From positions 8,232 to 72,231 of the IMG/VR virus record IMGVR_UViG_3300010885_046411: a DNA stretch of 64,000 bases; one strand, written 5' to 3'. The notes under the pieces are model-generated. The model was not told the DNA's origin. It saw nothing but the letters and a program-made list of their open reading frames with translations, and ran no database searches. The stretch is from a virus. Below, piece after piece: positions 1 through 64,000 of this stretch (the stretch's first letter is position 1; every line of letters starts with the position of its first letter). The translations under genes were made by a program, and so were the position numbers.

Positions 1-303
1 TCTTCCAAAAGTTCTTCAGCCCCGTCATAAAAAGCAAGCACAAGGCTCTCGTATTCAATGTGCCTGTGGGTTGGCACGTCTAGTATGCTCTCAATCACAG
101 ATGAACTATGACCGCCGCCAGCAAGCGAATAAGTATCTACGGCCTCTATGCGAGCATAGTCGTTAAAGGCAGTTGTGTACCATTGGCCTTCCTTGCCTTT
201 GATAATGAGTTTAAATTTGATGCCGTTTGTTGTGCGAACGGTTTGGCCTGAGCGCAGTTGCTCTTGGGTGGGGTAAATGGTTGGGGGTATTTGCGCGTTC
301 ATG
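1..303 (-). CDS. hypothetical early protein (runs off the left edge)
   Basis: ATG at 303, open frame MNAQIPPTIYPTQEQLRSG... to the window edge; same strand as the neighbouring early genes. Confidence 0.6.
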
Positions 304-326
304 GGGTGGGGTGTTAAGTGGATGAA

Positions 327-707
327 TTAAGAAAGAATGGCTACGGCCTGCATAAGCGGTGCGCCAGACCATTTGCCTAGCCTCACTGCCTTCCCTAGTG
401 GGGCTAATGCTTCACTGGCTACGGCCTCGGTTACAATTCTACGCTCTACTAGAGAGCGCACAAACCGTAATTCTAGGTGTCTAGCGGCTGCGCTGTTAAA
501 CGCATTGCCGTTAAAGGCAGTTGTATATACCTTACACTTGGCTGCGGCCTGTATGGCCTTTGCTAGGGTAGAGGTGCTAGGGTCTTGTTCGCATCGTTCG
601 GATGCCTTGCGCCATTCTTGCATGGCGGGTTCGTATGCACATGCCTGCACGGCCTCTGTGTAGAGCGTGTCTAGGATTGCTTCGGCTTGGTCTGCTTGGA
701 TGGTCAT
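327..707 (-). CDS. hypothetical early protein
   Basis: 126 aa ORF in a tightly packed leftward array. Confidence 0.7.
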   Translation of the reverse strand: MTIQADQAEAILDTLYTEAVQACAYEPAMQEWRKASERCEQDPSTSTLAKAIQAAAKCKVYTTAFNGNAFNSAAARHLELRFVRSLVERRIVTEAVASEALAPLGKAVRLGKWSGAPLMQAVAILS

Positions 708-710
708 AGC

Positions 711-914
711 TTAGTCTTCTGAAATATCGTCTGGGTGCGTTACGTTGTAACCTTCTTGCTCTAAGAAATCAACGGCAAGAGAGCGCATATCGAAGTATGC
801 CTGCCTTTCTGGGGGCGATAATTCATTTGGGCTTTTATCCCCCAAACTATCTACACAGTCTCGGAAGTCTGCAAGGGTGTTTTGCCAACGGCAATAAGAC
901 ATATTGTGTGCCAT
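711..914 (-). CDS. small phage protein (MSYCRxxNT-type N-terminus)
   Basis: NMSYCRWQNTLADFRDC resembles a recurrent small phage protein family; packed in the array. Confidence 0.7.
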   Translation of the reverse strand: MAHNMSYCRWQNTLADFRDCVDSLGDKSPNELSPPERQAYFDMRSLAVDFLEQEGYNVTHPDDISED

Positions 915-915
915 A

Positions 916-1053
916 TTATCTGTGGGTTGCGCCCCGATACACGGGGCAAGTGGGTGAATAAAGGGGTTGAAAGGCGGTGCAGCTTGCTAGGGCAACGGCG
1001 GCGGCTAGGATGGCCGCGTACATGGTGAGGCGGTATATTGTGCGCGGTTGCAT
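916..1053 (-). CDS. tiny predicted lipoprotein (45 aa; not in the ORF track)
   Basis: MQPRTIYRLTMYAAILAAAVALASC-TAFQPLYSPTCPVYRGATHR; basic N-terminus, hydrophobic core, LASC lipobox; fills the gap between two genes. Confidence 0.7.
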   Translation of the reverse strand: MQPRTIYRLTMYAAILAAAVALASCTAFQPLYSPTCPVYRGATHR

Positions 1054-1055
1054 TG

Positions 1056-1268
1056 CTAGTTGCGCTTTTGTTGAATGTTGCTCATGCTTGAAATACTTGG
1101 GTTGTATCGGTGATACTTACCAATAGGACTTTGAACTAATGCCCGACCAAAACAAACATCTAGCAATGTGCCATAATAGTTTGTAAGTTGGCCCGATACG
1201 GTTTGGTGCCATTCAATCTCTTTGCCGATAAGGCTTTCTAAAAGCTCAATTTTGTCTAGCGTACTCAT
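1056..1268 (-). CDS. hypothetical early protein
   Basis: 70 aa ORF with ATGA start/stop overlap to the upstream gene. Confidence 0.65.
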   Translation of the reverse strand: MSTLDKIELLESLIGKEIEWHQTVSGQLTNYYGTLLDVCFGRALVQSPIGKYHRYNPSISSMSNIQQKRN

Positions 1269-1456
1269 CTGGTTTGGAGTTTGAAATTGGGTGCAGGGTT
1301 AAGGTGCATAAGTTTTGTGGTGCTGCCCTCTGGCTCTATCCAAACCTCCAGCGATAGGTCTCTGGCTATCTTGTATGCCTCGGCGGTTGCTTGCTTGAAG
1401 TCTCCGTAGGGCTTAGACTTGAAGCCTTGATTTGTGGGTATTACAATCGAGTACAT
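1265..1456 (-). CDS. hypothetical early protein
   Basis: probable start MYSIV at 1456, which avoids overlap with the upstream gene. Confidence 0.6.
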   Translation of the reverse strand: MYSIVIPTNQGFKSKPYGDFKQATAEAYKIARDLSLEVWIEPEGSTTKLMHLNPAPNFKLQTR

Positions 1457-1461
1457 AATAT

Positions 1462-1881
1462 TTAGGCGAATACGCCCATTTTGCAAAGGGTTAGAATACG
1501 GGCAAGGCCAGTGTCGGTAATGTCGTCAGTCGCTACGTCTCTGTGTGAGCCATCCTCCCAAAACCCTGCCCACACTTTATTCATTTCAGGGTGGTATTTG
1601 ACATTGCAACACGAAACAGCCCTTCCATCTTTTAGGGTGATTAGAAAGTCGTCTAGCCCCATCTGCTTCATGCTAAACAGGTCGGGGTAAGCAAGGGCAT
1701 ACGATTGCTCCAACCCCAATGCAGCCCCAACACTAAGGAATTTAATAGGGCCGCGCTGGTTTGGGCTTTTGTATAGCATAGACCTTAGCTCTAAGTAGTC
1801 CCTACCCCGTTGGTGTAGCGTTTCTAGCCATGTGCTAGTTAGGTGCGCGTATTCTGGTGATAGTTGCTGTTTGTTTTCCAT
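1462..1881 (-). CDS. hypothetical early protein
   Basis: 139 aa ORF packed in the array. Confidence 0.7.
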   Translation of the reverse strand: MENKQQLSPEYAHLTSTWLETLHQRGRDYLELRSMLYKSPNQRGPIKFLSVGAALGLEQSYALAYPDLFSMKQMGLDDFLITLKDGRAVSCCNVKYHPEMNKVWAGFWEDGSHRDVATDDITDTGLARILTLCKMGVFA

Positions 1882-1882
1882 G

Positions 1883-2452
1883 TTAAAAAATGAATGTGTC
1901 GGTGGGTGGGTATGAGCCGTTACTTTCTGCCAAGCCCCAAGTGCATAGGTAGTCCCAAAGGGCTACATTTTTGCAGTCGTCGGGCAAGTCGTCAAAAGAT
2001 ATTTTTTTACCTTGCTTGGGGTATTGAGATGTGCTTATCTCCCCGTGTTGGCAAAAACCATGTGGAGCAAATGGTGTCGCCGACATAGCCACATACTCTG
2101 TGGTGTTACGTTCACGGCCTGCATAGCGGCCTGTGAACCATACAGTATAGAGGTCTATGGTTTGGCCGCCGTTATCTCGTATATCCATGTATCTTGGCTC
2201 ACGGGTGCCCTCTTTTAGCAAAGACCTTACAGCCTTTTCAAAGGTCTTGCGCTGGTATCGGTGCCAAATGGTTCCGTATGAAACATATACATGGGCCTTG
2301 GTATAGGCAATGCTGCCATACGTGCCAAATAGTGTATTTGCCCACCACTTAGAGCCTTCTGGCAAGGGGCCTGCCCATATTACTGCTTGCCCGTATGCGC
2401 TCACGCGCATAGCCAAGGGCGGGTATTTCTCTAAGTCTTTTAGTGTTTCCAT
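1883..2452 (-). CDS. hypothetical early protein
   Basis: 189 aa; DNGGxTxDxYTV...PxGFCQHG motif seen in phage early proteins. Confidence 0.75.
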   Translation of the reverse strand: METLKDLEKYPPLAMRVSAYGQAVIWAGPLPEGSKWWANTLFGTYGSIAYTKAHVYVSYGTIWHRYQRKTFEKAVRSLLKEGTREPRYMDIRDNGGQTIDLYTVWFTGRYAGRERNTTEYVAMSATPFAPHGFCQHGEISTSQYPKQGKKISFDDLPDDCKNVALWDYLCTWGLAESNGSYPPTDTFIF

Positions 2453-2477
2453 GCGTTAAGGGGTGGTGTTAAAAGGT

Positions 2478-2501
2478 AAAAAGCGGTTGCCTGTACACCG
2501 C
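2478..2501 (-). terminator. possible intrinsic terminator
   Basis: minus strand GCGGT-9nt-ACCGC followed by TTTTT, downstream of 2512..2802. Confidence 0.4.
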
Positions 2502-2511
2502 AAGGTAGGGG

Positions 2512-2802
2512 TTATTTTTTAGGGAAAGCAACTTGGGAAAAAAGTTTATCAATATCTTCTTGACACATATAGCGGTTGCCATCTTCTTCCATCAAGGTAG
2601 CATAGGTTAGCCTGCCCCAAGTAGAGCAGTTGGCATAAGCAATTTTTTTGCCTAGCTTTTTCATAACCGCCGCTTTGATGTTTGGCGTAGACATGGCACG
2701 ACAAACTTCTTTGCCGTTTTTGTCATAAAAGAAAACAGTTGCGCCCCAGATAGAACCAAGTGAGGCTAATTTGTTAGAAGATGAGCTGCGAAGCGTTTTC
2801 AT
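2512..2802 (-). CDS. hypothetical early protein
   Basis: 96 aa ORF with its own upstream -7 element. Confidence 0.7.
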   Translation of the reverse strand: MKTLRSSSSNKLASLGSIWGATVFFYDKNGKEVCRAMSTPNIKAAVMKKLGKKIAYANCSTWGRLTYATLMEEDGNRYMCQEDIDKLFSQVAFPKK

Positions 2803-2824
2803 GTTGTTGTCCCGTTTGGTAGTA

Positions 2825-2832
2825 CAAAGGTA
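2825..2832 (-). promoter_or_regulatory. Bacteroidota primary-sigma -7 element TACCTTTG
   Basis: matches TAnnTTTG, intergenic, 22 nt upstream of ATG 2802. Confidence 0.65.
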
Positions 2833-2871
2833 TAGGGCCGTATGGCGGCGTTGATTGAAATATGCGTAATT

Positions 2872-2890
2872 ACTTACGCGGATATTACAT
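2872..2890. promoter_or_regulatory. shared upstream motif ACTTACGCGnnnnTTACAT, copy 1
   Basis: 15 fixed positions identical to 6478..6496, at nearly the same distance from a leftward -7 element. Confidence 0.5.
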
Positions 2891-2899
2891 GGTGGGTTA

Positions 2900-3136
2900 T
2901 TAAAAAGCTAGTAATACGGCTGTCTGCACGGCTGGGTACTGGTGGCCTCGGTAATCGGCTGCCCATGCCTGCAACTCCTCTAGGCTGTCAAATACTTGGT
3001 AACTATGTAGGTCTCTTAGGTCTGCATCTGTTTGCGCTATCCTAGACTGATAGGCAAAGGGTGCGGACTTGTGGGGTATCTCGCATACCCATTGGCCGCG
3101 TTTAACGGCTAGGTCGGTGGTATTGTCTGTGTTCAT
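2900..3136 (-). CDS. hypothetical early protein
   Basis: 78 aa ORF in the array. Confidence 0.6.
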   Translation of the reverse strand: MNTDNTTDLAVKRGQWVCEIPHKSAPFAYQSRIAQTDADLRDLHSYQVFDSLEELQAWAADYRGHQYPAVQTAVLLAF

Positions 3137-3148
3137 GGTTACGGGGTG

Positions 3149-3370
3149 TTAGGTGGTTCGCTTTGCGTGTCTGAAAAGCATAGAGGAAATTTTGCCCACA
3201 ATCCCCCCTCTGGTTGATAGGTCTGAGAAAATTTGCGTTGCTATGGGCTTGCCTACGCCACTTACTAAGTCTTTGTAAACGGTGTAGGGCTTATCGGTGT
3301 TATCCGATATAATGTTTGCCATCTGGTCTAATAGGGCCGCTTTTCTATCGGCTTGCGTATGTGTTTGCAT
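3149..3370 (-). CDS. hypothetical early protein
   Basis: 73 aa ORF in the array. Confidence 0.65.
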   Translation of the reverse strand: MQTHTQADRKAALLDQMANIISDNTDKPYTVYKDLVSGVGKPIATQIFSDLSTRGGIVGKISSMLFRHAKRTT

Positions 3371-3384
3371 GGTGGTAGGGTGGG

Positions 3385-3687
3385 TTAAACGTGGGCTAGT
3401 TGGTTGGCTACGGTTGCGGCACGTAGGGCTGCCTGCTTACCTGTCTGTAAGCCACTCCAGCCATTAACAGGCGGGTTGTAAAGGGCATGTATATGCCCAT
3501 TCCCTTGCAACCCCCATGCGTTAAGGCTCTGCCCCTCGGCTAGTAATTTGGCTGCATGGGTGCGAAAGGCGGCAATATCTGCATAGCCGTACTGTGCTAA
3601 ATTACCGTTATGGTTGCGCATGAATTTTTGGTAAAAATTTGCATCTTCATGCAAGCCGTTTACGGTTTGGTTGTGGCAAGTTGTCAT
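3385..3687 (-). CDS. hypothetical early protein
   Basis: probable start MTTCHNQ at 3687; the longer ORF start lies inside the structured repeat. Confidence 0.65.
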   Translation of the reverse strand: MTTCHNQTVNGLHEDANFYQKFMRNHNGNLAQYGYADIAAFRTHAAKLLAEGQSLNAWGLQGNGHIHALYNPPVNGWSGLQTGKQAALRAATVANQLAHV

Positions 3688-3695
3688 TTTTAAAG

Positions 3696-3771
3696 GTGTT
3701 AAAATAGAGCGGTATTGCTCTGAGCGCACATCTAGCAGCGAACTAGGTAAGCCCTACGGCTTGTGTGCGCT
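3696..3771 (-). ncRNA. candidate structured cis-regulatory RNA (3-way junction plus hairpin), copy 1
   Basis: 66/76 identical to 5331..5406; all 6 stem differences are compensatory and the other 4 fall in loops. Confidence 0.7.
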
Positions 3772-3780
3772 TGGGTTAGT

Positions 3781-3966
3781 CTATTTGTAGTATTGCCTAT
3801 CTGAGCCATCTGGCATAATTAGTAGAACTTTATAACCTTTATTGGCTAATTGTTTAGCCCTATCTTTTGCGTCCTTTTCATTTGTGAAGCTATGTTCATA
3901 GCTATCTGAAAATACACTTTTTGTGAATTTCACAGTGAATTTCACAGTGAATTTTTGAGTGTTCAT
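3781..3966 (-). CDS. hypothetical early protein
   Basis: 61 aa; contains a short 12-nt tandem duplication (KFTV). Confidence 0.6.
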   Translation of the reverse strand: MNTQKFTVKFTVKFTKSVFSDSYEHSFTNEKDAKDRAKQLANKGYKVLLIMPDGSDRQYYK

Positions 3967-3990
3967 GCTTGGTAGGGGTTGGGCTGGGGT

Positions 3991-4608
3991 TTAGATTTGT
4001 TCGCCGTTCTCTGTAAATTCGTACTCGTTGGCTTCTAAAGACTCAGATACGGCCTCGTCGCTTGTAAGGTCTTCGTATGCGGCTTTTAGGTCTTTATACA
4101 GTTGCTTGCAAAGGGTGCGATATTCTTGGGTTGCCTCATCTGCTATCTTATCGCAAATGGCATACAAATACGCTTCTAGGTTTGGCCAGTGCCCGTATGG
4201 CATGCCGTCTTTCAGGTCTTCAAAAACATCTCCAGCGTCTATATAGCGCGTTCTTTCGTGGCAGTATTGATTAAACCATAGGTTTTTGGCTATGCCTACC
4301 TTGTTTCTTGCGTATGCTTCGCATATCTTAGCAAAGCGGGTGCCTTTATAGTTGTCTTCAACCCATTTTTTTAGGTCAAAAGTGCCCTCAAAGCACGCCC
4401 CGTCCCCTTGCGAATTGAAGCCAGAAAAAAGAATATCTGAGGGCTCAAAATAGCCGTATTCTTTGAGCGTTTCTCTGAACCCTTCATATACTGAGTCCCA
4501 CCATTCGCCGTATTCTACGTTAAAATAGCGGTGCTGCTCAATAGCTTTTTGTTTTGCCTCTTCTGAAAGCTCGGCAAACATATAGGCGGTTGTTTCAATA
4601 GTTCTCAT
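3991..4608 (-). CDS. conserved phage early protein
   Basis: MRTIETTAYxFxELSEEAKQKA...WW...FSGFxSQGDGA...EYEFTENG motifs typical of a widespread phage early family. Confidence 0.8.
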   Translation of the reverse strand: MRTIETTAYMFAELSEEAKQKAIEQHRYFNVEYGEWWDSVYEGFRETLKEYGYFEPSDILFSGFNSQGDGACFEGTFDLKKWVEDNYKGTRFAKICEAYARNKVGIAKNLWFNQYCHERTRYIDAGDVFEDLKDGMPYGHWPNLEAYLYAICDKIADEATQEYRTLCKQLYKDLKAAYEDLTSDEAVSESLEANEYEFTENGEQI

Positions 4609-4609
4609 C

Positions 4610-4717
4610 TTATCGGGTTGCCACTTGCGCGGCGGGTTTGGTGGTGAAAAGGTGGCGGTTTGAATGTATAGCCCACACTAGGCAGGCTATTAGTAAAAGG
4701 GTGGATAGGGTGCGCAT
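4610..4717 (-). CDS. small membrane peptide (35 aa; not in the ORF track)
   Basis: MRTLSTLLLIACLVWAIHSNRHLFTTKPAAQVATR; fills the intergenic gap. Confidence 0.5.
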   Translation of the reverse strand: MRTLSTLLLIACLVWAIHSNRHLFTTKPAAQVATR

Positions 4718-4721
4718 GGGT

Positions 4722-5036
4722 TTAGGCGAGTATTAAGGCCGTTTCCTCTTTGCTTATACGCGCTGCATGGTATAGGGCTGTGCCTATGTCGGTGTAGGCT
4801 TGGAACTCACCTTCGGTATCAATAGCCCCGCTATGCAGAGACCTGCGCAGGCTGTATTTGCGTGTATGGCCTTCGCCAAATGTGCATTTTTCAGAAGACA
4901 CAAACAGCGTTGAGCCTTCTGAGCCTGCAAATGTTTTTTCACTGAAACGCGAGGCAAAAAAGCGCAGCGCACCTTTGTCAAAAAAGTGGTGCCCGATTAG
5001 CTTGTTAGCCCATTTAATCTCTTGTAATGTTCTCAT
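4722..5036 (-). CDS. conserved phage early protein
   Basis: GHHFFDxxxLRFFxSR...FVSSE...RKYS motif. Confidence 0.75.
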   Translation of the reverse strand: MRTLQEIKWANKLIGHHFFDKGALRFFASRFSEKTFAGSEGSTLFVSSEKCTFGEGHTRKYSLRRSLHSGAIDTEGEFQAYTDIGTALYHAARISKEETALILA

Positions 5037-5100
5037 AACATAGGCCCGTATTTTCGCACGGGCGGGCGGGTAAGGGTAAGGGGTGAAAAGGTGTAAAGTG

Positions 5101-5322
5101 TTAGGCGGTTAGACGGTTGTTTATTAACCTGTGGCAAGCTCTGGCCATATCCCATGGCGTTTGGTAGTCTGGGTTAGGGTGAATGTATCCGACATCTTGT
5201 AACCTTAGAAACAGGTTGCGCGATTGAGATAGCATTTTGATTGCACTTGCGTTATTCTTGCTGCGGGTGTAAGAGCCTGCAAAAAGACTAACCGCCTTAC
5301 TGTACATTCGGTCGTTATTCAT
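5101..5322 (-). CDS. hypothetical early protein
   Basis: probable start MNNDRM at 5322, just 3' of the structured repeat. Confidence 0.6.
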   Translation of the reverse strand: MNNDRMYSKAVSLFAGSYTRSKNNASAIKMLSQSRNLFLRLQDVGYIHPNPDYQTPWDMARACHRLINNRLTA

Positions 5323-5330
5323 TGGTAAAA

Positions 5331-5406
5331 GTGTTAAAATAGAGCGGCATTGCTCTGAGCGCACATACGGTAACGAACCGTGTAAGCCCTATGGCTTGTG
5401 TGCGCT
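5331..5406 (-). ncRNA. candidate structured cis-regulatory RNA, copy 2
   Basis: see 3696..3771. Confidence 0.7.
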
Positions 5407-5416
5407 GGGTGGGCTG

Positions 5417-5938
5417 TTAGTAGTTTACATAGTTTTGTATGGTTTCATAGGCCCATTCGGGGTACATGGTATGCCAGTCAGCACCTTGTAAATAGTCTAA
5501 ATAGCTATACTTGATTATGCCTGAACGTATAATTTGCAGCCGTTCGCGCCTATCCATTTGCGCCCATGCTTCGTGCATCTCTTCAATTTCACGTTCAAAA
5601 TAGTCATCTTCATCCAAACTTGGATAGTCTTCTATTTCTGACAAGATGGCTTCACATTCTGCCAACTTTGGGCTATCTTCACGTATTAGGATAGCATCTA
5701 CATGCCCGCACGCCCAATGGCCAAAACAGGCTGTAAATTCTGTATCTGTTTCCGTCGTAGTTATACCTAAACGGTCTAAAATTGTTTCGTAGTTACTGTT
5801 TAGCAGTATGCCGCTATCACCGGTTCTGCTATACATTACAAAGCAATTATCATATTGCTCTCCCATGTAGCTATCGGGATGTTTCCATCTCTTAGCTTCA
5901 AGCAAGGGGTATTGTGTAGGTGTTTCAATCGTTGTCAT
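5417..5938 (-). CDS. conserved phage early protein
   Basis: DSxxLxSNY...GHWACG...DYPxLDEDDY motifs. Confidence 0.75.
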   Translation of the reverse strand: MTTIETPTQYPLLEAKRWKHPDSYMGEQYDNCFVMYSRTGDSGILLNSNYETILDRLGITTTETDTEFTACFGHWACGHVDAILIREDSPKLAECEAILSEIEDYPSLDEDDYFEREIEEMHEAWAQMDRRERLQIIRSGIIKYSYLDYLQGADWHTMYPEWAYETIQNYVNY

Positions 5939-5963
5939 GTTCGTGTTGGTGTTGGGTTGAGGG

Positions 5964-6170
5964 TTAGACGGTTACGGGTTCGTTCCAAATACATTTGGCA
6001 TCTTCTGCAAGTACATAGGCGCGGAACTTAGAACGGGCCTCTCTTAGACCACAATAGGCGTATGCCTGTTTGTACTCTACACATTTGTAGGTAGTGCGAC
6101 AAATGATACAAGATAAGCCACCAAAAGTCCTTACCTTTTCTGTGCTTATGTCAAACTGTGCTTTTGTCAT
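5964..6170 (-). CDS. hypothetical early protein
   Basis: probable start MTKAQF at 6170. Confidence 0.6.
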   Translation of the reverse strand: MTKAQFDISTEKVRTFGGLSCIICRTTYKCVEYKQAYAYCGLREARSKFRAYVLAEDAKCIWNEPVTV

Positions 6171-6192
6171 GTTGGTTAGATGGTTAGAGGGT

Positions 6193-6381
6193 TTATTGAT
6201 TAACGTGACGCGTTTTAATTGTTTGCACATTGTACCCAGCACAGGCCAGCCGTTCTACAACAGCAGCGACGGCTAGTACCTTAGACGTAGCTTGTATGTG
6301 TTCTATACAAAACCAAACACCCCATTTGCCCCAAGCGTCAGAGTAGCCAGCGTGCGTAACAGCGAACCAAAAATTTTTCAT
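6193..6381 (-). CDS. hypothetical early protein
   Basis: probable start MKNFWF at 6381, downstream of the -7 element at 6430. Confidence 0.55.
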   Translation of the reverse strand: MKNFWFAVTHAGYSDAWGKWGVWFCIEHIQATSKVLAVAAVVERLACAGYNVQTIKTRHVNQ

Positions 6382-6429
6382 GTTGAAGATGATAATAGGG
6401 TAGCACCATTGCCACCCTGTTTGATACTT

Positions 6430-6437
6430 CAAATATA
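6430..6437 (-). promoter_or_regulatory. -7 element TATATTTG, head of the leftward early array
   Basis: TAnnTTTG match with TTTG 16 nt further upstream. Confidence 0.6.
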
Positions 6438-6477
6438 GAACGCCCGTTTTACGCAAATACTTAAATAACAGCGAAAA

Positions 6478-6496
6478 ACTTACGCGTAACTTACAT
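6478..6496. promoter_or_regulatory. shared upstream motif, copy 2
   Basis: ACTTACGCGtaacTTACAT, cf. 2872..2890. Confidence 0.5.
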
Positions 6497-6973
6497 AGGT
6501 TAATTTATTTATAGATACAACGAAACTCTATTACATACACCCAAACCGTTGTATATCATGCCTACCTAAACATGTACAGAATAACGTACATACATTCTAC
6601 TAACAAACTGCCACCACAGCCCAACACATACCACTGCCAAATAGGCACTATGCCATAAATCAAACTGAACGGCCCCAACTCTTACAAGGCACCCAGACCG
6701 CATAGGTAGCCCTTAGATGCGGATATATGTATGGGGTAAGTATCTCCATAGGCTAGCCGATACGGGTAACATATACGATAGTAGGAGATAGTTAGCAGAT
6801 AGACTAGTTATGGGAGTCCTACTCTTTCGCCTCTCTCTCCCCCTTTCCCTCACCCCTCTCTATCCTATTTAACATAACGAAGCCCGTTTCCTTGAAACGT
6901 ACGTACCATAGCCCTACCTAAATCCGTACAGCCAAACGTAGGAGCCTTCATTATGTTAAGTACACCCATAGAA

Positions 6974-7053
6974 TGTATCTATTTAGATACAACCATCGTC
7001 GGACTGTATCTATTTGGATACATGCACCCCGACTCTTGGATACATGCACCCCG
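6974..7053. repeat. palindrome/direct-repeat array
   Basis: TGTATCTATTTAGATACA (6974-6991), TGTATCTATTTGGATACA (7005-7022), and TTGGATACATGCACCCCG twice (7014-7031, 7036-7053). Confidence 0.75.
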
Positions 7054-8015
7054 CCCCTTTGCTCTTAAGGGCAAGGGATACGCGGTAAGCGTAAGCCCTG
7101 CACCCGTTGCCCCGCCTATTACACCCCGACCCCACCCCCTCACACCCTTTCCGTCGGGGGATTGCTCGGCAGGCGGGGGTGTATATATGTTACTCCGCCC
7201 ATTCTGACTATGCGCTACGGTAAACCCTCCTGCCACTCTGAGTTTGCTGCTACGAATAACATTCTGTCTGCACGTATGCTTTACGCTGCTATATGTACTG
7301 CTTTCGTTTCATATTGACGGGTATTTGCTACGGCTCCGTATTTGTTAGCCTCGGTGGGAAACAAGCTGCATTCTGTAGGAATGTACGCGTACTTTGTAGC
7401 AGGGTGGTTAAGCCGTGTAGGTTTTAGACCGCTTCGGTTGTTATACGGCTACGCGCTTGTAGCGCTTGCCTACAACCTAGCTTAGTAGTGTTTTTTTTGT
7501 GATTAGCGCGCGGTGGTAGCGCCCTGCGCGTACACAAGCGTGCGTGCTGGTAGTTTGTATGTTTTGGCGCGTATTGTAGCGTAGCGTACAATTAAGCGCC
7601 GTATTCGGTGTGTCTGTGGTAATATACCGCTGCTAGGTTATAGGTATCGGCGGGTTTGGCTCCGCGCTGTTGGCGCTTGCCTCACCGCCTATTGTATATA
7701 GGGAAAGGTATGCGCTATTGGGGAGCGTATGCGGGTAGAGAGAGGATATGGCTAGGATATAGTTATATTCCCCCCCTGTTAAAATACTTAAATATTTTAA
7801 TCTATGCTAATCATACTGTATGGTTTAGTATGACCGTGCATGGGTAGTAATGTGGGGGAACCGAAGTATGAAGGTAAAGGATTTGAACCTTGTTTCATTA
7901 CTGTATAACACTGGGCGCATTGACCTGAACCAAGCCACGTGTTATGTAGGCAAGTGTAGTAGTATCTGGGATGCACTATAAGATGGCATACGGAGTATTC
8001 CGTCCACTACTGCAA

Positions 8016-8023
8016 CAAAGATA
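8016..8023 (-). promoter_or_regulatory. -7 element TATCTTTG pointing into the non-coding region
   Basis: TAnnTTTG match, back to back with the 8103 element. Confidence 0.5.
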
Positions 8024-8102
8024 ATACATACCTAAGGTTATTTCCAAATCTGCGTACATCTTTTTTTTTCCAAATTAGTTGTTGCGATAATAAAAAGTGT
8101 TG

Positions 8103-8110
8103 TACCTTTG
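8103..8110 (+). promoter_or_regulatory. -7 element TACCTTTG
   Basis: upstream of the first rightward gene (8148). Confidence 0.65.
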
Positions 8111-8147
8111 TCAAGTGCTACAAGGCTCTCCCTTCGAATCATAAATT

Positions 8148-8405
8148 ATGGAAACCAACACCTTCAAAGAGTCTGCTCTAATGCAGATGCTAACAACGGC
8201 ATGTAATGAGGCTGTGTTGTCTTTTCACAACGCAGTAGCCGTTAGCCCTAAATTATATGATTGGGTAAGGTCAATGCAGCCCACTAACACAGACCCAGAA
8301 AGGGTCGGCTTTATGGGTGTTCATGTAATTCTTGCAGAAAGCCTGCCCGAATATTCTTGCATACCATGTCTTCTAAGTAAAGACTTAGACGCTATCCCCT
8401 CATAG
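8148..8405 (+). CDS. hypothetical protein
   Basis: 85 aa, first of a packed rightward array. Confidence 0.65.
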   Translation: METNTFKESALMQMLTTACNEAVLSFHNAVAVSPKLYDWVRSMQPTNTDPERVGFMGVHVILAESLPEYSCIPCLLSKDLDAIPS

Positions 8406-8407
8406 CC

Positions 8408-8620
8408 ATGCACAATAAAACAACAGCAGAACGCCTAGAGGCTATTGCCACCAGTGCTATGCAAGGCATATTGGCAAGTGATTCTATTTACGCACAGCAT
8501 GTAATGCGAGAGGGTGGTGATTGCCGCAAAAAAGAGATAGTATCTGCTAGTTTTACGCTAGCCAAAATGCTGCTTGAAAAAATAGACAACGACACAGCCG
8601 ACCCAAACAACCAGCAATAA
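8408..8620 (+). CDS. small phage protein (AxxAMQGILA family)
   Basis: IATSAMQGILA motif common in small phage proteins. Confidence 0.7.
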   Translation: MHNKTTAERLEAIATSAMQGILASDSIYAQHVMREGGDCRKKEIVSASFTLAKMLLEKIDNDTADPNNQQ

Positions 8621-8625
8621 CGCCT

Positions 8626-8973
8626 ATGTTTACTGCCAAAGAAATCCAAGACGACCTAAGCGGCTTTCTGTCGCTAAATAATGCCGTACAATCTATTGTA
8701 ACGCTGCTAGAGTATCAAGTAGCCGATGCTCTTAATAGCATATTTGGCATAGCAGAGATAGAGATTGCTAACATAGCCGACGACTATGGTCTTGCTACTG
8801 TAGATGCAGATGGCTACCGTATATGTACGCCAGAACTACAAACCGCCATAGAAAAAGAACTTGATGAGGCTGGCTATTGGTATGAGTTTAATCTTATTTC
8901 CATAAGCAGCATAGATGTGCTTGAGCCATCGCACCAGCGTTTAACCATCTCCACCCTTGACAAGCCCGAATAG
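8626..8973 (+). CDS. acidic hypothetical protein
   Basis: 115 aa, packed. Confidence 0.65.
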   Translation: MFTAKEIQDDLSGFLSLNNAVQSIVTLLEYQVADALNSIFGIAEIEIANIADDYGLATVDADGYRICTPELQTAIEKELDEAGYWYEFNLISISSIDVLEPSHQRLTISTLDKPE

Positions 8974-8975
8974 CA

Positions 8976-9233
8976 ATGAACAAGCCTTTAACAGCAAAAG
9001 AATTAGAGGTTTTGTCGTTGAACAACCTAAAAATTGTTCAGCAAGCACACTCTGATGGGTTATATTTGCTTATCCCTGTTGATATAGAAAAACCGTCTGT
9101 ATCTTTTGGGATTAGGCTTAAACAGTTCTCTAGCCCACAAGAGGCGTATGATACGGTTTTAGAAGGGCTAAAAGAAAACAAGACACAGATTCCATTTACA
9201 GAAGAGATAGAGTCTGTGTTCCACGCAAAATAA
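8976..9233 (+). CDS. hypothetical protein
   Basis: 85 aa, packed. Confidence 0.65.
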   Translation: MNKPLTAKELEVLSLNNLKIVQQAHSDGLYLLIPVDIEKPSVSFGIRLKQFSSPQEAYDTVLEGLKENKTQIPFTEEIESVFHAK

Positions 9234-9270
9234 ACTCTTACAGAAGACCAACTGTTCCCACCCAATAGCC

Positions 9271-9489
9271 ATGCCAGTTTACAAGCGTAGAGGTAAAACA
9301 TGGGTGCCCATATACAACAAGCGTGAACGCGCTATTGTTGAGGGCTACCATGCCCCGCTTGAAAAGTGCTATGCCCCACCGCGCCAACGTAACCTAACCC
9401 CCATAACCACCGAGCAGAAACAACAACTGCTTAAAAATGGGGCTAAATGTGTTTCCATGTCCACGACCACCCATAAACAGCAATTATGA
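9271..9489 (+). CDS. hypothetical protein
   Basis: 72 aa, ATGA overlap with the next gene. Confidence 0.55.
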   Translation: MPVYKRRGKTWVPIYNKRERAIVEGYHAPLEKCYAPPRQRNLTPITTEQKQQLLKNGAKCVSMSTTTHKQQL

Positions 9490-9692
9490 TTCCCGTACCC
9501 AACGAACAACTCATAAGCCTTAGAGTGTGGGCCTATGACAAAGCCACCGAACAAAACGTTGATAGGCCAGAGAAACGTGCCAACGATATTATTGATTGGC
9601 TGCTGTCTAACCCCGAAGGCACCAGGTCTCTTACACCTGTATTAGAGAGCGGTGGCCCCGCTTTAGAAGAAGACCTTGTGCCAGTCCAATGA
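9486..9692 (+). CDS. hypothetical protein
   Basis: 68 aa, ATGA overlaps on both sides. Confidence 0.6.
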   Translation: MIPVPNEQLISLRVWAYDKATEQNVDRPEKRANDIIDWLLSNPEGTRSLTPVLESGGPALEEDLVPVQ

Positions 9693-9871
9693 AGAAAAAA
9701 CTGCTTCATAAGTTAAACATGGACTTTGCCCGTGTAGGCATACGGATTCTTCCGCATCCTCACGGGCACCTAGTCCTCCACAACAATAAGCCCATTGGGC
9801 CAGCGCAGACAACTAAAGACAAAGCACGTGCCCAAGCCATCATCTTCTTAGAAAAACAAGCCATAGCCTAA
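9689..9871 (+). CDS. hypothetical protein
   Basis: 60 aa. Confidence 0.55.
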   Translation: MKKKLLHKLNMDFARVGIRILPHPHGHLVLHNNKPIGPAQTTKDKARAQAIIFLEKQAIA

Positions 9872-9893
9872 GCATGGTTGCTATCTTTATGGC

Positions 9894-10079
9894 ATGGTTG
9901 CTACCGCTAAAAACGTGCGCAAGTATTTTCCCAATACGTTTGTGTTTCATGGCACCCACGCCCAAAATCTTGAAAAGATAGCCATCCTAATGCACGTAGG
10001 GCTGTATAGGGGGTACTTTGTATTTGAATACGAGCAAGAAGTACGCATTGGCGGCTTCTTGACATCTTGCGCCAACTAG
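9894..10079 (+). CDS. hypothetical protein
   Basis: 61 aa. Confidence 0.5.
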   Translation: MVATAKNVRKYFPNTFVFHGTHAQNLEKIAILMHVGLYRGYFVFEYEQEVRIGGFLTSCAN

Positions 10080-10082
10080 CCT

Positions 10083-10550
10083 ATGAAATCAGTTTTTGTT
10101 TTTTGTCGGGAGGCCGACATGGGGCACATGGCCCTATATGAAACGGAGATGGCCGAAATACTGCCAGCCAAGGCCAAGCTGACCTACGGCAGCCACCTAA
10201 TAGAAATACATAGCATACACATTGATGGGATAGATAAAACCGTAACCTACTTATGTGTCTCCGCCGACAACCATAGGGTAACCGATACCAGAGACTTTCT
10301 AATAGCTATTGGCTGGAAGAAAGCAGATAAACGGCCTCCTGCCATAGATGAGCAAGCGGTAAACAACCTCAAACGCAAGTTCTATGCCACCACAGCCGAT
10401 GGGTTATTGCTGCGTAAGCAGCAGCATAGCAAGGCAAGCATAGATGCGCTAGCCGACGAGTATGGCGTTAGCCACACTCACATGCGCAAAGCCATAGATA
10501 ACGCCCATAATAATCTTAGGATGTATATAGAAAACCGTGTCAAGCCATAG
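10083..10550 (+). CDS. protein with C-terminal helix-turn-helix-like motif
   Basis: SIDALADEYGVSHTHMRKAI fits an HTH pattern. Confidence 0.55.
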   Translation: MKSVFVFCREADMGHMALYETEMAEILPAKAKLTYGSHLIEIHSIHIDGIDKTVTYLCVSADNHRVTDTRDFLIAIGWKKADKRPPAIDEQAVNNLKRKFYATTADGLLLRKQQHSKASIDALADEYGVSHTHMRKAIDNAHNNLRMYIENRVKP

Positions 10551-10586
10551 CTTTACATGCCGCCTATAAAAGTCAAGCAATAGGAT

Positions 10587-10594
10587 TACCTTTG
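10587..10594 (+). promoter_or_regulatory. -7 element TACCTTTG, 4 nt before ATG
   Basis: TACCTTTG-tggt-ATG. Confidence 0.65.
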
Positions 10595-10598
10595 TGGT

Positions 10599-10847
10599 AT
10601 GATTGATAGATACCTACACCCTAGCACCGTACAAATACAGCCCATAGACACACCTATAAAGCCGAGCTTTATAGCGCAGGCCAAGTGGCAAGAAAACCCC
10701 GATGCGCAATCTTGCACAATAGTAAAAACGCCCGACCACCTAAAGTCTCTGGAGGGCAAGCAAGCACTTGTTTTCCGTATGTATCAGACGGTCTGTGAAG
10801 ATGGCACGGCCATTGTGGATGAGCGCAATATTATTTGCGTAGAGTAG
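10599..10847 (+). CDS. GroES-like small protein
   Basis: 82 aa; C-terminal IVDERNIICVE resembles the GroES last strand. Confidence 0.45.
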   Translation: MIDRYLHPSTVQIQPIDTPIKPSFIAQAKWQENPDAQSCTIVKTPDHLKSLEGKQALVFRMYQTVCEDGTAIVDERNIICVE

Positions 10848-10984
10848 GGGCGTTTGGAGCGTTATACTTAGGTAATGTTGCTATATATACACCATTAAAG
10901 GTATTTACGCCTATAATGTATTTAATTTACGACACAAATATAATATACCCCAAATAGATTGCGCAAATAATCGAACGAAATTTG

Positions 10985-11806
10985 TTATGATTGATGATGT
11001 TCATGCTTGTGATGCTTGTGCCTCCACCAAAACAGCCAATCAATAAAACTCTGTTTTCTTTTAATTGATTCTCCTAATTCGTAATTTTGTGGGCCAAACG
11101 GAGGTGTGCCTCGCCCTTTCCAATTTTGCCCCTTCTCGTGCTTTTTGCTTGTGATGTGTATGCAAACAATATCTGGCAAAAGCTCTTTTTTGTGTCTAGG
11201 CCAACGATGCTGGTGGATTACATCAGTTCGGTTGTACCCCTCCATTTCCACAGGATAGTCATAGATGCCTGATTCTTTTGGACACCACATTTGGAAAAAT
11301 CCGATGTTCCACCAACCATCGCCTTTGTATTGAACCATTCTGTCGCCCACAGGGAATAAAGACATATCAACATATACCCATTCTTTGTAAAGCAATCTGT
11401 ATTCTTTGTGCAAGAACGCATACCATTCTTCCCAAGAATCGCACATAAACCTATCTATCCCATATAACTTAGTCTTATCAAGATTAGGAGACAATGTTTT
11501 TATTAGGCTTTTTGTAACAGCAGGCAAATAGATGTCGGCATCCAACTGAACAACCCACCCATCAAGGGCCAAAGCCTTTAAGCCTTCATTTATGCCAGCA
11601 GCCTTATTTGCCACTGTTTCTCCATTAGCGTAAAACGCATTGGTCTGAACGCATTTTACATTGTGAATTTCGCAAACTCTTTTGGTGTCTTTGTCTTGGG
11701 TGTCCGTAACAACGACTAACCTATCAAACTGCGTTTTTGTGTAGGGGAGTGTATGGCTTAAAATGTCTGCAAAATCTATACAGACAATGACTGCTTCCAG
11801 TTTCAT
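10985..11806 (-). CDS. GT-A fold (GT2-like) glycosyltransferase
   Basis: VIVC..., NKAAGINEG, QLDADI (DxD), GFFQ; His-rich tail; AT-rich, opposite strand, own -7 element at 11842-11849. Confidence 0.75.
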   Translation of the reverse strand: MKLEAVIVCIDFADILSHTLPYTKTQFDRLVVVTDTQDKDTKRVCEIHNVKCVQTNAFYANGETVANKAAGINEGLKALALDGWVVQLDADIYLPAVTKSLIKTLSPNLDKTKLYGIDRFMCDSWEEWYAFLHKEYRLLYKEWVYVDMSLFPVGDRMVQYKGDGWWNIGFFQMWCPKESGIYDYPVEMEGYNRTDVIHQHRWPRHKKELLPDIVCIHITSKKHEKGQNWKGRGTPPFGPQNYELGESIKRKQSFIDWLFWWRHKHHKHEHHQS

Positions 11807-11918
11807 AAAAAAGGAGTGTTATGCGATTGATTGCCGCACAACAAAGATATGAAATAACCAGTATCCCCTTTTTGCCAAGAGCAAAACAACCCTATCCTCA
11901 TAGCCTTATTTTGTAGTT

Positions 11919-14081
11919 ATGAGAATTATATACAACCCCTCTAAAAAAGAATTGTTGCCAGGGGATGAAGGCCAACGGTGGATAGAGAACAACCGCATAT
12001 ACGAGTGGATACGTGGCTACCTATCTGTATCGCCACCCATACCATCCAATAGCGATATAATCAACTACGACAAGCCCCTAAACGAGCGCAAATGGCGGGT
12101 GCCCACGCAGCCAGCCTACATGGATGCGCCCCAATACAACTCCGATGGGGCCGTAGCCCTTTCTAGCCAGCAAAAAGAATACATGACCAAAGAATACAAC
12201 CGCATAGAAAACGGGATATTCATATACATATACGACACCATCACCTACATAACAGGGGAACACTATTACGAACTGTCCTACTTCCCTATGGATGTGGGGC
12301 TGAAAGAATACCGCGACCGAGACCGCCGCTTTTGGTCGGTCTGGCGCATGGCTAAACTAGACCCCTTTTGTTTAGGGGTGATAAAATGTAAGCCCCGCCG
12401 TGAAGGAGCTACCTATCAAGCCCTGTCTCTAGTATATCGGGAAATATCTTTGCACAAGTCCACCGTAGGCGGCTTGCAAGGTAATACCGAGCGTACTGCC
12501 AAGCGGAACTTTGGGCGCATAAATAGAAGCCACCGTAAGATGCCTTGGTGGCTGCGCCCATCTTCTAACTCTGAGCAGGGCCGTTCTCCTGGCAAAGAGT
12601 TAATTTTCCCGCATTTAGAAAGCAAGGTTGTCTATGCCCCCTCAACAGCCCACGCACTTGATGGCGAGAAGCTGCGCATCTGGTATTTTGATGAGGCAGG
12701 TAAGTTAGGGTCTCCAGGGAATATCAACGAAGTTATAGAGGTTGTATCAGAGACCATGATGCTTGGCCCCGCCCGTCAGGGCATGGGGGCCATATTCACT
12801 ACGGTAGATGAAGTAGGCGGTAGCCTACAGAACTTCCGCATCCTATGGAATGAGGCCGAACCATTCTATAAAGAAGACGATGTAAAAAATACGCACTTCC
12901 CATCGGCAAATAGGTTTATACGGATATTCATGCCTACATGGGATGGGCAAGAGGGCTTTATCGGGCCGTATGGCGAATCCATTATTATCGAGCCTACAGC
13001 CATCCAGAAAGAGTATTTGCTAGAAAGATTTAAAAAGCAATCTAGCATATACGAGAGGGGCTGGGGGGCTAAGAAATATCGGGATGCCCACATAGCCTCC
13101 TTCAAAGGCAATGCCTCTAAGATAGCGGCATATATGCGCAAGTACCCCTCTAGTGAAAGCGAAATCTTTGGGCTTGCCAATGGTAAAAGTGAGTTTAACT
13201 TGGCGGTGTTGCAGCAGGTTCTTGCCAAGTTAGACTACCATAAAGATTTGGCTAGGCGGGGGCACTTTGCTTGGAAGAATGAAACCAAAACAGAAATCAA
13301 ATGGGTGGACGACCCAGAGGGTAGATTTTGGGTATCTTGGCTGCCAGAGGACTTAAACGCACAAGCCAAGAAATTTGGCAACGTGCAGACAACCTTTTCA
13401 ACGTCTGTAATACGGTGGGCACCCTCTACGCCCGTATATGGGTTCTTGGGGGCCGACCCCTTTAAAAAATCGCAGTCAAGAACGACAGGCTCCCGTGGTG
13501 GGCTTATAGGGGTTATGCCCTACCAGCCTACTAGTGAATTGTTGGCGGGGCAGAAGATACCATCAGGGCCATGTTGGTTCTTGTATTATGACCACCGCCC
13601 TAGTTCCTTGCAAGAATACTTTGAAGACTGCATTATGGCCTGCCATGTGTACGGGTTTAAGATAAACCCCGAAGCAAACTTGACGGGTATGCAAGATTAT
13701 TTTAATGAAAGGGGTTACCAAGACTACTATTATACTGCTTATGAATTAACAGGCAAATACTCTGTAGAAAACGCTGCCGAGGCTGGCACCAGCAACACAA
13801 CGGGCAAGGTTATACAAGGTAAGATAGGGCTTATAGATAGGTTTATTGATGGCAATGACCCTATCCTATGCCCGTTGCCGTATGACATTATAGAGGAAAT
13901 CTGGCGCATACCCTTCCCGCCGTTTGTAGAAAGCCTTATGTCGTTTACATTTGAGGAAAGAACACACTTTGATGATGTGATGGCGGCGGGGCAGGCACTA
14001 GAGGCTATGGTAGCCATAGGCCCATCCCGCAAAAAAAATGAATTAGACTATCGGGGCTTGATGCAAATACTTACCAATTAG
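11919..14081 (+). CDS. terL: terminase large subunit (crAss-like)
   Basis: Walker A KPRREGATY, Walker B WYFDEAGK, nuclease GADP and FDDVMA motifs; 720 aa. Confidence 0.92.
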   Translation: MRIIYNPSKKELLPGDEGQRWIENNRIYEWIRGYLSVSPPIPSNSDIINYDKPLNERKWRVPTQPAYMDAPQYNSDGAVALSSQQKEYMTKEYNRIENGIFIYIYDTITYITGEHYYELSYFPMDVGLKEYRDRDRRFWSVWRMAKLDPFCLGVIKCKPRREGATYQALSLVYREISLHKSTVGGLQGNTERTAKRNFGRINRSHRKMPWWLRPSSNSEQGRSPGKELIFPHLESKVVYAPSTAHALDGEKLRIWYFDEAGKLGSPGNINEVIEVVSETMMLGPARQGMGAIFTTVDEVGGSLQNFRILWNEAEPFYKEDDVKNTHFPSANRFIRIFMPTWDGQEGFIGPYGESIIIEPTAIQKEYLLERFKKQSSIYERGWGAKKYRDAHIASFKGNASKIAAYMRKYPSSESEIFGLANGKSEFNLAVLQQVLAKLDYHKDLARRGHFAWKNETKTEIKWVDDPEGRFWVSWLPEDLNAQAKKFGNVQTTFSTSVIRWAPSTPVYGFLGADPFKKSQSRTTGSRGGLIGVMPYQPTSELLAGQKIPSGPCWFLYYDHRPSSLQEYFEDCIMACHVYGFKINPEANLTGMQDYFNERGYQDYYYTAYELTGKYSVENAAEAGTSNTTGKVIQGKIGLIDRFIDGNDPILCPLPYDIIEEIWRIPFPPFVESLMSFTFEERTHFDDVMAAGQALEAMVAIGPSRKKNELDYRGLMQILTN

Positions 14082-14094
14082 TTATATTTGTGCC

Positions 14095-14433
14095 ATGATA
14101 AAATTTGTATCGTTCTGGTGGGATATATGTGTAACACTATATCTGCTGGCCCACATACTAGGGCCGACTGCTATCCCTTGGAATACCGAGGTTGTTTTGT
14201 GTATGCAAGTTTTGAGCATGACCATAGACCTAGTTATCATGGATAGGCGTGCTACTAAAGACGAGAGGGCTATTGCCAGCGATGAGGCGCGGCTAGACCA
14301 GATAGAATCCCGCTTAGAGAACCACTCGGAACGGTTAGCCGATGCCGAAATAAAACTTGTGTATCTTGACAACGAAGATTTATTGACGGACGAAGATGAT
14401 GAGGCCGAAGATGAGCCTCAAATAGAATCATAG
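14095..14433 (+). CDS. membrane protein with coiled coil and acidic tail
   Basis: two hydrophobic segments; preceded by TATATTTG-tgcc-ATG. Confidence 0.65.
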   Translation: MIKFVSFWWDICVTLYLLAHILGPTAIPWNTEVVLCMQVLSMTIDLVIMDRRATKDERAIASDEARLDQIESRLENHSERLADAEIKLVYLDNEDLLTDEDDEAEDEPQIES

Positions 14434-14537
14434 GACATAGTTAATTGTTTTGCATAGTTTTTCATGGTTTAGATAGTTTTGTACATAGGGCGGCAGTAGC
14501 CGCCTTTTGTATGTATATACCCGCGAACCCTCTGTAA

Positions 14538-14828
14538 ATGCGCCATATTTGCCGTATGCGCTTATTTACTATTCTCAGAACTACCTTAACAAACCTTGAT
14601 GGGCAGTGGTCAGGCAAGCGCATGACCGCCTTCTCGTTTTCGGCATGGGCGCAGTTGGTTATAGCCATCTTCTGCTACAAACTATACAAAGACAATGTGT
14701 TTGCGTGGGAGCATTTCTCCGAGGTTTTATGGACTTTGGTCGCTTTTATCTCTTCTTTATTTGGATTAACGGGCTTTGATAGATACCTTAGCAACAAAAA
14801 TCAGCAGCCGCCGCCTAGCCAACCCTAA
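14538..14828 (+). CDS. small two-TM membrane protein (holin-like)
   Basis: WSGKR followed by two TM helices; start uncertain. Confidence 0.55.
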   Translation: MRHICRMRLFTILRTTLTNLDGQWSGKRMTAFSFSAWAQLVIAIFCYKLYKDNVFAWEHFSEVLWTLVAFISSLFGLTGFDRYLSNKNQQPPPSQP

Positions 14829-15379
14829 TGGATGTCCCTTTTCAAAAATATGAAGCCTACCTCGCGGGTAATCAAATCCCCCAAGAGGCGATGTTCTTGG
14901 CTAACGTACCAGCAGCACAAGCCCATGACCCCAACAAATGGGCCAAAGAGCAAATAGCCCTATTGCGTAAGGAGATAGACCATGCGGTACACGCACGGCT
15001 ACGGGCCGTGCTTACCCATGCGTTCAATATAAAGAACGCGATACAAACAAACAACCCATACGCTACCAGCAAGCACACCATTGAGGTGTATTCAGGCATG
15101 TATTTTATGGTGTTCCGTAGTGGGGGGCATACGATGGTGGGGGGCAAGGTGGTAGATACGCCCGCCGAGTATGTTACCTTAAAGCCAGCCCTCATAGACC
15201 ACAACTTTACGGCGGCGGGGTTTGAGGGGCATAATATCCGCATCAAAAGGGGCGGGGTGCATACATTAGATGCCCCTACAATTAAAGATGCGGCGGCAAA
15301 GATTGTGGCTGAAATAAAGGGGCTATCTTTACCGAAGGCCAAGAAGGCAGAAAAAAGTGCTTCTTACGGTCTATTCTAG
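14828..15379 (+). CDS. hypothetical protein
   Basis: 183 aa, TAATG coupling with the upstream gene. Confidence 0.7.
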   Translation: MDVPFQKYEAYLAGNQIPQEAMFLANVPAAQAHDPNKWAKEQIALLRKEIDHAVHARLRAVLTHAFNIKNAIQTNNPYATSKHTIEVYSGMYFMVFRSGGHTMVGGKVVDTPAEYVTLKPALIDHNFTAAGFEGHNIRIKRGGVHTLDAPTIKDAAAKIVAEIKGLSLPKAKKAEKSASYGLF

Positions 15380-15381
15380 CA

Positions 15382-16041
15382 ATGGACAAGTCAAAATTTC
15401 AGGAGTGCATAGACCATTTATTAACGCTGCCAATAGGTGAGGCGGCGGGGCCGCAGATATGCGCCTATATGCCTTTTGTGTATAGCCTAGAATCTCCCAT
15501 CAAAAATGAACGGGATTTAAGCAAGCGCAAAAAAGAAGCTCTTAAACGGGCCAACATCACCGACCCAGACCTACAAAATAGCCTTATAGAGTTAAGCCAA
15601 GAAGAATATGTCTCTTTGGCTCTAGCGGCCTTTATATTCTCTAGCACCCGCAAGTGGCAGTTGTATGTAGCCAAGCAGGAGTTGTTTCAGCAGTGTATGC
15701 GTGCCGCCATAACGCCCGTAGCCGCCGAGGACAAAGACCGTGATAAGACGTGGACAACTAAGTATGCCAACATACAGAAAGCCACTGCCCTATCAGCCGA
15801 ACTAGAGGCCATAGAAGATGAGGACTTTGCCGCCGAAAGAAAGATTATTGAGAAGGCCGCCAAAGAAGCCCTTACAACCATAGCCGCAGGTGGGCTAGAG
15901 GCTTTCTTGAAAGAGACTGAGAAAAGTGCCATAACTAGCGAAGAAAAACTTACGCACGGCGAGAGGCGTACCGCCGCCGCCGCCCGACCTCAGCCTAAGA
16001 AAAAGAAGCTAAAAGATAGCGAGTTTGAAACTAACGACTAA
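15382..16041 (+). CDS. helical protein, possibly a packaging accessory
   Basis: 219 aa helical protein near terL; function is inference only. Confidence 0.6.
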   Translation: MDKSKFQECIDHLLTLPIGEAAGPQICAYMPFVYSLESPIKNERDLSKRKKEALKRANITDPDLQNSLIELSQEEYVSLALAAFIFSSTRKWQLYVAKQELFQQCMRAAITPVAAEDKDRDKTWTTKYANIQKATALSAELEAIEDEDFAAERKIIEKAAKEALTTIAAGGLEAFLKETEKSAITSEEKLTHGERRTAAAARPQPKKKKLKDSEFETND

Positions 16042-16069
16042 GCCAAGGGGAACTTCGTACATTTAGTGT

Positions 16070-16741
16070 ATGGATGTAATTTCCTTAGTTGCTGACATAT
16101 ACGGGCAGGTAGGGCGTACTGAGCAGAGTTTTGATGCCAATGATATTACAATGGCAATCAGAAATGCTCAGTCGCAACTACTCAATGACCTTGTATATGG
16201 GGTTAGGAGCAGACAAAAGGGCGCAATGCAGCCCCCTGAAATGCGGGACGGGGCCTTTACGTCTAAACTGTTAGCTCCCTTCTACGTGCCATTTGGCCCC
16301 ATTCCCGCTTCTGGAACAGGCAACTTCACCATCGTGGGCGATGATGTTACCCGCCTAGATTACTTGATGGCTACCTATGCCTCTGGTAAAACATCCCTAT
16401 GCGACACCATAAACCTAACGCAAAAGGGGTATAGAGATACTTCCTCTACCCTGTTAGTTGGCCCCACAGAGGCATATCCATCCTTGTGTATCATGGGGAA
16501 CAATCAGTGGCAGGTATCGCCAGCCCCTACGCAAGTGCAGGGTATCTACATTAAAGGCTATACCGACGTGGTGTTTACCTTTGATGATACCAAGCCCTAT
16601 AAGCTATCCCCTAGCATAGACACCCTATTGTGGACAGAGGAGGCTAGACCTTTCTTACTATCTACTGCTTGCAAAACACTAGGTATATCTGTACGTGATT
16701 TCCCACTGGCTGCTGCCGTAGCCCAAGCCGCACTAACCTAA
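16070..16741 (+). CDS. tail ring/head-tail adaptor protein (P22 gp4-like, crAss ring protein)
   Basis: N-terminal DITMAIRNAQ helix pattern, about 220 aa, first of three similar-sized genes. Confidence 0.65.
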   Translation: MDVISLVADIYGQVGRTEQSFDANDITMAIRNAQSQLLNDLVYGVRSRQKGAMQPPEMRDGAFTSKLLAPFYVPFGPIPASGTGNFTIVGDDVTRLDYLMATYASGKTSLCDTINLTQKGYRDTSSTLLVGPTEAYPSLCIMGNNQWQVSPAPTQVQGIYIKGYTDVVFTFDDTKPYKLSPSIDTLLWTEEARPFLLSTACKTLGISVRDFPLAAAVAQAALT

Positions 16742-16742
16742 G

Positions 16743-17351
16743 ATGGAAGATGCCCGTTTAGACATATTGGCAGAGCAAGCCCATAGGCTGCTGGAGGGGG
16801 GCGATATACCCGCCGACACACGCTATTCCCGCAGGGAGTTGCGCCTATACATACAGCAGTGCATAGCGAAGTTAGCCCTAGACAGGGCCAACCAAGCCGC
16901 CCAAGTAAATAGAGCCGATGGCATGAAGCAAACGCTTGAGTCGCCAGCCTCTATGCTCGTTACCCTTGGCCCTATTAAGGTAGCCACAGATGTAACGGGT
17001 AGTTATGTAGTATTGCCTGAGCAAACAATATGGCTTCCTGCTGGCCGCAACTTAGATGCCGCCTATGCCGTTCGGGCGGGGGCGCAAGTGCGCGACTGCA
17101 TGGTCGTCAAGCCACAAGATGCTGCCTCTTTACGGCGCATTAAAAATCAGTTTGCGGCCCCGTTTGTATGGCAAGAATCGGGTCGGGTGTATGTAGATGG
17201 CTGCGGCCCCCTGCCTACGGCCTTGTCGGTACGCATACCCGTAGCGCAAGCAACGGATGAGGGCATAGAGGTAGAGGCTCTGTCTATGTGCCTACAAGCC
17301 TTTGCCAAGAAAAACAATATAGACTTCACCCCTGACCAAACACCTGAATAA
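16743..17351 (+). CDS. tail ring protein
   Basis: helix-beta-helix layout typical of crAss ring proteins. Confidence 0.6.
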   Translation: MEDARLDILAEQAHRLLEGGDIPADTRYSRRELRLYIQQCIAKLALDRANQAAQVNRADGMKQTLESPASMLVTLGPIKVATDVTGSYVVLPEQTIWLPAGRNLDAAYAVRAGAQVRDCMVVKPQDAASLRRIKNQFAAPFVWQESGRVYVDGCGPLPTALSVRIPVAQATDEGIEVEALSMCLQAFAKKNNIDFTPDQTPE

Positions 17352-17353
17352 TC

Positions 17354-18052
17354 ATGGTAGGCAAACGGCTCACGGACATCGTAAACGAAATCCAAATACA
17401 AGAAGGGGCAGCACAGCAGAAAGAGGTTAAGATGCTCTTGGATGGGTATGACTTTGTGCGCCGTATGGCCCTAGATGCTGCGGGGGTGGTTAAGCAGGTG
17501 CAGTTTGATATGCCCCTAAGTCGGCAGAAGCAGTTGCCAGAGGACTTTGTAGATTGGGTAGATGTGAATGTATGTATCGCTGGCGGTGGATGGGAAAGCG
17601 TAGGCACTAAAACACCTACCCGCATAGGAGCCATTGTCCCCGCTAGTACCACAGCCGATGGTGTTAGCCCACTTACCATAGAGCAGGCCGTTATCAATAC
17701 AGGCTACCCCAATGATAATGGCTGGTCTAACAAAGTGCTTGAGAGGCCACAGGCCGACAAGCATAAGAATTTCTTTGTAATAGACAACGGCCTTATACGG
17801 TTTGCGCCAGAGATACCCGACTGCACCATACGCATCTTGTATTTGTCGCTATGCCATACGAATGAGCAAGAGACTATTTTGCACCCGTATTTTATACAGG
17901 CGTGTAAGGCGTATATCACCTATCGGCTAGACCCTACGCAGGCAAGGCAGTATGAGTACGAGAATGAGTGGTCTAAGGCGGTAGTTAGGCAGCAAGCGTT
18001 TAAGTTGCAAGACTTGCTAGACGTATTTTATACCTACACACCAAGACGGTAG
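17354..18052 (+). CDS. tail ring protein
   Basis: LPEDFVDWV motif, IRILYLS, C-terminal ACKAYI helix. Confidence 0.65.
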   Translation: MVGKRLTDIVNEIQIQEGAAQQKEVKMLLDGYDFVRRMALDAAGVVKQVQFDMPLSRQKQLPEDFVDWVDVNVCIAGGGWESVGTKTPTRIGAIVPASTTADGVSPLTIEQAVINTGYPNDNGWSNKVLERPQADKHKNFFVIDNGLIRFAPEIPDCTIRILYLSLCHTNEQETILHPYFIQACKAYITYRLDPTQARQYEYENEWSKAVVRQQAFKLQDLLDVFYTYTPRR

Positions 18053-18078
18053 TGTAGCGTAGGGAATGATATACATCT

Positions 18079-18321
18079 CTAACCCATTGCTAGGATATAA
18101 GATGATTTACTATCTTGACATTTCACTGGCCTTCTACCCTTGGCTTTCACCAAAGATGTTTGAAGCACCTCCACGTCTGTAACGGGGCGTTTCCCACACC
18201 CCGATAAGGCCATAGCCTTAATGTTAATCGCCGCATTTATATTAGCCGCCCTCATTTCCAGAAGGAATTGCTCCCGTTGTTTAACGGTGGGGTTCAGTTT
18301 GAAGAGATAGCCTTGTAGCAC
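18079..18321 (-). pseudogene. tnpB: internally deleted tnpB (IS200/IS605-family) remnant with omega-RNA-like 3' region
   Basis: GTG start gives MLQGYLFKLNPTVKQREQF (TnpB N-terminal YxFxLxPTxxQ motif) joined almost directly to ANINAAINIKxxALSG (TnpB C-terminal DxNAAxNI motif); CATCTTTG 4 nt upstream; GACGTGGAG...TGAAATGTC pairing downstream. Confidence 0.65.
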
Positions 18322-18381
18322 CTGACAAAGATGCGAAACGTGGGTTAGATTTATATATTGCTCCCATCTTATATTTACTAA

Positions 18382-18828
18382 ATGATAAACGTAATCAAAG
18401 TCTCTCCCGAACATAATGACCTGCTGGCACATGACTGGCAGGAGGATGTTAGAGGCTTGTTTTATCGGCAGATATCCATGCCCAAGGGCAAGCCCAAGGA
18501 GGAATGGCTACATTGTGTGCTGGCATGGCGGCTCTTTAATGAGGACTTGTATAATAACCAGCGCAAGAAGATAGACCATATCAACGGCGATACAAGAGAC
18601 TACACCAACGAGAATATATGCGTAGTCATAAAGACAAAATCTAAGACCCGCCGAGGGCATCTTATCCCCGTGCAGGGAGCGTTGATTGAGGGGAAAGGGC
18701 CGACTAGCTGTTGGGCTAAGTTATTATGCGATGATGGCTGGCGCACATTTACGGCAGAGACCGTAGTAGAGGCTAAGAAGAAACGGCAGTCGTATATGGA
18801 TAAATTTGGGTACACTTTTGAAAAATAG
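18382..18828 (+). CDS. HNH endonuclease-like protein (HNH plus AP2-like tail), possibly degenerate
   Basis: LH...IDHINGDTRDYTNENI; the usual DN is DY. Confidence 0.7.
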   Translation: MINVIKVSPEHNDLLAHDWQEDVRGLFYRQISMPKGKPKEEWLHCVLAWRLFNEDLYNNQRKKIDHINGDTRDYTNENICVVIKTKSKTRRGHLIPVQGALIEGKGPTSCWAKLLCDDGWRTFTAETVVEAKKKRQSYMDKFGYTFEK

Positions 18829-18883
18829 CAAAGAAAATTCTTTGTTATTGGGTTGGGGGAGTTAATTTTGTGGCATACAAATA

Positions 18884-19918
18884 ATGCCAATGCAAGAATC
18901 ATATATCAACAAAATAATCAATGCCGATTGCATTGAAGGCATGAAAGCAATGCCAGACAACTCGGTGGATTGCTGTATTACTAGCCCTCCTTACTTTGGC
19001 TTGAGAGACTATTTGGTAGATGGGCAAATAGGCTTAGAGCCTACACTGCCAGAGTATATACAAAACTTGGTTGCCGTTTTCAGAGAAGTGAAGCGTGTGT
19101 TAAAGTCAGAGGGCACACTTTGGCTTAACATGGGTGATAGCTATGCTGGCTCAGGCAAGGGGCGTAATATTGATGGCACGGCACATGAGGCATCCTTGCT
19201 ATCAAAGCAAGGGTCTAATGCTGGTACGGTTACTGGTAATATACAAGGCGGCTATACTCCCGAAGGGCTAAAACCAAAAGACCTTATGGGGGTGCCTTGG
19301 CGGCTTGCTTTTGCCCTACAAGACGATGGGTATTACTTACGTCAAGACATAATTTGGCACAAAACAAACCCTATGCCAGAATCGGTAACTGACCGATGCA
19401 CAAAATCTCACGAGTACATCTTCCTCTTGTCTAAGTCTAGCAGGTATTATTTTGACCATGAAGCCATAAAAGAGCCACTTGCTAATGCAAGCATTGGCAG
19501 AGCAGGCCGCAAACAAAATCTTATTGACCGTGAGGGGGTTGGTACTCTTGGTAAGCAAATTCTAAGTGGTGTAAATCAAGATAACGGGTATGCTGGCTTG
19601 GCTCAAGCCAGAAATGGCAAGACGGGATATGATTTAGAATATGGGATGCGTAGTAAGCGCAGCGTTTGGAGCGTATCTGTAAATTCTTTTTCAGGCGCTC
19701 ACTTTGCCACGTTTCCAGAAGAATTGATTATCCCATGTGTGAAAGCGGGATGCCCTAAAGGGGGGCTTATATTAGACCCATTCATGGGGGCTGGCACTAC
19801 TGCCCTTGTGGCGGAATCACACGGTAGAAATTATGTAGGCTTTGAGTTAAACCCCGACTACATAAAAATTGCCCAAAAGCGCATAGATGCGGCGTTTGGC
19901 ATGTGGGCAAACAAGTAA
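18884..19918 (+). CDS. DNA amino-methyltransferase (N4-C/N6-A, beta class)
   Basis: TSPPY catalytic motif, LDPFMGAGTT SAM-binding motif, HFATFP; -7 element at 18863 with TTTG at 18841. Confidence 0.92.
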   Translation: MPMQESYINKIINADCIEGMKAMPDNSVDCCITSPPYFGLRDYLVDGQIGLEPTLPEYIQNLVAVFREVKRVLKSEGTLWLNMGDSYAGSGKGRNIDGTAHEASLLSKQGSNAGTVTGNIQGGYTPEGLKPKDLMGVPWRLAFALQDDGYYLRQDIIWHKTNPMPESVTDRCTKSHEYIFLLSKSSRYYFDHEAIKEPLANASIGRAGRKQNLIDREGVGTLGKQILSGVNQDNGYAGLAQARNGKTGYDLEYGMRSKRSVWSVSVNSFSGAHFATFPEELIIPCVKAGCPKGGLILDPFMGAGTTALVAESHGRNYVGFELNPDYIKIAQKRIDAAFGMWANK

Positions 19919-19919
19919 T

Positions 19920-21266
19920 ATGCGTAACCGCAATACACAGTATTACGCCGTACAATCGTACACCAAGCGGTGTGGACGCAGCCCTTTCAAGCGGTTTGCG
20001 GATAGTGCCGCCATGCGCCATGCCGCCGAGGAAGCCAAACTACTAGCCGAGAAGATACGAGACCTGCCCACCGATATGCCCCGTGCTATCATGTGGGACT
20101 TTGTAATGGATAGCCCCTTTTATCGGCTTATAGAGAAACGGCATAACCCTATGCCCTTCGGCATAGATTATAGGGGATGCTCTGACGAGGGATTGTCTAG
20201 CCTGCTCTGGACAACACAAATGCAACATCAGCCCTCACAGAAATTACGTTGTGGGGAGTTATTTGGCTACCAGCAAATGTTCATTGAGCAGTCTATGCTA
20301 TACAAGCATAGGCCCGTAATGAGTGCCTTCTATGACCCCACCGTAAAGGCGGCTAAGATGCTCAATAGCTACTATGCCACCCTAAAGACGGAACGGCTGC
20401 CCTTCTTTTTGAAGATAGACAAACTCACCGAACTATATGGACAGGCCGCATGGGTGCATGAGGTTGTATGGCGGCTATTACCCAACAGCAACTCTAAACA
20501 TAGGGCTGCCGTAAGGTATCGGCTTAGGCACTTTATACGTTGGGGCTTCCCATTTGTAGATGGGGGGCTAGAGAATATCTTAGACGACATCCTTAACAAT
20601 GGCATACACCCCCCAGAGTTCTATGCCAAGCAATACCGTAAACTAAACCCCGCCGCAGGCTACCAGAGAAAAACGCCCCGCCGTGAGCTTATGCAGACCT
20701 TGGATATGCGGCTAGATTCTCGCAAGAGCTTGGCGGCAAGTGTTTCCATAGTCAAGATGAGCAGGCGGGGGCACAACCTTGGCAGGCTGGCGTTAGAGTT
20801 CCCGATGTATTCGGTGGCAGAGATACGCAAGCTAACCAAGTTCCCACCCAATGATGTGCTTAATAAGATACGCAAGGATAGGTTTAACTTCCGCAAGAAG
20901 ATAGTAGAGCCAGGCCGCAGGCTGGCAAAGGTTATGCCTACCCTTGTAAACACGGGGGAGATAGTGCCTACGGTCAAACTGAATTTCCTTAGCCTAACCC
21001 CTTTCAGGATAAGCCGTGTATTTGGGGAGGAGTTGGTAAGGTATAGCACCGAGAACAACGATGGCCGCACGCCAAGGTATTACAAGTATCTGTGCAGCCT
21101 TATGAAGGTGAAGATATTTTCACCGTTTAGAGATATACAGCCTGCCGAGGAGTACATCAAAAAGCAGAGGGGCTATAAGGGAACGCTTATCTTAACGGGC
21201 AAATACAAGAACATAGGCACGGGCAAAAAGGCAATACCTAGCCTAAATAGGCCAAAAGGCCGTTAA
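19920..21266 (+). CDS. large basic hypothetical protein
   Basis: about 448 aa from ATG 19920, K/R-rich, no recognised family. Confidence 0.7.
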   Translation: MRNRNTQYYAVQSYTKRCGRSPFKRFADSAAMRHAAEEAKLLAEKIRDLPTDMPRAIMWDFVMDSPFYRLIEKRHNPMPFGIDYRGCSDEGLSSLLWTTQMQHQPSQKLRCGELFGYQQMFIEQSMLYKHRPVMSAFYDPTVKAAKMLNSYYATLKTERLPFFLKIDKLTELYGQAAWVHEVVWRLLPNSNSKHRAAVRYRLRHFIRWGFPFVDGGLENILDDILNNGIHPPEFYAKQYRKLNPAAGYQRKTPRRELMQTLDMRLDSRKSLAASVSIVKMSRRGHNLGRLALEFPMYSVAEIRKLTKFPPNDVLNKIRKDRFNFRKKIVEPGRRLAKVMPTLVNTGEIVPTVKLNFLSLTPFRISRVFGEELVRYSTENNDGRTPRYYKYLCSLMKVKIFSPFRDIQPAEEYIKKQRGYKGTLILTGKYKNIGTGKKAIPSLNRPKGR

Positions 21267-21321
21267 AGGATAGGTATGCTGGCGTTGGTAGTATCTTTGT
21301 GTATAAGCATATTTACCTACG

Positions 21322-23298
21322 ATGGATAGCGGAACTTACGTGCCTTTGGGGCGAGATGGTACGGGTGAGGCAACGGTTATAGATACCACGCCTTTGATTA
21401 AGCTTGCGCTGCAACGCCAGAATAGTGCTGACAGGTATAAGGCTGCCCAAGCAAAGGCGCAAGGGGATGCGGATAAGCAGTTGCTAGACCAAGCCAAAAC
21501 CCTATCGCAGGGGAATCATGGTATAATGGCAACGCTTTCTAACCCGCACCAAGATAGAATTGTCAATGAAGTGCAACAAGGGCTTGCTAAAGGTACAATC
21601 AATGGCAAGGGGATAGCAAGCGCACAAATGACTTTGGCTGGTGTGCAAAGCAGAGATGATGCAGCTAATGAATTGTATAAGGGCTATGTCGATGCTATTC
21701 AAAAAAATGGTGGTAATGCTGACGCTTTCACAAATAGATTTTTGCAATCTCAAATAGACCATCATAGGCAAGGCAACGCAAGGCAAGATTTTGATGAGAC
21801 AACTATGATGCACGATGCGTTCAGAAATTCCTTAACAGAATCCGATGCAACTAACGCTTATCTATCTCATAGGGCAGGAGGCGGGGATAAGCCTGGTCTT
21901 ACAGCATTTAGCTACACGCCACAAAATTCTAAGGTTGGCCCTTACGGCTCTGTTAAAGAATCAAGTTTGTCATTGTTTCTCCCTCGTTTAGTTAAAGATA
22001 AAGATGGTCGCGTAATTGATTACTATAAAAGAACTTCTAACGGGCGGCAAAGGTACGATATAGACCCCCAAAGGGTTTTAGATTACGAAAGGTCTAACCC
22101 TGATTATGCGGCGGCAATGATAACGCCTAACCTCGAAGCGTCAAGAAAAGAATTAGAAACGGAACACCCTGGTGTTACGCCTACCGACCTTGAGATAAAG
22201 ACAAATGCTTTTGAACTTGCTTTGCACCATAAGGGGGTTGAGCTAGGGGCTGGTAGTGTAAAAGACGGTTACCACTACAATCCTACCCCGCCCAATGGCT
22301 CTGGAAAAACAGCCGCCCAGAAAAACTCTCAAATCATTCTTACCCCAACAAAGGTAAATGATAAGTCTATTGCGCAAGGCTCTACCTCTGATAGGCGTGT
22401 TTTCCCAAGCGGAGGTGCTTACGTGCCTAGAACAGCAGGCGGCAAAGATTTAACGGTAGGACAAATAAACTCTACGGTATATGCAGTTAAGGGGGCTACA
22501 ACGGTTCCGATAGATGTTAGAAATGCTACCAAATTTGTAGTAGGGCCAATTCGCCCTATGTATGTTGCTGACCCTGAATCTGGCCCTGTTCCCGAAAAGC
22601 CCAATCCTAATTATGTAAAAGATATTAGTGATGCATATAATAAAGCTAAAACTGCTCGTGCAGAATATAATAAGCATAAAGACCCTGAACTAAAAAAAGT
22701 GTTAGAATATGCGCAAGAAAAATACTTGCAGGTAAAAGAATCAAAATATGTTCCATATAATGCAGGGGAGCCTATACTTGCGCAACCCAAGAGTTTTTAT
22801 GGTAGGATTAACCCTGCAACTGGTGCGCCCTATGGGATGCGTAGAGCATTGGTAGTTTCGTTAAGTCCTTCTATTAACTCTGTTGCAGAATTTACATCAG
22901 AATCCCAAGGGCAAAACGATATGGGTGATTTTAATAATACAACTACGTCAGAAAGGCCGATAAAATCTTTTGGGACTGTATATGCGCCACTAGACCAAGT
23001 TCCAGAAGTTGAAGGACTGTTTACGCCAGAGCAGAAGCAAAAGTTGATGGCTGACATGGATAAGCACCTTGCTAACGGAGGCCACGCCACCATGCTTAGG
23101 AATTACAATATTGGGAATGGAACCCCCGCACGGCAAGCTGCAACCGCCCCTGCTAAAGTCGAACCTGTCAAAGCGCATCCAGAACCTAAGCCAGCAGCAC
23201 GCACGGCGGCACCTGCCCCCGCACAGCCACAGCCAACACAAGCCCTCCCTGCTAAGGCAAAGGCTATTAGCGACAAGTTAAAAAACTACAACCCGTAA
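21322..23298 (+). CDS. internal virion (ejection/cargo) protein
   Basis: 658 aa; helical N-terminus, Pro/Ala-rich tail; directly before the giant gene; -7 element at 21292. Confidence 0.6.
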   Translation: MDSGTYVPLGRDGTGEATVIDTTPLIKLALQRQNSADRYKAAQAKAQGDADKQLLDQAKTLSQGNHGIMATLSNPHQDRIVNEVQQGLAKGTINGKGIASAQMTLAGVQSRDDAANELYKGYVDAIQKNGGNADAFTNRFLQSQIDHHRQGNARQDFDETTMMHDAFRNSLTESDATNAYLSHRAGGGDKPGLTAFSYTPQNSKVGPYGSVKESSLSLFLPRLVKDKDGRVIDYYKRTSNGRQRYDIDPQRVLDYERSNPDYAAAMITPNLEASRKELETEHPGVTPTDLEIKTNAFELALHHKGVELGAGSVKDGYHYNPTPPNGSGKTAAQKNSQIILTPTKVNDKSIAQGSTSDRRVFPSGGAYVPRTAGGKDLTVGQINSTVYAVKGATTVPIDVRNATKFVVGPIRPMYVADPESGPVPEKPNPNYVKDISDAYNKAKTARAEYNKHKDPELKKVLEYAQEKYLQVKESKYVPYNAGEPILAQPKSFYGRINPATGAPYGMRRALVVSLSPSINSVAEFTSESQGQNDMGDFNNTTTSERPIKSFGTVYAPLDQVPEVEGLFTPEQKQKLMADMDKHLANGGHATMLRNYNIGNGTPARQAATAPAKVEPVKAHPEPKPAARTAAPAPAQPQPTQALPAKAKAISDKLKNYNP

Positions 23299-26200
23299 AT
23301 GAACGAACCACAAGTACCGAATGATGGGCAGCCTACCGCCCCTTCTTTGCAGCCCGTATATGAATACTTGGCTCGTGATAAGGGGTTTAAGGATATTGTG
23401 CCCACCTATCAGGATTTTGTAGAGGCAAAAGACACAGAGGGTATGCTTTTGCATATATCTAAAGTGTATGATAAAGACAAAACCTTTGCGACTATGCTTG
23501 ACAAGGGAGTAGATGCTAAAACCGTGGCTGCCGAGCGGCAGCGTGCAGAGGCAGATAATCGCATACAACAAAGGGAGTCGCAGGTTATTTCTCGTGCTAA
23601 AGATATAGCCCAAGAATTGTCGGCTACCGTGCGCCCTAAAAAATCAGGAGACGTAGATTACGCAGGCAAGGCCACATTAGGGCAATTATATGATTACTTT
23701 TCTGGTGCTGGTGGCGATTTTCAAAAGAATTTTCCGACAGAAAAAGATTTGCACCAAATTACAAAAACACCCGAATTTCGTAAAACGCTTAAAGATGCTT
23801 ATACGAAAGACCCCAACTTCAAACAACTAATTGATACGGGTACATACCCTGACCAAAGGCCAAGCAAACGGCCTCAAAACGAGATGCAGCAGATGATATT
23901 TGATGTATCTCAGCAGCAGCAAGACCCTAACGAGACTAAGGTATCAGCAGGCTACAACCCCATAAAAATTAAAGCCTTTGGGAAACAGTTTGAAGCACCG
24001 CGTATGCTATCAAACTTGGTTGCGTCTGCGGCTATCAATTTAACTAGGGGCGTAATTGGCGGCATATCTACGTTTGTCGGTGCTGCTGGGCAGGGGATGA
24101 AGGCGTTTAGAGATATGGGGAACGCTGCAACGGGGCAAGGCGAAGAAGGCGTTGAGGCAGGATATTTAGAGCGCAAGGCCCAAGAAGTATTTGAAGGGGG
24201 TGCTAAACTAGCCAATTATGGCAGCGAGAAAGGGCAACAAGCCTTTGCGAATAGTGGTGTACCCCTAGAATCTGGCGGCGTAGTAACCGACCCCAGTGCG
24301 GGGGCAGGCACAATAGCCAAGTCGGCGGCGGGATATGTGGCAGGGCAATTAACAAATTCACTGCCTTACATAGTCCCCTATCTGGCTGGCCCCGCCGCAG
24401 GGTTTGCGACAAATGTCGTGCAGATGTCTGGCGATAATACGCAAAACGCCTACGACAAACTAAAGAACAAGATAACGCAAGAAAACGGCGGCATACCCGC
24501 AACGGATGAGCAGGTATTAGAAAGTAAGCAACTAAACCCTATCATCTCTGTTATTGCCGCCGTGCCAGAGGCCGCTATTGAGCGATATTTTGGCGAGGGC
24601 TTCTTGGTAAAGAACTTAACAGAGGCGGTTGCCGCCAAGAAACTAAAGCAACTTGTCGCTGAAAAGGGGCAGGCAGGGCTTAAAGAGTTTGCACAAAAAT
24701 ACCTAAACAAGAATTTCGCCAAGGAATTTGCTGTTAATTTGGCAAAAGACGTTGCTGGCGAAGAAGTACAATCAGGTATAGAGGCTACGCAAGGCAGCTA
24801 TCAGGCTGGCACCCCACAAACCGATGCAGGCGGCGGGGCAGACCGAAAAGTATATACAGAGACGTTGGCGGCGGCGGGTGCGCTAGGCGTAGGGCTTGCT
24901 GCGGCACCTGCTATAATCAACTCCGTTAAAAGCAAAGGCCCAGCCCCCATAACCGAGCAAACCGCCGCCTCAATGGCTGGCGCATACACCATGCCCAATG
25001 CCCCCAAGGCAAGCCCACAGAAAGGGGCTGGCGTGGTTGATGCTATCAACGGCATACTTATAGATGCCGAGCCTAGCAAGTCTCGTAGTGCGGCAATGAA
25101 GGCCGTTCTGGAGGATGCTATGGAGCATGACGATGTGCCCATAACAACGCAAGACTTGGCGGGGCTATCTACAACGACAGAGGCAGGTACAGATATAGTA
25201 TCTAGGCTGCGCCCCGATGAGGAAGGTAATCTAACCCTTGTGCAAGATGGGGAGGAGTTGCGGCCTCTAACCAAAGAAGAAAGCGATGAGGCCAGCACCT
25301 TTGCTACGGCGAATTTATTGATAGGCGTTCATGCAGGCAGCCTAACCAAGGCTCATGCCAGAGTATTGACGGACATCCTAGATGGGGCTGCGATAGCGCA
25401 AGCCAAGCAGTCTGCCGTTAATGACGATGGCTCACCCAAGAACCCGTTAGCCCTAGCGGCTGATAATGCCCTTACAGCCCTAAAAGGTATAGCCGACAAG
25501 AATGTCTTAGATACCGAAAGCGGCAAGGTAAAAGAGGGCGAAGTGCCCCAAGAGTTGCAATGGCAACGTGAGGCACTAGATAATATAGGTTCTATGCAGG
25601 CGGGGGATGTGTTTCGTGCTATGGATGCCGACATGGTATTTAATGGCATAGATGCCGATGGCAATGTATCTATCACAGATAATAACGGGGCCACATTGAC
25701 GCTTGCGCCAGAGCAAGTGGCGGGACTTATGACGGCCCAACGTGCCACTGATGCGGATGTGGCCGCACAGAAAGAGGCCGTATCGGCCTATGGCAATATA
25801 CCCGCAAGCAGCCCTGCGTATGAGCCATTACGGGCAATGAAAGACTTCACGAAGTCTATGCGTGCTGCGTTCCCCAACTTGCAGGTTATTGCCGACAAGG
25901 GCGAGATGGATGCTGTAATCAACAAGAAAGGTATAGCCCTAAAAGATGGCGATACAGTCTATGGGTTTGTGCATAATGGCAAGGTGTACTTAGACCCCGA
26001 CAAGGTTACAAAAGACACCCCTGCCCATGAGATACTAGGGCACGTACACAATAAACTGATGAAAGAGCAGATGCCTGACCTATATACTAAACTTACGGGT
26101 TTAGTTGGGCAGACACCGCTATATCAAGAGGTTGCTGATGATGAGTTCTATAAGGCACGTATAGCCGATGGCTCTATGACCGCCGATGATATTGCCGAGG

Positions 26201-29200
26201 AGGCGTTGGCGCAGTTTATAGCCAAGCACTACGGCAACCAACAATCCCCGTATGTGGGCACACGTTGGTATGAGAAATTGGCGGAGATAATCGGCAAGGC
26301 ATGGCGTAAACTGTTCGGCAAAACGAAGCAGTTGGCAGACCTATCCCCTGCCGATATACAAACCCTAACGCTAGAATCTTTTGGGGATTTGTTGAACCAA
26401 GAGGTTAAGCGTGGGCAGTCTAGCATAGCCCAAAAAGGCGGTAAGGCAACGAACGCTACTGACATATCTTTGAACCTTGCCAGCGGAGTAGTACCGCAAG
26501 CAACAAACACTCAAGCAAATGAGAATTTACCCCAGACCAGCAACCAAGAACCAGCCAATGCTGGACTTCGGCAATCGCAAACAGAAGCATCAACTCAGCG
26601 AGCAGGAGTTGAACAGTCTCCACAAAATGCTTACCGACGAGAAGAAGCAAGGGAAGCCCTCAAACAACTAAGTAAAGACGGCGTTCTAGTAAGCTCGGCT
26701 AAAACTGGCAGCACGGGCAAGCCTATGACAGAGGCAGAAATAGATGGGCAAATGGCCCTTCTTGATGCTATGTCTAATGTATGGAGCAAGACGACAGGTA
26801 AAAACAACTTCTACGAGACGTTTATTTCAGACATCAAACGGGGCGACATAGCCTACGTTAAAAGTCTGGGCGGGGTTTTGTTCCAAGATGAAAGCGACCC
26901 TAAGCGGCCCACTTCTACCGTTTCCTTAGCCATATTCAAAGAACAGCAGTTTGAGAAGATGGTGGGGCAGAACGTATCTCCCCAATCTATAAAGGACTTT
27001 ATTAAAGGCCGTGGCAAGCAAATTGAGAGAGATATAATCAACGAAGTCCTTGACTACGACAAGTATCAAGGCCAGAAACGTATATCTTTCAACGAGTTCA
27101 AGGCTGACGTAGAAATCCAAGTTATGAAACTTGAGAAGATACGCACGCAGTCTTATGCAACTTATGGCCGAGAAAACCTTGGCTCATCAAGAGATTATGG
27201 CGACGCAGAAACGGTCATTTTCAACTCGCCAATAAATCACGGCGAAAAAGGGCACTTTAGCGGGGACTTTGACACTTCTGGCTTATCTGATAAAGAGTGG
27301 GAGGTAAGACAAATCCCTGGCACAGACACCTATGCGGCTGTTGATAAAGCCATGCCTGCGGGTGCCACACAGGCTGAAATCCAACAATATGTAGGTACGG
27401 CTGGAACCGAGGCAGATGTAAAGAGGTGGGTTGAGCGAAGAAATGCAGCACTAGGGACACCTATAAACGAAGGTTTGTTTGGCCATATTAGGTCTTGGTT
27501 TAACAAGGCCACGGGCGTATTTCACTTAGCAGAGGCCCAAAGCGACTACTTCCAAAAAAACAAAGCATCAGAACTGCTTGCTGCTAGTGTGCCGCAGGAT
27601 GAAGTAGATGAGTACATGAATAGGGAGGTTTGGAAGCCTTTTCACCAAAAATATGCCCAAGAAATCAAAGAAAACACTCAAATCAAAAGTGCATTTAAAG
27701 ACAATGCTTGGGAGTTCTATGACAAGAATGGAACTATTGTAAATAGAAAACCGCTAAACCGTAAGCCATTTATTGGCTATGAAGAGGGGGAACACGAGGA
27801 AGCCAATGGATTGTCTATTGCATTATCTCGCTTGGCCAGAACCGAAGTGAGCGTACTAGAACGCACACGGAATACTGGTATGGTTTTCACTGTTAATGTA
27901 GAGCCTGGCAATATAGAGCGAAGACAATTTGAGTTCAAAACAAGAGAAGAAGCAGAATCCTTTTCACTTGAATATGGACGTTATATCTCGGAAACCAAAG
28001 AGTATTCTGATGATTTGTATGATAGATACAAAAAAGAAAAGATTGCCCTTGAGATAAAGGAGCAAGAGTATATTAACAAACGGGTTGAGGAGTTAAAAAC
28101 TCAGAAGCCCCCACTGGTTCTAAAGCAATTCGTTGCTTCTCAGAAGGTACATGAACTGCGCCTATTCAGAGAGGCCATTAAACACGCCGCCGAGGAGGGG
28201 GCTACAACTCTGCGTTTCCCATCTCCCTACACCATAGCGGTTATAGAGGGGTATGTGAGTGGGGGCGGTAACGGCGCACCATATACCATTGAACAAGGTG
28301 ATTCTGACCGATTGTATGCGGGGGATGTTATTGACTATGGCGGCACCCGAATGACCGTAGTAGATTCAGACCGCTACAGCATAACTGTTGCGCCATCAGA
28401 TGAGGTATATAACTATGATGTTTATGAGTATATATATAGCGAGGCCACGAAGCGTATTTATCAAATAGAATATGAGGGGAAAAACCATTTTGCCGACATA
28501 GAAAACATAACCGCCGAAGATATCGCCTCTTATGAGCCTGACGAATGGATGGGAAATGTTGCTAAGGACTTGCTCCAAGAGGCCATTGATAATGCCAAAG
28601 ATGGCGAAACCGTGGCATGGCGTGATATTGAAAGTGAATTAGAAAGAATGGTAAGAGACAGTTACTCAGACGAATCATTAGAAGATTTGTTTTTTGGGTA
28701 TCAAGCCATCTATGCATACGGTAACGACTATGTATATGTAGTTAAAGGACGCGGCAGCGTGGAAACACTCCAACAGCCAGATGAGTACGAGGCGGTATCT
28801 AACGCAGATAATTATGAAGAAAACCTGTCCTCTGAACAAAAAACAGTTGTAAGCAAATACAAAGAAATGGGCGAGGCGATTGTGAAGATGCGCCCAGATG
28901 CGAGCATTGTAACCGACGACAACGGTTTTGATTGGCTAGAAACCAAAATAACACCAGCAGATATCAGTAACCCTGTTATTGCCTTCCAGCAAGAGGGGGC
29001 TAAGATTAAAGGGGCTGTTGATTTTGTTAGTGATAACAAAGCCACCATACACCTATTTGATGGAGCTGATGTATCTACGCTGGCCCACGAAATAGGTGGA
29101 CACATAGGGCGTAGGATGCTAGAAAAGATGGCTGAAACATCGCCTAAGTTTGCCAAAGACTACGAAACTGCCAAGAAATGGGCGGGTGCTAAAGACGGGG

Positions 29201-32200
29201 TATGGACTACAGCCGCCGAAGAAAAGTTTGCTCGTGGATTTGAGAAGTACCTACTGGAAGGCAAAGCCCCAAATGATGCGCTTAAAAACGTATTTAAGAT
29301 GTTTGCCAAGTGGCTTACAAATATCTACCAGCACATTAAAGGCAGCAGCATAGACATAGAACTAACGCCAGAGATACGTCAGGTGTTTGACAACTTGCTT
29401 GCTGACCAATCCTCAACTACCGAATCTGCCCAACCTCTCACTACCCCCCAAAAGCCGAAACAAGAAGGCCCAATATTTGCAGACTTAGCAACTTTTGTTA
29501 AAACGCTATCCGAGGCAGACGCAAAAGAGTATGCACGATATGAAGACATAGCGTACAGGCTGGCTGCTATGCAAGGCAGAGAGCAGGGCTATAAACCGTA
29601 TGAGGTATCTAAGGCAGAGCGACAAGAGTACGCAGCCTTAGAACAAAAGTTTGACACTATGTTTGCTAATTTTGCAGCAGAGGTTTATAAAGAGGATGAA
29701 GAATCGGCAAAAGAAATAGACATTGCGGCGAAAAAATTAAACGGTATAATTAAAAATCTTAAATACCCAGAATCTATTAAGGAAATAATAAGAAAAAGAT
29801 TTGGATTAAATAGCAATGGCAACTATGTTTCTTCTATACCATTTGATACACTTGTAAAGTACAACGAGTTTTCCAGAACAACAAAATTTATAAAAGATAT
29901 TTTTGCTGAATTACTAAGAGAAAAATATGGAGAATTTTCTAAACAGTATTCACATGAACTAGATAAAATGTATAATCAAGTTAATTATTATATGCAAAGA
30001 TTGCTGGATTCTGAGGGAGATGGTAGTGCACTGGTTGATGAAATACCTGAAGTTTCAAAAATTGCTAATATAGAAATCCATATACAAGATTTGTTTAATG
30101 AATTAGATAAGTCGGCTTTGAATGTTGCTTCGGCAGAAGAAAAATCTGAACCCAAGGGCAAAAAAGAGAGCGGAATAAAAGAAAAAAATTACCAACTTCA
30201 GCATCGTATAACCAAAGATGAGACTTCATCTACTTTAGATGACCTTACTCAAGGGTCTTCACCTTCTGATATCTACACGAACATTGGACAATATGCAAAC
30301 CTTTCTGAGAAATCATATCAAGAGTCCGTTAAAGCCGTAAAAGCGGCCAAAGGCAATCCCGATGCTATTGTTACCATATACCGTAGCGTACCCAAAGGTG
30401 TATCTGCTATAAATGCTGGAGACTGGGTTTCGTTGTCAAAAACCTATGCTACCGAACATGGGTATCACGAAACAGACCAAAGCCAAGATATGCCTGTTAT
30501 ATCAATGCAGGTAAAAGCTAAAGATGTTGTTTGGGATGGCAATGACCTTAATGAGTTTGCTTACTTCCCAAATGACATAAGGTTTTCTGCAACAACTGAA
30601 ACCACAGCCGAAGAAAGCGGGGAATCCGAAAAGCCTAGCGGCCCCTTCAAAGACAGCCCCGCTATGTCCAAGGCCCAAGACGATAAAAAAGAAGCCGAGA
30701 CAGCCCTTGCCGAAGCACAGAAGCGTGGGCAAAAGTCTCTTATAGACAAGGCAAAAGAGGAACTAGCCAAGGCCCAACTGGCCTACGATACCGAGTTTGG
30801 GAAGTATGTAGAGGCTAAAACGCCTGAACTATACATTAACTTAACCCGCCTATTTGAGGAGGCTACCAACCGCAAACGCACCAAAGAGCAACTAGAGCGT
30901 GGCGAGGCAAACAAGTTCTTCGTTAAGGCTCTATTCTCAAAGCGGCCCGAAATCTCGGACATGAAGAAATTTGGGCTGCTAAATAAGCAATTAGCAGACC
31001 TAGATGCCCTATCTGAACATGCCATACAGACACGCACCAACTACGTCCGTGATTTGGTGGATGGGCTAACGGCCCCGCAGATACACCACATGGTACGCTA
31101 TATTATACTTAGCGACGTAGTGGGGGCATACGATGAGAAATATAGGGGTGCCGATGGGTTGCGTGAGAAACTATTGCCCTTGGCTCTGTCGGAGGCGCAG
31201 GCCCGTGAGCAGTTTGCCACGTATAAGGCATGGCTAGATGATAGCCCTATTGTTAAAGAGCGTGTAGAGTGGCGCAGGCAATACCTCAAGAACCTATACA
31301 ATGAAGCTGTAAAATACGGCCTAGCCACGTCTTTTATCACAGACATAAAAGATGAAAATGAGCAATACTATGAGTGGTTCCACCGTAGTATTATGAAGTA
31401 TGAAGATGGCGAGGGCGGCAAGGCTGGCAGAAAATATACCGAATCCTTAAATGCCACCCTAAAGCATAATGCCTTTAGGGAACGTGCTGGCTCGGATGCC
31501 GACTACGATATACGCCTTGGTACGATAGATGGCAATGTGGTGGCAGCCCTAACGTATGCGGTAGAACGCCGTAAGATAGCCATAGAAATGATGGCCCCGT
31601 ATGTCCAAAAGACTATGGATGTTAAGGAGGCACTAGAGAACTTCAAAAAAACTAGCTCGGCTTTCTTGAACTTGACGCTGCTGATAAATCATATTACTGC
31701 CAAAATAGCTGACATCAATAAAATAGGCAGCCAAAATAGCGCAAAGCAGTCTTTAATACGGGCCAAGCAAGTAGAACTTGTGAGGGATAACCCAGAGCAT
31801 ATTGCCCTATTAAAAGAAATGGCAACCCTGCGCAAGCAGTCTAAAGCCTACCAAGATGCTCTATCTCAATACGATAAAGCCCTAGCGCAAGCCCCGCTTG
31901 TAGAAAAGCGCAAGGCTGTATCGGAGGCAAAGAGGAAACTAACATCTCTTAAAAAGGCTGGAAATAAATACCAGTCCGAAAAACCCAAGTCTGGCATTGC
32001 AGTATATAGCAAGGAGGATGGCTCAAGGAAAGCCTATACCCCCCAATATGTTTTCGCTAAGATAGCCTACGAAGAAGCAGAAAATGAGTACGCTACAGCC
32101 CTTGGCAACTTCGGCCCTGCCAACGAGGCTGCCGTAGCCAAGGCTAAAGCATTGTCGGAGATTGAGGGCTACCAAGCCCTGATGAATAAAGATAAAGAGG

Positions 32201-34968
32201 TTGTAGATGCCATAAAGGCAAGCGATGAGTTTACGACCTTAACCAAGCGAGCCGAAGACCTTAAAAAGCAGCAGACCCGCAAACTAGAAAATGCTAGAGA
32301 TGCCTATGTGCGGGAGATGCAACGCCTTACCGACGACTACATGAGGGTTAATGCCCCCGAAGGCTATACCCTTGTGGATGCAGGCAAGAACCCCGTCTAT
32401 TCCCTAGAAAAGACCGACCCCTACGAGATAGACTCGCCCTTTGCGCAGATGGGGCTAGACCAGATAGCCGTGCCCGTAATTCGGGAGTTCACCATCAAAG
32501 ATGGCGATGCAGTCTATCTACCCAATGAGGTGAAGGCTTTATTTGACCGCATGAATAGAGTTGCCTCCGAGAAGCCAAGTAAGGCGATGGAGCAATTTTA
32601 CAAAGGCGTTAAATTCATTCGTAGGGCTTCGGCATGGAACTTACTCTTTAACCCTACCCGATTCTACAACTTCCTATCTCAAAACATCATAGAGAACTCA
32701 TCCCGTGCGATGGCTACAAACCTATGGGGTAACAATGTCTTTGCGATGGCTAGGGATGTGGGCAAGGAGGCCATTGCCTTTGCGAAGTTTATACGCACAC
32801 ATGAAGACCCTACGGGCAGGTATGCCAAGGCCCGTAAGGCGGGGGCTATAAATACAGACTTCGGGGCTAAGGTAATCGGCAATGCCCCATCTAATACCGA
32901 GGTTGAGATGCTAGATAGCAGCCGAGACCCGTATCTGGTATTCACATTTGGGGGCAAGGTATTTAACTTGCCACACGTAGAGCCGCTATCTATTAAGATA
33001 CCCTTTAAGAAATCGCCTATCCAAATTTCGCAGGGGTCTAGGACAGATAAATACATTGGCAAGAACACCGTCTTATTGGGGGTTGCCAAATACCTATGGC
33101 AGAAAGCAGGCGCACCGTTGTATGGGGCTACTGTAGCCATAAACTCATCTGTAGAGAACGGCTACCGCATGGCTACGATTGCCAAGTTAGAGGCTAAGGA
33201 GGGCGATATAAATAAGCCTCTTACGCAATACTATTCTTCTAATGCCAAGCAGATAAACTCCATCTTTGATGAGACCGTTAAGCGGGTGAAAGCCAGCGAC
33301 GAGTTTTATAAGACCCCAAAGGCAGGCGAAAAGCCGCCATACCCCGTAGATGCCAAGACAGGTAAATACCTTACCGATGGCGGGCGGGCGTTGCTACGCC
33401 GTGCTAGGGAGCAACAGATAGGGGCTATTGCTGCCGACATATACGGCAACTACTTAGAGACCCCCTACTTCATAGACCAAGGCGAGAAAATGGGGTTATT
33501 GATGTTTTCCCGCTACCAAGCCGTGAACGTCAAGACTACCATAAATGCCTTCCGAAACAACTTTATCATGCCTCGGCAACTGATGCCAGATGGAACCACC
33601 AATACCGCCTTCCCCGTAACGGCAGGTAAGTTGGCGGCTAAGTTTGGATGGCGCACTACGGGCAGGTTCTTGCATGTCTTTATGTGGTATCAGGCCGCAC
33701 AGTTATTAACGGCTGCGATACGGTACTGGCAGACAAAGGATGATGATGAGATGAAGAAAGCGTATGAAACGCTAGACAAAACCAACAAAAACCCGTTTGT
33801 AATTACCTCATTTGATAGGGCTACGCGCAAGGTAAAAAGCTACCAAGTACCCAATGCCGTTGGTGATTTAATGCGCTTGACACCCGTGTCCGACTTTATA
33901 TACTCTAGGTATCAAGACTATCTCTACTTCCGAGGGGATAAAGGCGAAACTATTACCGATATGATGGAGGAGAGCATGAAAAATACGGCTGATGCATGGT
34001 ATGGTATTGTATCGCCGACATTAAAGCAGATAAACTCTGTGCTTATAAATGCGATGGTGCAAGATAACCAAGATAGAAGTATGTCTCTGTTCCACTCTAA
34101 ATATATGCCCCCTGCCAAGCAAGGCATAGAAGGGGTTGGCCGTGCGGCGGCATCTGTACTAGCGGCCACACAAGAGTACGATATGTTTGCGCGGCTTTTT
34201 AAAAAATCCTTTGATGCCAACTATGTGCCTAGCCCCTACGAGGAGGATAAGGCCAGAGAATCGCCGCTCGTTTCCTACACAACCCTAAACGCCGCAGACC
34301 TTGACAAAAAACAAATGCAGATGGCATACGCGGTAGCATCTGCCTCTATAGGCAAGTATGGCAAAGCAGGGGAGCGTACCGAGTACGACGACCTGAAAGA
34401 GAAGGAGAAAGAAATATCTAAGGCGTGTGCCTATGCCCTCATAAACGAAGATGTGGCTCTATTTTCTAGGACATACCCCCTCTTATTTGAGGCGGCGGGT
34501 ACTGAAAAGAAAGCCGACAGAGCCATTCAATACGGCCTTAGCCTATATGACCCCTTCTCCATATACGATTCTAAGGATAAGGAGCTAAAACATAAGCGGT
34601 ATGCCATGATGTTTGGGGCCGCTATGGGCTTCACCTTGGGGCTACGTGATGCCATTGAGCCGTATAACCTAGACGAAGCCTATGCCGAGGAGGTAAAAAT
34701 TATAGAGCATAATGCTGTATATGCCGTAGATGAGGCCGCAAAGAAGAAAAAACTAGATGCTAAGTATTCAGTAGCCTACGACCTCAAAGAGAAAGATAGG
34801 CGTATTTTGGCGCAGGGGTATCTTGGATATTTGAACCAGAAACGCCAGAACTACTACAGCCTCCTGAAAAACAACGAAGGGCAGAAGTTCTCGGACAAAC
34901 TTGCCGATAGCGACGACCTTTACACTAGAGTGAGCAAATACTACAAGCAAACGCACCCCAACGAATAG
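23299..34968 (+). CDS. giant polyvalent ejection protein (3889 aa) with two zincin-like motifs and an ADP-ribosyltransferase-like domain
   Basis: Gly/Ala-rich N-terminal helices; AHEILGH...EEALA (about 26.0-26.2 kb); AHEIGGH...EEKFARGFEKYL (about 29.1-29.25 kb); TIYRSVP...GDWVSLS...NEF (about 30.37-30.56 kb). Confidence 0.8.
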   Translation: MNEPQVPNDGQPTAPSLQPVYEYLARDKGFKDIVPTYQDFVEAKDTEGMLLHISKVYDKDKTFATMLDKGVDAKTVAAERQRAEADNRIQQRESQVISRAKDIAQELSATVRPKKSGDVDYAGKATLGQLYDYFSGAGGDFQKNFPTEKDLHQITKTPEFRKTLKDAYTKDPNFKQLIDTGTYPDQRPSKRPQNEMQQMIFDVSQQQQDPNETKVSAGYNPIKIKAFGKQFEAPRMLSNLVASAAINLTRGVIGGISTFVGAAGQGMKAFRDMGNAATGQGEEGVEAGYLERKAQEVFEGGAKLANYGSEKGQQAFANSGVPLESGGVVTDPSAGAGTIAKSAAGYVAGQLTNSLPYIVPYLAGPAAGFATNVVQMSGDNTQNAYDKLKNKITQENGGIPATDEQVLESKQLNPIISVIAAVPEAAIERYFGEGFLVKNLTEAVAAKKLKQLVAEKGQAGLKEFAQKYLNKNFAKEFAVNLAKDVAGEEVQSGIEATQGSYQAGTPQTDAGGGADRKVYTETLAAAGALGVGLAAAPAIINSVKSKGPAPITEQTAASMAGAYTMPNAPKASPQKGAGVVDAINGILIDAEPSKSRSAAMKAVLEDAMEHDDVPITTQDLAGLSTTTEAGTDIVSRLRPDEEGNLTLVQDGEELRPLTKEESDEASTFATANLLIGVHAGSLTKAHARVLTDILDGAAIAQAKQSAVNDDGSPKNPLALAADNALTALKGIADKNVLDTESGKVKEGEVPQELQWQREALDNIGSMQAGDVFRAMDADMVFNGIDADGNVSITDNNGATLTLAPEQVAGLMTAQRATDADVAAQKEAVSAYGNIPASSPAYEPLRAMKDFTKSMRAAFPNLQVIADKGEMDAVINKKGIALKDGDTVYGFVHNGKVYLDPDKVTKDTPAHEILGHVHNKLMKEQMPDLYTKLTGLVGQTPLYQEVADDEFYKARIADGSMTADDIAEEALAQFIAKHYGNQQSPYVGTRWYEKLAEIIGKAWRKLFGKTKQLADLSPADIQTLTLESFGDLLNQEVKRGQSSIAQKGGKATNATDISLNLASGVVPQATNTQANENLPQTSNQEPANAGLRQSQTEASTQRAGVEQSPQNAYRREEAREALKQLSKDGVLVSSAKTGSTGKPMTEAEIDGQMALLDAMSNVWSKTTGKNNFYETFISDIKRGDIAYVKSLGGVLFQDESDPKRPTSTVSLAIFKEQQFEKMVGQNVSPQSIKDFIKGRGKQIERDIINEVLDYDKYQGQKRISFNEFKADVEIQVMKLEKIRTQSYATYGRENLGSSRDYGDAETVIFNSPINHGEKGHFSGDFDTSGLSDKEWEVRQIPGTDTYAAVDKAMPAGATQAEIQQYVGTAGTEADVKRWVERRNAALGTPINEGLFGHIRSWFNKATGVFHLAEAQSDYFQKNKASELLAASVPQDEVDEYMNREVWKPFHQKYAQEIKENTQIKSAFKDNAWEFYDKNGTIVNRKPLNRKPFIGYEEGEHEEANGLSIALSRLARTEVSVLERTRNTGMVFTVNVEPGNIERRQFEFKTREEAESFSLEYGRYISETKEYSDDLYDRYKKEKIALEIKEQEYINKRVEELKTQKPPLVLKQFVASQKVHELRLFREAIKHAAEEGATTLRFPSPYTIAVIEGYVSGGGNGAPYTIEQGDSDRLYAGDVIDYGGTRMTVVDSDRYSITVAPSDEVYNYDVYEYIYSEATKRIYQIEYEGKNHFADIENITAEDIASYEPDEWMGNVAKDLLQEAIDNAKDGETVAWRDIESELERMVRDSYSDESLEDLFFGYQAIYAYGNDYVYVVKGRGSVETLQQPDEYEAVSNADNYEENLSSEQKTVVSKYKEMGEAIVKMRPDASIVTDDNGFDWLETKITPADISNPVIAFQQEGAKIKGAVDFVSDNKATIHLFDGADVSTLAHEIGGHIGRRMLEKMAETSPKFAKDYETAKKWAGAKDGVWTTAAEEKFARGFEKYLLEGKAPNDALKNVFKMFAKWLTNIYQHIKGSSIDIELTPEIRQVFDNLLADQSSTTESAQPLTTPQKPKQEGPIFADLATFVKTLSEADAKEYARYEDIAYRLAAMQGREQGYKPYEVSKAERQEYAALEQKFDTMFANFAAEVYKEDEESAKEIDIAAKKLNGIIKNLKYPESIKEIIRKRFGLNSNGNYVSSIPFDTLVKYNEFSRTTKFIKDIFAELLREKYGEFSKQYSHELDKMYNQVNYYMQRLLDSEGDGSALVDEIPEVSKIANIEIHIQDLFNELDKSALNVASAEEKSEPKGKKESGIKEKNYQLQHRITKDETSSTLDDLTQGSSPSDIYTNIGQYANLSEKSYQESVKAVKAAKGNPDAIVTIYRSVPKGVSAINAGDWVSLSKTYATEHGYHETDQSQDMPVISMQVKAKDVVWDGNDLNEFAYFPNDIRFSATTETTAEESGESEKPSGPFKDSPAMSKAQDDKKEAETALAEAQKRGQKSLIDKAKEELAKAQLAYDTEFGKYVEAKTPELYINLTRLFEEATNRKRTKEQLERGEANKFFVKALFSKRPEISDMKKFGLLNKQLADLDALSEHAIQTRTNYVRDLVDGLTAPQIHHMVRYIILSDVVGAYDEKYRGADGLREKLLPLALSEAQAREQFATYKAWLDDSPIVKERVEWRRQYLKNLYNEAVKYGLATSFITDIKDENEQYYEWFHRSIMKYEDGEGGKAGRKYTESLNATLKHNAFRERAGSDADYDIRLGTIDGNVVAALTYAVERRKIAIEMMAPYVQKTMDVKEALENFKKTSSAFLNLTLLINHITAKIADINKIGSQNSAKQSLIRAKQVELVRDNPEHIALLKEMATLRKQSKAYQDALSQYDKALAQAPLVEKRKAVSEAKRKLTSLKKAGNKYQSEKPKSGIAVYSKEDGSRKAYTPQYVFAKIAYEEAENEYATALGNFGPANEAAVAKAKALSEIEGYQALMNKDKEVVDAIKASDEFTTLTKRAEDLKKQQTRKLENARDAYVREMQRLTDDYMRVNAPEGYTLVDAGKNPVYSLEKTDPYEIDSPFAQMGLDQIAVPVIREFTIKDGDAVYLPNEVKALFDRMNRVASEKPSKAMEQFYKGVKFIRRASAWNLLFNPTRFYNFLSQNIIENSSRAMATNLWGNNVFAMARDVGKEAIAFAKFIRTHEDPTGRYAKARKAGAINTDFGAKVIGNAPSNTEVEMLDSSRDPYLVFTFGGKVFNLPHVEPLSIKIPFKKSPIQISQGSRTDKYIGKNTVLLGVAKYLWQKAGAPLYGATVAINSSVENGYRMATIAKLEAKEGDINKPLTQYYSSNAKQINSIFDETVKRVKASDEFYKTPKAGEKPPYPVDAKTGKYLTDGGRALLRRAREQQIGAIAADIYGNYLETPYFIDQGEKMGLLMFSRYQAVNVKTTINAFRNNFIMPRQLMPDGTTNTAFPVTAGKLAAKFGWRTTGRFLHVFMWYQAAQLLTAAIRYWQTKDDDEMKKAYETLDKTNKNPFVITSFDRATRKVKSYQVPNAVGDLMRLTPVSDFIYSRYQDYLYFRGDKGETITDMMEESMKNTADAWYGIVSPTLKQINSVLINAMVQDNQDRSMSLFHSKYMPPAKQGIEGVGRAAASVLAATQEYDMFARLFKKSFDANYVPSPYEEDKARESPLVSYTTLNAADLDKKQMQMAYAVASASIGKYGKAGERTEYDDLKEKEKEISKACAYALINEDVALFSRTYPLLFEAAGTEKKADRAIQYGLSLYDPFSIYDSKDKELKHKRYAMMFGAAMGFTLGLRDAIEPYNLDEAYAEEVKIIEHNAVYAVDEAAKKKKLDAKYSVAYDLKEKDRRILAQGYLGYLNQKRQNYYSLLKNNEGQKFSDKLADSDDLYTRVSKYYKQTHPNE
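26519..26671 (+). CDS. nested +1-frame small ORF (50 aa) inside the giant gene
   Basis: MRIYPRPATKNQPMLDFGNRKQKHQLSEQELNSLHKMLTDEKKQGKPSNN; TATCTTTG at 26465-26472 and an A-rich leader; overlaps a linker-like part of the main frame. Confidence 0.45.
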   Translation: MRIYPRPATKNQPMLDFGNRKQKHQLSEQELNSLHKMLTDEKKQGKPSNN

Positions 34969-34969
34969 C

Positions 34970-37900
34970 ATGGCCAGCAGAAACCAGTCCACCCCCGAAC
35001 AGGCATTTGAGATAAACTCGGACATCTTCGCCCGTAGCTTAACGCTGCGGGATGCCTCTGGCACACGCCAATTCTTTCAGTCGGAAGGGCAAGGGGGCAT
35101 ACTCACTGCCCACTTTGGCACTAAGGAAGTTATCCTTACAGGGGATGTGCCCCAGCCTAATGAGACCTTTGTGTTTGGGGTATATGGTGTGCTATCTGAT
35201 GGTACAGAGATATACACAATGGCTATCAAGGGTAACGTGCCCCGCCTAGTTACTATCTCTGACGCGGGGGTATGCAAAACGGTCATGCAAGAGACTTTCT
35301 TGCCTTGGCAAGATACCTCCCAAGAGTTCTGGCAGGTGCGGTGGCATAGTGGCTACTTTATAGCCACGCATCCCGACAGTGAAGCTATACGCATAAACGT
35401 AGAATACTGGCTCAACAACCCCCGCCGACCACAAGAGTTTGCAGACATAACGCTTGCTAAATTTGGGCCTGCCTACCCGCCCATAATCACTTACCCACAA
35501 GACTTTTCATATAATGCCAACCAGAAACTACCTAAGATACCAAGGTACGGGGTGTACTTTGCTTGGCAGTATGAGTATGAGACGGGCGAGGTGTCCTCTA
35601 GGGGGGCACAGTCAGACCCTATATTTTTGGGCTTTCATGGGTTTGTGTGTCAGGCTGATATAGACAGCCGCGACAAGGCTCGTATATTCAACTCAGGGGC
35701 TATGACGCGCCGAGATGTTGTAGCAGTAAGGCTTCTGTACAAGCAGGGCATAGCGGGTGTTTGGCGCATTGCGTATAGGGTAACCATAGATGATGCGGCT
35801 ACGGCGTTGCCATCGTTTGTTCGGGATATTGAATACGATGCCTTGTTTGGCATATCCCCTACCGATGATACAATAGACCCTTCTGGCAACGTGCCTATAC
35901 AGCCAGCCGCTTTAGAGATGGTTAAAAACTCTATGGTGGCACTGAACTATATTGCAGACTACCCCCTGCCTAATGTAACGGGGAAGGTAGAACGATTGGC
36001 CGACCCAGAGGGTAATGGGCCAGGGATTGTAGATGCAACGGATGTTATTAACCTTTATGAGAATAATGCGTATATACCTACCTCCATTAATAATGAGTAT
36101 AACACTTTTACAACAAAGGTGCATAGGCCAGGGGCCACATATAAATGCGGCGTAATTTTATCTGATGAGTTTGGGCGCAGGACGACTACGCTTGCAGATA
36201 CAACCTTTATCCCGCCAGAATACACCATACAAAACAGTTTTGTAGAGCCTTATGTACAAAACGCTGCACCCTATATAACCAAGGGTGGTTTTGTAGATTA
36301 TGTAGATGGCAGTTGGAGAAACATACCTGCGGAGCAAGGGCTATACCCAAACCCTTATAAATTTTCGGGGTATGATTCTAGCCAGTGTTTTATTACACAA
36401 GCGACGTTCCCAAAGTTTAAGGGCACATTTGTATTTGACAAAATACCTTCATGGGCAAAACAAGTTAGGCTTGTTCAGACACAAGCACTAGGGCGCAATA
36501 GGTTTATACAGACACCTGCCACCATGCTGTTTCGCTATAAAACAGGCGATGGCACGGAGTTTATGTCTGTTGGCTTTGCGCGGGGTGGGGTTAATACCTT
36601 TATTGGCCTAACCTTTGTTATACCTATTGAGGCGGGCTATCAGGCTAGTGTTGGGCAAAAATTATATTTGCGTGCAGCCTCTCAGGCTACGCAAGACTCA
36701 ACAGAAACATTACGGGCTGCATTATGTGAAAAGATATTTAATGATGCCCCATCTTATGACGTTACCTCTGTAACGGGCACGCAAGTAACGTGCGCCCTTA
36801 CCGATGCCGAGGCTGCTTACTTGGGGGGGTGCGGCATTAGAACAAAAATAGAGCCTGCCGATTATGGAAACTTCCAGTGGATACGGGTGCTTGTAGAAAT
36901 TGAAGATGCCGTAACAAATACCACTACATCTAACGTAGATGCCTCAAATGTATATTACGAAACGGGGGATGTGTTGGATGTGGTAGATGGGCAACTGTCT
37001 TACACCTTTGATTTGAAGGGTGATTATTATGCTTACGGCACACCTTTTGCTTGGACGGGCGGCGGAAGCACGGCTAATTCTGATAGAAATAAGGGCACAA
37101 TATCTGCGGCGGCACAAGTCGTTCAACTAGATTCAGACCCTACGGATGCTGGCACATCTTCATCATCGGTAACGATAGGGAAATATGATTGCTTTGGACT
37201 ATTGTTATCTGAATCGCCCTTATCCAATACGCCTACTACGCATGACTTACTTGCAGGGTTTGTGTCCACAGTGTTTGATAAGCAGATTAAGACAGCACGC
37301 GCCTATCAAAGGTTTATCGCCTCTGGCACGTATATCTATGGCACGCAAACAAACTATATGAACTACTTTGACGTAAGCACTACGTCAGAAGTACCGTTAG
37401 AGCATGAGGGTATTACGTGCGCCTATGTAGCTGAAACGGGCAGCGAACTTCAAAGCAGGTTGCTTATTGTCAGCAGTCGCGGGGTATGCTCCGTGTATCT
37501 TGGCCCTATATCTGTCAAGAATGGGCAGAATGGGATAGAGGTAAATGGCAGCAGTTTCTTTTCCCAAATTAACCCCTTGGCGGGGCGGGGCGGCTGCCAG
37601 TTGCCGCACCTATCATGCACCGATAAAGAGGGCCATGTATGGTTCTTTGATAACATTGTTAAAGAGTTATGGCAGGCTGATACCTCTGGCTTAAACCCGA
37701 TAGGGCTTAGTCGCGGGTGTCGCAACTACCTAAACGCTAAGTTCCCCGATGGAGCCGATGGTGTTATGGTATTCTCCCCCCACTTTCGGGAGGTGTGGCT
37801 ATTCTCTACTAGGGGGGCATTGCTTCTGTCTCGGCGGGATGAGCCACGCTTCTGCTCTTTTACAGTGCCCGACTACAGCAATGGAGGCGAGAGTTTTAAA

Positions 37901-38305
37901 GGTGTCGCGGCTTTTAATGCACCGTTTACGGGCTTTGTGGCGCAAGGCAATCGGCTGTTTAAGATAGACCAGACGGGCGATGAAACGTTGCTAGGGCAGC
38001 CGTATGTTAAGTCGTGTGAGTATGAGGGCCGCACCCCGTTCCTAGATACCAAGATGGCTATGCCCATAAAAGCATCTGCGGTAGGATGGGACTTTACGGC
38101 GGCAACATTGCTAGATACCCCTCTTGGGGATGTGGCTGCCAATGTCTCTACCGACAAGCAAACGGGCAAATCCTCTGTTATCCTTAAAACACTAGATGGC
38201 AAAGATGCTAGAGACTACTACGGCCTACGTGTTAGGCTGGAGAGCAAAAAGGCAGGTAGCCGTCTGTTTTCTATTATCTTACATCAGGTAGTTAATCAAT
38301 CCTAA
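34970..38305 (+). CDS. tail stabilisation/muzzle protein (P22 gp10-like)
   Basis: 1111 aa, beta-rich; FAWQYEYExGExS and YKCGVILSDEFGR motifs typical of crAss muzzle proteins. Confidence 0.75.
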   Translation: MASRNQSTPEQAFEINSDIFARSLTLRDASGTRQFFQSEGQGGILTAHFGTKEVILTGDVPQPNETFVFGVYGVLSDGTEIYTMAIKGNVPRLVTISDAGVCKTVMQETFLPWQDTSQEFWQVRWHSGYFIATHPDSEAIRINVEYWLNNPRRPQEFADITLAKFGPAYPPIITYPQDFSYNANQKLPKIPRYGVYFAWQYEYETGEVSSRGAQSDPIFLGFHGFVCQADIDSRDKARIFNSGAMTRRDVVAVRLLYKQGIAGVWRIAYRVTIDDAATALPSFVRDIEYDALFGISPTDDTIDPSGNVPIQPAALEMVKNSMVALNYIADYPLPNVTGKVERLADPEGNGPGIVDATDVINLYENNAYIPTSINNEYNTFTTKVHRPGATYKCGVILSDEFGRRTTTLADTTFIPPEYTIQNSFVEPYVQNAAPYITKGGFVDYVDGSWRNIPAEQGLYPNPYKFSGYDSSQCFITQATFPKFKGTFVFDKIPSWAKQVRLVQTQALGRNRFIQTPATMLFRYKTGDGTEFMSVGFARGGVNTFIGLTFVIPIEAGYQASVGQKLYLRAASQATQDSTETLRAALCEKIFNDAPSYDVTSVTGTQVTCALTDAEAAYLGGCGIRTKIEPADYGNFQWIRVLVEIEDAVTNTTTSNVDASNVYYETGDVLDVVDGQLSYTFDLKGDYYAYGTPFAWTGGGSTANSDRNKGTISAAAQVVQLDSDPTDAGTSSSSVTIGKYDCFGLLLSESPLSNTPTTHDLLAGFVSTVFDKQIKTARAYQRFIASGTYIYGTQTNYMNYFDVSTTSEVPLEHEGITCAYVAETGSELQSRLLIVSSRGVCSVYLGPISVKNGQNGIEVNGSSFFSQINPLAGRGGCQLPHLSCTDKEGHVWFFDNIVKELWQADTSGLNPIGLSRGCRNYLNAKFPDGADGVMVFSPHFREVWLFSTRGALLLSRRDEPRFCSFTVPDYSNGGESFKGVAAFNAPFTGFVAQGNRLFKIDQTGDETLLGQPYVKSCEYEGRTPFLDTKMAMPIKASAVGWDFTAATLLDTPLGDVAANVSTDKQTGKSSVILKTLDGKDARDYYGLRVRLESKKAGSRLFSIILHQVVNQS

Positions 38306-38309
38306 AGCA

Positions 38310-39050
38310 ATGAACCCTCCTTCAAGAAGCGGCCAAGGTTACCCAAGCGATTTTGGGCGATGGGCCGATGATAATTTTGCTAATTATGGCAGAAATATGA
38401 TTGGGCCACGAGTAGATGAGGTGGATGGGCAGCCCTATGACATGGGCTACGCTGTTGCTCCTGCGCAAAAAACTGCGGCTCCTGCTGCCGCGCCAGCAGC
38501 CGCATCTGGTGGCGGTGGCGGTGGTGGCCCTATGGGGGCTATAGTCGGCCTTGGGCAGGTCGCGTTTGGCATACACCAATTACACCTAGCCAACAAGATA
38601 CGCAGGCGTGGGCCGCAAGACCTGACTCCGCAAGCCGTGAGGGATGTGTATGCCGAGCGTGCCGCAGCGCAAGTAAGCAATAAGGCACCTGGCCAAGCCG
38701 AAGCGGAGAATAGGCTTGCAAGCACATTGGGCCGCAGCGTGGGAGCATTGGCGCGTGGGGCTACCTCTGGCGCACAGTTGCTATCTATGGCAAATAATCA
38801 GGCAAACAATGCCTACAACCAACAAGCCAATATAAATACTGCCGCATCGCAATTCCGTCAGAATATGACGCAGCAGAAACAACTTGCCCAAGCGCAACTA
38901 GGCCAATACCAAGACCTATCACGTAGGACATGGGCAAACGAAGTTGGGGCTTTACGTGGCGGCGGCTGGAAAAACATCTTCGGCGGCGCAACTACTACGG
39001 CGGCCTCTGCGGATGGTGCCATAAAAGATGTGGCAAAGTTGATAATGTAA
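38310..39050 (+). CDS. internal virion/cargo protein
   Basis: Gly/Ala/Gln-rich helical protein next to the muzzle gene. Confidence 0.6.
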   Translation: MNPPSRSGQGYPSDFGRWADDNFANYGRNMIGPRVDEVDGQPYDMGYAVAPAQKTAAPAAAPAAASGGGGGGGPMGAIVGLGQVAFGIHQLHLANKIRRRGPQDLTPQAVRDVYAERAAAQVSNKAPGQAEAENRLASTLGRSVGALARGATSGAQLLSMANNQANNAYNQQANINTAASQFRQNMTQQKQLAQAQLGQYQDLSRRTWANEVGALRGGGWKNIFGGATTTAASADGAIKDVAKLIM

Positions 39051-39078
39051 AACCATTGCAAGGTGTACCTTTGCAGGG

Positions 39079-39903
39079 ATGAGTGTAACGTACATACATA
39101 GCGGCGACATGGGCGATATTATATACGCCCTCGCCGCCATAAAAGAAAAGCATCTTAATCAAAGTGGCAAGCCCGTCTTGGTGCTTAATTATTTGAACGC
39201 TTATAAGATAGAGCCGAAGCCCCGCTTTTCAGAGAATGAGTTTAATGTGCTTGTGCCCCTGCTACACTATGCCGCAAGCGATTACTGCAAGATAAGTTTT
39301 GAGCCGTTTGACCCGCAGAAGAAGTATTACAAGCCCACTATTTTAGATAGGTTTCGCATAGGCAACGACCTTTCCAACGTATCTATTTTAGAGAACCATA
39401 GAAAGATTATGGGGCTAACGGGGGAGCCAACCGTGCAAACATGGCTACGGGGGCGGGATGAAAAGAAAACGGCGTTTGGATTTGGGCAGACAGCGCGGTA
39501 TGGTAATGATGGGGTGCGTATAGGTATGGTAGATACAGCCCTAGCCATAGCAAAAGAGAAGGGCTATGCGTGTCTATTCTTTGGTACAGAACGTGAATAT
39601 CGGCTTGCCTATCGCAAGCAAGATATGGAGTTTGTCTATACCAAAGACCTGATGGAAGCGGCACGGGAACTAGGCCATGTGGAGGCGTTCTTTGGGAATC
39701 AGTCGGTACTAGCGGCGATGTGCATGGGGCTAGGGATAAAAACGTTTTTAGAGGTGTGCCTACGGTGCCCAAACTGTTCTCTTACACACTTGCCACACTT
39801 AACCCCGCTAACCAAGATGGCAGATTGTGAGGTGATGATACAAAATAAATTATTAAATGTTCAGAATACCTTACATGATATTTGTGAGACCAACTTGGTT
39901 TAG
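39079..39903 (+). CDS. GT-B (GT9/heptosyltransferase-like) glycosyltransferase
   Basis: HSGDMGDII N-terminal motif and LMEAA...FFGNQS...GLG C-terminal motif. Confidence 0.7.
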   Translation: MSVTYIHSGDMGDIIYALAAIKEKHLNQSGKPVLVLNYLNAYKIEPKPRFSENEFNVLVPLLHYAASDYCKISFEPFDPQKKYYKPTILDRFRIGNDLSNVSILENHRKIMGLTGEPTVQTWLRGRDEKKTAFGFGQTARYGNDGVRIGMVDTALAIAKEKGYACLFFGTEREYRLAYRKQDMEFVYTKDLMEAARELGHVEAFFGNQSVLAAMCMGLGIKTFLEVCLRCPNCSLTHLPHLTPLTKMADCEVMIQNKLLNVQNTLHDICETNLV

Positions 39904-39934
39904 TTCATCTTTGTAGCAACCAATTCAAACAACC

Positions 39935-40462
39935 GTGAACTTATACGAAATCACCCAAGAGTACAGCCAGATAGCCGAAACCTTAGAGGCGGCAGAAGGC
40001 GAGATAACCCCCGAAATTGCTGCCCTTTTAGAGATAAACGAGGCCAACAAGGAGAAGAAAATATCTGCCTACATCCACATTTGGTCAGACGTGCAGATGA
40101 AGTTAGAGGCTATTGACAAAGAGAACAAGCGTCTAGCCGACATCAAGAAACGCCTCAACAAGCAGGCCGAGCAACTAGAGACGGGCTTGCTACTTGCCAC
40201 ACAAACCTTTGGTGCGCCCAATAAGTCTGGCAACAAAGTGTATGACTTCACTACGACAAATGGCGTACCCGTGAAGTTTATGGAGCGCAGGTCGGAGAGT
40301 GTGGTTATCACTACCGAGGACTTGGGTACGCTGCCAGAGCAGTACGTGAAAACAAAGACCGAGCAGTCCGTAGATAAGGCTGCCATCAAAGAAGCCATCA
40401 AATCAGGCGAGACCATTGACGGAGCCTACATAGCCACCAACATTTCCCTTTCTATCAAGTAG
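39935..40462 (+). CDS. Siphovirus Gp157-family protein
   Basis: MNLYEI...coiled coil...RRSESV...VDKAAIKEAIKSGETIDGA. Confidence 0.85.
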   Translation: MNLYEITQEYSQIAETLEAAEGEITPEIAALLEINEANKEKKISAYIHIWSDVQMKLEAIDKENKRLADIKKRLNKQAEQLETGLLLATQTFGAPNKSGNKVYDFTTTNGVPVKFMERRSESVVITTEDLGTLPEQYVKTKTEQSVDKAAIKEAIKSGETIDGAYIATNISLSIK

Positions 40463-40463
40463 T

Positions 40464-41459
40464 ATGGCTGACAAAAAGCAGATAAAAATAGTCTATTACT
40501 CCCCTACGGGGGCGGGTTCTGCCCAATCTTTCTACCGAGGCATCCCACAGCTATCCCTGTTTGGCAGGGTAACTATTATAGAAGGCGATAGACCCTCTTG
40601 GGAGCATTTCTGCGGCGAAGATGTCTTGTACATCCAGTCGCCCACAGACTCCCTTAGCTTGGCCTATATAGACTATGCCCAACACTTCGGATTGAAGGTA
40701 TGGCTAGACATAGACGACAACCATTGGGTAGGCAGGCATGATGCCTCTAGCCGTTTGCTGGAGGTTATGCCCACCTTCAAGGATAACGCCACCAAGGCCA
40801 TAGAAATGCTGCGCCCGAATATAGATGCGCTTACCGTATCTAACAAAAACATCTTGCCATACCTAAACATTGGCAAGGTGCGCCATGAGGTTGTAGATGC
40901 GTGGCTGCCACAGCAAGTATTATCCTCTTTGGGGGCGGGTACATTGCCCAAGGAACCAAAGTCTATACTTGTGCGTGGCCATGTATCTGACAGCGAGAAA
41001 GCAGCCCTTATAGAGGTCTATAAGATGTTTGACAATGTTACATGGATATTTGTCGGGTGTGAGCCAGCCCCTTCGGGCTTTGGCTTCGCCTCTGACCATT
41101 CACGGGGCGTAACAGTCTATTCACGGGCATGGGAGCCTGACCTTATGGACTACTTCAAAATCCTTAGAGAAGACAGTGGGCATGTGTGCTTGAAACTACT
41201 TGCCGACACGCCCTTCAATCAGTGTCGCTCTAATACCCACATGCTAGAATCCGCCCTTTTCGGGCGGGTATCTGTTGGGCCTAACTATTCCCGTTCACAA
41301 ACCGAGTATCGGTTTGATAATGGGCAAATCATCCCCACGTCTCTGTTTAATGCCATATCCAATGGACTAGAGAGTGTTCCATTACACCATGACCTTATAA
41401 GCATGTTCCGCCTAGACCAGCAATCCAAGTTCTCCACAATCGTTTCTTACCTTTCTTAG
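40464..41459 (+). CDS. GT-B fold glycosyltransferase-like protein
   Basis: FYR..P, WLDIDDN, LTVS, LADTPFNQCRSN...LE motifs. Confidence 0.65.
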   Translation: MADKKQIKIVYYSPTGAGSAQSFYRGIPQLSLFGRVTIIEGDRPSWEHFCGEDVLYIQSPTDSLSLAYIDYAQHFGLKVWLDIDDNHWVGRHDASSRLLEVMPTFKDNATKAIEMLRPNIDALTVSNKNILPYLNIGKVRHEVVDAWLPQQVLSSLGAGTLPKEPKSILVRGHVSDSEKAALIEVYKMFDNVTWIFVGCEPAPSGFGFASDHSRGVTVYSRAWEPDLMDYFKILREDSGHVCLKLLADTPFNQCRSNTHMLESALFGRVSVGPNYSRSQTEYRFDNGQIIPTSLFNAISNGLESVPLHHDLISMFRLDQQSKFSTIVSYLS

Positions 41460-41467
41460 CCCCAACT

Positions 41468-42670
41468 ATGTTTACAATCTCCGCAGCCAAACTTGCCAAG
41501 GCATTATCAACGGCAAAGCGTTTTGTACCCTCTAACGCCATCCTCCCCATCCTAGAGAATTTTCGGCTTACTGCCGATGCAAAGTCTAGCAAGTTGCAGA
41601 TACGTGCCGCCGACATGGGGGCCAGCCTATACCTATATGTGCCCTGCGCCGTTGGGGCTGATATGGATGTGTGCATCCCTGCCAATAGGCTATCTGGTCT
41701 TATAGACTTGCTTGCCAAAGAGAACACCAACCAAAACATAGTCATAAAAGCCGATGGCCCATTTGGGGTGCATGTATTGTATGACCGCAATGGCAAGACA
41801 GCCATTGCAGGCCAAGACCCAAAAGACTGGCCCACACAAAACCAAGAGAACCCTATCTCCTCGCTCACCGTAGAGGCAGAGCTTTTTGCAAATACACTAA
41901 GCAATGCCCTTGTTTTCTGCGACCCACATAATCAACTTAGGCCGTTCTTTGAGTGCGTTACCCTATTCTCTGATGGCGATGATTTCTTTGTTGCCTCGGC
42001 AACCTCTGCCACCCTATACAGAGATAAGTTCCAAGGTATAGAGGGTATGGAAGGTGTGTTCCGCACGTATGTACCCGACTATTGTGTTAAGCGTATGCTT
42101 GACGTATTGCGCTTGGGGCAAGAGGGGGATTTTTATAAGTTGTTCCTATATAGCAATGGCATATCCCTAGTGCGCTTTGACAAAGATGGCAATACACTTG
42201 CCAGTGTGGCTGCCCGTATCAACACAGAGACCATTGGCGAAGATGATAAGCCATTCTATGCGCCACACATTTCTGCTGGAAGGACAGAGGCATTTACATT
42301 CTCCCTGCCAGAGACTTCGTTTATTGTGCAGCGTTGCAATATGATGTCTCCCAACTACGGGGTAGAGGCCGATGCCAACATAACCCATATAGCTCCCAAG
42401 GGCAAAAAGGTTACTCTATATGCTAGTGATTCGGCCTCCAATAACTCTATCTATGAGGAGATGGAAGGGGGGCAGGCATTGCATAAGTTTGCCGAGGTAA
42501 GTCTATCGGGGGCATTGCTTACCAAGTCGTTGTCTGTATTTGACAATGTGCCATTGACGGCTAGCCTAGTAGATTTTGGGCCTAACAGACCGCCTATGAT
42601 TTCCATAGCCCCCGAAAGCGGGTTCCCGTCTATATACATTGCGCAAGTAATGCCACCCCCTGCGGCGTAG
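41468..42670 (+). CDS. dnaN: DNA polymerase III beta sliding clamp-like protein
   Basis: 400 aa; N-terminal LPILENF, AADM, DWP, LRPFFECV, VASATS match the beta-clamp pattern; divergent. Confidence 0.7.
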   Translation: MFTISAAKLAKALSTAKRFVPSNAILPILENFRLTADAKSSKLQIRAADMGASLYLYVPCAVGADMDVCIPANRLSGLIDLLAKENTNQNIVIKADGPFGVHVLYDRNGKTAIAGQDPKDWPTQNQENPISSLTVEAELFANTLSNALVFCDPHNQLRPFFECVTLFSDGDDFFVASATSATLYRDKFQGIEGMEGVFRTYVPDYCVKRMLDVLRLGQEGDFYKLFLYSNGISLVRFDKDGNTLASVAARINTETIGEDDKPFYAPHISAGRTEAFTFSLPETSFIVQRCNMMSPNYGVEADANITHIAPKGKKVTLYASDSASNNSIYEEMEGGQALHKFAEVSLSGALLTKSLSVFDNVPLTASLVDFGPNRPPMISIAPESGFPSIYIAQVMPPPAA

Positions 42671-42673
42671 TCA

Positions 42674-42964
42674 ATGACCCCCAGAGAGCAACTACTTAGC
42701 CGCCCCGCCTACCATGAGCAGGACTGGCAACTTCTTTTGTATGATGCTGCTAGTAAATTCATGGAGCAGGAGGGGCTATCTGCCGAAGAACTACGCTAGA
42801 GGCTTGGCTTATCAAAACGAGCTATGCGTATGTTGCTCAATGGGGAATCTGACCTCAAGATGTCTAAGATGATTGAAATAATCTTAGCGATGGGCAAATT
42901 CCCGATACTCAAACTTATTCCCAAAGACGTTAAACTTTTTGACAACCATGACCTACAACCCTAA
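42674..42964 (+). pseudogene. XRE-family HTH regulator interrupted by one in-frame TAG (42797-42799)
   Basis: MTPREQLLSRPAY...FMEQEGLSAEELR*RLGLSKRAMRMLLNGESDLKMSKMIEIILAMGK; frame intact on both sides of the stop. Confidence 0.75.
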
Positions 42965-43331
42965 ACACTACCCCTCCCTCGCCACATGCAAAGCCTTGAA
43001 AGATGCTGGTATTGGCGTGGATGAGAACGGCAAGATATTGACGAAGGCTTGTTGGGCTGGAGATAAAATTTGGGATTCAGGGCTTGTAAAAAACAACCGT
43101 GTTAGCTTTAACGTAAATACATTAGATGGGTTTGAAAGCTACCCATGCCCCGACTTGCACGAGATAGTTGTAATGACAGAAGACGGTAAAACGTCTATAT
43201 TCTTGCCAGCTTCCAAGTCAATAATAGACTTAGACTTGATGGCTGGGGCAATAGCATTTACGGTTCGAAACGGTCTTGATACCGCCGCTATATTCAACTC
43301 CCGCCTAATCGCCCACAACACAATACCATAA
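42948..43331 (+). CDS. hypothetical protein
   Basis: ATG at 42948; SLATCKALKDAG motif common in Bacteroidota phages. Confidence 0.65.
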   Translation: MTYNPKHYPSLATCKALKDAGIGVDENGKILTKACWAGDKIWDSGLVKNNRVSFNVNTLDGFESYPCPDLHEIVVMTEDGKTSIFLPASKSIIDLDLMAGAIAFTVRNGLDTAAIFNSRLIAHNTIP

Positions 43332-43334
43332 AAG

Positions 43335-43361
43335 AAAAGGAGGGCATAACCCTCCTTTTTT
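43335..43361. terminator. bidirectional intrinsic terminator
   Basis: AAAAGGAGGG-cataa-CCCTCCTTTT between convergent genes. Confidence 0.85.
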
Positions 43362-43386
43362 CATAAGCCAATATGTGTGTGTGGCA

Positions 43387-43668
43387 CTACGATACAGTAG
43401 TAACGCCTGTGCCGCCTAAAGCGGTGCCTATGCCCGTAAGCAAGTTGGCAACAGTGTTTTCAATCTCTACACGCTGAGAGCGGGTGCCACCAGGAGGGGC
43501 ATAATAGAAGAACGCACCAGGCAGTGCAGTAGAAGCACCAGGCCGTGTGCCAACACCTTTGTCAAGCAAGATGTTCTCGGCAATGTAGTAGCCAAAGGCG
43601 GTAGGGGCACCAGCAACGGTCTTGTACTGATAGCCTGTTTTAGATACTTTAACTTTAATTCCAGCCAT
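43387..43668 (-). CDS. small Gly/Thr-rich protein, possibly structural
   Basis: 93 aa; own -7 element (43694-43701) and terminator. Confidence 0.65.
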   Translation of the reverse strand: MAGIKVKVSKTGYQYKTVAGAPTAFGYYIAENILLDKGVGTRPGASTALPGAFFYYAPPGGTRSQRVEIENTVANLLTGIGTALGGTGVTTVS

Positions 43669-43759
43669 GTGATTTTTGGGTTAGGGTTCAAGACAAAAGT
43701 ACCTTAGCCCCGAAGCCTACACCCATATTTGTGTGCTAGATATTTAAGCAACAAATATT

Positions 43760-44500
43760 TTACTTGCGCACTATGTCTGAATATCCATGCACACCCTCTA
43801 GCACCCCATCCTGATAAAATGATGGCACCGCTACTAGGTTATCATATCCACCGAACAGAGGCACCTTATATGACCACCGTAAGCCTCTCTGCTGTTTGCG
43901 GGGTAATACAATGCAATCGCCCTTGCGCATAGCCAGCCCCTTTACAGGCTGCCCCTCAAACACTACCTTACCCACCCCCGTAAGGGGGAACGCTTGCGCA
44001 TGTATGCCCGATGGTCGTTTTGTCCAATAGGTATTAGGCACTAGCCCCTCTGATACATTATCCTCTGTAAAAACAGGCTCTAATAGATTCCAGCCGCCAT
44101 ACACGTTAAACTGCCCATCGCGCACGTACCCATAAATCTGTGTGTGCGCCATAAGGAACAACTCCTCGTACCCTGGGATGCGCTTATCACTGCGGGAACC
44201 AGTAAACATGAAATAGACTGTATCGCCTGCACGTAGTTCAGGCATGGGCATATCGGATAGATAGATGTCTTTCTGTTCCCATATAGTGAATACGCTGTCG
44301 GGGCTAGTGGACTTAGAGGGGGGCATACAAGGGGGGCATACAACCGTGCCCTTATACTGCTTGTCTTTGGTGAGGGTGCTACCCTCTACATACAGCCGAA
44401 ACCCGCTAGGGGTCTCCATGTAGGAGATGTGTTCATTGTCTAGTTTTACGATTACCATTCCTGGCCCCGCTAGTTTACCCTCAAAATATTTGGCATCCAT
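43760..44500 (-). CDS. GroES-like co-chaperonin (tandem domains)
   Basis: TPSGFRLY...GTVV..P...LRAGDTVYF and a second RPSGI...GKVV...KGDCIV unit; TAAATTTG-tggc-ATG. Confidence 0.65.
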   Translation of the reverse strand: MDAKYFEGKLAGPGMVIVKLDNEHISYMETPSGFRLYVEGSTLTKDKQYKGTVVCPPCMPPSKSTSPDSVFTIWEQKDIYLSDMPMPELRAGDTVYFMFTGSRSDKRIPGYEELFLMAHTQIYGYVRDGQFNVYGGWNLLEPVFTEDNVSEGLVPNTYWTKRPSGIHAQAFPLTGVGKVVFEGQPVKGLAMRKGDCIVLPRKQQRGLRWSYKVPLFGGYDNLVAVPSFYQDGVLEGVHGYSDIVRK

Positions 44501-44523
44501 GCCACAAATTTAACGCATCAAAA

Positions 44524-44991
44524 CTATTTCACAAGGGCACGTAGTATAAGCACACCCAAAGCCCCTGCGCCAGCATAGGCCCACCTATTACGCTTGGCGT
44601 TCTTGCGTTCATAGGCTACGTCTTTGGCCCATTCTATCTGCTCTAAGGTGCATACGCTATCGCGCCTATCCATTTCCCCTTGCATAAGGGCTATAAGGGT
44701 GTCTCTTGCGGCCTCGCCCTTAGCCACATCGTCTAGCAGTGGCTTACTCTTTATGGTAGCGTTATACCGAGATTGTACCTGCTTATACAAAGCAGGCGTA
44801 AAGCATATAAGGCTATCCTTAGTGAGTGTATTGGGCCGTAACGCTATCACTCTTTGCCCATAACTCCTCTGCGCTAGGCAAGGTGTCAGCAATAGTAACG
44901 CCAGCCCAAGGAGCCAAAACAACCTGCAATTTCTTAGAAGATATTGCAGTACGTGCAATAATGGTTTTGAGGGTGTCTGCTTGTTTCTCAT
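44524..44991 (-). CDS. spanin-like membrane protein (overlaps the upstream gene)
   Basis: signal/TM segment, coiled coil, C-terminal TM; start uncertain. Confidence 0.5.
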   Translation of the reverse strand: MRNKQTPSKPLLHVLQYLLRNCRLFWLLGLALLLLTPCLAQRSYGQRVIALRPNTLTKDSLICFTPALYKQVQSRYNATIKSKPLLDDVAKGEAARDTLIALMQGEMDRRDSVCTLEQIEWAKDVAYERKNAKRNRWAYAGAGALGVLILRALVK

Positions 44992-45169
44992 ATACTTTCT
45001 TGGCTTGCGTAGATTGAGCCTCTAATCTACGCACACTTTGCGGCGTAGGAGCAATGGTATCTTCTTTACTTGCTTTATCAAAGATAGATGCAGCTATCCA
45101 TACAACTAAAGCAAGTAGTGGGATTAGCGACAATACCCATGCGCGTGTGTTAGGGCTGAACTGGCTCAT
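44819..45169 (-). CDS. inner-membrane spanin-like protein
   Basis: N-terminal TM plus coiled coil, after holin and endolysin. Confidence 0.55.
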   Translation of the reverse strand: MSQFSPNTRAWVLSLIPLLALVVWIAASIFDKASKEDTIAPTPQSVRRLEAQSTQAKKVYEKQADTLKTIIARTAISSKKLQVVLAPWAGVTIADTLPSAEELWAKSDSVTAQYTH

Positions 45170-45392
45170 GGTCGTCATTGTTTTTCTTTTTGGCCGCGCC
45201 AAAGATTTTCATTAGGTTCAAGATGGCTATGGAGCCAAGAACCAAAACCGTAAGCCACCCTGCTAAATCCTTTGGGAAAAAGTTAGTAGGTATGCCATTG
45301 ATGATTGCTCCTAGCATAACGCTTATCGTAGATGCCATATTAAGAATTGGCAATGGAATATCAAAGTCGGTGTTGTGTGAGGATGCGTTCAT
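45150..45392 (-). CDS. holin-like protein
   Basis: two TM segments, charged C-terminus, immediately after the endolysin. Confidence 0.55.
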   Translation of the reverse strand: MNASSHNTDFDIPLPILNMASTISVMLGAIINGIPTNFFPKDLAGWLTVLVLGSIAILNLMKIFGAAKKKNNDDHEPVQP

Positions 45393-45393
45393 C

Positions 45394-45810
45394 TTAGTTC
45401 GTGTCGGTTACTTTAATGGTGATAGGCTCCTTGGCTTTGTAAGCCACTTCTAACTTAGCCATTAAGGCTTCTTCGGCAACACGAGAGTTTAATATAGCAG
45501 ATTGGTCGGGGGCTACATCCATACCCACTAAAACACACCCATGCGTGTCCTTATCGGTGTTGCCCCGATGTATTCTGATAGCGTCAAAGTTAGGCACATT
45601 CTCTAAAAGAGGAAGCAACCTACCAAAACGCTTAGACATTGTAAGCACCACATTATATGTGCCAGAGGGGATACACGTCCTCCCAAAAACCTTAGAACCA
45701 TCCCAACGTCTTTTATCCTCTAGGGTATGGCAGAAGAACACGCCATCAATAAGCAACCTGCCTAAAACCCTATCTTCGTGGTAATCGGTTCGTAAAACTT
45801 CCAGCTTCAT
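45394..45810 (-). CDS. endolysin candidate, DUF5675 (L,D-transpeptidase-like) family
   Basis: CHTLED...TCIPxGTY...IRIHxGNTxxDTHGCVLVG; start MKLEV at 45810. Confidence 0.85.
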   Translation of the reverse strand: MKLEVLRTDYHEDRVLGRLLIDGVFFCHTLEDKRRWDGSKVFGRTCIPSGTYNVVLTMSKRFGRLLPLLENVPNFDAIRIHRGNTDKDTHGCVLVGMDVAPDQSAILNSRVAEEALMAKLEVAYKAKEPITIKVTDTN

Positions 45811-45911
45811 AGCACCTAACTTAAACAATTTTGATAGTACAAAGATGGTGTGTACGTGCAAGGTGCTACACCTTAAACAAACCCGATACCTTTATTGAGT
45901 AAAATACCATT

Positions 45912-48374
45912 ATGGCCCAATTCCCGAAAGATACCGAGCCAGAAAAAGGGTTCAAATGGCACATGGATGTTGCCAAGACCCTAGAGCAAATTTGGATGCG
46001 TACTTACCCTATGGCAGGGGGGCGTTCGCGTGTGTTAGACCTAGCTAAATATGCTACGGGCTACATGGCCCTAACACCTACGGGAAACAATACGCTCTTA
46101 GCCTCTGGCGTAACACCTGGCACGGGCAGCGCATTTGATGGCGAGGTCGTACCAAAGGCACACATAGGAGCCAATAGGCTAGAGCAAGACGATATGCTAT
46201 CGGTTATCCCTATGTTGCTTGGTACGGTAATGGGGGTATTGTCTAAGCAAGAACTACGCCCCTTGCTGGTGCCCATAGATGCAGCCAGCAATGATGTGCG
46301 CAGGGATTACGAGGCTATCATACGCACCTATAAGGCGTTTGCTGAATCGGGTATGCAGTTTACAGACCTGCTCAAACAGATAGGTCTTACGCCCGACCAA
46401 GTGCCCGATGATGATGATGAACTCCGTATGCTCTTGCAGACAAGGCCCGTGTTTAAGCAGGCCATGAATGGGGAGTTGTTCTTGGAGCAAGTCTTTGCCG
46501 AAAACAACTTAGAAGTTGTTGCACGGCAGTATCAGTTATACCTAGCCACACTAGGATGGGGTGCTGTTAAGTGTTCCTACATAAATGGGGAACACGTCTT
46601 AGAGCGTTGCCCTATGGAGGACTTCATCTTTGACCTGCGCTACCTGCAAGATGGCAATGCTAGGTATTATGGTGTAGTGCGCTACTTAAAGGTAGGCGAG
46701 ATTATAGAACGTGCCAAAGAATCTAACGGCGGAAGAGGGCTAACAGACGACCAGATAAAAGAACTCAATGCCAAGAGGGGTAGCGGCTGGTGGTATCAGA
46801 ATCAAGCGCAGCAGTTAGGGGATTTTACGGGAGATGTGAATGATTCCGTGCCCGTGCTTGACTTTGAGTATTACAGCCTATTAACCATTATTGAGCGTAC
46901 CAAATTGGGGCAAGATGGCTTCCCAAGAACGTATATAGAATCTAATAGGAAGCCGACCTCGCCAGAAGTGTTGGCGGCTAGTGAGCGTATCATATCCGAG
47001 CAAGTCTATACCGCTAATGCGTGGTATGGGGGCCAGTATGTGATAGGCACAAACATCATGTATAACTGGGGCTTAGTGGAAGGGCAGGGTAGAGACCCGC
47101 TTGCCAAAGACCCCAGAGACATGAAGATTGTAAAGCCTTGGAAGGCCATGTCCTCCTTCTACTTTGATGCCCCCGATGCTTTTGCGGGGGCTAAGAAGTC
47201 TATGGTGGAGCAGATGGTTCCCGTTGCTAGGCAGATACAGCGCACATGGAAAAACCTGTCTGCCCTTATGCAGCGTTATACGCCCTATAAGGAGGAGATA
47301 GACATGGGGTTAATGGCCGAAATAAGCTCTTCCTTTGGGGGCGGTAAAGCAATTAGTCCCCAAGAAGTTATACGCATCTATAAGACCGAGCATATTCTGT
47401 TAAAGAATACGGTTGCCACGAAGATGCACCCCAATGCAAGTGGCCGTGCTATTGAGCTTGTGCCTACACCCGATGCGCAGCAGTTACAGTTCTTGGTAGG
47501 GCAGCTAAATAGCGACATAGCCCTATTGCGCTCTATAACGGGCGTTACGGGCATTTCGTCTGGGCAGATACAGAGTGCCGAGATAACCAACTCCACGCAA
47601 ATGCTGGCCCTGCAAGGCACCGACAACGTGCTTGAGGGTATTGCCTCATCTTCCCGTAGGATGGTAGAGTATTTCTCTAAGTTGATAGTATGCCGTGAGC
47701 AATACTTACGCAGGGAACGTGAGGGGGTAAGTGGTACGCAGCCCTATAAGTTGGATGAGAGTTTCCATGATACTATCATGGGCGTAAAGGTTGTTGTTAA
47801 GCCTACGGTTTTAGAAAAGCAGAGGTTTGAGCAAGCGGCGGCGGCGGCATTAGCACGTCAGGCTATTACCCAAGCCGACTATTTCTTTGTGCTTAACATA
47901 GACAACATCCATCAGGCCGAGGAAATACTTGCGGTACGTGAGGCTAAGAGGACACGGGCGGCACAAGAGGCGGCGGCGCAGAACCAGCAAATGACGATAC
48001 AAGGGCAGCAAGAATCTGCTATGGCTACGCACCAGATGAAGATGGAGCAGATTAAGGCTGAGATAGATGGCAAGATTATGCTCCAGCGTATTGAGAACGA
48101 TGGCTTGCTGGCTGTGGAGGCATTGCGTGCGCAGGCGGCTCAAAATAATAACATGATAACCCCTATGCTTACAGAGGCCGTTAAGGCCGTGCTTAATGGG
48201 GGCGATAAGCCTAACGCTAAGAAGGGGGAGGAGATACTAAAGTCTATCCTCAATAATGCACAAGGGCCGCAACAGCAGCCCATGCAACAACAACAAGAGC
48301 CTGCTGCCGTTGAGCAGGCCGAGCCTATGCAGGAGCCGATGGCTCAGGAGCAGGCTGAGGTGCCTGTGGCGTAG
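45912..48374 (+). CDS. portal protein (crAss-like)
   Basis: 820 aa; MAQFP start, IDAAS, WYGGQYVIGT, ITGV, Gln-rich C-terminal coiled coil; precedes scaffold and capsid. Confidence 0.85.
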   Translation: MAQFPKDTEPEKGFKWHMDVAKTLEQIWMRTYPMAGGRSRVLDLAKYATGYMALTPTGNNTLLASGVTPGTGSAFDGEVVPKAHIGANRLEQDDMLSVIPMLLGTVMGVLSKQELRPLLVPIDAASNDVRRDYEAIIRTYKAFAESGMQFTDLLKQIGLTPDQVPDDDDELRMLLQTRPVFKQAMNGELFLEQVFAENNLEVVARQYQLYLATLGWGAVKCSYINGEHVLERCPMEDFIFDLRYLQDGNARYYGVVRYLKVGEIIERAKESNGGRGLTDDQIKELNAKRGSGWWYQNQAQQLGDFTGDVNDSVPVLDFEYYSLLTIIERTKLGQDGFPRTYIESNRKPTSPEVLAASERIISEQVYTANAWYGGQYVIGTNIMYNWGLVEGQGRDPLAKDPRDMKIVKPWKAMSSFYFDAPDAFAGAKKSMVEQMVPVARQIQRTWKNLSALMQRYTPYKEEIDMGLMAEISSSFGGGKAISPQEVIRIYKTEHILLKNTVATKMHPNASGRAIELVPTPDAQQLQFLVGQLNSDIALLRSITGVTGISSGQIQSAEITNSTQMLALQGTDNVLEGIASSSRRMVEYFSKLIVCREQYLRREREGVSGTQPYKLDESFHDTIMGVKVVVKPTVLEKQRFEQAAAAALARQAITQADYFFVLNIDNIHQAEEILAVREAKRTRAAQEAAAQNQQMTIQGQQESAMATHQMKMEQIKAEIDGKIMLQRIENDGLLAVEALRAQAAQNNNMITPMLTEAVKAVLNGGDKPNAKKGEEILKSILNNAQGPQQQPMQQQQEPAAVEQAEPMQEPMAQEQAEVPVA

Positions 48375-48504
48375 GAGGCGATGCTTTTGTTAGTTCTTTG
48401 GCGTAAAAAGAACGAGGCCCAAGTGTATCCCACAAAACTTGATGTAAGAAAAAATCACCTTTCAACTTTTTTTATCTTTACCCTTGTAATAACCCCATCC
48501 CCTT

Positions 48505-49653
48505 ATGGAAGAGCCAAGATTTGTCGTTACAGCAGTAACCCCTAATGGAGAAAGCACCGTTATTGAAGGGCAAGAGTACCTTCAAAACCCTACTTTCAAT
48601 GCTGGCGGCAACCCCAACCAACAAGAACCCGACCCAGCCCAAACAGCCACCGAGCCTGTAGCCCCTACGGCCCCGCATGAGCCTACCGCCGAGCAAATAA
48701 ATGCCGCCATACAAGCAAAGTATGGCTATGCCTCTATGGAGGCTATACAAGCCCGTATTGACTATGCCGAGCGTGTCAATGCCCCCTACGCCCAAGAAGT
48801 CCTTAAAGCCTTTGAGGACAACCCCGACAGCATCCAAGAACTAGCGTTCTTGAAATCGGGCAAGTATAAGACTATGGCCGAGGCCGACCCCGCCGCCCTC
48901 CTTAAACTTGGCATACAGCGTGAGTATAAGGATGCGCCACCCGTGTACATTGAACGCGAGTTCCGCAATAGATTTGGGACACCGCCCCCTAAGCCTGCCG
49001 AACTAGACGAGTTCTCTACGGAAGATGAACGCGCCGAATTTGCCGCAGCGCAGCGCACCTATGAAGATGAAATATCTGCCTACAACTACGCCCTACGTGT
49101 AGCCTCTGGTAAGGTAGTATCTACTCTTGATGAGGAGGCCAAACGGTTTAGTTGGGAGCGTGAGCAGCCAGCCCCGACAGCCGCCCCCGCTGTATTGCTT
49201 GCCCAAGCACGGGAGGCATTGACGAAAGAGTTTAAGTTGGAGATTCCTGCGGGACGGATATTTGAGGGTAGCCCTGACTTCTCATATACTTTTGAGGAGT
49301 TGCCAGAGCAATTAAGGCAGGAGCTAGAGATTGCAAAGGCCGACCCCGCCACCCATTTCATTAACACTGTATATGGGGGCGATTTGTCAAACCAGCCCGA
49401 CACGGCTGCGTATGTAAGACTGTTCGCCGCATCACGCATGTTAGAGGATGTTGTTAAAAAAGTTGGCACAGAGCGGTTTGCTCAAGGTCAAAAAAACAGC
49501 AGCCAACATATTGCGCAAAACCTAGCGGGTGTCCAACCTACGCTGCCAAGCCAAGGTAGCCCTAATAACAATGCAGGTGGTAACGGTGGGTACACCGAAA
49601 CTGCTGTGCGTACAGGGCCACAACGCAAAGACATCTGGGGCCGACCTATTTAG
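48505..49653 (+). CDS. capsid scaffolding protein
   Basis: acidic, Pro-rich, helical; located between portal and capsid. Confidence 0.65.
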   Translation: MEEPRFVVTAVTPNGESTVIEGQEYLQNPTFNAGGNPNQQEPDPAQTATEPVAPTAPHEPTAEQINAAIQAKYGYASMEAIQARIDYAERVNAPYAQEVLKAFEDNPDSIQELAFLKSGKYKTMAEADPAALLKLGIQREYKDAPPVYIEREFRNRFGTPPPKPAELDEFSTEDERAEFAAAQRTYEDEISAYNYALRVASGKVVSTLDEEAKRFSWEREQPAPTAAPAVLLAQAREALTKEFKLEIPAGRIFEGSPDFSYTFEELPEQLRQELEIAKADPATHFINTVYGGDLSNQPDTAAYVRLFAASRMLEDVVKKVGTERFAQGQKNSSQHIAQNLAGVQPTLPSQGSPNNNAGGNGGYTETAVRTGPQRKDIWGRPI

Positions 49654-49705
49654 GTCTGGCCCATTTCTCCAACCACAAAAACCCCAATCCCCCGACTAAA
49701 ACCCA

Positions 49706-51091
49706 ATGAACCAGATTGCTAACAACCCGCAAGGGAACGTAGGCGGTTTTGACCCAGCGTTAGTGAACGGTGACTATCTTTTGAAGTACGCCGACCTAAA
49801 AAAACAGGGTGTAGCCAACTACAACGACGTAGGTTTCTACGACGAAATTGAGCAGATATATGGCGGCTCATACGAAGCCTCCCGCTCCGATGCCATCTTC
49901 CACTATGAGATGGGGTCTGTATCTACAGGCGCAACCGTATTGTCTGTATCAGGTACGGCTGCCGAAGTAACCATCACCCTTGACCCTGCCTCGGTTATTG
50001 GCCGTGCGGGTGTTGTAGGCGCAACAGCATACTACAAATCTACTTTAGTAGTAGGCCAGCGTGTGCGTGTAGCCAACGGTGCTGTGCAAGCCATTGTTAA
50101 AACCTCTGACGCATCTTCTACGTCGGCTTCGGGCCACACTGTAGTGTTGCGGCGTGATGATAGCTCCACCTTTGATATGACTACCATTGCCGTTGGCGAT
50201 GCTATCATACCTCTGGATAACGTGCAGGCCAAAGGTGGCGGCATGGTTGATGGCACCACACAGTTGTACAGCCTATTCCAAGCCCAACTGCAAATCTTCC
50301 GTAATGGTATCTCTGCCATGACGGGCACAGATGAGGCAGGTATTGTTTACAACGTATCTGATGGGCAAGGCAACTTTAGCCAGTACAACAAGGCTACGGC
50401 GATTGCGGCCATCCTTCACAAGTTGGACATCGCCTACGCTGCCATGTACTCAGAAGGTGGCAGCTACACCTTGGCTGATGGCGTACACACTGCCTTCAAA
50501 GGTATGTACAAGTTGGCCCAAGACTTCGGCAACACACAAAACATCCCTAAAGGTGGGTTTGTGCTTGAGGACTTGTATGCCCTAACGCAGTACCAAGTTA
50601 CCGAACAAGGCGGCGATACTTTACTGTTGCGTTCTACCCTAAACCTGTCAAATGACATTGACTTGTCTATGGGAGACCGCTTCAAAAACGGTGCGGTTGT
50701 GTACAACCAAAAGCTCCTTGACTTTGGCTTCTCAGGCTTTGACTTGGGCGGTGTGCGTGTGATGAAAAAATACGCCAGCGAATCTATGCACAAGTTCCGT
50801 GGTACGCTCGGCCTAGCCGATAAGTACAACTACTCTGGCATAGTATTCCCGATGTCAGAAGGTCATGGTGTAGGCACAGGCAAAGGTATTGTTACCACTG
50901 GCACGTTGCCTACTATGACATGGCGTTATCTGACTGGCTCTGCCCCTGGTAACCAAACTCGCCGCTACCGTATGGTCTATAAAAATATAGACAACAACGG
51001 TGGCCTTGATACCACGCAGATGAACATTCTCTCTGAGCAGGCTTTGCAGGTAACCTCGCCAAGCAAGTTGCAACTTATCCTAGGCTCTTAG
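49706..51091 (+). CDS. major capsid protein
   Basis: 461 aa, position after the scaffold, LDFGFSGF motif, LSEQALQV C-terminus, strong terminator follows. Confidence 0.85.
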   Translation: MNQIANNPQGNVGGFDPALVNGDYLLKYADLKKQGVANYNDVGFYDEIEQIYGGSYEASRSDAIFHYEMGSVSTGATVLSVSGTAAEVTITLDPASVIGRAGVVGATAYYKSTLVVGQRVRVANGAVQAIVKTSDASSTSASGHTVVLRRDDSSTFDMTTIAVGDAIIPLDNVQAKGGGMVDGTTQLYSLFQAQLQIFRNGISAMTGTDEAGIVYNVSDGQGNFSQYNKATAIAAILHKLDIAYAAMYSEGGSYTLADGVHTAFKGMYKLAQDFGNTQNIPKGGFVLEDLYALTQYQVTEQGGDTLLLRSTLNLSNDIDLSMGDRFKNGAVVYNQKLLDFGFSGFDLGGVRVMKKYASESMHKFRGTLGLADKYNYSGIVFPMSEGHGVGTGKGIVTTGTLPTMTWRYLTGSAPGNQTRRYRMVYKNIDNNGGLDTTQMNILSEQALQVTSPSKLQLILGS

Positions 51092-51126
51092 TCTGGATAG
51101 GTTCACTCAATAAGGGAAGCAATTTT

Positions 51127-51158
51127 GCCCTGCCTTGCCAACGCAAGGTGGGGCTTTT
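51127..51158 (+). terminator. intrinsic terminator after the capsid gene
   Basis: GCCCTGCCTTGC-caac-GCAAGGTGGGGC then TTTT. Confidence 0.75.
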
Positions 51159-51162
51159 GCTT

Positions 51163-51780
51163 TTAGAATATCTGTATTTGCGACTGGTGTTTAATAAGCC
51201 GTTTAACGGCTTTCTCTAAGTATTCCTCATCTTGCTCAATAACCGTTAGCTTAAATCCCATATCGTGGCAGGCTATTGCTATGCTAAGAGAGCCGCCGTG
51301 CGTGTCCAAAATAGTATCACCTTCTTTGGCGTAGTTTTTTAGAAGCCACTTGTATAGGGCAACGGGTTTTTGAGTAGGGTGAATTTTGCCCTGCTCCGTT
51401 AAGACTGAATACCTAAATATTTTAGCTGGCTTCTGGATAGAACACCACGCAAGTTCTGCCATCGCTAGGCTAAAATCTTCTGGCTGTTTCTTATCCCAAA
51501 TGATATAGTTTTGAGTTGGCGGCAATGGGAAATAATTACCACCCCACACTATTTGGCTTAATGTTTTAGCAAAAAATGCGCCAAAATACTTTTCATCTGG
51601 TATCGCATTGTCCCAGCCCTTTTTTTTGTGCATCTGCCGCACTGAGTTATTAGCAATGCCAATGCCATACGGCGGGTCGCAAATAGCAAGGTCATACTCT
51701 TTATCCTTTGCTTGGGCCAGCAAGTCCATACAATCACCGTGATAGACGGTTATCCCTTGGTGTTCATAGTATAATTTCAC
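51163..51780 (-). CDS. DNA adenine methyltransferase (beta class)
   Basis: DPPY, HPTQKP, LDTHGGS motifs; TATATTTG-ttgc-GTG. Confidence 0.9.
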   Translation of the reverse strand: MKLYYEHQGITVYHGDCMDLLAQAKDKEYDLAICDPPYGIGIANNSVRQMHKKKGWDNAIPDEKYFGAFFAKTLSQIVWGGNYFPLPPTQNYIIWDKKQPEDFSLAMAELAWCSIQKPAKIFRYSVLTEQGKIHPTQKPVALYKWLLKNYAKEGDTILDTHGGSLSIAIACHDMGFKLTVIEQDEEYLEKAVKRLIKHQSQIQIF

Positions 51781-51858
51781 GCAACAAATATAAACGGCCT
51801 GCCCAAAAAACGGCCTTAAAACTTATTTTATATTTGGGTACACAAAAAATCACAACGT

Positions 51859-52881
51859 ATGCGAAAGAGAATTGTGCCCGTAGGCGCAGGTGTTACAGAA
51901 ACCTTTAACGAAATCCCTGCGGCCCTAGATAAACTGCTTGCCGAGGCCATGAACATATACAAGGTCAAAGGCCAATTTGCCAAGGTAGCTATCATACGCT
52001 CCCCACAAAAGACCATTGAGAATGTACGTGTAGGTGGCCCCGAATTGCTAGACGGTGGCGTACACCCTATGAGCCTACCCGCTAACCCTACCCGCATCTG
52101 GGGCACTCGCCATGTCCACAACCGCTTTGATAGAGACTGGTATGACCCAGAAAAAGAAGAATACTACCCTCTCAAGATGGGCTTTTTTGTGGACAACCCC
52201 AAGGCAGACAAGAAATTTGCGCCTATTGAAATACGTGGCGGCGTGCGTAGGCTAGACACACGGGTATTGCCCGACCGTGAACTGCTAGAGTACCTACTTG
52301 TATGCCCCTATGTAGAGGGCAACATTATCTCCGACAGGGAGCCTATCGGCGGCTGGCAAGCATCTATTGACAAGCCAGAGAAAAGCGCACGGGAGAAAAC
52401 AGAAGACGGGCGCGTTATCACTCTTGCCAAGTCGGCGGTGTACTCATTCAGCAGCACTACCCCCGAAAAGAACCACATCCCCGCCTACAAAGAACTGCTA
52501 TACAAAATTGGCTACCCAAGCATTGTAAAACAGAACTCCGCTATGGCTACCGAAGATGAGGCTGCCATCTATATGCAGAACATCTTGGAGATGTGCGACG
52601 ATGCCAAATTAGCCGCACGTATTAAGGCTGTGATAGACGGCACCGACCAACGGGCCACGAAACGCATAGCCATTTTTGAGGCTATTGACGACAACCGCAT
52701 CTATTGGGATGCCAATGAGTGCGCCGTTAAGTTAGACCGCAACAGCGAGGCATACAAACGCTTCTACCGCCCCATAGAAGAATCTATTGACTTGTTCGTA
52801 GATTGGGTAGAGACCGACCCTGTAGGTGAGCAGTTCTTCCGCGACCACATAAAGCCCAAGAAGGCAGCAGCGACTAAGTAA
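51859..52881 (+). CDS. conserved head-module protein (position of crAss gene 75)
   Basis: 340 aa downstream of the capsid gene; -7 element at 51829; assignment mainly by synteny. Confidence 0.55.
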   Translation: MRKRIVPVGAGVTETFNEIPAALDKLLAEAMNIYKVKGQFAKVAIIRSPQKTIENVRVGGPELLDGGVHPMSLPANPTRIWGTRHVHNRFDRDWYDPEKEEYYPLKMGFFVDNPKADKKFAPIEIRGGVRRLDTRVLPDRELLEYLLVCPYVEGNIISDREPIGGWQASIDKPEKSAREKTEDGRVITLAKSAVYSFSSTTPEKNHIPAYKELLYKIGYPSIVKQNSAMATEDEAAIYMQNILEMCDDAKLAARIKAVIDGTDQRATKRIAIFEAIDDNRIYWDANECAVKLDRNSEAYKRFYRPIEESIDLFVDWVETDPVGEQFFRDHIKPKKAAATK

Positions 52882-53090
52882 TGGCTACCATACAAGACAT
52901 GCGTGATTTACACGCCGAGCGTATAGCCCGATTCTTGCGTGATAATGCAGGGCTTATGAAGCGTGTGCCCGACTTCTTTAAGAAAGAGATGGAGGTTATG
53001 GATGCCTATGACAAGGACATCCAAGAGGGGCTTACCGATGCGGCGGCTGAAAAGCTAACGTGGCTACAAGAGAATATGCGGCCCGTATAA
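52881..53090 (+). CDS. hypothetical protein
   Basis: 69 aa, TAATG coupling. Confidence 0.6.
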   Translation: MATIQDMRDLHAERIARFLRDNAGLMKRVPDFFKKEMEVMDAYDKDIQEGLTDAAAEKLTWLQENMRPV

Positions 53091-53117
53091 ACGGCAACCA
53101 TATTCTCCATTTTAAAT

Positions 53118-53153
53118 AGACCCCATTGTAATCACAGTGGGGTCTTACTTTTG
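53118..53153 (+). terminator. terminator hairpin whose T-tract doubles as the next -7 element
   Basis: AGACCCCATTGT-aatc-ACAGTGGGGTCT then TACTTTTG. Confidence 0.55.
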
Positions 53154-53157
53154 TAGT

Positions 53158-53982
53158 GTGATACAAAAACTACGACACGTATATCGGTTAGGAGATAAGA
53201 CACTGCCGTCTTATTTATACGCCCTTCAAGCATGGTCAGTGCTGGAGGCCAGAGACCTATACCCCGACCTACCCTTTGAGTTTTGGGGGGATAAGAGTAT
53301 GATAGATATGGTCGTAAAAACGAAGCTATCTTGCCTCTATACCTCTATACATCTATTGCCCGACAAAGACCATATAGATACGGGCTTATTCTGGGCAATG
53401 GATAAGATGCGCCTATGTGGCCCCAATATCTTAATGATAGATACGGATGCCGTGCTTCATACGCAAATAGATGATACGCGCTTAGTGGTTGCTCACCTAG
53501 AGGATAACCCTTATATGCCGATAGAGCATTACACGCCCAATAATTACAAGTGGCCTGAATGGTATAACCATAACTCCACACAAATGTTTAACACGTCTTT
53601 GCTTTACTTCCCGCACGGTAACATTTTTAAGGAATGGCTATCTAGTGCGTTAGCGTATGCTAGCTCGGTAACATTTGATATTGACAACGCATACCACTTC
53701 GTACCTATAAAATATGATTGGGAGTTGATTTGCTTGATTGAGCAGAAGTTTTTATATGACTTGGTATCTTCTACTGATTCGCTTGTGCAATATGCCAAGC
53801 ATATTTCCATGCCAGAAGGGCAAAAGCCGTACTCGCATTTGGGCTTTAAGAAAACGCTATTAGCGCAAGAGGGCAAAGATGCCGAAGATAAGTATTGCCA
53901 AGAGAAGATACTAGCCAATGTCTTTAACCTTCGGCATCAATACTTTGGCAGGGTAATGGACATAGAGAAACGGGCAAGGTAG
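53158..53982 (+). CDS. DUF6734-like nucleotide-diphospho-sugar transferase
   Basis: FWAMDK, MIDTD (DxD), FNTSL, IEQ, YSHL motifs; GTG start 4 nt after TACTTTTG. Confidence 0.65.
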   Translation: MIQKLRHVYRLGDKTLPSYLYALQAWSVLEARDLYPDLPFEFWGDKSMIDMVVKTKLSCLYTSIHLLPDKDHIDTGLFWAMDKMRLCGPNILMIDTDAVLHTQIDDTRLVVAHLEDNPYMPIEHYTPNNYKWPEWYNHNSTQMFNTSLLYFPHGNIFKEWLSSALAYASSVTFDIDNAYHFVPIKYDWELICLIEQKFLYDLVSSTDSLVQYAKHISMPEGQKPYSHLGFKKTLLAQEGKDAEDKYCQEKILANVFNLRHQYFGRVMDIEKRAR

Positions 53983-54048
53983 TACGCTGATATATAAGGG
54001 GCTTGGGGGATGTATTACTTTTGTGCATAACCAAACCCCGTATTTAAA

Positions 54049-54810
54049 GTGCCTATCCCAACTACAACCGACACGTTCTCCAATATCAAGTTTTACCGTG
54101 ATAATACGACCAACCGTGCTATCGCTGTATCTGCTTCTGGTAGTGGCACCCCAATCAACGAGTTGGGGCAGCTTGCCACATTAGCGGGAACCCTAGCCTC
54201 TAGCGGCACGACCGTTACGGGCACATCCACCACATTCACCTCGCAGGTTGCCGTAGGGGATATCCTCTATACGGGGGCTGGCCCCACTTTCCTTGGTATT
54301 GTTGCTGCGATAGCCAGCAATACATCTCTTACGCTAGAGGCTGCCCCTGCGGTAGCCGTTTCTGGTGCAACAGGCTACGGCCAAACAGGCTTTAGGCTGG
54401 CGGTGAATGAGAAGGTGCTAGTGCGTATTCCTGCTGTAACCGTATCTGGCACGCAGGTGAGCGTAGCAACACCATACCATGCTCGCACACCTATCAGTGG
54501 CAATTCGGGCAACCTAGCCAATCCTGCCTACTATGCCTGCTTCCAAGAATCAACCGTAGGTTCCCCCAACTCACCCATCTCGCCTACGAGCATTAACCTT
54601 ACCCTCAACAGGCTTAACAGCTATGCTAATGATGGCACTTACATCACGGCCCTGCCATCGTTTACGTGGCTAGCGTTATCGCCGCTTGGAGGTGTAGGAT
54701 TTATCTCGGCCAAAACCATTTACGACTTCTTCACCAATGAGACGCTTCCAAACTATCAGATAACTGTTGGCGTAACCCCTTATTCTGACACGCTCTTAGG
54801 CTATTTGTAG
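54049..54810 (+). CDS. virion structural protein (decoration/fibre-like)
   Basis: Thr/Ser/Gly-rich; TTVTGTSTTFTS.VAVGD motif; -7 element at 54016. Confidence 0.65.
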   Translation: MPIPTTTDTFSNIKFYRDNTTNRAIAVSASGSGTPINELGQLATLAGTLASSGTTVTGTSTTFTSQVAVGDILYTGAGPTFLGIVAAIASNTSLTLEAAPAVAVSGATGYGQTGFRLAVNEKVLVRIPAVTVSGTQVSVATPYHARTPISGNSGNLANPAYYACFQESTVGSPNSPISPTSINLTLNRLNSYANDGTYITALPSFTWLALSPLGGVGFISAKTIYDFFTNETLPNYQITVGVTPYSDTLLGYL

Positions 54811-54813
54811 AAC

Positions 54814-55674
54814 ATGGCTAAAGTACGGGTTATATCCGCAGGGATAGCACGAGTACGTGTTATCCCTCTTGAACGCAATTTAAGGGTTATCTCGGCGGGG
54901 TATGCACAAGTGCGTGTAATACCCCTAGAGAGGAAGGTGCGTTTGATTTCTAGCGGATATGCCCAAGTGCGCCTTATCCCGTTAGAGCGTAAGGTACGGA
55001 TTATAACGGCTGGCACCGCCAATGTGCGGGTGATTACCTATAGCCGCACCGAGCTAAACCTACGCCTATCGGCTACGGCCATGATGTCCTCGGACTGCTC
55101 CACCATGACCCTAACGGATTCTACGGGGGTATATCCTACAGACCCAAGCGGCTACAACCCAGAGACCGCAGCCTATGACCCTCTACGCCCAAAGCGGTCT
55201 GAATTAAACTTGTATTGGGCCTATAGAAGTTACACGCTAGATGAGGTTACGGGGGCTGTAGATATAACTACCTACAACCCAACCTCGCAAACGCCTACTT
55301 TAATACCTTGGCAGTTGTCGGCCTCGCTGCCAGCCCAAGGGGTCTATCAAGCCTACCTAATGGGCTTACCCCTATCTGCCAACTATGCGTTTTATGTGGG
55401 CAATAGCATCCCAGAAACGGCGGCACAAGCCGATGGATGGTTTGTGGTGCCTGTGCCCGTGCTGGCGGGGTGTGCTGTTATTGCCTGCGTAAATGAGGCA
55501 CTAGATAGCCAGTCTAACAACGTTCTTGCTGGCGGGTGCGATACGTGCTATGAACAGAAGGGGTTGCTTATGCGTGGCCTTGCCTCTGCCCTAGCCGATA
55601 ACGATATGACTGCTGCGGCAACCTTGTTTGACAGTTTACAAACACTCTGCGGGGAGGCGGATTGCGGATGCTAA
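54814..55674 (+). CDS. tail hub-like structural protein with N-terminal 19-aa tandem repeats
   Basis: about 4x KVRVISAGYAQVRVIPLER, then TLTDSTGVY...GY and a Cys-rich helical end (CGC). Confidence 0.6.
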   Translation: MAKVRVISAGIARVRVIPLERNLRVISAGYAQVRVIPLERKVRLISSGYAQVRLIPLERKVRIITAGTANVRVITYSRTELNLRLSATAMMSSDCSTMTLTDSTGVYPTDPSGYNPETAAYDPLRPKRSELNLYWAYRSYTLDEVTGAVDITTYNPTSQTPTLIPWQLSASLPAQGVYQAYLMGLPLSANYAFYVGNSIPETAAQADGWFVVPVPVLAGCAVIACVNEALDSQSNNVLAGGCDTCYEQKGLLMRGLASALADNDMTAAATLFDSLQTLCGEADCGC

Positions 55675-57179
55675 CAGATACCAAAGAAACACTGCTATTA
55701 CGGGCGGAGACCGTGCTTAAACAATGGGCTTTAGCCATTGCAGAAAGCTATGCCCGTGATAACGCCAATGTGGTGCTTACCGACAAGTTTAATACCTTGT
55801 GGGTGCTTACGGCGGCAATTACAAATTCCCCTACGCTGGCATTGGCTGACCAAGAAACCATCTTGGCTACGATGGTGCGTGTGGGGCGGCTGCTGCAAGT
55901 AGAGCCAGCCTCCTATGGCCCATTTACGCAGGTGATAAGCCCCATCTATGGGGCATTTGGGACACACAATAGCTTGGCGGGGTTGCAGGGGGGTAGCGTG
56001 GGGCAGTATTACCACTTAGACCTTGCTACCTATACAGCCATACAAAATGGCACGCTTTCTGTAAAGCAGGTTACTCGTGCGCAAATGATAGCCGAGCGCG
56101 ATGGTGATGGCTATACGGTTGGCTTCTATTTGATAACTAATGCCCTTGCTGTTACAGTGGGGCCAAGCACTACATATAGCCCTATACGTGTATTTGCGGA
56201 TAGCCCGACTACGTTCTTAGATGCTTATAATACCGTAGATGAACTTTATGGGGTCTATGGCCTAGACAATGGCGTTTCTGGCGTAGATACATGGTTTGTG
56301 TATGATGAGGAGATAACCCTTGCATCTGCTGATATAGATGCCCGTGTGCTTGCCTCTGCAATAGTAGTAGGCCAGAGGTATCGGATTACGGATGGAGGTG
56401 CTGGCGGCAATAAGGTGCTTATTGTTTACGGCAACAGCTCTACGACTATTACGGGCCTTGCCGAGAACATCACCGACCAAACTAGAGGCACGTATGTGCT
56501 ATCTACCCGTGCTTACACGGTTACAGGTGGCGGCGGTGGGACATGGGGCAGTATAACGGGCACTTTGTCTAGCCAGACCGATTTGCAGTCTGCGTTAAAC
56601 GCAAAGCAGAATGCACTTGGTTTTACGCCAGAAAACGTTGCTAATAAAACAGACGTAATGTCTGGCAACACTACCTCGTCTATCAAGTTCTTGTCGGCCA
56701 AAGGAGCTTATGATTGGGTAACAAGTTTCCTATCCACATGGATAAACGGCCTTACAGCTAAAACTACTCCTGTAGATGCAGATGCGGTTGCTATTTCTGA
56801 CAGTGGTGCAAGTGGGGTAAGCAAAAAAGTAACGCTAGCAAACCTGAAAGCCTACATAGTAGGGGCTGGCAGTGCCGTTGCCGCTTACACACGGGTAGTA
56901 ACAACATCTTCTTCACCCGTGATTACTCGCGCTAATCTTAATACGACTACCAGTGCGGGCGTAATCGTGATTACGGGAACCAATGCTAATCCTGTAAATA
57001 TCAGCACGGGGGCATCGTGGCAAGATGGGGATTTTTTACGATTGAAAAATACCTCTGCGTCTGCAAGCATATCTATCACGGGCAAAACAATGGATGGCTC
57101 TGGCCCAAGCACACTGCCACCTAGGGCATCGGTTGATTTGGTCTTTGACACCACACTAGACACTTTTTCTATCCTTTAA
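55668..57179 (+). CDS. tail fibre protein
   Basis: HNSLAGLQGG...YYHL and WGSITGTLSSQTDLQSALNAKQ fibre motifs. Confidence 0.75.
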   Translation: MLTDTKETLLLRAETVLKQWALAIAESYARDNANVVLTDKFNTLWVLTAAITNSPTLALADQETILATMVRVGRLLQVEPASYGPFTQVISPIYGAFGTHNSLAGLQGGSVGQYYHLDLATYTAIQNGTLSVKQVTRAQMIAERDGDGYTVGFYLITNALAVTVGPSTTYSPIRVFADSPTTFLDAYNTVDELYGVYGLDNGVSGVDTWFVYDEEITLASADIDARVLASAIVVGQRYRITDGGAGGNKVLIVYGNSSTTITGLAENITDQTRGTYVLSTRAYTVTGGGGGTWGSITGTLSSQTDLQSALNAKQNALGFTPENVANKTDVMSGNTTSSIKFLSAKGAYDWVTSFLSTWINGLTAKTTPVDADAVAISDSGASGVSKKVTLANLKAYIVGAGSAVAAYTRVVTTSSSPVITRANLNTTTSAGVIVITGTNANPVNISTGASWQDGDFLRLKNTSASASISITGKTMDGSGPSTLPPRASVDLVFDTTLDTFSIL

Positions 57180-57181
57180 TC

Positions 57182-59590
57182 ATGGCATACGAACCATCAA
57201 ACGGCGGCAACGCTGACGACGCAAAAGCAACCAACTCCACGGGGTCTTGGAGCTTGACTTCATTGCAGAAGTATGCGGTTGATTTGCTCAATCAAATACT
57301 TAATAAGCAATCTACCGACCCATCCACTGCCACCAAGCAAGACACGGGCAATACCGCTCTTACTTCTTTGAATACGGCTATTGGCGCGCCTGCCGATACT
57401 GCCGCAACCACAGACACAGGGACATTTAGCTTAATCGCGTTGTTTAAACGATTGCTAGGGAAGTTCCCCACACTTGTTACAGGTAGGTGGCCTGTAGATG
57501 GCTCTGGTGTAACACAGCCTGTAAGCCTTTCCAGTGTTCCTCTTGCCACAGATGCGGCAACGGCTACAAATCAAGCAACGGCTAACACTAGCCTCAGCAA
57601 CATAGACGCGGATTTAGGTTCTCCAGCCGATGCCAAGGCTACAGATTCTTCATCTTCTTGGTCTATTATTGCTATACTCAAAGGGCTCTGGGATTTAGTA
57701 AACACAAAAACGGCTACGTCTGCATTACAGACAACGGGCAATGCGAGTGTTGGCAATCTTGACACAAACATTGGTGCTAAGGCAGATACGTCAGCAAGTT
57801 CTGATACTGGTACATTTAGCTTAATTGCATTAGTAAAAAGATTACTTGGAAAAGTACCTGATAAAGGTTCTTCTAACGCAGCAGGTTCTATGCCTGTAAT
57901 TGATGCAATTGAAACGGTTACTGGAAATCTTGTTTTAAATACAGATTATGTTGAAATAACATTAAACGGTGCAAGTGTTCTTTCTATTCAATTGAGTGGA
58001 GGAAGTAGCTCAGGATTATCTGTTTGGTTCAGCAATGATGGAACAAATTTTGTAACTTATTCAGGTGCAAATAATTATGGGGATTTGTTTAATGTATCTC
58101 TTGGACGATATAGCACTGGAATGCAGCCTGATGGGATATATAGTATCAATTGCGGTGGATTTAAAAAAGCTAGAGTTACTGGAGCAGCTTATCAATCAGG
58201 AACTACAGTAGTTACTCTTAATGCAATACACGGAGCTGGTTTGCGAGACAATACTTATTGGACAATACAAGCAATACAAGCTATAAGTGATAATATAACA
58301 ATCTCTAACACAAGTTTATTAAGTTTAGATGGTAAAACCCCTGTTTTAGGAATAAACCCGCCGTCATCATCTTGGCCTGTCGTCTTACCTAAACAACAAT
58401 CTATAACAGGTGTTAATGCTGCCACATCTACAACCTATAACAACTTATTAGACGCCACTGGCGCAACCGCCACAGATGTTACTGCTTATAGCTCTGTAAC
58501 ATTGTCCGTAGTATCTGGGGCATCAACTGGTAGTTATATTGTAGAAGGAGCATTTGATTCTGGCTTTACGATAGGCTCTCGCACCTTACAGATTTTTGAA
58601 GAAACAGTACAAAACGCCAACCCAATAATTGCGGCCATTACCCCAACGGCTGCAACTAGGACATTTAAGATAAATACACAAGGCGTAAACTATTTGCGTG
58701 TTCGTCTATCAACGGGTGTAACCTCTGGCGCATTACGGGCCTACGCTGTTCTTAGCCAATTTCCCTTTAACCCAGCTCAACTCAACGTACAGCAAGCAAC
58801 GGCGGGAAGCCTTAACGCCACCGTAAGCATTGCCGCTACACAAACCTTAGCAACCGTAACTACCGTAGGCTCTATAACAACATTGCCTACCCTTGCAAAC
58901 GTAACTACGGTAGCCTCTGTTACGTCTGGCAACCAAGGCATACCGTCGAGCATTACAGATGCAGCAAGTGCGGCAACAGGTTCGGTTACAACAAGTACGA
59001 TAACTCCCACATTTGGTACTGCCTATCAGGTGGCGATACCTGTTACCGCTGTTACTGGTTCGGGTATAATAGATGTTGTTGTGCAGGAATCCTACGATGG
59101 TGGCACAAACTGGTTTAACGTATATCAGTTTGAGCGTATTAGCGCAACGGGCATGTACACTAGCCCTCATCTAAGATTGCGAGGCAGTAGGGTGCGTTAC
59201 GTTCAAACGCTTGTATCTGGCACAAGCGTTACCCGTGCAATTCTTCGCCTTCAAACCAACACACTGCCCGTTCCTATTACTCAGATGTACGATAGGGCAC
59301 TTGTGGTAGGTACTATTAGCAGCAAATCTGCTACGGTTATACAGACACAAGGGTCTTCAAACTTGCAGTTGGTTTGTTTCCTTTCGGTTGTTGGCACTTT
59401 GCTTGTATTGAACTTAGAAGGCAGCGATGACAATACAAACTGGTACACGATACCTGGCACGCTGACACCTGGCGCATCTGCCGTATCTCAATTAACCGTA
59501 AATAACATCAATGCCCAGTTTGTAAGGGCCAACGTAACCACCGCTGGCAGTGGTGTAACTTTAGGGTACATTATTTTAAAAGCGTTTTAA
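57182..59590 (+). CDS. tail fibre/spike protein
   Basis: Thr/Ser-rich; four ADxxAT..GxFSLIALxKRL-type repeats; beta-sandwich-like C-terminal units (SxDG.NW..VR). Confidence 0.7.
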   Translation: MAYEPSNGGNADDAKATNSTGSWSLTSLQKYAVDLLNQILNKQSTDPSTATKQDTGNTALTSLNTAIGAPADTAATTDTGTFSLIALFKRLLGKFPTLVTGRWPVDGSGVTQPVSLSSVPLATDAATATNQATANTSLSNIDADLGSPADAKATDSSSSWSIIAILKGLWDLVNTKTATSALQTTGNASVGNLDTNIGAKADTSASSDTGTFSLIALVKRLLGKVPDKGSSNAAGSMPVIDAIETVTGNLVLNTDYVEITLNGASVLSIQLSGGSSSGLSVWFSNDGTNFVTYSGANNYGDLFNVSLGRYSTGMQPDGIYSINCGGFKKARVTGAAYQSGTTVVTLNAIHGAGLRDNTYWTIQAIQAISDNITISNTSLLSLDGKTPVLGINPPSSSWPVVLPKQQSITGVNAATSTTYNNLLDATGATATDVTAYSSVTLSVVSGASTGSYIVEGAFDSGFTIGSRTLQIFEETVQNANPIIAAITPTAATRTFKINTQGVNYLRVRLSTGVTSGALRAYAVLSQFPFNPAQLNVQQATAGSLNATVSIAATQTLATVTTVGSITTLPTLANVTTVASVTSGNQGIPSSITDAASAATGSVTTSTITPTFGTAYQVAIPVTAVTGSGIIDVVVQESYDGGTNWFNVYQFERISATGMYTSPHLRLRGSRVRYVQTLVSGTSVTRAILRLQTNTLPVPITQMYDRALVVGTISSKSATVIQTQGSSNLQLVCFLSVVGTLLVLNLEGSDDNTNWYTIPGTLTPGASAVSQLTVNNINAQFVRANVTTAGSGVTLGYIILKAF

Positions 59591-59591
59591 C

Positions 59592-59930
59592 ATGACAACT
59601 ATCACCTACACCCCATCTATTCGCCCGTTTGATGGCGTTAATAGAGACGGGGGAATCTTTCAGCAAGCAGGCCCTTTTGTGGAATCAGATTTAGATGCTG
59701 CCCGTGCGCAAGTAGGGCAGTGGTTATCGGAGCAGGAAGGGGTGCAGCTAGGCAACACCGAGGACATTCCTGAAAATGAACGTGGATGGTATAAGGTATT
59801 TAATGAAACAGACCCAGACACGCAAGAAGTAAAAACCTACAAGACATTTATCGGCCCTGTTGATGCCGATGAATATTGGTACGATGACAAATTGTTTACG
59901 ATTAACCGCACAGAAACACCATCCGATTAA
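59592..59930 (+). CDS. hypothetical protein (possible fibre chaperone)
   Basis: 112 aa acidic protein directly after the fibre gene. Confidence 0.55.
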   Translation: MTTITYTPSIRPFDGVNRDGGIFQQAGPFVESDLDAARAQVGQWLSEQEGVQLGNTEDIPENERGWYKVFNETDPDTQEVKTYKTFIGPVDADEYWYDDKLFTINRTETPSD

Positions 59931-59932
59931 TC

Positions 59933-60172
59933 ATGAACACACCCACAACACAGCGCGACAAATGGTACGGTAAATGGCTCACCGCTTTTGGGATATGGGC
60001 CGCTGTAATGGCCGTACTATCCACAATCGTATTTGTCTGCCTAAAACTACATGAGCAGAAGGTAGAAAAGGAATTTACACGACAGGCTAATCTTATTGCG
60101 CTGCTAATAGTTTTTGCTGTCTCAATTTTAATTGCCACTATCTGGACGGGAATCCAAAACAAGAAGCAATGA
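59933..60172 (+). CDS. small two-TM membrane protein
   Basis: two hydrophobic helices. Confidence 0.6.
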   Translation: MNTPTTQRDKWYGKWLTAFGIWAAVMAVLSTIVFVCLKLHEQKVEKEFTRQANLIALLIVFAVSILIATIWTGIQNKKQ

Positions 60173-60360
60173 ACAACGGTATCAAAACCCTTCTTACCCT
60201 AGCTGCTATAATTGCAGTGGGCCTGATTATATGGGCCGTTACGGGCGTTTACCCAGAATTGCTTTGGGCTGCTTGTACATGGGCCATTATTGCTGGCCTT
60301 GTTGTAACCGTATTTGTTGCCATTTATCACGGAGTTAAGAAATGGCTATTTGGCAAGTAA
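60169..60360 (+). CDS. small two-TM membrane protein
   Basis: two hydrophobic helices, ATGA coupling. Confidence 0.6.
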   Translation: MNNGIKTLLTLAAIIAVGLIIWAVTGVYPELLWAACTWAIIAGLVVTVFVAIYHGVKKWLFGK

Positions 60361-60728
60361 TTACAATCGCGGCATTGTTTGCAACAAGTGGAATTGTAGA
60401 AGCCTACATGGATTCATGCACGTTCCACCCTACGGCTGCTTGGCTGGCTATTAAATACCCCAAGCTATTTGGCCCTGAAAATTGGCAGTATCTTTATATT
60501 AATGGAGACCCAAAACTAGGCCGCAAATACAACTGGCTTCAAGAGCCTTTTATAACTTTCTTCAAATCGGGCTGGCACCGTCTTAAATACATCCGCATTT
60601 ATATGACTAGTTGCGCAATCTGCGCGGCACTAGGGCTGCCTTGGTGGCCGTTATGGGCTATCTTAGGCATAGCCATCCCCCAACTTCCTTTCACAATTTT
60701 CTTTGGCAATCTAACCGACAAAAAATAA
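60342..60728 (+). CDS. membrane protein
   Basis: AxMD...W...GWHxxK pattern with TM segments. Confidence 0.65.
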   Translation: MAIWQVITIAALFATSGIVEAYMDSCTFHPTAAWLAIKYPKLFGPENWQYLYINGDPKLGRKYNWLQEPFITFFKSGWHRLKYIRIYMTSCAICAALGLPWWPLWAILGIAIPQLPFTIFFGNLTDKK

Positions 60729-60729
60729 G

Positions 60730-62496
60730 ATGAAACGTTTACTCTTAACCCTTGCAATTTTGGCAACAGTTGTTGCTAATTCATTTGCGCAGATGATACC
60801 CAACACTGCGCACATATCCATGCTCAATGCCCGTATAGCTACGGGCAAGTACCGCGTAAAGGGAGACTTGTTTACCAACTCCCCCGCCGAGTACACCGAC
60901 ATGCTTATGTGGGCTAAACGCCTACGCAAAAATCAGTACGTGTTAGCAACCTACGGCGATACGGCTGGCGTTATATGGGGCGGCTACCCATGTGGATATA
61001 TTGATAGTTGCGCTGGTGGCGGCTACCCCCGCTATCAAGGCATGGCACACGATGCGGCTAGTATGATGTTCGCTATGACAGGCGATACAAGTTATGGAAA
61101 CGCCGTAGTGCGCTCTCTTATGCGCGAAGCTACGCTCGTGCCGCCATCTGGTTATAAGGGGGCTTTCGTAAGCGATTTGCCTGCCCTGCCTATTACAACA
61201 AACGGCTCCCGCAAGCCTAATGCCTTTTCATTCAGCAACGAGGCTGTTTGGCAATGCCGCCTAAACCAAGCCGCCGCCCGTGTGCGCAGCCTATTCACTC
61301 CTGAGCAATGGGCTATCTATTCAGCCTATAGCAACAGTTGGGCCAACTATTTAGGGCTGCTTATATCTAGCCGCATGGCTACAAGCGGAATGCCTAACTA
61401 CCTAGCCCTAGATATGTCTAATAGGTCGGGCATCTATACCGACAACTTTCCTCCCGATAGCAAGGTATTATACTATAGCCCCACAACGGGCGTAGGGCCA
61501 AGGGCTATGGGCAGTGGGCAAGCATTTGGGAATGTATATGCTAGTTTCGTGCAATGCCTTAGCTCCAACTATCTACTTACGGGCAACGCTGCAAGCCTTA
61601 CAAGTGTACGAGCCTTTGTAAATGCGTGGCTGTTCTTTGCTGTTTATCCCGATGGGACTACAGCCGAGTCTGTTCGCAATGGGGATTACAAGAACCCTGC
61701 TCGTGGGGCTGTTTGGTATCAGGCTATTGTGGTAGAGGCTATACTAGAGGCCGAGCTATCCTTACGCCAACGCGGGGCTACCATCATGGACATTTCCCAA
61801 ATGGGGGGCACGGCACAAACTATTGTGCTAGTAGGTACAAAGCCAAAGAATATCAAGCTAGTATTAGACAGGTATTTAACTTACTTTACCTTCTCAGACC
61901 CTCACTATAACGCCTCCCCTTATACGTGTGGCACAGCCATATTCTCACCCTATTGTGGCACACCGCCTAGCCAATATGGAGACGACTATAACACCAACTA
62001 TGTGAACATCTTTGGCATGGCCCAAGCCATCTACGCCGACACCACCTACCGCAAGGCAAGCATAGCACAAGTATCAGGCATGGTAGCCCTGCCATCAGGG
62101 GGTTATTCGCCAGCCCGTGAGCAGCAATCTTGGTTTAACGGCACGGGGTCGCAGATATGGCCTGGCATTTATTCTGTATGGTCTAACCAAGATTTATCGG
62201 GCGCATATAGCACTAGCCTAGCCATCATAGGCGGGGGCATTAAGCCCTTTGGTACTAAGTCGGCGCAACTGCAAGCCTCTGGGGCTGCATCGTATAAGTG
62301 GGAACGTGTTGCCGCCGATGCCACTTGGAGAATATCTAGCACGACAGGCAGCTTCACAACGATTCAACCTGCCAATGGTACTACGCTAGGCAATAGCAAT
62401 GGCACCTCTAGGACGTATAGGCTGCGCTGCACGGCTAAATTGGGCAATGGCTCAACGGTTGTGCAGACGGTAGATGTCACAATTCTTGGCAGTTAA
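60730..62496 (+). CDS. secreted protein, possible alpha/alpha-toroid polysaccharide lyase-like
   Basis: Sec signal peptide MKRLLLTLAILATVVANSFA-Q; helical Tyr/Trp-rich core; Ig-like C-terminus. Confidence 0.5.
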   Translation: MKRLLLTLAILATVVANSFAQMIPNTAHISMLNARIATGKYRVKGDLFTNSPAEYTDMLMWAKRLRKNQYVLATYGDTAGVIWGGYPCGYIDSCAGGGYPRYQGMAHDAASMMFAMTGDTSYGNAVVRSLMREATLVPPSGYKGAFVSDLPALPITTNGSRKPNAFSFSNEAVWQCRLNQAAARVRSLFTPEQWAIYSAYSNSWANYLGLLISSRMATSGMPNYLALDMSNRSGIYTDNFPPDSKVLYYSPTTGVGPRAMGSGQAFGNVYASFVQCLSSNYLLTGNAASLTSVRAFVNAWLFFAVYPDGTTAESVRNGDYKNPARGAVWYQAIVVEAILEAELSLRQRGATIMDISQMGGTAQTIVLVGTKPKNIKLVLDRYLTYFTFSDPHYNASPYTCGTAIFSPYCGTPPSQYGDDYNTNYVNIFGMAQAIYADTTYRKASIAQVSGMVALPSGGYSPAREQQSWFNGTGSQIWPGIYSVWSNQDLSGAYSTSLAIIGGGIKPFGTKSAQLQASGAASYKWERVAADATWRISSTTGSFTTIQPANGTTLGNSNGTSRTYRLRCTAKLGNGSTVVQTVDVTILGS

Positions 62497-62611
62497 TGTG
62501 ACAAATCTGTCATATTTAATTGTTCTATCTTTATGTACATGATGATGCTAGTAAACATCAAAACTGGCAATTTTTAAGGCTTTTGACCTTTTCACGCATC
62601 AAAACTGCAAC

Positions 62612-63505
62612 ATGATTTTAACCCGTAGGCAGCCATCTGAAAACGTACACATCTACGAATACACTGGGGCAATAGCCCCCTTTAAGCAGGTGTTTACTGC
62701 CGATGGGCACGTAGATAACCCCGACACCGCCAAGGGGGCATTTCTGAACGTCTTAGACTATTGCCTACAAAACCAGATTGTCTGGCACCATATAGGCGAT
62801 TTGATAGATGTGATGCAGGGCAAGAGCGATAGGCGTTCATCTAAAAGCAAGATTGACGTAGCCCTAAAGCGTTCTGACTATATGAACGGCCTAATAGATA
62901 TGTTTACTGAGATGCTGGCCCCCTACGCCAGCATTTTAGGTTCTATAACGTATGGCAACCATGAGACTATTGTCATAGATAAGCTAGAGATTGATTTGCT
63001 AAAACTCATTATTCGCCGCCTGCAAGTTGAACACAATAGCCCCGTAATGTTAGGAGAGTATTCGGGGTGGATAGTAAACCGATGGGTAAGAGACGACAAG
63101 AAACTAAACCAAGCCAGCCATAAGACCTTCTATAGGCACTCTGGCGGCTCTTACGGAGAGGTAAGTAAGGGCGTGCTAGGAGTGGGCCGTATGCAGGGGA
63201 TGCAAGAGGGGGCGCACATGATAGTCTCTGGCGACAACCACGAATCTTGGCTGGTAAACGATGGCGTTACCTACTTAGACAAGCAGTTTGTTATACGCAA
63301 TAAGACCGTGCCGCACATTAAAATACCCACCTTCAAAGACGAGTTTAAGCAGGGGCAGAATAGTTACCACGTTATCAAGAACCGTAAGTATAAGCCTACG
63401 GGTCTTGTTGAGGTAACCTTCAACCCCTACAGAGATAGGGCTAACGGTGATGCCTATTACATAGAGGCCGAGCCGCAGTTGTTGAGCCTGCGTAAGTTTA
63501 CTTAG
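62612..63505 (+). CDS. calcineurin-like metallophosphoesterase
   Basis: DGH, GDLID, GNHE, RH, GDNH motifs. Confidence 0.85.
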   Translation: MILTRRQPSENVHIYEYTGAIAPFKQVFTADGHVDNPDTAKGAFLNVLDYCLQNQIVWHHIGDLIDVMQGKSDRRSSKSKIDVALKRSDYMNGLIDMFTEMLAPYASILGSITYGNHETIVIDKLEIDLLKLIIRRLQVEHNSPVMLGEYSGWIVNRWVRDDKKLNQASHKTFYRHSGGSYGEVSKGVLGVGRMQGMQEGAHMIVSGDNHESWLVNDGVTYLDKQFVIRNKTVPHIKIPTFKDEFKQGQNSYHVIKNRKYKPTGLVEVTFNPYRDRANGDAYYIEAEPQLLSLRKFT

Positions 63506-63792
63506 AACGGCAAGTCGTCGTCTGGCGGCGCAGTAGCACCCGCAGATTGGCGTATAGGCGCAGGGGCTTGCGGTGCTGCCGCCCTTTGGGCTGGCTGTTG
63601 GCCCTGCTGCTGACGAGGCGTAAGTTCAACGGTGCCAGAGAAGAACTTTCCTTTTGCGCCTTCTTTCACCCATAGGGCAATCTGTCTTTTCTCGCCATCT
63701 ATGATAGCGTACCCCTTATATTGAGGTGCCCGTTCGTTGTCGGTGTCGTTCTTGAAGATGGTAACATCTCCTTCTCTTGGTTCGTATGCCAT
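63502..63792 (-). CDS. ssDNA-binding-like protein
   Basis: FKN...PQYKG...ALW...FFSG, Q/P linker, DDDLPF acidic tip; TAAATTTG-tagc-ATG. Confidence 0.7.
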   Translation of the reverse strand: MAYEPREGDVTIFKNDTDNERAPQYKGYAIIDGEKRQIALWVKEGAKGKFFSGTVELTPRQQQGQQPAQRAAAPQAPAPIRQSAGATAPPDDDLPF

Positions 63793-63831
63793 GCTACAAA
63801 TTTAATACATCGGATTGATTCTCAAAAGCAT

Positions 63832-64000
63832 TTACAAGGTTTCGCCCAAATTTATTTTGGGTTTATAAGAGCGCATGAGCGTATCCGTCTCTTTATCTAC
63901 AACGATATTGCCATAGGTCTGTATCACCCACATACGAAATGCTGTCCACGTCTTAAACTGCCTAAGCAATACGATAGCATCAAAGTCTGCTGGCACACGC
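63832..64000 (-). CDS. 3' end of a hypothetical gene entering from the right edge
   Basis: open frame ...RVPADFDAIVLLRQFKTW...LGETL then stop. Confidence 0.45.
   Translation of the reverse strand, partial: RVPADFDAIVLLRQFKTWTAFRMWVIQTYGNIVVDKETDTLMRSYKPKINLGETL

What the first reader, a model, noticed from the sequence alone, without database searches (positions are those of the whole stretch)
18060..18333. Miniature tnpB: protein core deleted, promoter and omega-RNA-like scaffold apparently kept
Seen: on the - strand CATCTTTG is followed 4 nt later by GTG, giving an 80-aa ORF whose first 19 aa resemble the TnpB N-terminus and which then jumps to ANINAAINIK..ALSG, like the TnpB RuvC-III/C-terminal motif with the catalytic Asp read as Asn. 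Downstream lie hairpin GGGGTGT..ACGCCCC, a GACGTGGAG...TGAAATGTC long-range pairing, internal hairpin TTGG-TGAAAG-CCAA and a final AGAT..ATCT hairpin. Established: TnpB omega-RNAs overlap the 3' end of tnpB and take their guide from flanking DNA. Inference: roughly 300 codons were lost while the RNA-producing parts stayed, so this may be a stand-alone guide-RNA cassette used in trans by a TnpB or TldR-like protein elsewhere in the phage or host, or simply a non-autonomous IS remnant.
Basis: partly seen in the sequence, partly recalled or inferred. Interest (0 to 1): 0.75.

Follow-up and report, generated by a model that had tools for sequence, protein, structure and literature searches.

The report
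Miniature tnpB transposon relic in phage
A 304-base stub of a TnpB-carrying transposon sits between two genes of a freshwater phage; it has lost the nuclease gene's core but kept both transposon ends and the whole stretch that in intact relatives lies where TnpB guide RNAs are made.

Summary
On the minus strand, GTG 18321 opens an 80-codon frame. Its first 19 residues match TnpB N-termini and it then jumps to the RuvC-III motif with Asn for the catalytic Asp.

Generic searches (Rfam, phmmer, peptide-pattern scans) found nothing. A degenerate pattern for the window's own INAAINIK found 80 listed viral loci, 77 of them in TnpB context. Among these and later finds are intact relatives that share the 3' DNA. 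A covariance model built from relatives only hits window 18060-18237(-) end to end (40 bits, E 6.8e-6).

The relatives are tnpB-only elements of 1350-1528 bp with terminal inverted repeats. Five of seven family elements have perfect 8-bp target duplications, and one carries an IS1595-type DDE transposase. The window's copy (18062-18365) has both inverted repeats but no duplication. It lacks about 330 codons and the conserved upstream ACTATTTATA motif.

The complete 72-kb phage has no TnpB, Y1 TnpA or IS1595 transposase.

Verdict: a non-autonomous miniature derivative with an intact guide-RNA-like module. Use in trans is possible but untested, and no transcript data exist. TnpB on IS1595-type ends looks undescribed.

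The parts
18062..18365 (-). Whole miniature element, 304 bp, from left inverted repeat to right inverted repeat
   Evidence: Ends set by homology to relatives and by the inverted-repeat alignment. The flanking 8-mers TATAAGAT and TACGCTAC agree at only 3 of 8 positions, so no intact target duplication.
18341..18365 (-). Left terminal inverted repeat, GGGAGCAATATATAAATCTAACCCA
   Evidence: 19 of 25 identical to the reverse complement of the right end. 1 of 1000 shuffles reach the score in the 80-nt search space; 4 of 300 in 1630 nt.
18326..18333 (-). CATCTTTG, a near match to the TAnnTTTG -7 box used upstream of this phage's genes
   Evidence: Sequence. TAnnTTTG is enriched: 72 sites against 42.9 +/- 6.5 in shuffles. 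17 of the 72 lie 5-60 nt upstream of ORF starts, against 1.29 +/- 1.04. Promoter activity here is inferred.
18298..18330 (-). 33-nt segment (-7 box tail plus codons 1-8) repeated at 8106-8138(+)
   Evidence: 88% identity in the own-genome BLAST. The 22-mer occurs 2 times in the window against 0 in 100 shuffles.
18079..18321 (-). Residual 80-codon in-frame ORF (GTG start, TAG stop)
   Evidence: It is probably a by-product of an in-frame deletion.
18253..18321 (-). TnpB N-terminal remnant, residues 1-23
   Evidence: PF12323 positions 1-20, E 0.012 on the 25-aa piece and 0.12 on the 80-aa ORF. The N-block HMM from 40 phage TnpBs ranks it 1 of 1629 six-frame pieces, E 0.0076.
18208..18243 (-). RuvC-III motif remnant NINAAINIKAMAL, with Asn where relatives have the catalytic Asp
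   Evidence: phrog_506 positions 353-381 of 403, E 0.16. The C-block HMM ranks it 1 of 1629, E 0.0097-0.036. INAAINIK sits in TnpB context in 77 of 80 listed viral loci.
18060..18237 (-). Guide-RNA-like (omega-RNA-like) 3' module, from the RuvC-III codons to the right end
   Evidence: Covariance model R1, built from relatives only, matches model positions 1-182 of 182: 40 bits, E 6.8e-6. The next hit in the 64 kb has E 1.7. Length is 178 nt against 172-182 nt in relatives.
18184..18202 (-). Hairpin whose loop, GGGAA, is complementary to the right-end TTCCC
   Evidence: The same loop-to-tail complementarity is seen in L226, L225, L227 and L230. In L231 it changes on both sides to GGAAA/TTTCC. 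It could equally be a subterminal transposase-binding repeat.
18117..18177 (-). Long-range stem GACGT (18177-18173) with ATGTC (18121-18117), enclosing hairpin 18155-18138
   Evidence: Predicted. In relatives the homologous 5-mers pair as GGTGT/ACACT, GGCGT/TCGCT and AATGT/GCATT.
18062..18116 (-). Conserved AAGATAGTAAATC, a variable terminal hairpin (18103-18075), and the right inverted repeat GTATATCATTCCC
   Evidence: A 19-nt block and a 15-nt block are identical with L210 and L209 at collinear offsets; sequences diverge after TTCCC.
18042..18061 (-). Flank that would be the guide if the RNA reads through the right end; it overlaps the stop codon of the virion gene 17354-18052(+)
   Evidence: Inference by analogy with TnpB omega-RNAs. 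Where the scaffold ends is not established.
8106..8138 (+). Second copy of the element's 5' 33 nt, directly after a perfect TAccTTTG box (8103-8110) and 10 nt before the ATG at 8148
   Evidence: The three differences change Tyr, Leu and Lys of the TnpB-like N-terminus to Ser, Pro and Glu, and a stop codon follows.

Best explanation
Window 18062-18365, minus strand, is a 304-bp non-autonomous miniature derivative (a MITE-like stub) of a tnpB-only transposon family found in large phage genomes.

Full-length relatives are 1350-1528 bp. Each has a left inverted repeat, an untranslated leader with a conserved ACTATTTATA motif, a tnpB gene of about 380-400 codons, a structured 3' region and a right inverted repeat. 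The family's ends and 8-bp target duplications match those of an element that carries an IS1595-type DDE transposase. These elements are therefore probably moved in trans by that kind of enzyme, not by IS200/IS605 or IS607 transposases.

The window's copy lost most of the leader and, in frame, about 330 codons: the REC, WED and zinc-ribbon parts and the RuvC-I and RuvC-II motifs. It kept both inverted repeats, the first 23 codons, and everything from the RuvC-III motif to the right end. In intact relatives that last stretch overlaps the end of tnpB, as TnpB guide RNAs do.

The 80-aa product cannot be a nuclease. The phage encodes no TnpB and no transposase of the three kinds searched. The element is therefore most likely an immobile passenger.

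Shown: its homology, its ends and its deletions. Inferred: that it is transcribed from the -7-like box. Also inferred: that the RNA could load a cognate TnpB supplied by a co-infecting phage or the host, and would then direct cutting of genomes that lack the insertion next to the virion gene.
For: Protein remnants:
- PF12323 positions 1-20 match residues 1-19. This is the only Pfam hit for the 80-aa ORF and the 25-aa piece, E 0.012 to 0.12.
- phrog_506 positions 353-381 of 403 match residues 27-55, E 0.16. That family rings in the same control genomes as PF07282.
- A degenerate DNA pattern for the window's own INAAINIK found 87 viral stretches. Of the 80 listed, 77 lie directly after a zinc ribbon and HDRD, and 50 lie in frames of 340 aa or more.
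- An N-terminal HMM from 40 of those TnpBs, which were selected by the C-terminal motif only, ranks the mini ORF piece 1 of 1629 six-frame pieces of the phage (E 0.0076). The full-length HMM also ranks it first, with two collinear domains at positions 3-20 and 351-365.

DNA homology:
- Blocks AATGTCAAGATAGTAAATC and GTATATCATTCCC are shared with L210 and L209 at collinear offsets.
- The distance from the RuvC-III motif to the right end is 178 nt, against 178, 182 and 172 nt in relatives.
- Model R1, built from relatives only, hits 18060-18237(-) at full length: 40 bits, E 6.8e-6.

Ends:
- Inverted repeats score above all 300 shuffles in L226, L227, L230, L231 and L229. The mini copy has 19 of 25 identical.
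- Perfect 8-bp duplications occur in 5 of 7 elements. One of these is L232, which encodes PF12762 (E 9e-47) and PF12760 (E 2.9e-9).

The phage lacks PF07282, PF01385, phrog_506, PF01797 and PF12762.

A 151-nt contig of another sample spans the right-end junction with no differences (record 2).
Against: - Many generic searches saw nothing. These were phmmer against 1.84 billion representatives (self only), the word-indexed search of longer proteins, peptide-pattern scans of the viral, genome and metagenome collections, tblastn and blastn against named phages and plasmids, and NCBIfam.
- My first two TnpB HMMs gave only rank 7 (E 9.6) and rank 12 (E 15) of 1629.
- The genome search with PF12323 on the phage returned no match at E up to 10.
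- The mini copy has no target duplication (3 of 8 positions), and its inverted repeat is the weakest of the set.
- Conservation of the last 30 nt or so may reflect transposase binding rather than RNA function. The GGGAA-to-TTCCC complementarity could be a subterminal DNA repeat.
- L226 and L225 do not fit the P1 anchors, and in L230 and L228 the fifth P1 pair is T-T.
- The C-terminal tail after NIK is not similar to the family (rank 401 of 1629).
- No transcript evidence exists.
Confidence: 0.8

Rival explanations
1. The element is a working stand-alone guide-RNA cassette. It is transcribed from the -7-like box. Its RNA is loaded by a cognate TnpB (or a nuclease-dead relative) made by a co-infecting phage or the host. 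That complex cuts or silences DNA matching the flank, for example sibling phages that lack the insertion.
For: - The complete 3' module is kept at native length, while both the leader and the gene core were deleted.
- The frame stays open for 80 codons.
- The fold is minus-strand-biased: z -2.54 against -1.31.
- The 5' 33 nt are shared with a real-looking phage promoter and leader.
- One paper states that PATEs often encode omega-RNAs that TnpB from other elements must act on in trans (PMC10055086, passage seen).
- Another complete phage (G409) also carries a tnpB-less member and no TnpB.
Against: - No TnpB is in the phage.
- The family's end pattern was found in 0 of 401 sampled Bacteroidota genomes.
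- No RNA data exist for the element.
- CATCTTTG misses the first T of the consensus.
- The G409 miniature lost the RNA module, so retention is not a rule for the family.
- An in-frame deletion has a one-in-three prior.
Confidence: 0.15
2. The 80-aa ORF is a functional small phage protein, for example a decoy that binds the family's guide RNA or its TnpB. The RNA-level features would then be secondary.
For: - The frame is open with a start codon 4 nt after the -7-like box.
- A gene caller called it on one contig (P0001).
Against: - It was called on only 1 contig, although the neighbouring virion protein is on 5.
- Its tail after NIK has no relatives.
- It lacks every folded domain of TnpB.
Confidence: 0.04
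3. The resemblance is chance: an ordinary intergenic region with hairpins and a duplicated promoter.
For: - Each Pfam and PHROG hit alone is weak.
- The CATCTTTG octamer is compositionally common in this genome: 15 sites against 2.4 expected.
Against: - The covariance model match is end to end.
- The same ORF ranks first for both the N-terminal and the C-terminal blocks.
- 15- and 19-nt identical blocks lie at collinear offsets.
- The element has an inverted repeat.
Confidence: 0.01

Closest known systems
PATEs: palindrome-associated, protein-less derivatives of IS200/IS605 elements that keep omega-RNAs
   Same: Short and non-autonomous. The transposon ends and the guide-RNA region are kept and the nuclease gene is lost. 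Any activity needs TnpB and transposase in trans (PMC10055086, passages seen).
   Different: The ends here are terminal inverted repeats. The family makes 8-bp target duplications. IS200/IS605 elements have neither (PMC13565253, passage seen). A residual in-frame ORF remains. The host replicon is a phage.
TnpB with omega-RNA of IS200/IS605 and IS607 elements
   Same: The relatives' TnpBs carry the N-terminal motif, a zinc ribbon and HDRD-x-NAA-x-NI. A structured conserved region overlaps the 3' end of the gene and runs to the right end.
   Different: The window's copy lacks the RuvC core and the zinc ribbon. The transposon backbone is not of either family: the IS607 abstract states it has no terminal inverted repeats (PMC6188088, listing).
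IS1595-family insertion sequences and their MITEs
   Same: Ends of the form GGGAAC...GTTCCC and 8-bp duplications are shared with L232, which encodes PF12762 and PF12760. L229 is a 165-bp miniature of the same family.
   Different: The cargo is tnpB with a guide-RNA-like module. My one search for IS1595 together with TnpB returned 9 papers. None described this, judging from the titles and one passage.
TldR and dCas12f, nuclease-dead TnpB or Cas12f used as RNA-guided transcription factors
   Same: The catalytic Asp is replaced, and Bacteroidota is the setting of the dCas12f work (PMC13472631, abstract seen).
   Different: Those proteins are full length and bind RNA and DNA. This 80-aa stub cannot.

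Membership tests
TnpB protein (PF12323 + PF01385 + PF07282) | N-terminal HTH_OrfB_IS605 motif | tested here: met
   Only the first 19-20 positions are present. PF12323 E 0.012 to 0.12. The N-block HMM ranks it 1 of 1629, E 0.0076.
TnpB protein (PF12323 + PF01385 + PF07282) | RuvC core (OrfB_IS605) and zinc ribbon | tested here: not met
   No PF01385 or PF07282 match anywhere in the 72-kb phage. The ORF has only 80 codons.
TnpB protein (PF12323 + PF01385 + PF07282) | RuvC-III motif with the catalytic Asp (D-x-N-A-A-x-N-I) | tested here: not met
   The motif NAAINIK is present, but the residue aligned with Asp in 77 of 80 relatives is Asn.
Guide (omega) RNA module of this tnpB family | End-to-end fit to a model built from intact relatives, in the native position and at native length | tested here: met
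   R1: positions 1-182 of 182, 40 bits, E 6.8e-6. Length 178 nt against 172-182 nt. The model has only 4 base pairs, so this is mainly sequence homology.
Guide (omega) RNA module of this tnpB family | Conserved secondary structure supported by covariation | tested here: inconclusive
   The P1 stem pairs in the mini copy and in 4 relatives, with changes on both sides at 3 of 5 positions. That is five sequences, four of them distinct. L226 and L225 do not fit. The loop-to-tail complementarity has one double change, in L231.
Guide (omega) RNA module of this tnpB family | Transcribed and bound by TnpB | not testable with these tools
   The one RNA run laid covers only 17478-17632. Rfam has no power here: 0 of 20 genuine TnpB loci matched any guide-RNA family.
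IS200/IS605 | No terminal inverted repeats, no target duplication, Y1 transposase | tested here: not met
   Inverted repeats. 8-bp duplications in 5 of 7 family members. No PF01797 in the phage.
IS607 | No terminal inverted repeats; serine transposase | tested here: not met
   Inverted repeats are present. I did not search for a serine recombinase.
IS1595-type element, non-autonomous derivative | Family-type inverted repeats at both ends | tested here: met
   Left end GGGAGCAATATAT... and right end ...GTATATCATTCCC, against L232's GGGAACGATATAC... and ...GTATATCGTTCCC.
IS1595-type element, non-autonomous derivative | 8-bp target-site duplication | tested here: not met
   TATAAGAT against TACGCTAC, 3 of 8 positions. 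It is met in 5 of the 7 elements examined.
IS1595-type element, non-autonomous derivative | A DDE transposase available | tested here: not met
   No PF12762 in the phage. The host is unknown.

The most novel reading that the evidence does not exclude
The phage carries a guide without a nuclease. This miniature element would express a complete TnpB guide RNA whose guide is the DNA next to an essential virion gene. It would borrow TnpB from co-infecting large phages, where the intact family lives, or from the host. The complex would cut sibling or competitor genomes that lack the insertion, so the element would drive its own spread by homing. More broadly, TnpB and its guide RNA would here ride on IS1595-type DDE transposons with inverted repeats and 8-bp duplications. 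That partnership lies outside the canonical IS200/IS605 and IS607 associations.
Probability: 0.13. Interest if true: 0.8.

Novelty: new variant of a known kind. Interest (0 to 1): 0.55.

Why it matters
Protein-less derivatives of TnpB elements that keep a guide RNA are already discussed for IS200/IS605. A decayed tnpB in a phage is therefore not surprising in itself.

Two points go further.

First, the family has inverted repeats and 8-bp duplications, and it shares its ends with an IS1595-type transposase element. If this holds, TnpB's homing logic has been joined to a cut-and-paste DDE transposon. That raises the question of how a flank-derived guide works when the insertion duplicates its target.

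Second, a complete phage that keeps the whole guide module but no nuclease is a natural test case for guide RNAs acting in trans between co-infecting mobile elements.

Tried and rejected
Searches that found nothing or only chance matches:
- Rfam at gathering thresholds, and at E up to 10: nothing except a chance U6atac match. As a control, 0 of 20 real TnpB loci matched a guide-RNA family, so this negative carries no weight.
- phmmer against 1.84 billion representatives: self only.
- Word-indexed search of longer proteins: none.
- Peptide-pattern scans with the 80-aa ORF in the viral, genome and metagenome collections: none confirmed.
- The flanking 232-aa protein: no relatives in the viral or metagenome collections or in named phages. 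It found only itself among 5.8 billion proteins.
- megablast, blastn and tblastn against phages and plasmids: chance matches only.
- PDB and NCBIfam: no TnpB hit.
- Exact viral scans with three window strings: two gave 0 hits. The hairpin 18-mer gave 10 hits in about 6 unrelated contexts, so it is a generic hairpin.
- The 80-aa ORF against 401 Bacteroidota genomes: 75 hits at E up to 1, all noise on inspection.
- The 341-nt query against 30 Bacteroidota TnpB loci: only codon-level similarity at the NAA motif.

Tests that gave weak or no support:
- HMMs from 13 Bacteroidota TnpBs and from 114 Salinibacter-like TnpBs: rank 7 and rank 12 of 1629.
- Pairwise scores against 13 TnpB termini: 16 of 500 shuffles reached the N-terminal score and 5 of 500 the C-terminal score.
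- Fold z-scores of nine real TnpB 3' regions ranged from +0.09 to -4.6, with the sense strand more stable in 9 of 9. This did not discriminate.
- ESM Atlas: 'Transposase (Fragment)' clusters at 0.89 and 0.88, and a 110-aa cluster carrying PF12323 and PF07282 at 0.84. These are leads only.

Idea rejected:
- That CTTTGT..ACAAGG and CTTTGG..CCAAGG are IS605-type left and right hairpins. There are 4 such sites against 0.95 expected (maximum 4 in shuffles), and CATCTTTG is compositionally common at 15 against 2.4. The inverted repeats supersede this idea.

Sequencing runs:
- Runs X2 to X5 hold only single 151-259-nt contigs, and none covers 18154-18458. Nothing can be said about transcripts or empty sites.

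Tools and data not available:
The 11,253-nt contig of a 94-96% identical relative therefore could not be read.
- Paper supplements were not requested.

Full report
**Setting.** The window is bases 8232-72231 of a complete 72,231-bp virus record with direct terminal repeats. My own check found a 123-nt exact repeat at the ends. TAnnTTTG boxes, the Bacteroidota-type -7 promoter element as I recall it, occur 72 times against 42.9 +/- 6.5 in shuffles. Seventeen of the 72 lie 5-60 nt upstream of ORF starts on the same strand, against 1.29 +/- 1.04. The only run holding the whole 1.8-kb stretch is a freshwater metagenome. The host is therefore probably a freshwater member of the Bacteroidota; this is an inference. 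The finding lies in a 329-nt gap between a virion structural gene (17354-18052, plus strand; phrog_13977, E 1.1e-4) and a weak HNH endonuclease gene (18382-18828, plus strand; HNH_3, E 9.4e-4). It is on the opposite strand to all its neighbours.

**Observation.**
- CATCTTTG at 18333-18326, then four bases, then GTG at 18321.
- An 80-codon frame ending at TAG 18081-18079.
- An N-terminus MLQGYLFKLNPTVKQREQF, then RAANINAAINIKAMALSG.
- The named hairpins.

The minus strand folds better than the plus strand: -49.5 kcal/mol (z -2.54) against -36.0 (z -1.31).

**First round: little support.**
- Pfam gave one weak hit, HTH_OrfB_IS605 positions 1-20 on residues 1-19, at E 0.012 for the 25-aa piece and 0.12 for the ORF.
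- PHROGs gave phrog_506 'transposase', positions 353-381 of 403, at E 0.16. That family rings in the same control genomes as the TnpB zinc-ribbon family.
- Everything else was blank. This covers Rfam, phmmer against 1.84 billion representatives, the word-indexed search and peptide-pattern scans of three collections. It also covers BLAST against named phages and plasmids, PDB and NCBIfam.
- HMMs that I built from 13 Bacteroidota TnpBs and from 114 Salinibacter-like TnpBs ranked the ORF only 7th and 12th of 1629 six-frame pieces. Block HMMs did better: the RuvC-III block ranked it first (E 0.0097-0.036) and the N-terminal block 12th.
- The Rfam negative means nothing. None of 20 genuine TnpB loci matched any guide-RNA family.

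**Finding the family.**
- A degenerate DNA pattern for the window's own INAAINIK found 87 viral stretches. Of the 80 listed, 77 lie immediately after a zinc ribbon and an HDRD-type motif, and 50 lie in frames of at least 340 aa. This octapeptide is therefore close to diagnostic of TnpB.
- I took the 50 full-length proteins and removed duplicates. I also dropped six with truncated or atypical N-termini (L135, L139, L144, L153, L176, L180). That left 40.
- Their N-terminal block, which played no part in their selection, ranks the mini ORF first of 1629 (E 0.0076, residues 2-19). The full-length HMM ranks it first with two collinear domains. The C-terminal block score from this set is circular, and I do not count it.
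- The tail after NIK is not conserved at the protein level (rank 401).

**DNA homology of the 3' part.**
- BLAST of the 260 nt downstream of the motif against the same loci showed two things at collinear offsets. L210 shares a 19-nt identical block (AATGTCAAGATAGTAAATC). Both L210 and L209 share a second block (GTATATC[A/G]TTCCC).
- A gapped pattern for these blocks found 6 viral contigs and 0 of 401 sampled Bacteroidota genomes.
- The distance from the RuvC-III codons to the end of the shared sequence is 178 nt in the window, against 178, 182 and 172 nt in L210, L224 and L209. Beyond TTCCC all the sequences diverge.
- A covariance model built from three full relatives and one partial relative, without the window, matches window 18060-18237(-) over model positions 1-182 of 182. 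The score is 40 bits, E 6.8e-6. The next hit in 64 kb has E 1.7.
- In the five viral records the model finds 7 copies. Five lie behind intact tnpB genes of 380-470-codon frames. One (L228) is only the last 100 nt or so, with no tnpB. One (L229) is a miniature.

**Structure.**
- In L227, L230, L228 and L231, the five bases before G[GA]AGG pair with the five bases before [AG]A[AG][AG]TA[GT]. The pairs are GGTGT/ACACT, GGCGT/TCGCT (last pair T-T) and AATGT/GCATT.
My regex picked a second G[GA]AGG in the window, which does not pair. I chose the first by homology, which is a degree of freedom.
- Three of the five positions change on both sides across these sequences. L226 and L225 do not fit this scheme.
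- In 6 of 8 sequences the exact complement of the five bases before the right end occurs upstream. In five of them, the window included, it lies in a clean predicted hairpin loop. L231 shows a double change, GGAAA with TTTCC. L228 has no such complement. The cut L222 piece has it, but no hairpin is predicted there.
- This complementarity could be an RNA pseudoknot. It could equally be a subterminal copy of the transposase-binding end. I cannot separate the two.

**What kind of transposon.**
- The relatives' left ends are the reverse complement of their right ends: 21-25 of 24-26 identical, and above all 300 shuffles in L226, L227, L230, L231 and L229. L225 is weak.
- The window's copy has GGGAGCAATATATAAATCTAACCCA at 18365-18341, against the reverse complement of its right end: 19 of 25 identical. 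One of 1000 shuffles reach that score in an 80-nt space, and 4 of 300 in 1630 nt.
- A scan for the end motif in the five viral records found an inverted pair 1667 bp apart in G409. It encloses a 313-aa protein with DDE_Tnp_IS1595 (E 9e-47) and Zn_ribbon_IS1595 (E 2.9e-9).
- With the ends set at GG[GA]A...TTCC[C], perfect 8-bp duplications flank 5 of 7 elements. These are three tnpB-bearing ones (L226, L230, L231), the 165-bp miniature L229 and the transposase element L232. L227 and the window's copy show 3 of 8.
- IS200/IS605 elements have neither inverted repeats nor duplications (PMC13565253, passage). IS607 has no inverted repeats (PMC6188088, abstract in listing).
- The family is therefore a tnpB cargo on IS1595-type ends. 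A nested origin, an IS605-like tnpB unit inserted into an IS1595 miniature, is not excluded. In that case the guide would begin after AAGATAG and not after TTCCC.
- One search for IS1595 together with TnpB returned 9 papers. By title, and from one passage read, none describes this. That is a thin basis for calling it unpublished.

**What the window's copy lost and kept.**
- All five intact relatives have ACTATTTATA 6-38 nt before the ATG, and 115-285 nt between the left end and the start. The mini copy has 44 nt there, lacks the motif, and starts with GTG.
- It then lacks about 330 codons. The junction lies between residues 23 and 27.
- It keeps both inverted repeats and the complete 3' module.
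- The phage has no TnpB core or zinc ribbon, no Y1 transposase and no IS1595 transposase.
- G409, a complete 355-kb phage, likewise has a miniature and no zinc-ribbon hit. Its miniature lost the RNA module, however.

**The 33-nt repeat.**
- Window 18330-18298(-) recurs at 8106-8138(+) at 88% identity. The 22-mer I tested occurs 2 times against 0 in shuffles.
- There it follows a perfect TAccTTTG box and lies 10 nt before the first gene of the rightward block of small ORFs.
- The repeat covers codons 1-8, which align with the relatives' N-terminal codons. Its three differences at 8106 destroy the TnpB-like residues, and a stop codon follows. I therefore read 8106 as a fragment derived from the element rather than the reverse. 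This is an inference.
- TATAAGATGG, the mini copy's left flank plus its first two bases, also occurs at 7977-7986. That is 130 nt before the position equivalent to the start codon, which resembles the native spacing. The match has E 0.08 in that small search and may be chance.

**Population data.**
- A 151-nt contig from another sample covers 17996-18146 without a difference. The right-end junction therefore exists there too.
- A relative with 96% and 94% identical flanking proteins lies on an 11,253-nt contig. I could not read its DNA.
- No contig of the four runs laid covers 18154-18458, and the RNA run covers only part of the virion gene.

**Verdict.** The thing is real. It is a miniature, internally deleted member of a tnpB-carrying inverted-repeat transposon family of phages. 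Its guide-RNA-like module is intact by homology, but nothing shows that it is used. Protein-less derivatives with guide RNAs are already discussed in print (PMC10055086). The new elements are the IS1595-type backbone and the phage that holds a guide module without a nuclease.

Noticed in passing
L226, L230, L231 (tnpB-bearing), L229 (165 bp), L232 (IS1595 transposase); viral records G406, G407, G409, G410: A family of tnpB-only elements of 1350-1528 bp in large phage contigs (86-393 kb). They have terminal inverted repeats of about 25 nt and perfect 8-bp target duplications. They share their ends with an element that encodes an IS1595-type DDE transposase. This is not the canonical IS200/IS605 or IS607 setting of TnpB.
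   Followed up: partly
L225 and L226, about 100-285 nt upstream of the tnpB start codon: Two to three tandem units (GTTGTAA[A/T]TCC followed by about 25 nt) lie between the left end and tnpB. The unit's head resembles the GTTGTAAATCC just before the right-end hairpin of L229. Their meaning is unknown.
   Followed up: no
window 6300-8100: A stretch of about 1.7 kb with no long ORF lies between the leftward and rightward gene blocks. It holds tandem 22-nt repeats (7014-7057), paired near-palindromes GTATCTATTT[A/G]GATACA (6971-7022) and other repeats. It may be an origin or a control region.
   Followed up: no
window 7977-7986 and 8103-8138: TATAAGATGG, the mini element's left flank plus its first bases, recurs 130 nt upstream of the 33-nt repeat. 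This may be a second, more decayed copy that now supplies the promoter of the rightward early block. The match is weak (E 0.08).
   Followed up: partly
G409 (complete 355-kb phage with terminal repeats): It carries a 165-bp miniature (L229) and a transposase-bearing IS1595-type element (L232), but no TnpB zinc-ribbon match.
   Followed up: partly
G407:C1:11264-12705: A Y1 transposase (PF01797, E 1.3e-42) lies next to a second TnpB that model R1 does not match. This looks like a classical IS605-type element in the same phage record as a member of the inverted-repeat family.
   Followed up: no
window 18382-18828: A weak HNH_3 endonuclease gene starts 16 nt beyond the element's left end. A relative 94% identical at the protein level keeps it. 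Two kinds of selfish element sit side by side between a virion gene and a DNA methylase gene (18884-19918).
   Followed up: partly
window 23299-34968: A single ORF of 3889 codons on the plus strand. I did not examine it.
   Followed up: no
whole phage genome: CATCTTTG occurs 15 times against 2.4 expected, mostly on the strand opposite to the genes. This is a compositional or codon effect that can mimic promoter boxes.
   Followed up: no
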